Part shown: positions 1-30,262 of the stretch, in pieces
How the letters are laid out: each line of letters opens with the position of its first letter
Numbering within the stretch: the stretch's first letter is position 1
The notes under the pieces: generated by a model
Database searches by the model: none
What the model saw: only the letters and a program-made list of their open reading frames with translations
Told to the model about the DNA's origin: nothing
Source: Campylobacteraceae bacterium
Lineage (GTDB): Bacteria; Campylobacterota; Campylobacteria; Campylobacterales; Sulfurovaceae
NCBI GenBank assembly: GCA_027023325.1
Contig: JALVVQ010000257.1
Span: forward strand, 1 to 30,262
Length of the DNA: 30,262 nucleotides
Direction of reading: 5' to 3'
Position numbers and translations under genes: made by a program

Positions 1-1141
1 CATGGATATTGCCATCTCCGGCATGTCCGAAACAGGGTACTTTCAGGTCATATTTGTCTCCGATGGCATAGATACGCTTGAGGGCTTCGGGGAGCATGGA
101 TCTGGGTACAGAGATGTCTTCATTGAGCTTTTTGTCGCCATAGTAGGTCACCGAAGGGGAGGCGGAGCGTCTGGCATACCAAAGTTTGTCTCTCTCCTCT
201 CCTGGATCTGCGACAATGAAGTCCTGCGCATGGTTCTCCCGGAATGATCTCTCCAGTGTCTCCAGTTGAAAGGCTACTTCTTCGATGACATTGCCATCCA
301 CATCCCCAATCAACAGGGCACCGGCATCTTTAGGAAGAGAGATCCCAATCTTCTCTTTGAGAGAGTGTACGACCAGTGAGTCGATAAACTCCATAGCCAC
401 AGGATTGGCGCCTGAGGCAAGAGATTTAAATACGGCATTCATCGCATCCTCCACAGAAGGGAAGATGCCCATATAAGCTTTGGTAAATCGTGGCTTGGGG
501 ATGAGCTTGAGTGTGATCTCTGTGGTGATGGCCAGTGTGCCTTCAGAGGCGATGAGGATGCCTGCGATGTTGTAGCCTGCGACATCTTTGATCGTACGCT
601 TTCCGGCACGAATGATCTCACCATTGGCCCGTACTGCACGCATCGCCATGACAAAATCTTTGGTAATCCCATATTTGGCAGCACGCATACCGCCGGCATT
701 TTCACTGACATTTCCACCGAGTGTAGAGTACTCCTCGCTGGCGGGATCAGGCGGATAGAAAAGTCCTACCGCCTCTGCGGCTTTTTGCAAATCCATATTG
801 ACCACACCTGGCTGTACGACAGCCACCATATTTTGGGTATCTATCTCCAAGATCTTGTTCATGTGCTTTTCCATTGCCAAAACAATACCACCATTGGTAG
901 GCAACGCCCCACCGGTAAAGCCGGAGCCGGCACCCCGTGGGGTAAGGGTAATCTTGTGATGGTTGCAGTAGACGAGGATGCGACTGACATCCTCTTCGTG
1001 TCGTGGGAACAATACCGCATCAGGCTCAAACCGTGTGCGTGTGGCATCATAGGCATAGGCGATGAGGTGTGCCTTGTCGCTATAGATATTTTCTTTTCCG
1101 ACAATAGCAGCAAGTGCTTCAATATGTTTCGTTTCCAGCAC
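1..1141 (-). CDS. glcD: FAD-linked oxidase, glycolate oxidase/lactate dehydrogenase subunit GlcD family (3' end runs off the window)
   Basis: Not in the ORF track because it is open at the left edge. Manual minus-strand translation from GTG at 1141 (AAGGA upstream) gives MLETKHIEALAAIVGKENIYSDKAH...PRGAGSGFTGGALP...PPDPAS...TLGGNVSENAGG...AAKYG...GHAGDGNIH, which are the VAO/PCMH-type FAD oxidase motifs. Confidence 0.9.
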   Translation of the reverse strand, partial: MLETKHIEALAAIVGKENIYSDKAHLIAYAYDATRTRFEPDAVLFPRHEEDVSRILVYCNHHKITLTPRGAGSGFTGGALPTNGGIVLAMEKHMNKILEIDTQNMVAVVQPGVVNMDLQKAAEAVGLFYPPDPASEEYSTLGGNVSENAGGMRAAKYGITKDFVMAMRAVRANGEIIRAGKRTIKDVAGYNIAGILIASEGTLAITTEITLKLIPKPRFTKAYMGIFPSVEDAMNAVFKSLASGANPVAMEFIDSLVVHSLKEKIGISLPKDAGALLIGDVDGNVIEEVAFQLETLERSFRENHAQDFIVADPGEERDKLWYARRSASPSVTYYGDKKLNEDISVPRSMLPEALKRIYAIGDKYDLKVPCFGHAGDGNIH

Positions 1142-1207
1142 AGTGAATTCCTTTTGGAGATTATATTATATTGATTATACTTCCAAAAACTTAATATGTT
1201 GATATTT

Positions 1208-1216
1208 TGGTATAAT
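1208..1216 (+). promoter_or_regulatory. Extended -10 promoter element (TGgTATAAT) upstream of the M23 peptidase gene
   Basis: Consensus match in the AT-rich divergent intergenic region, 26 nt before the TTG start, with an AGAGGA RBS in between. Confidence 0.55.
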
Positions 1217-1242
1217 CTTTTTAGAAAAAAAGAGGATAGGTC

Positions 1243-2475
1243 TTGAGGATTATTTTAGTACTTTTTGTTATGGCTGTTGCACTTTTTCCTGCAGAAACCA
1301 CGCAGAAAAAATGGAAAGAGGGAGAGATATTTTCTCGCTACTTGGAGGAAAATGATATTAGTACAGGTCTGCTCAAACACATCTCTACTACTGATTTGCA
1401 GTTTCTTTCGGAGATACAGGCAGGTGAGCTATTTTATGAGTTGCGAGATAAGGATAGGCTTTTACAGGCACTGATTCCTGTAGGAGAGGAGATGCAAATT
1501 CACCTCTTTCGGGATGTGAAGGGAGAGAAGTTTCACTTTGATATTATCCCTATTGCTTGTAAACGACTTACGGATTATGTAGCATTTTCTATTGAAAAAG
1601 GCCTCTATGAAGATATCAATCGTTGGACAAAAAATCCAAGACTAGGCTATTTGCTTAAAAAATACTATGGCAAAAATATCAACTTTAAAAACCTGCAAAA
1701 GGGAGACAATGTCTCTTTCGTCTATACCCAAAAAAGTAGGCTAGGAAAACCTTTTAGTTCTCCCAAAATCAAAGCATCTCTGATACGAAGCAAAGGAAAA
1801 GATAGATTTATTTTTTCTGATAAGGGAGTGTACTATGATGCAGTGCATAAAGATATCTCCTATAGTGTCGATAAAAAAATTTACACAGAGAAAGGGAAGT
1901 CTTTTGTGCGTCCTATACGGAAAATGCGCATCACTTCTAAGTTTACTTACAAGCGCTGGCATCCTATCCTCAAGCGATATAGACCTCATTTGGGTGTGGA
2001 TATTGGTGCCAAGAGAGGGACAAAAATCTATGCCACACATGCCGGAAAAGTAATCTATGCTGGATGGATGGGAGGATATGGCAAGGTCATTAAGATCAGG
2101 CATTCCAAGGGATTTGTCTCACTCTATGCACACCAAAGCAAATTAGCTGTCAAAAAAGGAGCATATGTCAAGAGGGGGCAGGTGATAGGATATGTGGGAA
2201 GTACAGGCAGAAGCACTGCCCCCCACCTACATTTTGGGCTGTATAAAAATGCCAAAGCAGTCAACCCAATGCAATATGTTGGAAAAAAGGCATTGAGTGA
2301 AAAACGCATGGAGATTAAAAAGATTACAAAACATCGAATCGTGGAGATACCAGGGGCGAAAAAGAATAAAAAAATGATGCTCGGGCTGCTACAAGGGGAG
2401 CCCAAAGGCTTTCGCTGGCAGACCTATGTCAAGCCCTATAACAGGATAGAGGAGAGAAAAAACTATGAAGAGTGA
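1243..2475 (+). CDS. M23 family peptidoglycan peptidase (Csd3/HdpA-like)
   Basis: N-terminal signal/anchor. LytM motifs HLGVD (HxxxD) and PHLHF (HxH), plus RITSKFTYKRWHPILK. TTG start. Confidence 0.88.
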   Translation: MRIILVLFVMAVALFPAETTQKKWKEGEIFSRYLEENDISTGLLKHISTTDLQFLSEIQAGELFYELRDKDRLLQALIPVGEEMQIHLFRDVKGEKFHFDIIPIACKRLTDYVAFSIEKGLYEDINRWTKNPRLGYLLKKYYGKNINFKNLQKGDNVSFVYTQKSRLGKPFSSPKIKASLIRSKGKDRFIFSDKGVYYDAVHKDISYSVDKKIYTEKGKSFVRPIRKMRITSKFTYKRWHPILKRYRPHLGVDIGAKRGTKIYATHAGKVIYAGWMGGYGKVIKIRHSKGFVSLYAHQSKLAVKKGAYVKRGQVIGYVGSTGRSTAPHLHFGLYKNAKAVNPMQYVGKKALSEKRMEIKKITKHRIVEIPGAKKNKKMMLGLLQGEPKGFRWQTYVKPYNRIEERKNYEE

Positions 2476-3034
2476 GATTACGCATTTTAGACTGGAGTCA
2501 TTGGAAGATCCGCAGTTTATCTCTGCCTCCTTGGCGCACTATGAGCAAAATGGTATTGCCAAAGATTGGGAAGTAGTAGAGGCACATGATAGTGTGGCGA
2601 TACTCATCTACCATAAAGGGCTTGATAGTTTTGTGCTGGTAAAGCAGTTTCGCCCTGCTGTCTATCTGCATAATGAGGATGGCATGACAGTAGAGCTTTG
2701 TGCTGGATTGGTTGACAAGGAGTTGACACTGGCGCAGATCGCCAAAGAGGAGATAGAAGAGGAGTGTGGTTTTGATGTTCCTGTGGAGAGTCTGACGCGG
2801 ATCACTTCGTTTTATACCTCTGTGGGCTTTGCGGGGAGTAAGCAGGCGATGTACTATGCGGAAGTGGATGAGACGATGCGGGTATCAGAGGGAGGAGGGA
2901 TCGATACGGAGTTGATCGAGGTGCTGACACTGCCTGTGTCAGAGGCAAAGGCATTTATCCATGATGAGACGATTGCCAAGACACCGGGCTTGATGTTTGC
3001 GTTTATGTGGTGGCTTGATAGAATTAGGAGTTAG
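2465..3034 (+). CDS. NUDIX hydrolase, nucleoside-diphosphate-sugar pyrophosphatase type (YffH/NudK-like)
   Basis: LVKQFRP motif and Nudix box ELCAGLVDK...AKEEIEEECG. Overlaps the upstream gene by 11 nt. Confidence 0.85.
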   Translation: MKSEITHFRLESLEDPQFISASLAHYEQNGIAKDWEVVEAHDSVAILIYHKGLDSFVLVKQFRPAVYLHNEDGMTVELCAGLVDKELTLAQIAKEEIEEECGFDVPVESLTRITSFYTSVGFAGSKQAMYYAEVDETMRVSEGGGIDTELIEVLTLPVSEAKAFIHDETIAKTPGLMFAFMWWLDRIRS

Positions 3035-3090
3035 GAGTTAGGAGTTAGGAGTTAGGAGTTAGGAATTAGGAATTGGGAATTGGGAATTGG
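3022..3090 (+). repeat. Heptamer tandem repeat: AATTAGG, (AGTTAGG)x5, AATTAGG, (AATTGGG)x2, AATTGG
   Basis: Read directly, about 10 units. A degenerate continuation AATTAGGAGT lies at 3131-3140. Confidence 0.95.
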
Positions 3091-3094
3091 CGGT

Positions 3095-3120
3095 GTAGGG
3101 TGTTGTGCCCTCACAACACC
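3095..3120 (+). repeat. GTAG-type REP-like hairpin GTAG-GGTGTTGTG-CCCT-CACAACACC
   Basis: Perfect 9-bp stem preceded by GTAG. 25/26 identical to the reverse complement of 10201-10226. Confidence 0.85.
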
Positions 3121-3121
3121 G

Positions 3122-4015
3122 TTAGGTAGAAATTAGGAGTTTTTTGTCACAGTAGCGTTCTTGTAGGCAGTGGTAGGATTCGATGCGTCTGTCTCGCAGA
3201 AAAGGCCAGATATTGCGTACTTCTTGGGTGCGGGCGTGGTGGATATCGGCGTAAAGGATGGTTTCGCTCTTGTCATCTGCCTGTGCCAGTAGTTCTCCCT
3301 GGGCTCCGCAGACAAAGCTGCTGCCCCAAAATCGTATCCCCTCCATCACGCCGGAGCTGTCCGGCTCGAAGCCTACACGGTTGCAGCTGAGGACGGGGAT
3401 ACCATTGGCGATAGCATGGGAGCGTTGAATAGTGATCCAGCTTTCACGCTGTCTGGTCTTTTCTGCTTTGCTGTCACTGTCAAACCAACCGATGGCTGTG
3501 GGGTAGATGAGTAGCTCTGCACCCTTGAGTGCCATGATACGGGCAGCTTCGGGGTACCACTGATCCCAGCAGATCAGTACACCGAGCTTCCCTACCGAGG
3601 TTTGAATAGGTTCAAATCCTAGATCACCTGGCGTAAAGTAAAATTTTTCATAAAATCCGGGATCATCAGGGATATGCATCTTGCGATATTTTCCCGCAAC
3701 AGAGCCATCCTTCTCAAAGACCACGGCGGTATTGTGATAGAGTCCGGGAGCACGCTTTTCAAAAAGAGAGGTGACCAGCACGATATGGTTGTCTCGTGCA
3801 ACACCTGACCAGTAGGCAATATCTTCTTCAAAGGTACTGCTGTAGTCGAAAAATTGGCTATCCTCGCTCTGGCAGAAGTATTCACTCTGGTGGAGTTCCT
3901 GGAGTATGATAAGTTCAGCACTGTTTTGGGTTGCTTTCGTAATTTGCTTCTGTGTAACCTGTAGTGTTTTCTTTTTTGTGTGATGGTATTTTTGTTGTAT
4001 TAATGCTGCTTTCAT
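3122..4015 (-). CDS. aguB: N-carbamoylputrescine amidohydrolase (carbon-nitrogen hydrolase family)
   Basis: Nitrilase triad context (LQELH, YRKMHIPDDPGFYEKFYFTPGD, ICWDQWYPEAAR). Close to agmatine deiminase. Confidence 0.88.
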   Translation of the reverse strand: MKAALIQQKYHHTKKKTLQVTQKQITKATQNSAELIILQELHQSEYFCQSEDSQFFDYSSTFEEDIAYWSGVARDNHIVLVTSLFEKRAPGLYHNTAVVFEKDGSVAGKYRKMHIPDDPGFYEKFYFTPGDLGFEPIQTSVGKLGVLICWDQWYPEAARIMALKGAELLIYPTAIGWFDSDSKAEKTRQRESWITIQRSHAIANGIPVLSCNRVGFEPDSSGVMEGIRFWGSSFVCGAQGELLAQADDKSETILYADIHHARTQEVRNIWPFLRDRRIESYHCLQERYCDKKLLIST

Positions 4016-4021
4016 AGCTGT

Positions 4022-4030
4022 AGTGTATCA
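4022..4030 (-). promoter_or_regulatory. Extended -10 (TGaTACACT) 6 nt upstream of the aguB ATG; candidate leaderless promoter
   Basis: Minus strand reads TGATACACT-ACAGCT-ATG, with no Shine-Dalgarno sequence. Confidence 0.5.
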
Positions 4031-4055
4031 AAATCTTACTTTTCTTGGCTTTTGG

Positions 4056-4064
4056 TGCTATAAT
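4056..4064 (+). promoter_or_regulatory. Extended -10 (TGcTATAAT) for the CAP-domain gene
   Basis: Perfect consensus. AAGGAG RBS lies before the ATG at 4100. Confidence 0.6.
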
Positions 4065-4099
4065 AGGGGATAAAATATTTTAGAACAAGGAGTGGACAC

Positions 4100-4762
4100 A
4101 TGAAAGGTTTGGTTTTTTGTATCGTTACGATTATTGGATTGGTTGGTTGTGGTGGAGGTTCTTCTGGAAATCCTCTTCCTGAAGGAACTATGAGCTCCTC
4201 AGACCTTAACCTGACAAAAGATATTCAAGAGAGTAAAATTGCTGATTATGATAAGACTGATCCAATCGAGGATCAGTATCTATCAATTATTAATTACCTC
4301 AGAAGTTTAAAAATAAAATGTAATGATTCTGAGGCAATTACCGGTCCTTCGGGAAAAGATATGAACTGGAATTCACTTTTAGCTGATGCTGCTAAAGAGC
4401 ATAGTGAAGATATGAATTTAAGTGCCTGGTATGATCATAATGGTTCAGGAACAATCAATGATATTACTGGTCAAACACTTACTCCTGTAAGGGCAAGTAT
4501 ATTTTCTGAGCGTATTGAGAATAACGGCTACAATGGTTCGCTAACAGCGGAAAATATTGCTATGATGAGGGCGAAACCTACAGCACCATCAGCCGACAGT
4601 TGGATAAAAGTAATGGAAGGCTGGATGAAAAGTACCCATGGGCATTGTTCAAATATTATGAATCCTAAACTAACAGAATTTGGTATGTATGAGTCTCGTG
4701 CAGATGTCAATGCAAGTGGATGGTACAATGTGTATTGGACACAAGACTTTGGCGGTCAGTAG
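4100..4762 (+). CDS. CAP/SCP (cysteine-rich secretory protein-like) domain lipoprotein
   Basis: Lipobox GLVG-C followed by a GGGSSG linker. CAP motifs INYLRS, AAKEHSEDM, YDHNGS, AENIA, GWMKSTHGHCSNIMNP and YWTQDFG. Confidence 0.85.
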   Translation: MKGLVFCIVTIIGLVGCGGGSSGNPLPEGTMSSSDLNLTKDIQESKIADYDKTDPIEDQYLSIINYLRSLKIKCNDSEAITGPSGKDMNWNSLLADAAKEHSEDMNLSAWYDHNGSGTINDITGQTLTPVRASIFSERIENNGYNGSLTAENIAMMRAKPTAPSADSWIKVMEGWMKSTHGHCSNIMNPKLTEFGMYESRADVNASGWYNVYWTQDFGGQ

Positions 4763-5757
4763 GCTACCTGCATCGTAGAACAGTGCAAACTCCCTCCTTG
4801 TTCTATGAGTTTTAGACAGTTGATAGGAATGATTTCCTTCTCGGGAAACAGACTTTCAAATATCTTATGTGCGATTTTATCCTTTTTGTCACTATAGGCA
4901 GGATAGAGAAGCGCATCATTGCAGATGAGAAAGTTGGCATAGGTGGCGGGGAGTCTCTCTCCTGCTTGGTTGTAGATAGCATCAGCCATAGGCAGCGGAA
5001 TGAGTGTATAGGGTTTTCCTTCTAGAGTGCGAAAAGCTTCTAACTGCATCTCCATCTGCTTCAGTGCCTCATAGTGCTCATCCTCCTTATTGTCGCACTT
5101 GACATAGGTAATTGTCTCTGGGTTGACAAAGCGCGCCAGTGTATCTATGTGTGAGTCCGTGTCATCCCCCGCAAGATAGCCGTCATCTAGCCATAGCACT
5201 CTTTTTGTACCTAGATATGTCTCTAGCTTTATTTCTACCTCTGCCTTGCTCAGCCCACCATTTCTATTGGGGTTGCACAGGCATTGTGAAGTGCTCAAGA
5301 CGGTGCCCTCTCCATCACTCTCTATAGAACCGCCTTCGAGTACAAAATCTATCTTCTCCAAAGGGGTGATACCCATATAGCCCTTCTTGTGTAAAACACT
5401 ATTGACGCTATTGTCAAGGGAAGCCTCAAATTTGCCGCCCCAGCCATCGAAGGTAAAGTCAAGCAGTCTTGTCTCGTCTCCTACTTTGAGTGAGATATAG
5501 CCATAATCTCTGATCCAAGTATCATCGGTGGGAATCTCAATGAAGCTTATGTTGTTTCTGGAACAGAAGTGACTACTGATTGCTTCTTTATCTTGGCAGA
5601 TGATATAAACAGGCTGGCTATAGGCAATCGCCTGAGCAATACGGATGAAAGGTGTCAGCGCTTCAGTGAGCCCATCTTCTGCCCAATCAGTCTCCTCGTG
5701 AGGAAAACTCATCAGAACATAGCGTTGTTTTTCCCATTCAGCTGGTATTCTTTTCAA
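4756..5757 (-). CDS. aguA: Agmatine deiminase (peptidyl-arginine deiminase family)
   Basis: PAEWE, DTWIRDYG, FDGWGGKF, LEGGSIESDGEGT, DDTDSHIDT and GGSLHC motifs. TTG start with AAGGAG 7 nt upstream. Confidence 0.92.
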   Translation of the reverse strand: MKRIPAEWEKQRYVLMSFPHEETDWAEDGLTEALTPFIRIAQAIAYSQPVYIICQDKEAISSHFCSRNNISFIEIPTDDTWIRDYGYISLKVGDETRLLDFTFDGWGGKFEASLDNSVNSVLHKKGYMGITPLEKIDFVLEGGSIESDGEGTVLSTSQCLCNPNRNGGLSKAEVEIKLETYLGTKRVLWLDDGYLAGDDTDSHIDTLARFVNPETITYVKCDNKEDEHYEALKQMEMQLEAFRTLEGKPYTLIPLPMADAIYNQAGERLPATYANFLICNDALLYPAYSDKKDKIAHKIFESLFPEKEIIPINCLKLIEQGGSLHCSTMQVAY

Positions 5758-5776
5758 TGTGTGGCTCCTTAAAATT

Positions 5777-5800
5777 GGTGCGATAGCAATTGCCCCCTAC
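5777..5800 (-). repeat. Degenerate GTAG REP-like hairpin (GTAG-GGGGCAAT-TGCT-ATCGCACC)
   Basis: Same 24-nt layout as the copy at 12227-12250, with two stem mismatches. Confidence 0.6.
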
Positions 5801-5802
5801 AC

Positions 5803-5823
5803 GTTTGGCACAGCCAAACCTAC
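5803..5823 (-). repeat. GTAG REP-like hairpin (GTAG-GTTTGGC-TGT-GCCAAAC)
   Basis: Perfect 7-bp stem with a GTAG foot, in tandem with 5777-5800 (2 nt apart). Confidence 0.7.
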
Positions 5824-5827
5824 GGAT

Positions 5828-5836
5828 ATGATACCA
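5828..5836 (-). promoter_or_regulatory. Extended -10 (TGgTATCAT) for aguA
   Basis: Minus-strand match just upstream of the two REP-like hairpins. Confidence 0.45.
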
Positions 5837-5871
5837 AATTTTTTAATTTTTAATTTTTAATTTTTAATTTT
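5837..5871. repeat. Heptamer tandem repeat (AATTTTT)x~5, which reads AATTAAA on the minus strand
   Basis: Read directly, between the divergent aguA and alr -10 elements. Confidence 0.9.
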
Positions 5872-5875
5872 CTAC

Positions 5876-5881
5876 TATAAT
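5876..5881 (+). promoter_or_regulatory. -10 hexamer TATAAT 5 nt before the alr ATG; candidate leaderless promoter
   Basis: TATAAT-TCTTT-ATG, with no purine-rich RBS upstream. Confidence 0.5.
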
Positions 5882-5886
5882 TCTTT

Positions 5887-6891
5887 ATGGCATTTATAAA
5901 AATAAACAAAGAAAATTTCTTTCACAATCTTAACCAAATTGTACTAAAAGTCGGTTCCATTGACAAGGTGGATGTAGTCCTCAAAGACAATGCCTATGGG
6001 CATGGACTAGAGATCATAGCAGCGCTCTCGCAGGAGTTTGGCATCAAACAAGCTGTGGTAATAAGCAGTGAAGAGGCGATGCAGGCAACCCCTTATTTTG
6101 ATCATATCCTTGTGCTCAACGGTACGCCTGTGGTGGACGAGAAGCTCTCTTTTGCAATTACAGATATGCGAGCACTGGAAGCTGTGGACAGTGGTGTGCA
6201 GATTGAGCTCAAGGTAGATACCGGGATGCATCGCAATGGTATCGCAATGGGGGACATAGAGAAGGCTCTAAAAATCATCAAGCTGCGAAACCTCCACCTG
6301 ATAGGTGTGATGACCCACTTCAGAAGTGCAGATATGCTGGGAAGCGAACTCTATTGGCAGCAGAAAAACTTTGAAATGGTCAAAAAAAAGGTGAGGGAGT
6401 CCCAGTGCGGTGAAGTGCGCTTCCATAGCCACAACTCTGCAGCAATCCTCAGAAGTAAGCACTTCGATGAAGATATCGCCAGGGCAGGGATTGCGATCTA
6501 TGGATGTAATGAGCTACCGGAAGCCTATGATATGGTAGAGCTCAAACCGGTACTTTCTCTTTGGGCACATCGTGCCTCTACCAGAGTGCTCAAAGAGGGA
6601 CAGAGGGTAGGCTATGGCGGTGACTTTACAGCAACAGAGCAGATGAAGGTTTCTACCTATGATCTAGGTTATGGAGATGGGTGGAGACGAGGTGAGAGTG
6701 CTCACCCTTATCTCACAGCGGAGGGGCTACCTATCCTAGGGCGTGTGTCGATGGATTTTATCTCTTTGGCGACGGACAAAGAGGAAGTATGCATCATGCA
6801 TGATGTCCAAGAGGCTGCCAGGCATTTTGGTACGATTAGCTATGAGATGACCACCATGCTCTCCCCTTCGATACAAAGGGTCGTAGTTTAG
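5887..6891 (+). CDS. alr: Alanine racemase
   Basis: PLP lysine motif [10 protein letters not shown], plus [24 protein letters not shown] and GRVSMD. Confidence 0.93.
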
Positions 6892-7910
6892 GCCGCTTTG
6901 CCGCTCATGCCCATAAGCTTGCCCCTAGAGATAATCTCCAGAGGAATGTCTCTTTGTGTGACCTTCTCGCAATATCCGATAGACTGCTTGAAGAGTGTTG
7001 CATCCTCTTCGCTGGAAACCACCAGCAGATCAGCCCCACTGTCCAGCGCATCCAGCAGCATGGTACCCATCTTGAGATAGGCCATTTTGGGGTTGGTCTG
7101 GACGATAGTTTGTCCGGCAAGTTTGTTGGCCTTATCAAAGCGAATCGCTTGGGCACCTTTGCTCTCTATCTGCGCCAAAGTACTCTCCATGATGCCCTGG
7201 GACATTTCATCCATACCAGCATAGAAGGCAACATGTCTGCCTTCCAATGTGGTGACTTCTGAGGCCTTATACTTTCTGCTAAACAGAGGCTTATAACGGA
7301 TTTTTGGAGATTTTGCCATCTCTCGAAGTTTTGCAATGCTGACTTCATGATTCTCAGCACGGAAGAGATTGTTTTCGTATTCACATTCCCAGAGTCCTTC
7401 ATGATGGCTGCTTACTGCCTCCAGAATCTCTGCTTTGTGTGGATTGTTCTCCAGAATCAATTTATGTGCCAGTATCAGAATGGCATCTCCAATATATTGA
7501 TTATTGTAATGGTAGGTCTCCGAGGCATAATGAAGAGGATAGAGCCGCTCATAATAAGCCTTGTCCTCCTCTGTGGCATAGGGAGCCAGCAGGGAAAAAC
7601 TTTCCATAAAATCTTCATCATTGATGATCAGGCCTTTGGTGGAGCGATAGGCAGAGACAGGATCAATCTGTAGTGAGGTACCGAATCTATTGGTGATTTC
7701 CTTGACGCTTTGGCTACCATCAAGAACCAGACCATTGATTCTAAAATAAAGTCTCTCTTTGGGATAGGCGAACTGAAAGGCTTTTTCTTTGATGAGAGGC
7801 AACAGTTCTTTGACCGCCATACCCTCGTCGGCTTGGATTGCAAAGAGCTTGTAGTAGGGAAGATAATCCAATTGTGCATTAAAAAAATAGGCTTTAATAT
7901 GTAGGGTCAT
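6888..7910 (-). CDS. Conserved Campylobacterota protein resembling a degenerate Sdh/Frd Fe-S subunit N-terminus plus an HdrB-like C-terminus (DUF5644-like)
   Basis: [12 protein letters not shown] at the N-terminus. The C-terminal [18 protein letters not shown] segment resembles the CCG-domain tail. Family assignment is from recall. Confidence 0.5.
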
Positions 7911-8009
7911 GAGGATACTCCGTAAATGATAGTGTAGTAATATTTTGTTATTTTACTCTATTGATACCCAAAGGAGTCTAAAAGAGAGAATCTTCTCAAG
8001 CCTCAGTCT

Positions 8010-8507
8010 CTAATGTGCTACTTTGTTTCTCAAGAACAGTTCTCTCTTTTTGATGCCAAGCAGAGGATCTTTGGTGAGATTAGGGTAGGTAGCATGGATA
8101 CCCTTGCCATCATCCCCATGGCATCCACCACAGATGCTGGTATAAAAGCCTACGGCATCATCAGGGTAGGGTTGTTTGCATTTTCTTCCGGAAAGTGTCA
8201 TGACATAGCAGGCGATCTTTTCCGCCTCCTCGCGAGGTGCATAGCCACCTTCCATCACCTCATTCTTTTTGAATTGCAATTGTGTGGAGCCGTGATTGAT
8301 GACATCCATGATATACTGCTTGAGAGTCGTATCGCTTCGGATGAGAGCAAGCTCCTCTTTGGTGTGTGAGGTACGATGTGTTTGAATATGTTTTGCGTAT
8401 GTGTTGTTGGATTTTGTTTTTGATTGTTTCTTGTCCTGCTGCTTGGCATTGTATGCGGCATAGCCAAAGATGAGCAGCAGGACAAAGAAAGGAGTGAGTT
8501 TTTGCAT
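8010..8507 (-). CDS. Membrane-anchored monoheme c-type cytochrome, CcoP-like
   Basis: N-terminal hydrophobic anchor and a single CxxCH (CGGCH) followed by GDDGKG...YPNLT. Confidence 0.7.
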   Translation of the reverse strand: MQKLTPFFVLLLIFGYAAYNAKQQDKKQSKTKSNNTYAKHIQTHRTSHTKEELALIRSDTTLKQYIMDVINHGSTQLQFKKNEVMEGGYAPREEAEKIACYVMTLSGRKCKQPYPDDAVGFYTSICGGCHGDDGKGIHATYPNLTKDPLLGIKKRELFLRNKVAH

Positions 8508-8532
8508 CGTATGGCTAGGCCAGGCGCTATGC

Positions 8533-8814
8533 TTAGCCGTTGTTTTTGCCTACATAGGCAGCGACATGCCCAGGGATACCACCGGGAGGGACAAGTGCGA
8601 TCTTGTCTCCGTCTTTGAGTTTCGTATCTTTGGGCATGATACGATGGTTGACAAAGACCGCTTCTACTTCATCGTCACGCAGCCCTACCTGCTCCAAAAG
8701 TTGATAAAGGGTAATCTCTTCCATGATCTCTAGTGGTGAGGTGGAGCAGTCTATGCCTTTGTCGTTGAGCTGCTGTTTGAGAAATGAGAATGCACTGAAT
8801 TTGATAGTGGCCAT
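8533..8814 (-). CDS. MoaD/ThiS family ubiquitin-like protein
   Basis: Beta-grasp signature VEAVFVNHRIMPKDTKLKDGDKIALVPPGG. AAGGA RBS. Confidence 0.75.
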   Translation of the reverse strand: MATIKFSAFSFLKQQLNDKGIDCSTSPLEIMEEITLYQLLEQVGLRDDEVEAVFVNHRIMPKDTKLKDGDKIALVPPGGIPGHVAAYVGKNNG

Positions 8815-8834
8815 GGTGTCTTCCTTGATTGTGA

Positions 8835-8852
8835 TAGCGTAAGTATACGCTA
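8835..8852. promoter_or_regulatory. Perfect palindrome TAGCGTA-AGTA-TACGCTA overlapping a minus-strand TATACT -10; candidate operator
   Basis: 7-bp arms read directly in the divergent promoter region. Function is inferred. Confidence 0.45.
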
Positions 8853-8927
8853 AATGTGGTTGGAGTTTATTGATATGTATTGGGTGGTTTATCTCTAAAA
8901 GCTATAATGTAGCCCAAAGGAGCAGCC

Positions 8928-9371
8928 ATGAAAAAAGTGATACTATCGATACTCTTATGGGTGAGTCTCAGCTTCAGTGTAGAGGCGCAAGAGATCAGAG
9001 CAGATGTGATCAAGGTTACGGTGACGGGGAAGAGTGCTTACCGATTCAATGTGACACTAGAGAGTGATGAGACAGGATGCCAGCAGTATGCCGACTGGTG
9101 GGAAGTATTGGATGCCCAAGGCACGCTTCTCTACCGTCGCATCCTTTTTCATTCTCACCCTGATGATCAGCCCTTTACCCGCTCTGGTGGCAATATTGCG
9201 CTGAAGCCTGAGCAAAAAGTCTATGTGCGCGGACATATGAATAAACTGGGATATGTAGGAGATGTGTTTGAGGGGTCTGTCTCTTTTGGTTTTAAAAAAG
9301 CAGTGAAGCCACCTTTATTCCCCAAAGCTTTGGAAAAGCAGGCACCGCTGCCTGATGGGTGTGCTTTTTAG
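8928..9371 (+). CDS. Secreted hypothetical protein
   Basis: Sec signal peptide ending VEA-Q, AAGGAG RBS and TATAAT at 8903-8908. Contains GCQQYADWWEV...RRILFHSHPDDQPFTRSG, but no function was recognised. Confidence 0.75.
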   Translation: MKKVILSILLWVSLSFSVEAQEIRADVIKVTVTGKSAYRFNVTLESDETGCQQYADWWEVLDAQGTLLYRRILFHSHPDDQPFTRSGGNIALKPEQKVYVRGHMNKLGYVGDVFEGSVSFGFKKAVKPPLFPKALEKQAPLPDGCAF

Positions 9372-10033
9372 TCTAAAGGTGCCGTATTTTGGAGCCATTG
9401 ACTCAGAGGTGTGAGTGCTTCTGTCTTTTTTGGCTTACTCTTGATAATATCGGCAAAACTTTTGACTCCCATTGAGAGCAGATACTGCAAGTTGTCGTCA
9501 AAGGTTGCTCCTTCGATGACATAGATATTGTCCTTGTGTACCTCAAACATATAGCCTCCGTTGGGAATAGGAGACATGGAGAGAGTGACGGTGTAGTGGT
9601 CTTGGATGATGCTCTCCTTTTGGGAGTACATGAGTCCTATGTTATACCCTTCATTGGCAAAGCCGCGAATGGCAACGACGAGTACCTGGTTTTCTCCTTG
9701 TTTGGAGGAATTGAAGATACCTACCAGATCTTTGATGGTTTTGTAGCCGGGGATTTTCTCCAGTAGCCTCTCAAAGAATCCTGCCAGTCTGGTACGCATA
9801 AAATGCCCGATGAGGTAGAGGATGAGGAAAAAGACCAGCAACACCAAGATAAACCAGAGATATTCATGGTTCTGTGGTGTGAACCCGACAAAGTTCAGTG
9901 CCCAGTTGACGAGTCGGTCTATCTTGCCATAGAGCCAGAGGATCAGTACTGCCACGATCACAAGTGGCAGGAGACCAAAAAGACCTTGTAGGGCAGTGTG
10001 GGTAAAGTGTTTTAAAAGAGAGTTTTGTTTCAT
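9368..10033 (-). CDS. DUF502 (COV1-like) membrane protein
   Basis: Two N-terminal TM segments, LLEKIPGYKTIKDL and SPIPNGGY motifs. Confidence 0.75.
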   Translation of the reverse strand: MKQNSLLKHFTHTALQGLFGLLPLVIVAVLILWLYGKIDRLVNWALNFVGFTPQNHEYLWFILVLLVFFLILYLIGHFMRTRLAGFFERLLEKIPGYKTIKDLVGIFNSSKQGENQVLVVAIRGFANEGYNIGLMYSQKESIIQDHYTVTLSMSPIPNGGYMFEVHKDNIYVIEGATFDDNLQYLLSMGVKSFADIIKSKPKKTEALTPLSQWLQNTAPLD

Positions 10034-10090
10034 AGGTATGGTTCCTTGTTATATGCTAGATGCATATCTTACACTATCTTGGCTTGAGTT

Positions 10091-10115
10091 ATTGCCACTC
10101 TTGAAGATTGGCAAT
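10091..10115. other. Intergenic hairpin ATTGCCA-C-TCTT-G-AAGA-T-TGGCAAT
   Basis: Near-perfect inverted repeat between nadE and the DUF502 gene. It has no U-tract, so it is not a clear intrinsic terminator. Confidence 0.5.
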
Positions 10116-10130
10116 GATATCTTCCATCCT

Positions 10131-10226
10131 GTAGGGTGTTGTCCCCCGACAACACCAATAAGTCGCAATAGATGAAATTTTTTTATACATTCGAAGTTTT
10201 GGTGTTGTGAGGGCACAACACCCTGC
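10131..10226. mobile_element. REPIN-like doublet: two inverted 26-nt REP-like units (10131-10156 on +, 10201-10226 on -) around a 44-nt AT-rich spacer
   Basis: GTAG-GGTGTTGTC-CCCC-GACAACACC faces GCAG-GGTGTTGTG-CCCT-CACAACACC. Mobility is inferred from architecture only. Confidence 0.7.
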
Positions 10227-10301
10227 GGTTCCATTTGTGTATTTTACTCTAAGAATAATGATGTAAATATTTTTCATATGTCATTTTTTCACTATATTGA
10301 A

Positions 10302-12197
10302 TCACTCCAACTCCTCTAACCACGCCTCAACATCCGCATCACTAGCCATCCGCCAATCCGCTCTAGGGCTCAGAGAGATAGTGCCGACTTTGGGCCCATC
10401 AGGCATACAGCTGCGCTTGAACTGCTGGGTGAAAAAGCGTCGCAGGAATACTTTGAGCCATTTGGTGATGGTGTCCTCGTTATATTTCCCCTCGAATGCC
10501 AAGCCAGCCAAGAAGCGTATCTTGGTGGGTTTGGCGCCGTATTTGATGAAGTGGTAGAGGAAGAAGTCATGCAGCTCATAAGGGCCTACGATGGCTTCTG
10601 TCTCTTGGGTGATGGTGTCATCATTGGCAGGGAGGAGTTCTGGGCTGATGGGGGTAGTGAGAATATCATCGATGATGTCGGCAATGGACTCGTTGGATTT
10701 GTAGTATTCGATGACATACTTTATGAGGGTTTTTGGGATGCCGCTGTTGAGGGCATACATACTCATGTGGTCACCGTTGTAGGTGCTCCATCCTAGAGCG
10801 ATCTCGCTGAGGTCACCGGTGCCGATGACCAGTCCACCCTCTTTGTTCGCCATGTTCATGAGGATGCTTGTCCTGACTCTGGCTTGGACATTTTCGTATA
10901 CAACGCTGAGTTCCTCTGGGTCATGTTCGATCGCTTCAAACTCTTTGAGCGCGAGCTCTGTGATATCGACGGTCTTGAGTGTGACGCCCAAGGCTTCGCA
11001 GAGTTTGATGGCATTGGATTTGGTGCGGCTGGTGGTACCAAATCCTGGCATGGTGACAGCGATGATTTCTCTGGCATCCCATCCCATGATCTCATAGGCC
11101 TTGTGCGTAGAGAGCAGTGCCAGTGTAGAGTCCAACCCTCCGCTGATACCGATGAGGGCTTTGGGGATCTTGGCATGGCGCATGCGCTTGATAAGTCCGT
11201 GGGCTTGTATCTGGACGATCTCATCACAACGGGCTGTTTTGTCTGCGTGTATGGAGGGGACAAAAGGGGCAGGGTTGATTGTTCTTTCCAGTGTGCTGAT
11301 CTCTGGTAGTTTACCTACGGTGATTGTGCGTGTCTTTTTGCGTCTGCCATCACTGTAGCTAGACTCAGCGAGCCTGAGAAATCGCAGCTTTTCCAGATCG
11401 ATATCCGCAGTGATGAGATGACTTTGTTGGCTGAAGCGTTCATTTTCTGCCACCGTACTGCCATACTCTGCGATGAGGGCATGTCCCCCAAAGACGGTAT
11501 CGGTAGAGGATTCGCCCACACCTGCGGAGCTATAGATATAGGCAGCCATGCAGCGTGCGCTCTGAGTGCGTACGAGCTCTTCACGGTAGGCGTGCTTGCC
11601 TATGAGTTCGTTGCTGGCAGAGAGGTTGAGTAGGAGGTTCGCACCATTGCTTGCCATGTGATTGCTCGGTGGAGTGACCGCCCAGAGGTCTTCACATAGC
11701 TCGACCCCCAAGGTCATATCTGCCTTGTCTGTAAAGAGCAGATCGACACCAAAGGGTACTTCATGATCCAGTATAGTGGTGGTGCTTCTGACGATATCTC
11801 GTCCTGTGACAAAGTGGCGTTTTTCATAGAACTCTTTGGTGTTGGGGAGGTAGGACTTGGGGATGAGTCCCAGCATCTGCCCGTTTTGGATCACTACGGC
11901 ACAGTTGTAGAGTCTGTCTGCTTCCAGCAGGGCATATCCGATGACTGCGATGGTAGAGATATCTTGGGTCTGTTCCAATAGCCCTTGAAGCGCACTGTCT
12001 TGAGCTTCAAGCAGGGTTTGATTGGCAAACAGATCGTGTGTGGTGTAGCCCGTCAATGTGAGTTCTGGGAAGACAACCACACAGACCTCTTTTTTCTCTG
12101 CTTGTCTAATGAGAGAGAGAACCTCGGTTGCATTTTTGCTAGGATTGGCTACTGTGGTGTGGTTGACAGCGGCTGCGACTCGGTAATATCCGTACAT
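10302..12197 (-). CDS. nadE: Glutamine-dependent NAD+ synthetase
   Basis: N-terminal nitrilase domain (FPELTLTGY, EKRHF, ELCEDLW) and synthetase domain (GISGGLDS, ENVQAR, GTGDLSE, PISPEL, QQFKRSCMPDGPK). Confidence 0.95.
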   Translation of the reverse strand: MYGYYRVAAAVNHTTVANPSKNATEVLSLIRQAEKKEVCVVVFPELTLTGYTTHDLFANQTLLEAQDSALQGLLEQTQDISTIAVIGYALLEADRLYNCAVVIQNGQMLGLIPKSYLPNTKEFYEKRHFVTGRDIVRSTTTILDHEVPFGVDLLFTDKADMTLGVELCEDLWAVTPPSNHMASNGANLLLNLSASNELIGKHAYREELVRTQSARCMAAYIYSSAGVGESSTDTVFGGHALIAEYGSTVAENERFSQQSHLITADIDLEKLRFLRLAESSYSDGRRKKTRTITVGKLPEISTLERTINPAPFVPSIHADKTARCDEIVQIQAHGLIKRMRHAKIPKALIGISGGLDSTLALLSTHKAYEIMGWDAREIIAVTMPGFGTTSRTKSNAIKLCEALGVTLKTVDITELALKEFEAIEHDPEELSVVYENVQARVRTSILMNMANKEGGLVIGTGDLSEIALGWSTYNGDHMSMYALNSGIPKTLIKYVIEYYKSNESIADIIDDILTTPISPELLPANDDTITQETEAIVGPYELHDFFLYHFIKYGAKPTKIRFLAGLAFEGKYNEDTITKWLKVFLRRFFTQQFKRSCMPDGPKVGTISLSPRADWRMASDADVEAWLEELE

Positions 12198-12226
12198 CTA
12201 TCTTCTCCATAGGGGAAATGAAGCAT

Positions 12227-12250
12227 GGTGCGTTGGCAAACACACCCTAC
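12227..12250 (-). repeat. GTAG REP-like hairpin (GTAG-GGTGTGTT-TGCC-AACGCACC)
   Basis: 8-bp stem with one G-T pair, upstream of the nadE RBS. Confidence 0.75.
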
Positions 12251-12259
12251 AGTGCTTGT

Positions 12260-12282
12260 ATTTTATCATAAGTTGTTATAAT
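12260..12282. promoter_or_regulatory. Back-to-back extended -10 elements: TGaTAAAAT (minus, 12260-12268, nadE) and TGtTATAAT (plus, 12274-12282, SpoU gene)
   Basis: Consensus matches in the short divergent intergenic region. Confidence 0.55.
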
Positions 12283-12310
12283 CTTCTAAAAATCCAAATA
12301 CAGGTATCCT

Positions 12311-13093
12311 ATGAACCTTATAGAGATAGAAAACCTAGAACTTCCCGAACTCCAAATCTACCGCAAGATGCGTGGCAATGCTTTTGATGTGGATAATAGT
12401 TTTATCGCAGATAGCCCCAAGGTTGTCAATATGTTACTGGAGGGTGACATAGGTGTGAACAGTATCTTGGCAACGCATGCCTATTATGAAGAGCATAGGG
12501 CACTTATCGAGCGCAGCAAGGTTCCCAAATGTTATGTGGGGGAGAAGGCGCTACTGGAGACCATCGTAGGGCACAGTATACACCATAATGTCATGATGCA
12601 TGGCAGGCGACCTGAGAATGTGCCGCTGGAGCAGATGGGAGACCGTATCATCATGCTGGATGCCTTGAGCAATATGGAGAATGTCGGAGCGATAGCCCGT
12701 AGTGCCGCAGCCCTGGGTGTGGACTCTATGATGTTACCAGTGGCTGCACCTCACCCGTATGGTAGAAGAGCCATACGGGTGTCGATGGGATATGTAAGTC
12801 GGTTGCAGATCCACCGTTTTGAGCATCTGGAGCAGAGTATCATCAAGCTAAAAGCGCTAGGATATACGATCTACGCAGCAGAAGCAGACGAGGGTGCCAT
12901 GACATTGTCAACCCTTGACACTGTGCCTGACAAATGGGTTGTCATCATGGGCAATGAAGAGAGAGGCGTGTCAAGAGAGATCCTGGCATTGTGTGACCAG
13001 ACACTGCAGATCGAGATGGCTTCAGGCATCAAGAGTTTTAATGTCTCGATCGCAGCTTCAATCATCATGCATTGGTTGGTGGTAAAACCGTAG
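12311..13093 (+). CDS. TrmH/SpoU family RNA 2'-O-methyltransferase
   Basis: SPOUT motifs SNMENVGAIARSA, VIMGNEERG and SFNVSIAA. Confidence 0.88.
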   Translation: MNLIEIENLELPELQIYRKMRGNAFDVDNSFIADSPKVVNMLLEGDIGVNSILATHAYYEEHRALIERSKVPKCYVGEKALLETIVGHSIHHNVMMHGRRPENVPLEQMGDRIIMLDALSNMENVGAIARSAAALGVDSMMLPVAAPHPYGRRAIRVSMGYVSRLQIHRFEHLEQSIIKLKALGYTIYAAEADEGAMTLSTLDTVPDKWVVIMGNEERGVSREILALCDQTLQIEMASGIKSFNVSIAASIIMHWLVVKP

Positions 13094-13110
13094 GATGGGG
13101 TGCCCCACTC
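13090..13110 (+). repeat. Degenerate GTAG REP-like hairpin (GTAG-GATGGGG-TGC-CCCACTC)
   Basis: GTAG includes the TAG stop of the SpoU gene. The stem is imperfect. Confidence 0.4.
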
Positions 13111-13129
13111 TGGACATACACCCCCTATA

Positions 13130-14929
13130 TTATTGAATCGTCTTAAGCTGCTTTGTAAACTGCTCAGGCGGAATAAATCCTGTGAAAAACTTATCACTCA
13201 ATGCCTTGCCTTTGCTATCAAAAAAGAGAATATTGGGCGCGCCAAAAAGACCATATTTTTTCAAAATAGCTTGCTCTTCAGGGGTATTTTTAGTGATGTC
13301 GATCTGGATGAACTTGAATCGCTCTAGCTCTTTTTTGACAGTGGGATCAGGGAAGGTGATATTTTCCAGTTCGGTACAGGCAGCACATCCCTCTTTGCCA
13401 ATATCGACAACCACTGGTTTGCCTGCCTTGTTCGCCTCTGCAACTTCTGTGAGGAGTCTTTCGACTGAGTAGCCTTGTCTGACGGATCGATCTTCTATCA
13501 CCTCTGTGGTGGCAACACCGCTTTTGGTGCCTGTAAATCTGTCTAGTGGGTGCAGTAAGGAGTGTGAGCCACTGACGGCACCCATGAAGAGCATGGCACC
13601 ATAAAGAAGCATCACCAATCCAGAAAGGGTAATCAATTTGGAAAGACCACTGCGTTTGTCACTGTTGTCAAAGACACCGATATACACTGCAGAGCCCATC
13701 AGTAGCAGAGATGCCAACAGCAGCGTAAGGCTAGGAGGCAATAGCCTTTCGACCATATAAAGTGCCATCATAAGCATGAGTACACCAAAGATCTGTGAGA
13801 TACGCATCATCCAGCCGCCGGGCTTGGGCATGAATTTGCCTGCACCCAGACCTACCAACAGTAGTGGTACTCCCATGCCTATACTCATTACAAAGAGTGC
13901 CAGCCCACCAAGGAATGCATCCCCAGTCTGAGAGATAAAGAGGATAGCCCCACCCAGCGGTGGCGCGACACAGGGGCCTACAATCAGCGCAGAGAGCACT
14001 CCCATGATAGCAGTGCCGAGGATACCTTTGCCCTGGGCATTGTCACTGGCAGAGCTGAGTTTGGATTGCCATGAGGCAGGCAGGCCGATCTCGAAAAAGC
14101 CGAAGAGGGAAAATGCCAGAGCTACGAACATGGCGGAAAAGAGGATAATGACCCAGGGCTTTGCCATGGCTGCCTGAATATCTGCGCCCACGAGACCAGC
14201 AATGACGCCCACCACCGTATAAGCCAAAGCCATGGCAAGCACATAGATAAGGGAGGTGAAAAAGGCTTTTCCGGGACTGGGCTTCTCCTCTTTGCCTGCC
14301 TGGGAAATAATGATGGAAGAAAGAATGGGGATCATAGGGAAGATGCAGGGTGTCAATGCCAAAAAGAGCCCAAAGACAAAGAAAAGCATAAGGATAAAGA
14401 AGGGATTTTCTTTGACCAGTACATCAGCGATCTTGCCAGTGTTTCCCTCTTGTGTCAGCCTGGATATCTTGGCAAAAAAGCTTTCAGGTTCTCCTTCATA
14501 GGCAAATGTGAACTTTCTCACCTGCGGCTGGTAGCAGATGCCACCATCAGAACAGCCAGTCATTTCGATAGCGAGGGTGTAGTCTTTGTTGACCTTGCTC
14601 TCTATCTCCTTGAGGGGAATGTCTACGGAGATATCATGGTAAATATCAAACTCCCCGTGTTTTTCAGTGGGTGGAAGCGTAGGTTTGAGTTCGGTTTGTA
14701 TGGGGTCAGTAATTTTGAAATGCAGGTCTTTGCCATAGATATAGATCTTGTCGCCCAGTGTGATCTTTGTTTTGATCTTGTCGCCCTCTTTGACGGCGCT
14801 GGCTTTGAAAGCCTCAGCAGGGGAGAGAAAACTTTGCTTGGGAAGCTTGAGCCCTCCGAATCCTTCCGCATGGCTTATGGTAGTAGCTAAAAGTATCGCA
14901 CACAGTAAAAAAATCTTCTTGAATGTCAT
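13130..14929 (-). CDS. dsbD: Thiol:disulfide interchange protein DsbD
   Basis: Alpha domain CSDGGICY, TM domain LTPCIFPMIPI and VGPCVAPPL, gamma domain GCAACTELE. Confidence 0.93.
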   Translation of the reverse strand: MTFKKIFLLCAILLATTISHAEGFGGLKLPKQSFLSPAEAFKASAVKEGDKIKTKITLGDKIYIYGKDLHFKITDPIQTELKPTLPPTEKHGEFDIYHDISVDIPLKEIESKVNKDYTLAIEMTGCSDGGICYQPQVRKFTFAYEGEPESFFAKISRLTQEGNTGKIADVLVKENPFFILMLFFVFGLFLALTPCIFPMIPILSSIIISQAGKEEKPSPGKAFFTSLIYVLAMALAYTVVGVIAGLVGADIQAAMAKPWVIILFSAMFVALAFSLFGFFEIGLPASWQSKLSSASDNAQGKGILGTAIMGVLSALIVGPCVAPPLGGAILFISQTGDAFLGGLALFVMSIGMGVPLLLVGLGAGKFMPKPGGWMMRISQIFGVLMLMMALYMVERLLPPSLTLLLASLLLMGSAVYIGVFDNSDKRSGLSKLITLSGLVMLLYGAMLFMGAVSGSHSLLHPLDRFTGTKSGVATTEVIEDRSVRQGYSVERLLTEVAEANKAGKPVVVDIGKEGCAACTELENITFPDPTVKKELERFKFIQIDITKNTPEEQAILKKYGLFGAPNILFFDSKGKALSDKFFTGFIPPEQFTKQLKTIQ

Positions 14930-15001
14930 CTTTGTACTCTCTTTTAAAGGTTGTTAGTGTAAAACTATATCCAAGAATGATAAACAATAACAGTGTAGTA
15001 A

Positions 15002-16501
15002 ATGTGCAAAGGGCAAGAGATGAATCAAAAAGAGATATCGTGGTATGCATGGGGCACAGATCCCTTTGATAAGGCAAAACAGGAAGAGAAGCCACTGTTG
15101 CTTTTTATTGGTTACAGGGGATGTTACTGGTGTGAGCAGATGGAGCGGGAATCTTTCGTTAATGATATAACGGTCTCTTTGGTAGAGGAGCATTGTATCG
15201 TGGTGCGTGTCGATAGCCATGAACGACCAGATATTGGTAGGCATTTTCACCGTGTATTTACACAGATGACTGGACGCGAAGCAAACTATCCGTTGGTGAT
15301 TTTCCTCTCGTCTGACAAGGTACCGCTGTATGCTGCAAGCTATCTGCCTGAGTCGAGCAGGGACGGAATGATGGGGCTAGGGGAGACTGTGACGCTGGTT
15401 GCGCAAAAATACCAGCAGCAAAGGGCACTGCTTCTGGAGAAGGGTCAAGAGATTCTAGATCTGCTACAGCCATCAAAGCAAAGTATCCAAGCAACCACAC
15501 TGCATGGTGGTATCGTCTCTGTCATTTCTGAGCAGATCAAAGTGCTTCATGACAGTGAGCATGGAGGGTTTGGAGAGAAGCCAAAATTTCCCAGACACTC
15601 TCTGTTGATGCTGGCACTGGATAGTTACAAGGAGACCAAAGATCCTGAAATTGCTGCCTTGCTTCGGCATACTTTGGATGCACTGACCAACAAGGGATTG
15701 CATGACAGAGAGGAAGGTGGATTTCATCGTTACTGTATGGACAAGGCATGGCAGGAGCCGCAGAGAGGGAAAATGCTCTATGACAATGCCTTGATGAGTG
15801 AGACACTGCTATGGGCATCGACACGGCTAGAAGAAGAACAATACGCCGCCATAGCACTAGAGACAGTGGAATTTATACGAAATAAACTGATGCTGGATGG
15901 GTGTTTCTGTGCTTTTTATGACGAAGGTGTGGTGAAGGATGAGAGAATAGTTGTCTCATGGAATGCTATGGCGATCAAAGCCTTTTTAATGGCTGGAAAG
16001 TGGGACAGGGTCTACAGACAAATGGGCATTGCTTCACTCTCCAAGTTGCTGGAGTTTGGGATGAAAGGAGGGGTACTGTACCACAGCTTTATCCGAGGAG
16101 AAGCACCCGCGACAGAGGCATTTTTGGAGGATTATGCCTATGTGGCTGAGGTACTGATCGTGGCATATGAAGAGACCGGAGAGGAGCACTATTTGGTCAA
16201 GGCTTCAGAGCTGATCAACGAGGCACTCAAGCAGTTTTTTAATCAAGGACAATGGTGCTATGCCAACAAAGAGGTGGTATTGCCTGCAGATACGGTCGAC
16301 GGAGACTATCCTGCTGCACTCTCTGTGATGGGTGCTGTCCTGCAAAAGGCTACGAAGCTTATCGATCCGGCGTATGAGAAGTTTTTGCAGCGTACGCTGG
16401 AGATACACTCCTATGAATTAATGAGACAGCCTGTCTCTATGCCTGCATTGGCAAGGACAGCGATGCAGAGCATACGCCCACAAGAGAAAATACAAATGTA
16501 A
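15002..16501 (+). CDS. Thioredoxin-domain protein of the DUF255/YyaL (SSP411-like) family, shortened; start may be the ATG at 15020
   Basis: WYAWG..., CYWCEQMERESF, VDSHERPDI, GGFGEKPKFP, GGFHRYC and KMLYDNAL, plus FLEDYAY. Confidence 0.75.
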   Translation: MCKGQEMNQKEISWYAWGTDPFDKAKQEEKPLLLFIGYRGCYWCEQMERESFVNDITVSLVEEHCIVVRVDSHERPDIGRHFHRVFTQMTGREANYPLVIFLSSDKVPLYAASYLPESSRDGMMGLGETVTLVAQKYQQQRALLLEKGQEILDLLQPSKQSIQATTLHGGIVSVISEQIKVLHDSEHGGFGEKPKFPRHSLLMLALDSYKETKDPEIAALLRHTLDALTNKGLHDREEGGFHRYCMDKAWQEPQRGKMLYDNALMSETLLWASTRLEEEQYAAIALETVEFIRNKLMLDGCFCAFYDEGVVKDERIVVSWNAMAIKAFLMAGKWDRVYRQMGIASLSKLLEFGMKGGVLYHSFIRGEAPATEAFLEDYAYVAEVLIVAYEETGEEHYLVKASELINEALKQFFNQGQWCYANKEVVLPADTVDGDYPAALSVMGAVLQKATKLIDPAYEKFLQRTLEIHSYELMRQPVSMPALARTAMQSIRPQEKIQM

Positions 16502-16509
16502 AGTAACAC

Positions 16510-16538
16510 TTGACACTTTATGATAAAAATGCTATACT
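16510..16538 (+). promoter_or_regulatory. Sigma70 promoter TTGACA-N17-TATACT (TG-extended) with a TTTAT-G-ATAAA dyad in the spacer
   Basis: -35 at 16510-16515, -10 at 16533-16538 and dyad at 16517-16527. AAGGAG RBS follows. Confidence 0.7.
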
Positions 16539-16568
16539 TTCATACTTTCCATACAAAAGGAGCATGGC

Positions 16569-17231
16569 ATGGCATTGAAAATGAAAGCGCTTTCCGCGCA
16601 GAGCGGAGAGAACAAATCAACCATACTGTTTTATATCAAAGAGGGATTGCTTCCAGCACCCTCCAAGCCCAAACCCAATGTGCATCTCTATGATGAAAGC
16701 TGCGTAGAGATCATAAAGTTCATCAAATACCTCCAGCATCATTTTGCCTATACCATCGCAGATATCAAACATATCTTTGAGCAGACGCCTTTGGATCTGG
16801 ATGGGAGTTTTGAGATGATGGTGAGCGCACTTGAGATCGCCACCGTAGGAAAAAATCCTGTATGGTATACCAAAGAAGCCTTTCTTAAAGAGAGTGGGCT
16901 GGAGGAGGAGACCTTGGATACCTATATCGATAGAGGGTATCTCTTCCAAAGAAAACAGGGGTTCAGTTCTGCGGAGCTTGAGATGGTAGGCATCTTGCAA
17001 AATCTTAGTACGCTTGGACTTGAGAGCGCACTGATAGACCAGTATGTGCAGAGTGCCAAGCAGATTGCTATGCTGGAGAGTGAGGCAGGTGCTAGGATGT
17101 TTGATACGATTGAAAAGGAGTCAACGGCACATTATGAGATGCTTTTTGACATGGTACTCAAGCTCAAGCCCTATATCTACAATATGCATACTGTTTCACA
17201 GTATTATCATGACAAAAGGAGCCAATCATGA
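16569..17231 (+). CDS. MerR family transcriptional regulator
   Basis: N-terminal MerR HTH (MKALSAQSGENKSTILFYIKEGLLP). A second HTH-like segment is present (FLKESGLEEETLDTYIDRGYL). Confidence 0.8.
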   Translation: MALKMKALSAQSGENKSTILFYIKEGLLPAPSKPKPNVHLYDESCVEIIKFIKYLQHHFAYTIADIKHIFEQTPLDLDGSFEMMVSALEIATVGKNPVWYTKEAFLKESGLEEETLDTYIDRGYLFQRKQGFSSAELEMVGILQNLSTLGLESALIDQYVQSAKQIAMLESEAGARMFDTIEKESTAHYEMLFDMVLKLKPYIYNMHTVSQYYHDKRSQS

Positions 17232-20200
17232 AAACACTCTTCCGCATCGCAGGGTTTACCCCTTATATATTGATCATCTTTCTCAATGCAATGACAGATC
17301 TGGGACACAAAATTATCCTACAAAATACGATCTTTAAGGCCTATGACGGCTCTGAGCTGATCGTGCTGACTGCGATAGTCAATGCCTTGATTCTGTTGCC
17401 GTTTATCTTTCTCTTTTCACCCTCTGGCTATATCGCTGACAAGTATCCCAAAACCAAAGTAATCGAGTATGCAGCACTGCTGGCGATAGGTATCACGGTA
17501 CTGATACTGATCAGTTACTACATGGGCTGGTTCTGGCTCGCCTTTGGGTTGACTTTTGTGCTGGCGGCGCAGAGTGCGGTCTATTCACCTGCCAAGTATG
17601 GGCTCATCAAAGAGATGGTAGGCAATGACAACCTTGCCTCTGCCAACGCACTGGTACAGGCAGTCACCATCATCTCTATACTTGCAGGTGCGGTGATCTA
17701 CTCACTGCTCTTTGAGAAGTTTTTGGGAGACAGAACGATACTCCCTCATGAGATACTACCGTATGTGGCACCGCTTGGCTACCTGCTTATCGCTGGAAGT
17801 ATCGTAGAGTACCTGCTTGCAAGACGGCTGGTGGGTGCGAAACAAAGCGAAGACAGTACCGTCAAATTTGAAGCAAAAAAGTATAAAAACCTTGGCTATC
17901 TCAAAGAGAATCTCACACTCCTCAAAAGCAATGAAACCGTATGGCTCAGTATCATCGGGCTGAGTATCTTCTGGGGGATCTCTCAGGTGGTTGTGGCTAT
18001 TTTCGGAGAGTATCTCAAGGGAGAGCTTGGTGTCACCGATACGGTGGTAGCACAGGGACTTTTAGCACTGTCTGGTGTGGGTATTATCGTAGGGTCTTTG
18101 TTGGCTGGAAGATTTAGCCGTCGCTATATCGAGACAGGGATCATTCCTCTAGGGGCTCTGGGTGTGTCACTCTCAGTCTATCTACTTCCTTCGCTTCACA
18201 GTCAGCTTGCTCTGGGTGTGGATCTTTTTGCTTTTGGACTCTTCGCAGGGCTCTTTATCGTACCACTCAATGCGCTGATTCAGTTTGCCACGCCGACACA
18301 TATCCTAGGGAAAATGCTTGCTGGCAACAACTTTGTCCAGAGTGTATCGATGTTTCTGTTTCTGGTGGTTACGGCACTGTTTGGCTACTTTGAGATATCA
18401 AGCAGGACACTGTTTTATCTCGTGGCGACCATTGCCTTTGTTGGGATGCTCTATACCTTTGTCAAGCTCCCGCAGTCGCTGGTGCGCTATCTTGTCAAGA
18501 TGCTCTTTCGCTTTCGATACCGTATCGAGGTCAAAGGACTCGAGCATATCAAAGCAGAGGGCAGAGGGGTACTACTGCTGGGTAATCATGTCTCGTTTCT
18601 CGATTGGGCGATGTTACAAATTGCCTACCCAAAGCAGATCCGCTTTGTAATGGACAGAACCTACTATGAAAAGTGGTATCTGAAGCCATTTTTTAATTTC
18701 TTTGGTGTGATCCCTATCTCTACCAGAGGAAGTAAAACAGCATTGGCAAAGGTGAGCGAAGCCTTGGAGAATGGTGATACCGTAGCACTCTTTCCAGAGG
18801 GGCACCTCTCTAGAAATGGTCATTTAGGCGAGTTCAAGAAAGGCTTTCAGGTCGCAGCCAAAGAGGTGGAGAATGCAGTGATCGTGCCTTTTTATCTCAG
18901 AGGACTCTGGGAGGATAACTTCTCTCATGCATCTGGGAAAATGAAGCGAAATAGCGCGAAGGATATCACGGTCAGTTTTGGTGAGATGATGGATATCTAT
19001 AGTACCCCTGTGGAGGTCAAAAAATCAGTCTTTGATCTCTCTATCTCTTCCTGGCAGGTGTACACAAAGGAACTACCCAGTATCCAAAAAGCATGGCTAC
19101 AGAGCGCCAAGGAATCAGGAGGCAAGCTCTGCATGGCAGATTCGACTGGGCTAGAACTCTCCAACCATAAGTTTGTCACAGGGACACTGCTTATCGCAAA
19201 CAGGCTGAAAAAGCCTCTCGCGCATACGCAAAATGTTGGACTTCTCTTGCCCACCTCAGTAGGGGGATCCATGGGAAACATGGCACTGCTCACACTGGGA
19301 AAAACGGTGGTCAATCTCAACTACTCCAGTGGTACACAGAGTTTGTTGCATGCGGTGGATATCGCACAGATAGAGACTGTCATTGCCTCCAAGCAGTTTG
19401 TGACCAGACTGAAGGCCAAAGGCTTCGATCTTTCAGAGGTGCTGGTGCAGGTGGAGGTAATCTATCTGGAGGATATCAAGGAACAGATTGGCAAGTTAGC
19501 ATCTCTGCGGATGCTGCTTAGTGTGAAGCTACTTCCGCTAGATATCCTGAGTCGCATCTATCTCAAGGAGCGCAGCCCAGAGGATACTGCAGCGATACTT
19601 TTCTCCAGTGGAAGCGAAGGCACACCCAAGGGGATTGAGCTGACCCATCGCAATATCATGGGTAACATCAAGCAGACCACCACACTGATCAATCCGACAG
19701 ATGAGGATGTGATGCTGGGCACCTTGCCGATCTTTCACTCCTTTGGCTTGACAGTGACGACCCTGCTGCCACTGGTCGAGGGGATTCCTGTGGCGTGCCA
19801 TCCTGATCCGACAGATGGCTTTGGGATAGGCAAGATGGCAGCCAAGTATGAGGCGACCATGCTCTTTGCGACGGCGACCTTCTTCCGACTCTATACCCGC
19901 AACCGCAAGCTTCATCCACTCATGTTCTCACACTTGAGGATGGTGATCGCAGGTGCCGAGAAGCTGCCTGCTGAGATCAGAGAGGCGTTTCGGGCGAAGT
20001 TTGGCAAAGAGATCTACGAGGGGTATGGTGCGACAGAGACCACACCTGTGGCTGGGGTCAATATCCCTGATGTCCTGATGATGGATGACTGGAAGGTGCA
20101 AAAGGGCAACAAGGCAGGCACGATAGGGCTGCCTCTGCCAGGAAGCAGCTTCCGTATCGTAGATCCTGAGAGCTTCGAAGAGCTGCCTGTAGGGGAGGAT

Positions 20201-20680
20201 GGCATGATCCTGATCGGCGGCACCCAGATCATGAAAGGTTACATCGGTGACCCTGACAAGACCGCTGCGGTGATCAGAGAGATTGATGGCATCCGCTGGT
20301 ATGTGACGGGTGACAAGGGGCATCTGGATGAGGATGGCTTCTTGACGATTGTGGATCGCTATAGCCGTTTTGCCAAAGTGGCTGGAGAGATGGTGAGTCT
20401 GGGGCTGGTAGAGAGTGAGATCGTCAAGGTGCTTTCAGAGGCAGACCAGATCGCTGTCGCTGCCCTGCCGGACGAGAAGAAGGGAGAGAAGTTGGTACTG
20501 CTACTGGAGGGAGAGATGACACTAGAGACACTCAAAGCAGAGATCAAAACGCTAGAGATGAATCCCCTCTTTGTACCCAGCGAATACTACAAGGTGGAGG
20601 CATTGCCTAAACTAGGCACAGGAAAAGCAGATTTCAAGGGTGCCAAAAAATTAGCACAGGAGTTGAGTGATGGAGAATAA
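17228..20680 (+). CDS. aas: Trifunctional MFS (LplT-like) / acyl-ACP:lysophospholipid acyltransferase / acyl-ACP synthetase (Aas)
   Basis: About 12 TM helices with QSAVYSPAKYG. PlsC motifs NHVSFLD and FPEG. AMP-binding motifs FSSGSEGTPKG, YEGYGATE and TGDKG. Confidence 0.92.
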   Translation: MKTLFRIAGFTPYILIIFLNAMTDLGHKIILQNTIFKAYDGSELIVLTAIVNALILLPFIFLFSPSGYIADKYPKTKVIEYAALLAIGITVLILISYYMGWFWLAFGLTFVLAAQSAVYSPAKYGLIKEMVGNDNLASANALVQAVTIISILAGAVIYSLLFEKFLGDRTILPHEILPYVAPLGYLLIAGSIVEYLLARRLVGAKQSEDSTVKFEAKKYKNLGYLKENLTLLKSNETVWLSIIGLSIFWGISQVVVAIFGEYLKGELGVTDTVVAQGLLALSGVGIIVGSLLAGRFSRRYIETGIIPLGALGVSLSVYLLPSLHSQLALGVDLFAFGLFAGLFIVPLNALIQFATPTHILGKMLAGNNFVQSVSMFLFLVVTALFGYFEISSRTLFYLVATIAFVGMLYTFVKLPQSLVRYLVKMLFRFRYRIEVKGLEHIKAEGRGVLLLGNHVSFLDWAMLQIAYPKQIRFVMDRTYYEKWYLKPFFNFFGVIPISTRGSKTALAKVSEALENGDTVALFPEGHLSRNGHLGEFKKGFQVAAKEVENAVIVPFYLRGLWEDNFSHASGKMKRNSAKDITVSFGEMMDIYSTPVEVKKSVFDLSISSWQVYTKELPSIQKAWLQSAKESGGKLCMADSTGLELSNHKFVTGTLLIANRLKKPLAHTQNVGLLLPTSVGGSMGNMALLTLGKTVVNLNYSSGTQSLLHAVDIAQIETVIASKQFVTRLKAKGFDLSEVLVQVEVIYLEDIKEQIGKLASLRMLLSVKLLPLDILSRIYLKERSPEDTAAILFSSGSEGTPKGIELTHRNIMGNIKQTTTLINPTDEDVMLGTLPIFHSFGLTVTTLLPLVEGIPVACHPDPTDGFGIGKMAAKYEATMLFATATFFRLYTRNRKLHPLMFSHLRMVIAGAEKLPAEIREAFRAKFGKEIYEGYGATETTPVAGVNIPDVLMMDDWKVQKGNKAGTIGLPLPGSSFRIVDPESFEELPVGEDGMILIGGTQIMKGYIGDPDKTAAVIREIDGIRWYVTGDKGHLDEDGFLTIVDRYSRFAKVAGEMVSLGLVESEIVKVLSEADQIAVAALPDEKKGEKLVLLLEGEMTLETLKAEIKTLEMNPLFVPSEYYKVEALPKLGTGKADFKGAKKLAQELSDGE

Positions 20681-20984
20681 GGAAGAGACATTGGAAGAGA
20701 GAACTTATCAGGGGTCACTGCTGTCAGTAATACACTTTCTGTCTGGGATTGCTGCGGCAGCGTATTCGATATTTTTGGTTACGAACTATAACCGTAATAT
20801 GCCTTGGGGTAACCTATTGACTTTCGGTATCCTCTTCTTGTATCTGTGGGGCTTGTATGCATCTGTACCGCGCTACAAAAAAGGAAGTATGGGCACAGCA
20901 AGGGGCATCTTTCATGTGATAGGAGGATTATCTTTGGTATTTTTTCTCAATATTTTTGTCTGCATGAATAGTTCAAGATTTTAA
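20667..20984 (+). CDS. Small hypothetical membrane protein (about 3 TM)
   Basis: Overlaps aas by 14 nt with a GGAG RBS, stops 2 nt before the next ATG and has three hydrophobic stretches. Confidence 0.7.
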   Translation: MMENKEETLEERTYQGSLLSVIHFLSGIAAAAYSIFLVTNYNRNMPWGNLLTFGILFLYLWGLYASVPRYKKGSMGTARGIFHVIGGLSLVFFLNIFVCMNSSRF

Positions 20985-20986
20985 AA

Positions 20987-21670
20987 ATGGCTATTCATAT
21001 CCTCTTTGATTTGCTCTCTTATCTGGCGGCAGGTGCGTTTTCTTGGAGGTATTTCAAGGATCCAAACCCTGTGATCATAGAGGAAGATATGCGTTGGTAT
21101 TACTACACTGTGTTGGTCGTTGGGTTTGTCTTGGGCTCTGTGGGTCTGAGTATACTCAACAACTATCTCTCACTAGAGGGACAGGTGATCTTGGGAAAAT
21201 CTATACTGGGAGCACTTTTCGGTGGGATACTTTTCTCTGAGACATTTAAGTACTTTATGGGCATCAAGGGTTCTACGGGGGCATATTTTGTCCCCTCTCT
21301 GGCTATCGGTATTGCGATTGGCAGAATCGGATGCTTTTTGGCAGGGCTTGAGGATTATACCTATGGTGTGGAGACGACTCTGCCGTGGGGTGTAGACTTT
21401 GGGGATGGGGTAGTGCGGCATCCTGTGCAACTCTATGAGAGTTTGGCGATGTTTGGATTTTTTGGGTTTGCCTTGTGGCGATACAGGGTAGACAGAGCAG
21501 GATTTGGGCGCACTATGTTTTACCAGTTTGTGCTTTGGTATGCCCTGCAGAGATTTGCCTGGGAGCAACTCAAGCCCTATGAGAATATCGTGTTGGGTAT
21601 CAATCTATTTGGCTGGGTTTGCTTGGTACTGATAGGGTATGCAGTGGTTTATCTATACAGAAATAAATAA
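20987..21670 (+). CDS. Divergent prolipoprotein diacylglyceryl transferase (Lgt)-family membrane protein
   Basis: GRIGCFLAG (residues 112-120), YG..TTLPWG, HPVQLYE (145-151) and QRFAWEQLK. GKSILG stands where Lgt has GMSFHGG. Short at 227 aa. Confidence 0.8.
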   Translation: MAIHILFDLLSYLAAGAFSWRYFKDPNPVIIEEDMRWYYYTVLVVGFVLGSVGLSILNNYLSLEGQVILGKSILGALFGGILFSETFKYFMGIKGSTGAYFVPSLAIGIAIGRIGCFLAGLEDYTYGVETTLPWGVDFGDGVVRHPVQLYESLAMFGFFGFALWRYRVDRAGFGRTMFYQFVLWYALQRFAWEQLKPYENIVLGINLFGWVCLVLIGYAVVYLYRNK

Positions 21671-21681
21671 AGGAAAGTATC

Positions 21682-23088
21682 ATGGCATTTTATGCACAAC
21701 ATTATGATCTGTTTTTGACAGCGACACAGAGTTTTTGTCAACAGTGTGACAACATCAATAGATTGGTTGACACCCATGTGGTGACCAAGGACAATGAGGT
21801 ATTCCTGCGTAAATTCTGTCCCACTTGTGGGGAGTCGATGGTAAAGATTTCCACCAATTATGACTACTACAAGCAGTGCGAAGCCTACCTCAAACAGCCG
21901 GACTTGCCAGAGAAGTCCTTGACACAGGTGCTTCGTGGTTGTCCCTATGACTGCGGGGTCTGTCCGCAGCACCAAAACCATCCCTGTCTGGCACTGTTCA
22001 ATGTCACAGATGAGTGCAATATGAAGTGCAATATCTGCTACTACGCAGCAGAGCCCGGACTGGGTAACCATCGCAGTATGGAGGAGATCTCACAGATGCT
22101 CGATACCCTGCTGGAGACCGAAAGTGAGCCTGACCTTATTCAAGTCACCGGAGGAGAGCCTACGACACACCCTCAGATCATGGAGATATTGCAGTTTCTC
22201 AAAAAGTCTCCAGTCAGGCATCTCATGCTCAACACCAATGGCATCCGTATCGCAGAAGATGAGGCGTTTGTCAAGGCACTTAAGAAGCTGGGCGCTGGGT
22301 TTGAGGTCTACTTACAGTTTGACTCTCTACAGAAAGAGGTGTTACAGGATATCCGAGCCAGAGATATGCGCGAGGTGAGACGCAAGGCATTGGCAATGCT
22401 GGAGAAGCATAATGTCTCTACTACGATCGTCTCAGTCATCAAAAAAGGACTGAATGACAAAGAGATCCCGCAGATCTTGGCATTCTCCCGCAAGTACCGC
22501 TGTATTCGTGGTGTGGTATTCCAGCCTGTCCAAGAGGTGGGGCGTATCAAAGCAGAAGGGGATTTCCGTATTACGCTGAGTGAGATCAGGCAGATCGTTG
22601 TCGAAGATGAGGGAAATCCTTTCACCGCAGCAGATATGATTCCGCTTCCCTGCGACCCACACAAGATCGGTGTAGGCTATGCTGCCAAGACCATGGGTAT
22701 AGATAAAGAGGGTGCTCCCTATGCCAACCTCATGCCAGTCACCGGACAGATTCCCAAAGAGATGATTACTGAGCAGAGAGGCACGGTGGCCTTCGAGCAA
22801 GACAGAGCATTTGTCAAGACGATTGTTGAGACTGTGAGCCTTGATACGGCTATGGGAGAGAGTATTCTCAAGGATAAGATCAAGACCAAGCTCTTCTGCT
22901 GCTGGCCGAGTTTTTTGAGTCCTGCAGATATGGGATATGAGAATGTCTATCGTATCGTTATTATGGAGTTCAGCGATGTGTATAATTTCGACACGACCAA
23001 CATCAAAAGAGAGTGTAACTTTATGATAGAGCCCAATCGGGTGATACCGTTTAGTACTTACAATATGGGGCTGTCGCGCTCTCAGTAG
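21682..23088 (+). CDS. Radical SAM protein, COG1964 / MJ0619 / Tes-like architecture
   Basis: C112xxxC116xxC119, VTGGEPT and LNTNG. Extra motifs are C19xxC22...C46xxC49 and C87PYDC91GVC94PQH97. AAGGA RBS. Confidence 0.85.
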   Translation: MAFYAQHYDLFLTATQSFCQQCDNINRLVDTHVVTKDNEVFLRKFCPTCGESMVKISTNYDYYKQCEAYLKQPDLPEKSLTQVLRGCPYDCGVCPQHQNHPCLALFNVTDECNMKCNICYYAAEPGLGNHRSMEEISQMLDTLLETESEPDLIQVTGGEPTTHPQIMEILQFLKKSPVRHLMLNTNGIRIAEDEAFVKALKKLGAGFEVYLQFDSLQKEVLQDIRARDMREVRRKALAMLEKHNVSTTIVSVIKKGLNDKEIPQILAFSRKYRCIRGVVFQPVQEVGRIKAEGDFRITLSEIRQIVVEDEGNPFTAADMIPLPCDPHKIGVGYAAKTMGIDKEGAPYANLMPVTGQIPKEMITEQRGTVAFEQDRAFVKTIVETVSLDTAMGESILKDKIKTKLFCCWPSFLSPADMGYENVYRIVIMEFSDVYNFDTTNIKRECNFMIEPNRVIPFSTYNMGLSRSQ

Positions 23089-23804
23089 AGCACCCGTGCC
23101 AGATAGAGTCCCTGTGGAGGTGCCACTCCTCTACTGTGGATTGTTGTGCGTGATAGTTGCTCTTTGAGCTGGGTAAGCGTCAGCTCTTCATTGGCAACCT
23201 TGATGGCAAAATCAATCATCATTCGTACCTGTGCCCGCAGAAAACCATTGGCTTCGAAGTAGAGGTAGTGGTATCTGCCTCTTTGTATGTGGTAGGCTTT
23301 GTGTATCTGTCGGATATTGTTTTTGGTCTCAGAACCGGTTTTAAGAAAATAGCTAAAATCATGTTCTCCAACAAAGCATGTCAATGCCTCTTCGAGTTTC
23401 TCACTATTGCTCAAAGGGAGAGAAGAGACAAACTCTTTTTCAAAAAGTGTTGGCTCTGTGGACTTGATGCAGTAGCGATAGATGCGTCTTTTGGCAGAAA
23501 ATCTGGCGTGAAAGTCTTGCTCTACTATACTGATATGTTTGAAGTATACATCCTTGAGTTTGCCATTGAGATGACTTTTTAACTTATTGAGATCCTCCCA
23601 GTAGGGAGGCAGGTCAAAATGGATCACCTGCCCTGTGGCATGGACACCAGCATCGGTGCGACCCGAGCCAGTGAGAGGAGAGGTGATACCCAAGCTCTCC
23701 AATGCTTCTTCGATGGTGGTGGTGATGGTCTGCTTGGTACTGGTCTGCTTTTGAAATCCCTGAAATTGGGTACCGTTATAAGCAATGACCGCTTTGACAC
23801 GCAT
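23082..23804 (-). CDS. truA: tRNA pseudouridine(38-40) synthase
   Basis: YNGTQFQGFQ, GSGRTDAGVHA, FHARFSA, ANGFLRAQVR and APPQGLYL. Confidence 0.95.
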   Translation of the reverse strand: MRVKAVIAYNGTQFQGFQKQTSTKQTITTTIEEALESLGITSPLTGSGRTDAGVHATGQVIHFDLPPYWEDLNKLKSHLNGKLKDVYFKHISIVEQDFHARFSAKRRIYRYCIKSTEPTLFEKEFVSSLPLSNSEKLEEALTCFVGEHDFSYFLKTGSETKNNIRQIHKAYHIQRGRYHYLYFEANGFLRAQVRMMIDFAIKVANEELTLTQLKEQLSRTTIHSRGVAPPQGLYLARVLY

Positions 23805-24820
23805 CAGAAATCTGCCTTGGCTTTTTTGGAGAAAAACAGTATGCTACTCCCGAGAAAGAATAAGGAGATAGCCAGCAGCAGTAGCGGCGTCCCCTCTTTT
23901 CTAAGCAGAGAGGCCGCGAGGTATATCGTTACTATCATAGTGAAACTGACAAGGTAGGTACGGGGTTTCTGGTATCTTGGATTGATGACAGAGAAGGCGA
24001 TGAGTATGCCAAGGACGAGCAGAGGAGAGAGAGAAAGAAAAATATTGTAGACAAACAGTGCCATGTCGCTTCGGCTCGTGCCTATATGACTCCAACCTCG
24101 GTTGAGCCATGTTGTATTGACAGCATGGCGTGCGTAATTATAGATGCGTAGCTGTGTATAGCTGATCGACTCTACCCTATTGGGTAAAAATGTATCCCCT
24201 GTTCCCTGATAGAGATTCAGAGAAAATTGACTGTTGTTGTGTTCTATCTCCCCTTTATTGGCAATGATCAGTACCTGTTTCTCTTTATCATCTGTCGTGA
24301 AGAGTACTATGTCATGATAGTCTTCCCCCTGTTTATCTCCCAAAAAGATGATATAGTCTCCAAATTTTTGCCCTAGACGGTTGGGTGCGATGTTGAGTCT
24401 TGCTTCGTCCGTTTTTTTACTCTTAAATAGTGTGTAGGCTGTGGTACTCTGTGGAATCGTATGTAAAGAAAGAATTAACATCAGTGAAGCGAAGAGTAGT
24501 GCTGGAAGTGTAAAGATCCTAAGGAGTCTGGTAGGCGTCAATCCAAAGGAGAAGAGAGCGATTAGTTCATTGTCCTCAGAGAGCTTGGTGAGCGTCACCG
24601 TAACTGCAGCAATAAATGAGAGTGGAAGTGTATAGAAGAGAATATCAGGAAGAAAAAATCCAAAAAGCGTCAAGAACTCTCCGGCATTCAATGAAATTTT
24701 CTGAGAGAGTATAGATATTCTAATGATATAGACAATAGAAAGTATGGAGAAAAATGGTAGAAAAATAAGAAGATACTGTTTGCCCAAATGTGAGAGGATA
24801 AAGCCCCTGACTCTACCCAT
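23804..24820 (-). CDS. LPS export ABC transporter permease, LptF/LptG family
   Basis: YjgP/YjgQ layout: TLPLSF, LSEDNELIALFSFG, a periplasmic beta-jellyroll region and three C-terminal TMs. Confidence 0.8.
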   Translation of the reverse strand: MGRVRGFILSHLGKQYLLIFLPFFSILSIVYIIRISILSQKISLNAGEFLTLFGFFLPDILFYTLPLSFIAAVTVTLTKLSEDNELIALFSFGLTPTRLLRIFTLPALLFASLMLILSLHTIPQSTTAYTLFKSKKTDEARLNIAPNRLGQKFGDYIIFLGDKQGEDYHDIVLFTTDDKEKQVLIIANKGEIEHNNSQFSLNLYQGTGDTFLPNRVESISYTQLRIYNYARHAVNTTWLNRGWSHIGTSRSDMALFVYNIFLSLSPLLVLGILIAFSVINPRYQKPRTYLVSFTMIVTIYLAASLLRKEGTPLLLLAISLFFLGSSILFFSKKAKADF

Positions 24821-25565
24821 ATATAATCCAGCTCAGTAGCGCATTGGCCTGTGTATCAAACAGATAGATGATCAGCGTGGCCAGTGCCAAGAAGGGCACG
24901 AAAGGTACCATGGTATCCTTGGCAAAGAGGGAGGGAAGGATTGCCAAGATCGCTGAAAGGAACAGTGCCAAAAAGAATCCAGGAAAACCAAGCAGTGCTG
25001 CCATCGTACCAGCGACGATCACATCGGCACCGCCCATTGCTTCCTTGCGCATTACAATGGAGATGATCTTGGCAAGCAGCCAGAGTCCACCCGCAGCAAA
25101 GAGTGCACTGACGATAGGGTTGTCCCATGCCATTTTGAGAGAGTTTGGTTGTATCAGTGCCATAGCCAGAGCAAAAAAGTTAACCGAATCTGGCACAGCA
25201 TAGTATTTGAGATCAATGACTGTCAGTGCAAACAGTGCGGTAAAAGAGGCTGCCACAAAAGGGAAATACCAGACCCAGCCCAGCTTGACAAAAAGTGCCA
25301 GCCAGAGAAGCCCTGTTAGAAACTCGACGAGAGGGTACTGCTTGGAGATCGGCTCCTTGCAAAAGCCACATTTTCCACCAAGAAAAACCCAAGAGAAAAT
25401 CGGTATGTTGTGGTACCATTTGAGTTTGGTGTTACAGCTGGTACAGTGTGAAGAGGGAAAGGCGATACTCTCTCCTCTGGGTGTACGGTAGATGACAACA
25501 TTCAAAAAAGAGCCAATTAGTAGCCCAAAAATAAAAACAGTGATACCTAGAAATATATTTTCCAT
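24813..25565 (-). CDS. Prepilin peptidase (A24 family); start reassigned from 25622 to the ATG at 25565
   Basis: GSFLNVVIYR, SHCTSC, NIPIFSW, KCGFC, IDLKY and MGGAD. The reassigned start sits 1 nt after the uppS stop. Confidence 0.88.
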   Translation of the reverse strand: MENIFLGITVFIFGLLIGSFLNVVIYRTPRGESIAFPSSHCTSCNTKLKWYHNIPIFSWVFLGGKCGFCKEPISKQYPLVEFLTGLLWLALFVKLGWVWYFPFVAASFTALFALTVIDLKYYAVPDSVNFFALAMALIQPNSLKMAWDNPIVSALFAAGGLWLLAKIISIVMRKEAMGGADVIVAGTMAALLGFPGFFLALFLSAILAILPSLFAKDTMVPFVPFLALATLIIYLFDTQANALLSWIIYG

Positions 25566-25566
25566 G

Positions 25567-26253
25567 TTAGATGCCTCCAAATTTTCTGTCTCTATGCTGA
25601 AACTGCTCAATGATCTCTTCAAGTTCCTGAGGTGAGAAATCAGGCCAGAGTGTCTCGGTGAAGAACATTTCGCTATAGCTTAGCTGCCAAAGTAGAAAAT
25701 TGGAAAGGCGCTGCTCTCCGCTGGTGCGTATTAGTAGATCAATATCACTGTAGGGGCTGTCCAGTGCAGCAGAGAGACTCTCTTCTGTCAGGGGCTCATC
25801 TCGAGAGATGACACGGTTGGCGGCACGGACGATCTCATCACGGCTACCATAGTTGAGTGCCAGCACCTGTACCAGTTTTTTATTGTGCTTGGTGGCTTCT
25901 TTTGTCTTTTCGATGGTTTTCTTCAGTTTGGGTGAAAAAGGAGCGAGATCCCCCACTGTCTCAAAGCGGGTATCAAGTTCCATATAGGTATCAAGTTCAT
26001 TTTTCAGATAGTCATTCAGCAGCTTCATCAAAAAGTTGACTTCCATCTTGGGGCGTTTCCAATTTTCTGTGCTGAAGGCATAGAGGGTCAGTGTCTTTAT
26101 GGTCTCATGGGTAGAGCAGTAGGTGGTGATGGCTCTGACAGTCTCAGCACCGACTTTGTGTCCTTGTGTGCGTACTTTTCCACGCTTCTTGGCCCATCTG
26201 CCATTGCCATCCATGATGATGGCAAGATGCCGCAAGGTATTGGTTTTACTCAT
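25567..26253 (-). CDS. uppS: Undecaprenyl diphosphate synthase
   Basis: HLAIIMDGNGRWA, YAFSTENWKRP, NYGSRDE and IRTSGEQRLSNF. Confidence 0.95.
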   Translation of the reverse strand: MSKTNTLRHLAIIMDGNGRWAKKRGKVRTQGHKVGAETVRAITTYCSTHETIKTLTLYAFSTENWKRPKMEVNFLMKLLNDYLKNELDTYMELDTRFETVGDLAPFSPKLKKTIEKTKEATKHNKKLVQVLALNYGSRDEIVRAANRVISRDEPLTEESLSAALDSPYSDIDLLIRTSGEQRLSNFLLWQLSYSEMFFTETLWPDFSPQELEEIIEQFQHRDRKFGGI

Positions 26254-27538
26254 ACTTACCCTTTTCTAATAGCCTGCTTTCCAAAAGCATGCTTTGTTCC
26301 AGAATCTTAAAGGAGAGAGAAAGCTTGTCCCTTTTTTCAAGAGCAAGTGCCTCTGACTCTGTGATAAAAGTGATCTCATGCTCTCTGCTGCCAAAGCTCT
26401 GACTGTCTTTGAGTAGATTATAGCAGACCGCTGTTACCCCTTTATTAGTGATGAGGTTTTTGGCATTGTCTAGCCCATTCTGACTGTCCATCTCTGCCTT
26501 GAAGCCTACAGTGATGATCCCCTCTTTGTTAACAGATTTCAGGATATCCTCTGTCTGCTTGAGATCTATCATCCACTCTTCTCCCAGTTGGGATTTTTTG
26601 AGCTTGCCGCTTTGGGGATAGGTGGGGGTAAAGTCTGCAACCGCTGCTACCATGAAGAGGTAGGGTGTCTTCTGTATCATCCCGACCGCTTCGGGGTTGT
26701 TGAGACTGGGCTTGCTCATGGTGCCTTTTTTGGCTACCCTGACGGCATCTGTGGTGTATTCAAGCATCTCAGCCGCATCCTCTATGTCTATAGTGTAGAT
26801 CTCTTCAGGCAGATCATCGTGCGGCACGGTAGAGATGTAACAGACATCAGCCCCCTTGAGATAGAGTGCAGTGGCAAGGGATTTCGCCATTTTCCCACTG
26901 GAGTAGTTGCTGAGGTAGCGTACCTCATCGATCTTCTCTCTGGTACCGCCACCAGTCACCACTACTTTGCGGTCTTGCCAGAAATCCTCTTCCAATAGAG
27001 CCTTGCAGCCCTGATAAAAGATTTCCAATGGATCACTCAATGCACCATTGCCCTCATCTCCGCACGCCAGCAGCTTCTCCTGTGGGGTAATAATACGGAT
27101 ATCATTGACTGCGAGCATCTTGAGAGAGCCTTCTGTATAGTGGTTGGCGATCATCTGGGTATTGGCTGCCGGGGCGATCAGCAGGGTACCGCTGTATGCC
27201 AATGCTGTCTGGAGCAGCAGGGTGTCAGCGATGCCTTTACTCAGTTTGTTGATCGTGTTGGCGGTGGCAGGGGCAATGAGGAAGATATCCGCTTTTTTAC
27301 CGATATCGATATGGTTCAAGTCAGAGCTCCAGCTCTCACTCTCTTCGTGCAGTACGGGATTATGGGTCAATGCCTCAAAAGTGAGTGCCGAGACAAAGCG
27401 CTGTGCACTGCTGCTCATGATCACATGGACATCGGCACCCGCCTTGATAAAAAGTCTGGCAACCTCACAGGCTTTGTAGGCAGCAATAGAGCCAGTGATG
27501 CCCAGCAGTACGGTTTTTCCCTGAAGATTGATCTGCAT
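26246..27538 (-). CDS. coaBC: Phosphopantothenoylcysteine decarboxylase/ligase
   Basis: GITGSIAAYK, APATANT, VTGGGTRE, SNYSSGKM, AAVADF and VGFKAE. Confidence 0.95.
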   Translation of the reverse strand: MQINLQGKTVLLGITGSIAAYKACEVARLFIKAGADVHVIMSSSAQRFVSALTFEALTHNPVLHEESESWSSDLNHIDIGKKADIFLIAPATANTINKLSKGIADTLLLQTALAYSGTLLIAPAANTQMIANHYTEGSLKMLAVNDIRIITPQEKLLACGDEGNGALSDPLEIFYQGCKALLEEDFWQDRKVVVTGGGTREKIDEVRYLSNYSSGKMAKSLATALYLKGADVCYISTVPHDDLPEEIYTIDIEDAAEMLEYTTDAVRVAKKGTMSKPSLNNPEAVGMIQKTPYLFMVAAVADFTPTYPQSGKLKKSQLGEEWMIDLKQTEDILKSVNKEGIITVGFKAEMDSQNGLDNAKNLITNKGVTAVCYNLLKDSQSFGSREHEITFITESEALALEKRDKLSLSFKILEQSMLLESRLLEKGKYE

Positions 27539-28834
27539 TTATCCCTCTTTCCCAAAAAACTTATAGAAGAAGTCTTGAACCGTCTTAAGCGGAGCTCTGG
27601 AGATGGCCAATGCTCCCTTTTGGATATCTTTGTTGACAGTGCTTCCAGCTGCGATTATTACATCATCTGCGATCGTGACTGGAGCGATCAGCTGTGTATC
27701 GGAGCCCACGAAGACATTTTTGCCAATGGTGGTCTGGTACTTCTTTTTGCCGTCATAATTGCAGGTGATGACACCGGCACCGATATTGGAGCCCTCATCG
27801 ATCTGACTGTCCCCGATATAGGAGAGGTGACCGGCCTTGACGCCAGTCAGTGTCGATTTTTTGACCTCGACGAAGTTGCCGACATGGCTGCTTTTGAGTA
27901 CAGTATCAGGTCGTATTCGCCCCATGGGACCCACATCAGAGTCTTCTATGTGAGAGGATTCGATCACTGAGTGTGCCTTGATGTGCGCGCATATCAGTCT
28001 GCTCTCCCCCAGGATCGTTACACCGTTTTCCAGTAGGCACTCCCCCTCAAAAGAGGCACGACTGTCGATATAGATGGTCTCTGGCAGACGCATGGTCACG
28101 CCTTGCATCATCAGTGCTTCCTTGATACGATTTTGCATAAAGCGTTCGGCATTGGCAAGATCGAGCTTGGAGTTGACCCCCTGAAACTCTTCCTCTTGCA
28201 CGATGACAGGATGCACCTCTCTGTTATCTGCTACGGCCATCTGTACGATATCAGTCAGGTAGTACTCTGACTGGGCGTTGTCATTGCTGAGTTTGGGGAT
28301 ATATGCTTCGAGTACCCTGCGTGAGACGCAGTAGACACCAGCATTGAGCTCTCGGATCTGTTTCTGCTCTGGAGAGCAATCTTTGTCTTCGATAATCTTT
28401 TGCACTTTATTGTTCTCAATGACCACGCGACCATAGGCATAAGGTTTGTCTGGTACGATGATACTCATGTTGATGTCTGCATCGCCCTCTGCCAGTAGTC
28501 TGAGAGAGCTTTCGGTCAGCAGCGGCATGTCACCATTGAGGATCAGAGTACACTCATGCAGGGTTTTGACGCCACGCATAGCGCCCCCAGTACCGGGGAA
28601 TTGCAGTGCATCCTGTGTATGAAAGCGTATGCCTTCGTAGGCAGTTTCTATCTGCTGCTGGATACGCTCTGCCTGATGGTAGAGTACGACAGTGATATCA
28701 TCAGAGACTGCCTGTGCTGCATCAATGGTGTGAAAAAGCATGGGCTTTCCGGAGATCTCATGAAGTACTTTGGGGGTATCAGATTTCATTCTGGTTCCCT
28801 GTCCCGCTGCCAATATCACCACACTTAACGCCAT
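27539..28834 (-). CDS. glmU: Bifunctional UDP-GlcNAc pyrophosphorylase / glucosamine-1-phosphate acetyltransferase
   Basis: LAAGQGTRMKS, EYYLTD, GNFVEVK, HLSYIGD, NIGAG and CNYDG. Confidence 0.96.
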   Translation of the reverse strand: MALSVVILAAGQGTRMKSDTPKVLHEISGKPMLFHTIDAAQAVSDDITVVLYHQAERIQQQIETAYEGIRFHTQDALQFPGTGGAMRGVKTLHECTLILNGDMPLLTESSLRLLAEGDADINMSIIVPDKPYAYGRVVIENNKVQKIIEDKDCSPEQKQIRELNAGVYCVSRRVLEAYIPKLSNDNAQSEYYLTDIVQMAVADNREVHPVIVQEEEFQGVNSKLDLANAERFMQNRIKEALMMQGVTMRLPETIYIDSRASFEGECLLENGVTILGESRLICAHIKAHSVIESSHIEDSDVGPMGRIRPDTVLKSSHVGNFVEVKKSTLTGVKAGHLSYIGDSQIDEGSNIGAGVITCNYDGKKKYQTTIGKNVFVGSDTQLIAPVTIADDVIIAAGSTVNKDIQKGALAISRAPLKTVQDFFYKFFGKEG

Positions 28835-28921
28835 CGTAGTACCTTTTTGCTAAAATAGCAGGTATTATATCCAAACTCCAATAAAGGGTGCCTCTACTAA
28901 TGAGGCAATACCTGAAGGTTA

Positions 28922-30040
28922 ATGATTTTGCACTGTAGACATTTTGGGGCATGCGGCTCCTGTGGACTTTTTGAAATGGGCTATGAAGCACAGCTACAAG
29001 CCAAGACGGAGAAGGTCAGTGAACTACTGGCACCTTTTTATACCGATACGCTAGAGATATTCTCCTCTCCGCAGAGCCATTATCGTGCCAGAGCAGAGTT
29101 TCGTATCTGGCATGAGGGGGAGCAGTGCCACTATGCAATGGGCAGACTAGATCGCAATGGTGCGGTGAATATCTCGGAATGTCCCAAAGTGATCGAGCCG
29201 ATAGAGCGCAGAATGTGGGATCTGCTGGAGAGTATCAATGCGCACAGGGAGCTCTCTCACAGGCTCTTTGCTATAGAATTTTTGGCGACTACCACGGATG
29301 CATGTTTGGTGACGCTGATCTACCACCGCAAGCTGACAGAGGAGTGGATCGCCCAAGCCCGCCTGCTCGAGCAGCAGCATGGTGCCACCATTATCGGCAG
29401 AAGCCGCAAGCAAAAAGAGGTACTCTCTCAGTCCTATGTCACAGAACGATTGTCAATAGACGGCAGGGATTACAGCTATCGTTACTACGAGGGGGGATTT
29501 ACCCAGCCAAACCCTGCAGTCAATGTCAAGATGATCACCTGGGCCAAACAGCACGCAGCGATGGCAAATACCGGTGATCTTCTGGAGAGCTACTGCGGTC
29601 TTGGCAACTTTACACTGCCCTTGTCGGAACTGTTTACAAAAGTGTTGGCAACCGAGATCAGCAAAAACTCCATCAAGGCGGCACAGGAGAACTGTGCGCT
29701 CAACGGTGTAGAGAACATCACCTTCGTGCGTCTCAGCTCCGAAGAGATGACAGAGGCACTGGAGCGCAAGCGGGAGTTTAGGCGGCTGTCAGAGGTAGAC
29801 CTGGACAGCTATAATTTCAGCTGCGTACTGGTCGATCCTCCCAGAGCGGGGCTAGATGAGGCGACGATCACCCTGATCTCAGGTATCGAGCATATCCTCT
29901 ATATCTCCTGCAACCCAGAAACCCTCGCCAGAGATCTAGAGACCCTGACCCAGACACACAGTGTACAAGATGCAGTACTGTTTGACCAGTTCCCGCATAC
30001 TTCTCATGTAGAGAGTGGGGTATTTTTGAAGCGGTTGTAG
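28922..30040 (+). CDS. trmA: tRNA/tmRNA (uracil-5-)-methyltransferase
   Basis: YRARAEFRIWH, FTQPN, LLESYCGLGNFT, VDPPRAG, YISCNP and DQFPHTSHVE. Confidence 0.93.
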   Translation: MILHCRHFGACGSCGLFEMGYEAQLQAKTEKVSELLAPFYTDTLEIFSSPQSHYRARAEFRIWHEGEQCHYAMGRLDRNGAVNISECPKVIEPIERRMWDLLESINAHRELSHRLFAIEFLATTTDACLVTLIYHRKLTEEWIAQARLLEQQHGATIIGRSRKQKEVLSQSYVTERLSIDGRDYSYRYYEGGFTQPNPAVNVKMITWAKQHAAMANTGDLLESYCGLGNFTLPLSELFTKVLATEISKNSIKAAQENCALNGVENITFVRLSSEEMTEALERKREFRRLSEVDLDSYNFSCVLVDPPRAGLDEATITLISGIEHILYISCNPETLARDLETLTQTHSVQDAVLFDQFPHTSHVESGVFLKRL

Positions 30041-30060
30041 AGGTGCTCTAGGACGCATCT
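30037..30060 (+). repeat. Possible GTAG REP-like hairpin (GTAG-AGGTGC-TCTAGGAC-GCATCT)
   Basis: GTAG contains the trmA stop codon. The 6-bp stem has one G-T pair. It could instead be a plain terminator hairpin. Confidence 0.4.
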
Positions 30061-30093
30061 ATAACCGCTTAGACGGCTTATGTAAAGGGGATA

Positions 30094-30123
30094 CACAATC
30101 TCTTCACAAATGTGTTGTACAAT
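30094..30123 (+). promoter_or_regulatory. CACAA direct repeat at 11-bp spacing upstream of a TACAAT -10
   Basis: CACAA at 30094 and 30105, TACAAT at 30118-30123, and an AAGGA RBS before the ATG at 30153. Confidence 0.4.
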
Positions 30124-30152
30124 TCAAAATCATCAAACGAAAAGGATAAAAA

Positions 30153-30262
30153 ATGAAAAAATTTATTAACTCTACAGTAATAGCAGTTTTTGTATCAATG
30201 GGTCTTAGCCTAGGCGCTTCAGCACAACAAGCACCAAACTCAAAACCTATGCAAGCCAAAAA
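30153..30262 (+). CDS. 5' fragment of a secreted protein (MKKFINSTVIAVFVSMGLSLGASAQQAPNSKPMQAK...)
   Basis: RBS, ATG and a Sec signal peptide ending ASA-Q. Open to the window edge. Confidence 0.7.
   Translation, partial: MKKFINSTVIAVFVSMGLSLGASAQQAPNSKPMQAK

Follow-up and report, generated by a model that had tools for sequence, protein, structure and literature searches.

An Lgt paralogue, a Tes-like radical SAM enzyme and a small membrane protein as a widespread gene module, found behind LplT-Aas in Sulfurovaceae

Gene content and boundaries of the locus

Five genes on the forward strand lie downstream of one promoter-like site between positions 16510 and 23088 of the window, the whole 30,262-nt stretch of DNA that was analysed. 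They encode a MerR-family regulator of 220 aa (16569..17231; PF13411, MerR_1, 54 bits), a fused LplT (MFS)-Aas protein of 1150 aa (17228..20680; NF006386), a small three-helix membrane protein (20670..20984 or 20667..20984, depending on the start codon), a 227-aa, seven-helix paralogue of Lgt, here termed LgtL (20987..21670; PF01790, 68.8 bits), and a 468-aa radical SAM enzyme with the MJ0619/Tes (GDGT-MAS) architecture (21682..23088; Zn_ribbon_HMPTM and Radical_SAM domains). The successive junctions measure -4, -14 (-11 with the alternative start of the small gene), +2 and +11 nt, and the last gene overlaps the convergent truA by 7 nt. The latter gene (23082..23804, reverse strand; TIGR00071, 181 bits against a cut-off of 142.85) forms the downstream boundary and lies outside the system. 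This layout, described in the first-pass annotation, was re-derived from the open reading frames, and the family assignments made there (MerR, MFS/Aas, Lgt-like and Tes-like) were upheld by profile searches. For the small gene, the ATG at 20670 is more likely to be the start than the GTG at 20667, as AGGAG sits 7 nt upstream of it; from the ATG the product has 104 aa and the gene overlaps aas by 11 nt, and from the GTG the product has 105 aa.

The sigma-70-type promoter-like site ahead of the MerR gene (16510..16538, forward strand) consists of TTGACA, a 17-nt spacer and TG-n-TATACT, agrees with the consensus at 11 of 12 positions including an extended -10 TG, and is the top match within 16300-23400. 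The promoter proposed earlier is thus confirmed as a consensus match and as nothing beyond that, because the scan returned 15 such matches against 9.5 +/- 3.0 in shuffled sequence. The MerR start codon is preceded by AAAGGAG, and no inverted repeat of the MerR-operator type was found around the promoter. A scan for terminator-like hairpins found none at any junction of the five genes, in line with the reported absence of an obvious internal terminator. Base composition across the last three genes is without anomaly and hence gives no compositional sign of a recent insertion.

Two conserved units and the link between them

The second gene matches NF006386 over its full length (residues 1-1147; 1559.6 bits, cut-off 1221) with MFS_1, Acyltransferase and AMP-binding domains in order, which makes it a full-length fused form of the lysophospholipid remodelling system encoded by lplT-aas in E. 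coli. LplT-Aas flips lysophospholipids inward and re-acylates them by means of an acyltransferase and an acyl-ACP synthetase. Fused LplT-Aas homologues have been noted in the literature (PMC11416262). A MerR homologue directly upstream of aas, with the three downstream genes absent, was identified in five Sulfurovaceae loci (L017, L018, L019, L021 and L022), and the same arrangement of MerR and aas also occurs in L015/L023 and L083. MerR and LplT-Aas are therefore a separate conserved pair, an ordinary lysophospholipid-recycling unit, which does not support the proposal, as it stood, of a single five-gene unit. The LplT-Aas gene of the window is itself ordinary; what is unusual is the joining of other genes to the 3' end of aas in Sulfurovaceae.

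The small protein, LgtL and the radical SAM enzyme make up the second unit, a widespread and self-contained membrane module. Viewed from the radical SAM gene, LgtL is present in 41 of 49 loci, always in the same orientation and at a distance of 2-2119 nt (11 nt in the window), and the remaining eight are truncated or flanked by some 1 kb. Viewed from LgtL, the radical SAM gene is found in 63 of 80 loci; the other 17 have no room for it, and none with room lacks it. The two are also joined in a natural LgtL-Zn-ribbon-radical SAM fusion (P0305), of which three members were found, each on its own contig. The claim that the last three genes of the locus belong together is thus borne out. Two further candidate fusions were set aside: an ICMT-LGT 'fusion' (P0259) is likely an assembly or frame artefact, lying on a single 2-kb contig with 1.8x coverage and a low-complexity middle, and L128 was not counted as a second LgtL-radical SAM fusion since Pfam detects its radical SAM part only.

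The module ranges over Campylobacterota, Gracilibacteria/Peribacteria and a set of high-GC loci with close homologues labelled Caulobacteraceae and Sphingomonadales (including Caulobacter and Phenylobacterium). Campylobacterota and Gracilibacteria copies are near 70% identical, a similarity suggestive of recent gene transfer between lineages with sulfidic habitats in common. Gracilibacteria are commonly considered incapable of synthesising lipids of their own. The possibility that LgtL is the only Lgt of Gracilibacteria was ruled out, as those genomes also carry a canonical, high-scoring Lgt.

Adjacency of aas and the module was identified in eight further loci besides the window, all of them Sulfurovaceae-type. 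The radical SAM genes of these loci fall into at least three lineages, and an AU test rejects a single clade (p 2.8e-9), which argues against one ancestral insertion as the source of the link; the downstream flank is of three kinds (truA, eno or an amidohydrolase gene), and L083 has the complete MerR-Aas-small protein-LgtL-radical SAM order. As every aas-linked locus is Sulfurovaceae-type, cassette exchange at one inherited site is a possible source of the non-monophyly as well. In the closest relative a Peptidase_C92 gene separates aas from the module, and in other relatives genes for an RDD protein or a 161-aa membrane protein intervene. In other taxa, over 100 loci carry the module with no aas in the neighbourhood covered. 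Among the Gracilibacteria, L064 carries genes for a PPTase, an MFS protein, a PlsC-type acyltransferase, an AMP-binding protein and a patatin directly after the module, and 11 of 13 loci have no Aas-like genes nearby. The first-pass annotation had named separation of aas and MerR from the downstream genes in related genomes as an argument against its five-gene unit, and such separation is largely what these neighbourhoods contain. Given the recurrence in at least three lineages and three flanks, together with the split set of Aas-like genes in one Gracilibacteria locus, a functional link between aas and the module is possible but weak.

Proteins of the module

LgtL scores below the equivalog cut-off for Lgt (TIGR00544; 27.6 bits against 118.9), and the same genome encodes a canonical Lgt on another contig (211.7 bits), so LgtL is an extra paralogue. 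Its profile matches Lgt with an E-value of 1e-7, and the only significant PDB match of its AF2 model (pLDDT 89.9) is E. coli Lgt (5AZB; TM 0.64). A search of the protein-cluster Atlas with LgtL returned generic 'Lgt family' clusters only. Residues were surveyed in a MAFFT alignment of 37 LgtL sequences, using E. coli Lgt numbering. The equivalents of R143, G154, H196, Y201, E202, Y235 and R239 are kept, with R143, E202 and Y235 in 37/37 sequences and R239 in 36/37, the exception being the truncated L064 open reading frame. In E. coli Lgt, R143 and R239 are catalytic and E202 and Y235 belong to the lipid pocket (PMC4728403); LgtL thus keeps the Arg/Glu/Tyr pocket in which E. coli Lgt binds the diacylglycerol-phosphate portion of phosphatidylglycerol. 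H103 of the HGGL motif is replaced by L, I, A or F in all 37 sequences, and N146 by C or A. E151 has no clear equivalent, an invariant Asp lying two residues earlier; the Y26 position is occupied by an invariant Asp of helix 1 in the MAFFT alignment, though HMMER aligns this helix differently. In E. coli the H103A, N, Q, R and Y variants are all inactive, H103 being the proposed site for the lipobox peptide (Mao et al. 2016, PMC4728403), and Y26 is also required (PMC4728403). With H103 lost, and Y26 too should MAFFT have placed helix 1 correctly, LgtL may have no diacylglyceryl transferase activity at all. In sum, LgtL shares the seven-helix fold and the invariant pocket residues with Lgt (5AZB/5AZC), but it is about 60 residues shorter, lacks H103 and N146, has the invariant helix-1 Asp and comes with a radical SAM partner wherever the flank is long enough.

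The small protein has no family match in Pfam-type or NCBIfam profile searches. Its AF2 model (pLDDT 84.7) consists of helices at residues 15-39, 44-70 and 76-101, with Cys98 near the outer end of the third helix and a six-residue tail behind it that is short and unconserved among homologues. Cys98 is the sole invariant residue among 18 homologues encoded upstream of LgtL, whose mean column identity is 27%; this cysteine had been overlooked in the first-pass annotation. A positively charged loop precedes the helix that bears it, and the positive-inside rule accordingly predicts Cys98 at the periplasmic face. A single cysteine at a periplasmic helix end after a positive loop is, by analogy, the geometry of an Lgt substrate, the co-encoded protein offering its cysteine in a lipobox-like manner. 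Other lineages with the module (Gracilibacteria and the high-GC loci) encode different small membrane proteins with one conserved cysteine beside a helix, and the partners vary by lineage from the three-helix type to the lipoprotein-like p211 and to two-helix proteins with the cysteine deeper in a hydrophobic stretch. Locus L046 is an exception, encoding proteins similar to the three-helix type that lack the cysteine.

The radical SAM enzyme is the only PF23545 gene product of its genome. Its top-scoring NCBIfam model is TrsS (NF045646; 260 bits, far under the cut-off of 490), and it also scores below the cut-off for Tes (NF045702; 228.5 bits against 450). TrsS has the same overall architecture but is a radical SAM (seleno)protein, whereas the window gene has no selenocysteine codon; the name TrsS reportedly comes from a 2025 paper by Haft and Tolstoy. 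The match to GDGT-MAS (7TOL/7TOM) covers the N- and C-terminal parts with an E-value of 1.5e-48. Cys19/22/46/49, Cys87/91/94 with His97/100, Cys112/116/119 and Cys324/406/407/445 are invariant in the family. GDGT-MAS has a radical SAM CX3CX2C site, an N-terminal rubredoxin-like site and a [4Fe-4S]N site bound by three Cys and one His, and it binds lipid tails, having been isolated with E. coli phospholipids (PMC9433317). All three site types are matched by invariant residues, the fourth ribbon ligand being Cys and not His. The likeness to Tes/GDGT-MAS (MJ0619) therefore comprises full-length homology, an N-terminal metal ribbon, CPxDCGxCPxH, CX3CX2C and the equivalent of Met439. The differences are a CxxC...CxxC ribbon in place of CxxC...CxxH, the family's own Cys324/406/407/445, its bacterial origin and its ties to LgtL and cysteine proteins. 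Moreover, I and S stand in place of two of the GDGT-MAS cysteines close to Met439, and M in place of the Tes-invariant Tyr459; with these replaced, Tes-like chemistry cannot be taken for granted. A distant paralogue (31-36% identity) from another family of Campylobacterota has no Lgt and a non-lipid context, its neighbours being methyltransferase, C_GCAxxG_C_C, AMP-binding, XdhC and MobA-like genes.

Possible chemistry of the module

The module points to an undescribed protein or lipid modification, while a five-gene pathway is unproven. The lipid-remodelling interpretation given earlier for the whole locus is right only in part, since two units are present: the linkage of the last three genes stands, and MerR-Aas separates from them. 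The statement that no pathway is described for this combination also holds, as the literature searched contained no description of the small protein, LgtL and a Tes-like radical SAM enzyme together. The reading we favour, with a probability of roughly 45%, is that the module links a lipid to a cysteine in a dedicated modification step, after which a lipid tail undergoes radical chemistry. The two units would be co-transcribed here, the module in Sulfurovaceae lying behind aas and probably using the aas promoter. LgtL would attach or hold a glycerolipid on the cysteine of the small protein, and the cytoplasmic radical SAM enzyme may dock on the cytoplasmic C-terminus of LgtL, since LgtL precedes the radical SAM part in the natural fusion. 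The enzyme would then abstract a hydrogen from the acyl tail and form a new C-C or C-S bond, the product being either a dedicated small membrane protein that carries a covalent lipid or a cross-linked lipid. Lysolipids that arise in the course of this chemistry may be recycled by Aas, whose link to the module is secondary and which the module does not require. Against this reading, Cys98 is predicted to be periplasmic and the radical SAM enzyme cytoplasmic, so that direct contact is not obvious. The diversity of partner proteins, the missing cysteine at L046 and the non-lipid context of the distant paralogue also count against it, as do the loss of H103 in LgtL and the replaced residues around Met439 and Tyr459 in the radical SAM enzyme.

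A pathway acting on free lipids is possible, if doubtful. LgtL would capture a phosphatidylglycerol-type lipid of the outer leaflet and feed its tail to the Tes-like enzyme, the acyl tails would be coupled or cyclised to a diabolic-acid-like, macrocyclic or membrane-spanning lipid, and the small protein would be a structural or assembly subunit. The radical SAM enzyme's full-length homology to GDGT-MAS, including the N-terminal clusters and Met439, agrees with this, as do the phospholipids bound to isolated GDGT-MAS (PMC9433317), the retention in LgtL of the lipid-pocket residues with loss of the proposed peptide-binding motif, and the proposal that bacterial Tes homologues synthesise membrane-spanning lipids (Zeng et al. 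2022, PMC8941075). However, the one conserved residue of the partner proteins is a cysteine, for which a purely structural subunit has no need; the invariant Cys98 points to protein-linked as well as free-lipid chemistry. The replacement of Tyr459 and of the two cysteines near Met439 likewise speaks against such a pathway, and so does the distribution of the module, as the carriers include aerobic Caulobacteraceae and Sphingomonadales. We know of no reported membrane-spanning lipids in these two groups. Furthermore, the proven bacterial membrane-spanning lipid synthase, the Thermotoga enzyme Mss, which joins fatty-acid tails, is a different enzyme (PMC13159169). Mss resembles the system in the kind of product imagined by the first-pass annotation but is a member of another radical SAM family; the paper on Mss mentions no Lgt partner ('Lgt' has 0 occurrences in PMC13159169), and its authors report no Tes homologue in Thermotoga.

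It seems unlikely that all five genes form one lipid-remodelling pathway in which Aas has an integral part, supplying or repairing acyl chains. The tight junctions, with the 11-14-nt overlap of aas and the small gene, would fit such a pathway, as would the recurrent adjacency across radical SAM lineages and flanks, the full gene order of L083 and the Aas-like genes of L064. In addition, LplT-Aas recycles the lyso-PE produced when Lnt N-acylates lipoproteins (PMC11416262), which makes a link of aas to lipoprotein-type chemistry reasonable. These observations are countered by the many module loci without aas, the solitary MerR-Aas pairs in Sulfurovaceae, the genes that intervene in relatives, the scarcity of Aas-like genes in Gracilibacteria and the capacity of cassette exchange to explain the non-monophyly.

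Radical SAM enzymes with auxiliary clusters that make cysteine thioethers are well known, and a RiPP-like system, in which the enzyme modifies the small protein (for instance with a thioether at Cys98) and LgtL is a membrane scaffold or later lipidator, would suit the single invariant cysteine within otherwise divergent proteins, the weak NCBIfam matches to AlbA- and StsB-type maturases and the four invariant C-terminal cysteines, but it is very improbable, as Tes and TrsS, not SPASM peptide maturases, are by far the best matches, Cys98 is predicted to face the periplasm away from the cytoplasmic enzyme, and the tail after it is short and unconserved.

Within the favoured reading of cysteine-linked lipid modification, a more specific and rather speculative version, unlikely as a whole, is a new protein-lipid conjugate. 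At the outer leaflet, LgtL would diacylglycerylate, or similarly modify, the small protein on its cysteine, and the Tes-like enzyme, bound to LgtL on the cytoplasmic side, would weld the lipid tail to a second tail, its own or one of the inner leaflet, producing a cross-linked or membrane-spanning anchor; in Sulfurovaceae, LplT-Aas would recycle the lysolipids.

Branched tetraether lipids serve as palaeoclimate proxies, and genome surveys have counted bacterial Tes homologues among the possible makers of these lipids, a function never shown (PMC8941075; bioRxiv 2024.06.25.600576). That the Tes homologues of this clade travel with LgtL wherever the flank suffices, and with one-cysteine small proteins in the loci examined, argues for a different, undescribed chemistry, placed between lipoprotein lipidation and the radical coupling of lipid tails. 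If the protein-lipid conjugate were real, many 'bacterial Tes homologues' seen as brGDGT makers would do another job. The presence of the module in cultured aerobes, to judge from the names Caulobacter and Phenylobacterium, makes it directly testable, and the specific addition of the present locus is that the recurrent link to LplT-Aas offers a concrete hypothesis of a lysolipid by-product.

Organization of the five-gene stretch

The five plus-strand genes at 16569-23088 were confirmed in an ORF check exactly where the first-pass annotation had placed them, with junctions of -4, -14, +2 and +11 nt, as was the 7-nt overlap of the last gene with the convergent truA (23082-23804, minus strand). 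The window belongs to a metagenome-assembled genome of the Sulfurovaceae, and its nearest named relatives are Sulfurovaceae and Sulfurovum MAGs. The first gene (16569-17231) belongs to the MerR_1 family, and the second, aas (17228-20680), encodes a full-length fused LplT-Aas (NF006386, 1559.6 bits, cut-off 1221). The third gene, sm, encodes a small membrane protein to which no family was matched; its likelier start is ATG 20670, because an AGGAG sits 7 nt 5' of it, giving a product of 104 aa (20670-20984) and an 11-nt overlap with aas. The fourth gene, LgtL (20987-21670), is an Lgt paralogue that matches PF01790 (LGT) at 68.8 bits and the Lgt equivalog at 27.6 bits against a cut-off of 118.9. 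The fifth (21682-23088) encodes a Zn-ribbon and radical SAM protein scoring 260 bits with TrsS, a radical SAM (seleno)protein family, and 228.5 bits with Tes, the archaeal tetraether lipid synthase (GDGT-MAS), each under its cut-off.

A consensus scan recovered the proposed promoter as a promoter-like site at 16510-16538, the top match in the region (11 of 12 consensus positions, extended -10 TG), and such a scan found no terminator-like hairpin at any of the junctions. In this genome all five genes are probably carried on a single transcript, and transcription of sm, LgtL and the radical SAM gene (hereafter the module) would be driven by the aas promoter. A plus-strand terminator-like hairpin at 23261-23282, inside truA and ~170 nt beyond the radical SAM stop codon, might be the end of the plus-strand transcript. 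The region 5' of the promoter (13130-16501) holds a minus-strand gene for a DsbD-like thiol-disulfide transporter (599 aa; Pfam assignment taken from its homologue in L007, the closest related locus) and a 499-aa DUF255/thioredoxin-like gene whose end lies 9 nt ahead of the -35 box; L007 has these two genes ahead of MerR-aas as well.

The five genes had initially been read as a single lipid-remodelling system. The last three do form a real module, but their union with MerR-Aas does not extend beyond a subset of genomes, as MerR-Aas stands alone in relatives and the module occurs without aas elsewhere. The stretch thus comprises two evolutionary units and probably two functional ones. The MerR-Aas pair is common within the family, and at five related loci (L017, L018, L019, L021 and L022) it occurs unaccompanied by the other three genes. 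A close radical SAM orthologue was found in 3 of 301 sampled genomes of the phylum, the window's own among the three, and in none of the 12 genomes sampled from the same family. In L007, where the radical SAM protein is 92% identical, aas and sm are separated by a Peptidase_C92 gene, and another gene of this kind lies 3' of the radical SAM gene. Sulfuricurvum, an Arcobacteraceae MAG and Gracilibacteria also have LgtL and the radical SAM gene together, in unrelated neighbourhoods that contain no aas.

The Peptidase_C92 (YaeF/YiiX permuted papain-like) genes of L007 lie at L007:6313-6948 and L007:9419-10048; neither is present in the window, and a fragment is left in another related locus, L037 (2753-2842). 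Some relatives of this superfamily have been reported to act on lipids, and these two may serve as accessory components or else mark an insertion.

Obligate pairing of LgtL with the radical SAM protein

The pairing was examined from both sides, using the radical SAM protein as seed in species genomes (49 loci) and the LgtL alignment as seed in metagenomes (80 loci). LgtL accompanies the radical SAM gene in 41 of the 49 loci, invariably in the same orientation and at a distance of 2-2119 nt; the remaining eight end at a contig edge or have only ~1 kb of flank. Conversely, the radical SAM gene was identified in 63 of the 80 LgtL-seeded loci and the other 17 had no room for it, so that none of the 80 had room and lacked it. 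The pairing is therefore obligate. It also exists as a natural fusion of LGT, Zn ribbon and radical SAM (733 aa, three members on three contigs), whose order places the radical SAM domain at the LgtL C-terminus, an end that homology to E. coli Lgt assigns to the cytoplasm. A putative fusion of an ICMT-family protein with LGT (protein P0259, locus L074) was set aside, being confined to one 2-kb contig of low coverage whose low-complexity middle resembles a frame error; it shows at most an ICMT-like gene adjoining an LgtL gene.

About 60 of the 80 LgtL-seeded loci have 50-72% G+C, and LgtL there is only 36-54% identical to that of the window, taken as the best tblastn match against any LgtL query used. 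Close homologues of one high-GC radical SAM protein were named Caulobacteraceae, Phenylobacterium, Caulobacter ginsengisoli and Sphingomonadales. Radical SAM copies from Gracilibacteria/Peribacteria (L052-L061, L064, L071) are 62-69% identical to the window's 21682-23088 even though their hosts read TGA as Gly, which suggests that the gene moved fairly recently between lineages living in sulfidic habitats. Near-identical low-GC modules of the Campylobacterota type were also observed in L036 and L038 (and L067), on contigs filed as Candidatus Thiomargarita nelsonii and a 'Pseudomonadota' MAG; the L036 and L038 modules look like epibiont DNA binned with its host, or a transfer.

The model of LgtL (pLDDT 89.9) has E. 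coli Lgt as its sole significant match among solved structures, and the family profile matches 5AZB with an E-value of 1e-7. Equivalents of R143, G154, H196, Y201, E202, Y235 and R239 of E. coli Lgt are kept across 37 LgtL sequences, R239 being absent only from the L064 ORF, itself truncated. In contrast, H103 is replaced by L, I, A or F and N146 by C or A. Helix 1 carries an invariant Asp at the position that MAFFT assigns to Y26, a call that is uncertain since HMMER aligns this helix differently. In E. coli Lgt, R143 and the network of R239 are catalytic, the R143/E202/Y235/R239 pocket binds the diacylglycerol part of the lipid, HGGL is the proposed binder of the lipobox peptide, and H103 and Y26 substitutions are inactive (PMC4728403). 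Set against these roles, the residue pattern indicates that the lipid pocket is retained and the acceptor side altered. LgtL is an additional paralogue, as a canonical lgt is also present in the window's genome; module-bearing Gracilibacteria likewise have a canonical Lgt and two more family members. In M. smegmatis, a second lgt homologue has no assigned function in the literature (bioRxiv 2025.01.07.631728).

The radical SAM protein, the sole one of its kind in the window's genome, is homologous to GDGT-MAS at both ends (E 1.5e-48) and has four Cys in its N-terminal ribbon. It shares with GDGT-MAS the CX3CX2C motif, the CPxDCGxCPxH cluster motif and the Met439-equivalent methionine, but two of the cysteines that GDGT-MAS has around Met439 are replaced by I and S, and the Tes-invariant Tyr459 by M. 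Cys324, 406, 407 and 445 are invariant and particular to the family. Judged by its sub-cut-off score and these replacements, the protein is Tes-like in architecture but not a Tes. Among 14 control genomes, its N-terminal domain was present only in the three archaea. A paralogue (31-36% identical) from another Campylobacterota family, at L005:3709-12833, is accompanied by SAM methyltransferase, C_GCAxxG_C_C, AMP-binding, XdhC and MobA-like/HD genes and by no Lgt gene, which may represent a TrsS-type context; these neighbours imply that the wider family is not always linked to lipids.

The sm protein has three predicted helices (pLDDT 84.7). Because four positive charges lie in the loop ahead of helix 3, this helix is predicted by the positive-inside rule to run from inside to outside, with Cys98 at its periplasmic end and six residues following. 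Cys98 is the sole invariant residue among 18 homologues encoded upstream of LgtL in Campylobacterota-type loci, with pairwise identity as low as 10%. Two sm-like membrane proteins upstream of LgtL in a Cardiobacteriales MAG (L046:4603-5192) both lack the Cys. An alternative partner in 19 of 49 loci (L012:7366-8001, L010:7336-7992 and 17 more; not in the window) is a ~210-aa protein with a classical lipoprotein signal (lipobox ending Gly-Cys), a C-terminal transmembrane helix and a conserved YHYIF motif. It matches no Pfam family, and in most Campylobacterota loci its gene separates LgtL from the radical SAM gene. The partners in Gracilibacteria are small membrane proteins with an xCGG motif, and in high-GC loci the radical SAM gene is followed directly by one or two genes for 76-95-aa proteins, each having its only Cys within a PSGLCT-like motif.

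Linkage to aas

Besides the window, eight fetched loci (L023, L025, L035, L037, L047, L076, L077 and L083) have aas ahead of the module; all are of the Sulfurovaceae type, and aas is found at none of the other fetched loci. L083 has the complete MerR-Aas-sm-LgtL-radical SAM order. The aas-linked radical SAM proteins are not one clade (AU test p = 2.8e-9), and well-supported branches of the tree force at least three changes. Downstream, the window, L023 and L025 have truA, L083, L076, L047 and L035 have eno, and L037 has an amidohydrolase gene. Such a pattern could have arisen through selection favouring the linkage or through cassettes being exchanged at an inherited position after aas, and a promoterless module would remain tied to aas in both scenarios.

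In a Candidatus Altimarinus locus of Gracilibacteria (code 25; L064:7328-12711), genes for PPTase, MFS, a PlsC-type acyltransferase, an AMP-binding protein and a patatin-like phospholipase lie directly 3' of the module, the middle three being the LplT-Aas domains as separate genes in the same order. Of these five, only a PPTase gene and an MFS gene occur at the sister locus, L071, and none was found at the other 11 Gracilibacteria loci. A connection of aas to Lgt-type chemistry is plausible, as LplT-Aas recycles the lyso-PE that arises from N-acylation of lipoproteins by Lnt (PMC11416262). A true functional dependence of the module on aas seems unlikely.

Proposed chemistry and significance

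Of the mechanism considered likeliest, the established elements are the fold and residue pattern of LgtL, its obligate and sometimes fused pairing with the radical SAM protein, the metal sites of Tes type in the latter and the invariant cysteine of sm. In this proposal, LgtL would bind a phosphatidylglycerol-type lipid of the outer leaflet and either transfer it to the small protein's cysteine or hold it at that residue. The radical SAM protein, docked at the cytoplasmic face of LgtL, would then activate a C-H bond of an acyl tail to form a C-C or C-S bond. The main rival is coupling of the tails of free lipids, with the small protein as a subunit.

No description of the three-gene module was found in the literature searched: papers on bacterial Tes homologues (PMC8941075; PMC13159169; the 2026 review PMC13459092) do not mention an Lgt partner, and a full-text search for an Lgt-like protein with a radical SAM protein returned nothing relevant. 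The module is real and widespread, and its chemistry is offered as a proposal. New here are the recurrent link to aas, the split-Aas neighbourhood of Altimarinus and the 62-69% identity between Campylobacterota and Gracilibacteria copies.

Follow-up and report, generated by a model that had tools for sequence, protein, structure and literature searches.

A tetraether-synthase-like radical SAM enzyme encoded beside an Lgt paralogue in a Campylobacteraceae genome suggests a membrane module for lipid or protein–lipid modification

Branched tetraether lipids underpin palaeotemperature proxies, and bacterial homologues of the tetraether synthase Tes serve as genetic markers for the producers of these lipids. 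The locus described here, from a Campylobacteraceae bacterium (assembly GCA_027023325.1, contig JALVVQ010000257.1), raises the question of whether such a homologue makes tetraether lipids at all. The window, i.e. the whole stretch of DNA analysed, comprises 30,262 nt, and all features discussed below lie on its forward strand. The gene in question (21682..23088) starts with ATG, is preceded at a distance of about 7 nt by the ribosome-binding site AGGAAA and encodes a radical SAM (RS) enzyme of 468 aa, assigned to the Tes superfamily by its ORF, by Pfam and by sequence and fold matches in the PDB. A sequence-only reading had taken it for a bacterial member of the Tes family and had suspected a rearranged C-terminal cluster with different chemistry.

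The cysteine motifs named in that reading (C19xxC22...C46xxC49, C87...H97, C112/C116/C119, PC324DPH, FC406C407WP and KREC445NF) are all present at exactly these residues. Pfam assigned a Zn_ribbon_HMPTM domain to residues 11–57 and a Radical_SAM domain to residues 107–268. The N-terminal zinc-ribbon/rubredoxin-like domain (21712..21852; PF23545 and alignment to 7TOL) carries the Cys4 site C19, C22, C46 and C49, followed by C87-x3-C91-x2-C94-x2-H97, i.e. C87-P-Y-D-C91-G-V-C94-P-Q-H97 (21940..21972), and by the SAM cluster motif C112-x3-C116-x2-C119 (22015..22038) inside the RS core (22000–22485). The motifs are not a product of chance: in the close clade (64–100 % identity), sampled as 111 full-length cluster representatives, C19, C22, C46, C49, C87, C91, C94, H97, C112, C116, C119, C324, C407 and C445 were each found in 111/111 and C406 and H327 in 110/111, and two additional cysteines, C66 and C102, were likewise invariant (111/111).

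The top sequence match in the PDB was the archaeal synthase MJ0619/GDGT-MAS (E 1.5e-48; profile E 1e-133), with 26 % identity. A fold search with the AF2 model (pLDDT 87.5, pTM 0.88) gave the same answer, as Foldseek ranked 7TOM/7TOL first (TMq 0.82, TMt 0.77, around 490 aligned columns, all four domains), the runners-up being generic RS cores with TM 0.35–0.38. Based on model and alignment, the predicted protein shows the four-domain tetraether-synthase fold, including the SAM cluster and, on the N-terminal side, one [4Fe-4S] and one Cys4 mononuclear site. It has in common with GDGT-MAS (MJ0619; 7TOL, 7TOM; IPR034474) the rubredoxin-like, N-cluster, RS core and C-terminal domains, as well as a mononuclear metal site, the CPxDCGxCPxH [4Fe-4S]N motif, the CX3CX2C SAM cluster and a C-terminal beta-hairpin, so that the N-terminal sites postulated from the sequence were borne out as aligned and conserved. 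C87, C91, C94 and H97 correspond to C73, C77, C80 and the histidine of GDGT-MAS, while the mononuclear site, which has four cysteines here, reads C9-x2-C12-x20-C33-x2-H36 in GDGT-MAS (both GDGT-MAS coordination motifs as given in PMC9433317). C49 is invariant in the close clade, yet the position is His in most other branches. The enzyme also lacks a 20-residue insert found after the RS core in GDGT-MAS.

The whole-protein fold match would fit a true bacterial Tes counterpart, i.e. a synthase of membrane-spanning or macrocyclic lipids, which would couple the tails of bulk ester phospholipids to give diabolic-acid-like or brGDGT-precursor lipids; the neighbouring Lgt paralogue described below would then do no more than provide a dock at the membrane and present lipids. 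This is the role proposed by Zeng et al. for bacterial Tes homologues (PMC8941075), and GDGT-MAS binds E. coli phospholipids (PMC9433317). We consider such a counterpart unlikely here, however, and the distribution of Tes homologues already argues against it: they were absent from the diabolic-acid producers examined by Sahonero-Canavesi et al. and present in only 3/14 iso-diabolic-acid-producing acidobacterial genomes (PMC13159169). The sole bacterial tail-coupling enzyme shown experimentally is Mss (Sahonero-Canavesi 2022), a radical SAM enzyme of Thermotoga/Thermoanaerobacter that acts on acyl tails of bacterial lipids, which we compared by description alone and which according to its discoverers is only remotely related to Tes (PMC13159169).

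A second argument against bulk-lipid coupling comes from the C-terminal domain. In GDGT-MAS, the cluster carrying the C–S intermediate, [4Fe-4S]C, is held by three cysteines and Met439, and Tyr459 is strictly conserved among 1,000 archaeal homologues (PMC9433317). From the alignment we infer that the three cysteine ligands are C338, C455 and C470. In the enzyme studied here, these are replaced by K328, E444 and S458, and Tyr459 by Met448; the hairpin fold is retained (E444-C445 ... S458, KREC445NF and IPFS458TYN; 23011..23055, from alignment and model), with C445 (GDGT-MAS C456) as its sole remaining cysteine. The C-terminus IPFSTYN had been singled out earlier against PFC in many homologues; this contrast was correct, since GDGT-MAS reads IPFCTYN and the column holds Cys in Tes, TrsS and HCCC sequences, and the suspected rearrangement agrees with all three substitutions. 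At columns 328, 444 and 458, Cys was present in 100 % of the rows of Tes, of the TrsS clade and of HCCC, and in 0 % of those of the query, fusion-sister and ECS clades. Within the close clade, position 328 is K in 110/111, 444 is E in 111/111 and 458 is S in 111/111; position 448, i.e. the Tyr459 equivalent, is M in 101, I in seven and F in three of the 111 sequences, and the Met439 equivalent is retained in only 69/111.

Relative to GDGT-MAS, C66, C102, C324 and C406/C407 are invariant extras. C102 (21985..21987), invariant in the branch, is Ile in GDGT-MAS, and C324 (PLPC-DPH; 22651..22653), also invariant, is Ser. Together with C445, both were invariant in a 62-sequence alignment, and a column comparison showed this set to be absent from the Tes rows. 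C406-C407 (FCCWP; 22897..22902) is conserved in no clade other than that of the query and its fusion-bearing sister, and lies in an amphipathic stretch that is modelled with low confidence (pLDDT <50 for residues 386–414). The pattern suggests that C102, C324, C406/C407 and C445 probably form a second cysteine set binding a relocated auxiliary cluster. Such a cluster (C102, C324, C407 and C445), placed beside the lost site, could in principle take on the storage of a radical, which speaks in favour of a Tes-like coupling of bulk lipids after all, in spite of the loss of Tyr459 and all Tes-type cluster cysteines.

Comparison with curated models places the enzyme within the Tes superfamily, but indicates that it is not Tes. 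The Tes model NF045702 aligned to residues 15–324 only and scored 228.5 bits against a curated equivalog cut-off of 450, which two Tes reference sequences pass with 638 and 481 bits. The best-scoring curated model was that of TrsS (NF045646), a radical SAM (seleno)protein on whose function a literature search returned nothing relevant; this match is full-length (residues 14–463) and C102 is common to both, but the score of 260 bits stays below the cut-off of 490 that five TrsS references pass. In genuine TrsS sequences, which cluster beside Tes, the C-terminal cysteines of Tes type are retained along with the Met; the single TrsS neighbourhood examined encodes a methyltransferase and a C_GCAxxG_C_C protein, without Lgt. 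The scores below cut-off, the separate clade described below and the missing of the three inferred [4Fe-4S]C cysteines therefore all speak against Tes as well as TrsS.

Several relatives are labelled by JGI as ‘7,8-dihydro-6-hydroxymethylpterin dimethyltransferase’, and there are weak MoaA matches over the RS core, both of which would suit an enzyme unconnected with lipids, i.e. a pterin methyltransferase (HMPTM) or a MoaA-like cofactor enzyme. We regard this as extremely improbable. For MJ0619, structural and assay data have overturned the HMPTM assignment (PMC9433317), and we discarded the pterin methylase annotation of the family as superseded. The MoaA model reached 72.5 bits against a cut-off of 284 over the generic RS core only, no SPASM maturase model exceeded 49 bits (cut-offs 250–850), and no SPASM or twitch motif was found in the enzyme by profile models; on these scores and on the fold, it does not group with MoaA/SPASM families. 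In addition, a membrane and lipid context runs throughout the related loci.

In a quick-search tree, unrooted and with SH-aLRT support only, the Tes and TrsS references were separated from the half containing the query by a branch with 97 % support, and the query clade was nested in a clade with 100 % support that also holds LGT fusions. Of 40 related loci, 38 carry an Lgt-like gene upstream, on the same strand and no further than about 3 kb away. For each of four divergent relatives (P0129 among them), a gene of the LGT family was found no more than 2 kb away, while three members sampled from the Tes/TrsS half were without an Lgt neighbour. In a sample of 301 Campylobacterota genomes, the orthologue and the Lgt paralogue were found adjacent to each other in the same three and in none of the other 298. 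The two are even joined in other phyla (Planctomycetota, Verrucomicrobiota and others), where LGT + Zn-ribbon + radical SAM fusions, with the radical SAM part at the Lgt C-terminus, form 55 distinct clusters at 90 % identity that are 48–100 % identical to the query fusion. These fusions, annotated by NCBI as ‘prolipoprotein diacylglyceryl transferase family protein’, are single polypeptides of 656–825 aa, in contrast to the separate adjacent genes here; their radical SAM parts are 36–40 % identical to the query, also lack the Tes-type cysteines and have C324, C407 and C445. The radical SAM branch is inseparable from an Lgt paralogue, a partner that is obligatory for it, unlike for GDGT-MAS. 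A literature search for a link between Lgt and radical SAM enzymes returned nothing relevant, and no paper describing the module was found. We also considered whether the Lgt association is defined by the missing Tes-type cluster and rejected this, as the basal P0129 retains the cysteines and has an Lgt neighbour.

In the window, the Lgt paralogue (20987..21670; 227 aa, seven helices, Pfam LGT 68.8 bits) ends 11 nt 5′ of the radical SAM gene. The genome has its housekeeping lgt on another contig (211.7 bits), which makes the paralogue a second copy; with the Lgt model TIGR00544 the latter scored 27.6 bits against a cut-off of 118.9. Since a PDB sequence search with it returned nothing at E ≤ 1, the Lgt fold was confirmed by fold search, in which E. 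coli Lgt 5AZB was the single significant PDB match (TM 0.66) of an AF2 model with pLDDT 93.9. The paralogue has the Lgt motifs GR-x-G and RHP-x-QLYE, and R143, R239 and E243 of E. coli Lgt (5AZB/5AZC; PF01790) correspond to R113, R144 and E151, which are invariant or nearly so in alignments of the paralogues; Lys71 is conserved among them too. H103 and N146 are replaced by F78 and C116, respectively, and the periplasmic head is far smaller than in E. coli Lgt (227 versus 291 aa for the whole protein). Across the paralogues, the H103 position is F/I/V/L/A, and the N146 position is Cys in 32/42 or Ala in 9/42. Diacylglyceryl transfer by the paralogue therefore stays putative, as the H103 and N146 equivalents are gone; a role of C116 as essential catalytic nucleophile was dismissed, given the Ala in 9/42 sequences.

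A candidate for the acceptor of a lipid is encoded directly 5′ of the Lgt paralogue, where an ORF opening with GTG at 20667 and with an ATG at 20670 encodes a small membrane protein with three helices and about 104 aa (20670..20984). It ends in ...NIFVC98-MNSSRF, with a lipobox-like cysteine where the last helix is predicted to end on the outer side; K/R residues are concentrated in the N-terminus and loop 2, so that by the positive-inside rule this cysteine is predicted to be on the periplasmic face. In 15 related loci, the gene directly 5′ of the Lgt-like one encodes a homologous or analogous small protein, all of these ending in hydrophobic-x-x-C plus 6–13 residues; three divergent modules show the same small-protein design, and in the small proteins of distant modules the cysteine stands 1–9 residues from the C-terminus. 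On the strength of conserved position and motif, the product may be a substrate or partner of the enzymes, while it could also be a structural subunit. In many loci, the cysteine proteins are instead lipoproteins with an N-terminal lipobox (200–240 aa) or proteins with an internal TCGG. Pfam gave only chance-level matches for the intervening lipoproteins and small proteins, and an ESM Atlas look-up of the small protein returned no informative family. The intervening lipoprotein family was sought in the source genome, a 93 %-complete MAG, and none was found; either the lineage is without it or the MAG misses it. A conserved cysteine-bearing protein partner would in any case be left unexplained by a synthase of bulk lipids.

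The eukaryotic enzymes of the ICMT/PEMT family methylate C-terminal lipidated cysteines, and some distant modules add a methyltransferase of this family. This and the near-terminal position of the cysteine would be expected if the small protein were the precursor of a RiPP-like short lipopeptide, matured by a C–S bond-forming or peptide-maturing enzyme: the cysteine would be lipidated, the C-MNSSRF tail released or trimmed, and a lipid carbon linked to the sulfur or the Cys-proximal peptide modified, with the second cysteine set binding the substrate thiolate as in sactipeptide-type enzymes. A C–S bond is already an intermediate of Tes chemistry, and the loss of the Tes-type cluster cysteines with retention of another set fits as well. 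The predicted topology, however, puts the cysteine in the periplasm, and as the Fe–S enzyme must be cytoplasmic, its direct action on that cysteine is unlikely. Moreover, the N-terminal-lipobox and TCGG proteins of many loci have no C-terminal tails to release, the enzyme is without a SPASM or twitch motif, and no conserved protease or exporter was found in the neighbourhoods of the related loci. Taken together, we judge a lipopeptide pathway of this kind to be quite improbable.

The three genes probably do not stand alone in this genome. A MerR-family regulator (16569..17231; 220 aa, Pfam MerR_1 54 bits) with an HTH at its N-terminus and around 150 C-terminal residues without an assigned domain is followed by an LplT-Aas fusion (17228..20680; 1150 aa, NCBIfam NF006386 1559.6 bits versus a cut-off of 1221), i.e. 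lysophospholipid transporter, acyltransferase and acyl-ACP synthetase in one chain, whose start is overlapped by the stop of the regulator gene. Ahead of the regulator lies a sigma-70-like promoter (16510..16538), TTGACA-17-TATACT with an extended TG, which with 11/12 matches was the top site in a promoter scan of 14900–23900 and is likely the start of a five-gene transcription unit. As the five genes between 16569 and 23088 follow this promoter with overlaps or with gaps of at most 11 nt, the module here appears to be co-transcribed with the MerR regulator and the lysophospholipid-recycling enzyme. A phospholipid-recycling Aas/LplT in the operon would again accord with the coupling of bulk phospholipids. 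LplT-Aas is located 5′ of the module solely in five of the nine loci without a middle gene, and these are mostly of Sulfurovum type (in one, the MerR gene adjoins Aas too); LplT-Aas is a lineage-specific companion outside the conserved core of the module.

The distribution of the module is patchy, with the three Campylobacterota genomes mentioned above, and a near-identical module is present in Campylobacterota and Gracilibacteria, which points to transfer between phyla. Gracilibacteria have little lipid biosynthesis, and such a distribution is difficult to reconcile with a synthase of bulk membrane lipids. GC content across the module is 0.46–0.49 and similar to that of the flanks, i.e. composition gives no signal of recent horizontal acquisition. 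The outcome for the assignment made from the sequence is mixed: membership of the superfamily stands on homology and fold, but a tetraether or membrane-spanning lipid synthase does not, given the cut-offs, the separate clade, the missing cysteines and the Lgt partner.

Instead, the lost Tes-type cysteines, the Lgt paralogue and the small cysteine protein together suggest an undescribed modification of lipids or of protein-bound lipids. The best reading of the module core is a small cysteine membrane protein or lipoprotein, an Lgt paralogue and a Tes-fold enzyme, and we give an even chance to these forming a conserved membrane module for dedicated lipidation and lipid remodelling, of which the radical SAM enzyme is one component. 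The Lgt paralogue, with both catalytic arginines kept, would probably take a diacylglyceryl (or similar) group from a phospholipid and attach it to the small protein's cysteine on the outer side of the inner membrane, and its C-terminus would hold the radical SAM enzyme on the cytoplasmic face. There, the latter would probably act on an acyl chain, either that of the lipid donor or that of the anchor, by abstracting a hydrogen and remodelling the chain. Its chemistry would have to depart from that of Tes, in which a cluster sulfide templates the coupling. Rather than a bulk tetraether membrane lipid, such a module would yield a small protein or short lipopeptide with a special lipidation. It is conceivable, though we hold it with more doubt than belief, that this amounts to a second bacterial protein-lipidation pathway, in which the radical enzyme links or cyclises the tails by means of the relocated auxiliary cluster, so that, for instance, the anchor becomes macrocyclic or spans the membrane, or a new link, C–S or C–C, arises.

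As this large bacterial branch, with the gene studied here, has lost the inferred Tes catalytic-cluster cysteines and is tied to a lipoprotein-type transferase, evidence is needed before its members are taken for tetraether synthases. If there is indeed a second lipidation pathway, its product would be an undescribed kind of lipid–protein conjugate, and many ‘bacterial Tes homologues’ in environmental surveys would be no markers of tetraether lipids. Should the module lipidate and remodel dedicated small proteins, this would be a new step in bacterial lipoprotein biology; if true, it would also mean a new reaction type for radical SAM lipid chemistry and a natural ‘ligand-swap’ series, from Tes over HCCC to the query branch, for the study of auxiliary clusters.

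The radical SAM gene (21682-23088, + strand) starts at an ATG with AGGAAA ahead of it and encodes a 468-aa protein whose N-terminus is kept among relatives (MAFYAQ, MAHYSK and similar). Pfam places an HMPTM-type zinc ribbon at residues 11-57 and a Radical_SAM domain at 107-268, and all cysteine motifs listed in the sequence-only reading were present in the ORF translation, with their residue numbers unchanged. In an alignment of the close clade, i.e. 111 full-length cluster representatives with 64-100 % identity, C19, C22, C46, C49, C87, C91, C94, H97, C112, C116, C119, C324, C407 and C445 were each found in 111/111 sequences, as were C66 and C102, which that reading had not listed; C406 and H327 were each found in 110/111. 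Since the pattern is invariant or nearly so across these representatives, the alignment indicates that it is under selection and not a product of chance.

The sole strong PDB sequence match was MJ0619 (E 1.5e-48; E 1e-133 by profile), identified as GDGT-MAS in PMC9433317. The AlphaFold2 model of the protein (pLDDT 87.5, pTM 0.88) matched GDGT-MAS structures 7TOM/7TOL with a TM of 0.82 over ~490 columns, while the remaining structures matched it in the generic radical SAM core only (TM 0.35-0.38). In the alignments (PDB chain numbering of GDGT-MAS being native protein + 20), C19, C22, C46 and C49 correspond to C9, C12, C33 and H36, with the His replaced by Cys; C87, C91, C94 and H97 correspond to the [4Fe-4S]N ligands C73, C77, C80 and a His, and C112, C116 and C119 to the SAM cluster.

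Regardless, the protein is not Tes on sequence grounds. The curated Tes model scored 228.5 against a cut-off of 450 and covered only the N-terminal 310 residues, and the TrsS model scored 260 against 490. The same model library was used to label the reference sequences, of which P0234 and P0256 reached the Tes cut-off and P0250, P0204, P0218, P0227 and P0194 the TrsS cut-off. In a quick, unrooted IQ-TREE phylogeny of 102 sequences (SH-aLRT support), a 97 % branch separated the Tes/TrsS references from the half holding our protein, whose clade (100 %) was nested, with seven LGT-fusion proteins, in a larger one of 35 rows, likewise at 100 %. Of the proposal that this is a bacterial member of the tetraether synthase family, the fold and the homology stand, but the protein falls below the Tes cut-off and outside the Tes clade.

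The phylum sample also includes a second paralogue from the Tes superfamily, a distant one that is 31-36 % identical over just the N-terminal 310 residues, in 7/11 genomes of the Campylobacterota family f11 (G070, G131, G144, G160, G191, G214 and G239), in which no Lgt paralogue was matched at E <= 1e-15. Elsewhere, P0161 (L062:4043-4888), a member of the 'HCCC' group that keeps the Tes-type C-terminal cysteines, adjoins a nitrogenase-component-1-like oxidoreductase, and the TrsS protein P0227 (L061:40-1108) adjoins a methyltransferase and a C_GCAxxG_C_C protein. Members of the superfamily evidently take part in several pathways that are unrelated to each other.

The suspected rearrangement of the C-terminal cluster was borne out. 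Positions 328, 444 and 458, which align with GDGT-MAS C338, C455 and C470, were Cys in Tes, the TrsS clade and the large 'HCCC' group in a column-by-column census, whereas the close clade carries K328 (110/111), E444 (111/111) and S458 (111/111). In PMC9433317, [4Fe-4S]C is described as ligated by '3 Cys + Met', with a labile Met439, and the C-S intermediate of Tes chemistry forms on this cluster (review PMC13459092); from the alignments, we infer that C338, C455 and C470, together with Met439, are the only candidates for this ligation. The Met439 equivalent is retained in only 69/111 close-clade sequences and Tyr459 is Met in our protein; the beta-hairpin bearing positions 444 and 458 is still predicted (strands E446-450 and E453-456). 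Another set of cysteines is kept instead, i.e. the invariant C102, C324 and C445, all lacking from Tes in the census, and C406/C407, conserved in the sub-branch of our protein. Being adjacent to position 444 within a beta-strand, C445 should face the opposite side, and therefore this second set probably forms a distinct site neighbouring the lost Tes-type one.

The Lgt paralogue (20987-21670, + strand) ends 11 nt before the radical SAM gene. It scored 68.8 bits with Pfam LGT and only 27.6 with TIGR00544 (cut-off 118.9); the normal lgt of the source genome sits on another contig (211.7 bits). The only significant fold match of its model (pLDDT 93.9) was E. coli Lgt (5AZB, TM 0.66). Equivalents of R143 and E243 of the E. 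coli enzyme are invariant in the paralogues and that of R239 is found in 41/42 sequences, but a hydrophobic residue stands in for H103, and the N146 position carries Cys (32/42) or Ala (9/42); Lys71 is conserved among the paralogues.

We compared 49 related loci from Sulfurovum, Sulfuricurvum, Sulfurospirillum, Nitratifractor, Arcobacteraceae and Gracilibacteria/Peribacteria (the last read with code 25), and, of the 40 whose flanks are long enough, 38 have an Lgt-like gene upstream on the same strand. Among 301 sampled Campylobacterota genomes, the radical SAM orthologue occurs in three, and the Lgt paralogue is confined to exactly those three, adjoining it. LGT-family genes also lie <2 kb from distant relatives (33-42 % identity), and polypeptides that join LGT, a Zn-ribbon and radical SAM in one chain make up 55 separate clusters at 90 % identity, which are 48-100 % identical to the query fusion. 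In the other half of the tree, three members (a TrsS, an 'HCCC' and a basal one) had no such neighbour. A function unrelated to lipids seems extremely improbable. Between the window and Gracilibacteria (L035-L044, L047 and L054), the radical SAM proteins are 62-69 % identical and the Lgt paralogues 33-41 %, suggesting transfer of the module between phyla, with the two genes unequally constrained.

Immediately before the Lgt paralogue, a 104-aa small membrane protein (20670-20984, + strand) ends in NIFVC-MNSSRF, and equivalents ending in hydrophobic-x-x-C plus 6-13 residues occur in 15 related loci; ends in distant modules read VVC-Y, FGFC-MFMINF, FIYC-SLGGR and IAYC-SMTGPVNFH. Crude hydropathy and charge analysis gave three helices with K/R concentrated in the N-terminus and loop 2, and the Cys is therefore predicted to sit where the last helix ends on the outer side. 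The window's lineage lacks a middle gene. In 20 Campylobacterota loci, the Lgt-like gene is separated from the radical SAM gene by one or two genes for lipoproteins with a lipobox (...S[LM]GC[VIM]TK..W.D). This family (200-240 aa, with a later KYHYIF, sometimes in two copies; L009:1313-1981, L024:4658-6001, L033:5336-5992 and 17 other loci) had no Pfam match; it is absent from the window and was not found by one query through the source genome, a fragmented MAG (336 contigs, 93 % complete, 6.5 % contamination) in which absences are weak. Gracilibacteria carry one to four small TCGG-motif proteins in this place, as tandem arrays of membrane proteins with hydrophobic-x-[TS]-C-G-G (L036-L047, e.g. 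L040:3926-5973). As far as the sequences tell, the common denominator of the module is a cysteine right after a membrane helix, the position at which Lgt recognises cysteine.

Some distant modules have extra genes near the radical SAM and Lgt-like pair, i.e. an ICMT/PEMT-family methyltransferase and a DUF4395 protein (L058:5406-6439), or a Sulf_transp-ICMT fusion and an ArsP permease (L060:3978-5408). In eukaryotes, ICMT methylates lipidated C-terminal cysteines, and these genes hint at an enzyme that forms C-S bonds or matures lipopeptides, a reading we consider unlikely.

A promoter-like site (16510-16538, + strand; 11/12 plus extended TG), the closest to consensus in the region, is followed by MerR, LplT-Aas, the small protein, the Lgt paralogue and the radical SAM gene, which overlap or stand <=11 nt apart; convergent truA overlaps the stop of the last. 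In E. coli, Aas-LplT recycles lysophospholipids, including those from lipoprotein N-acylation, which by analogy would fit a lipidation theme. It is not core to the module, since it is limited to 5/9 loci without a middle gene, mostly Sulfurovum-type. The module is flanked by housekeeping genes and GC is uniform. Just upstream of the operon (13130-16501) lies a divergent thiol-redox pair, DsbD (599 aa, - strand) and a thioredoxin-like DUF255 protein (499 aa, + strand); to connect the pair with the small protein's periplasmic Cys would be speculative. Four ORFs of 147-340 aa (2465-3034, 6888-7910, 8010-8507 and 8928-9371) had no Pfam family at E <= 1e-5.

In the literature searched (PMC8941075, PMC9433317 and the review PMC13459092), bacterial Tes homologues are no more than uncharacterised candidate enzymes of brGDGT synthesis, and the searches found no link between them and Lgt. 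A synthase coupling the tails of bulk lipids is a possible but doubtful reading of our protein, though slightly likelier than C-S or lipopeptide chemistry. From the fold, the metal sites that are kept and those that are lost, the linkage or fusion to the Lgt paralogue and the conserved cysteine proteins, as seen in sequences and models, we infer a different role: the Lgt paralogue would transfer a glycerolipid onto the Cys of the small protein at the outer leaflet, and the radical SAM enzyme would lie on the cytoplasmic side, because the C-terminus of E. coli Lgt is cytoplasmic and it is to this end that the enzyme is joined in the fusions. There, the enzyme would remove H from an acyl chain, either of the donor lipid or of the anchor, and then remodel the chain, probably using a relocated auxiliary cluster and not the Tes site. 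For this window, the analysis adds the loss of the Tes-type site in three columns together with an alternative invariant set, the exact co-occurrence of both genes in the phylum sample, and an Aas-MerR operon context.
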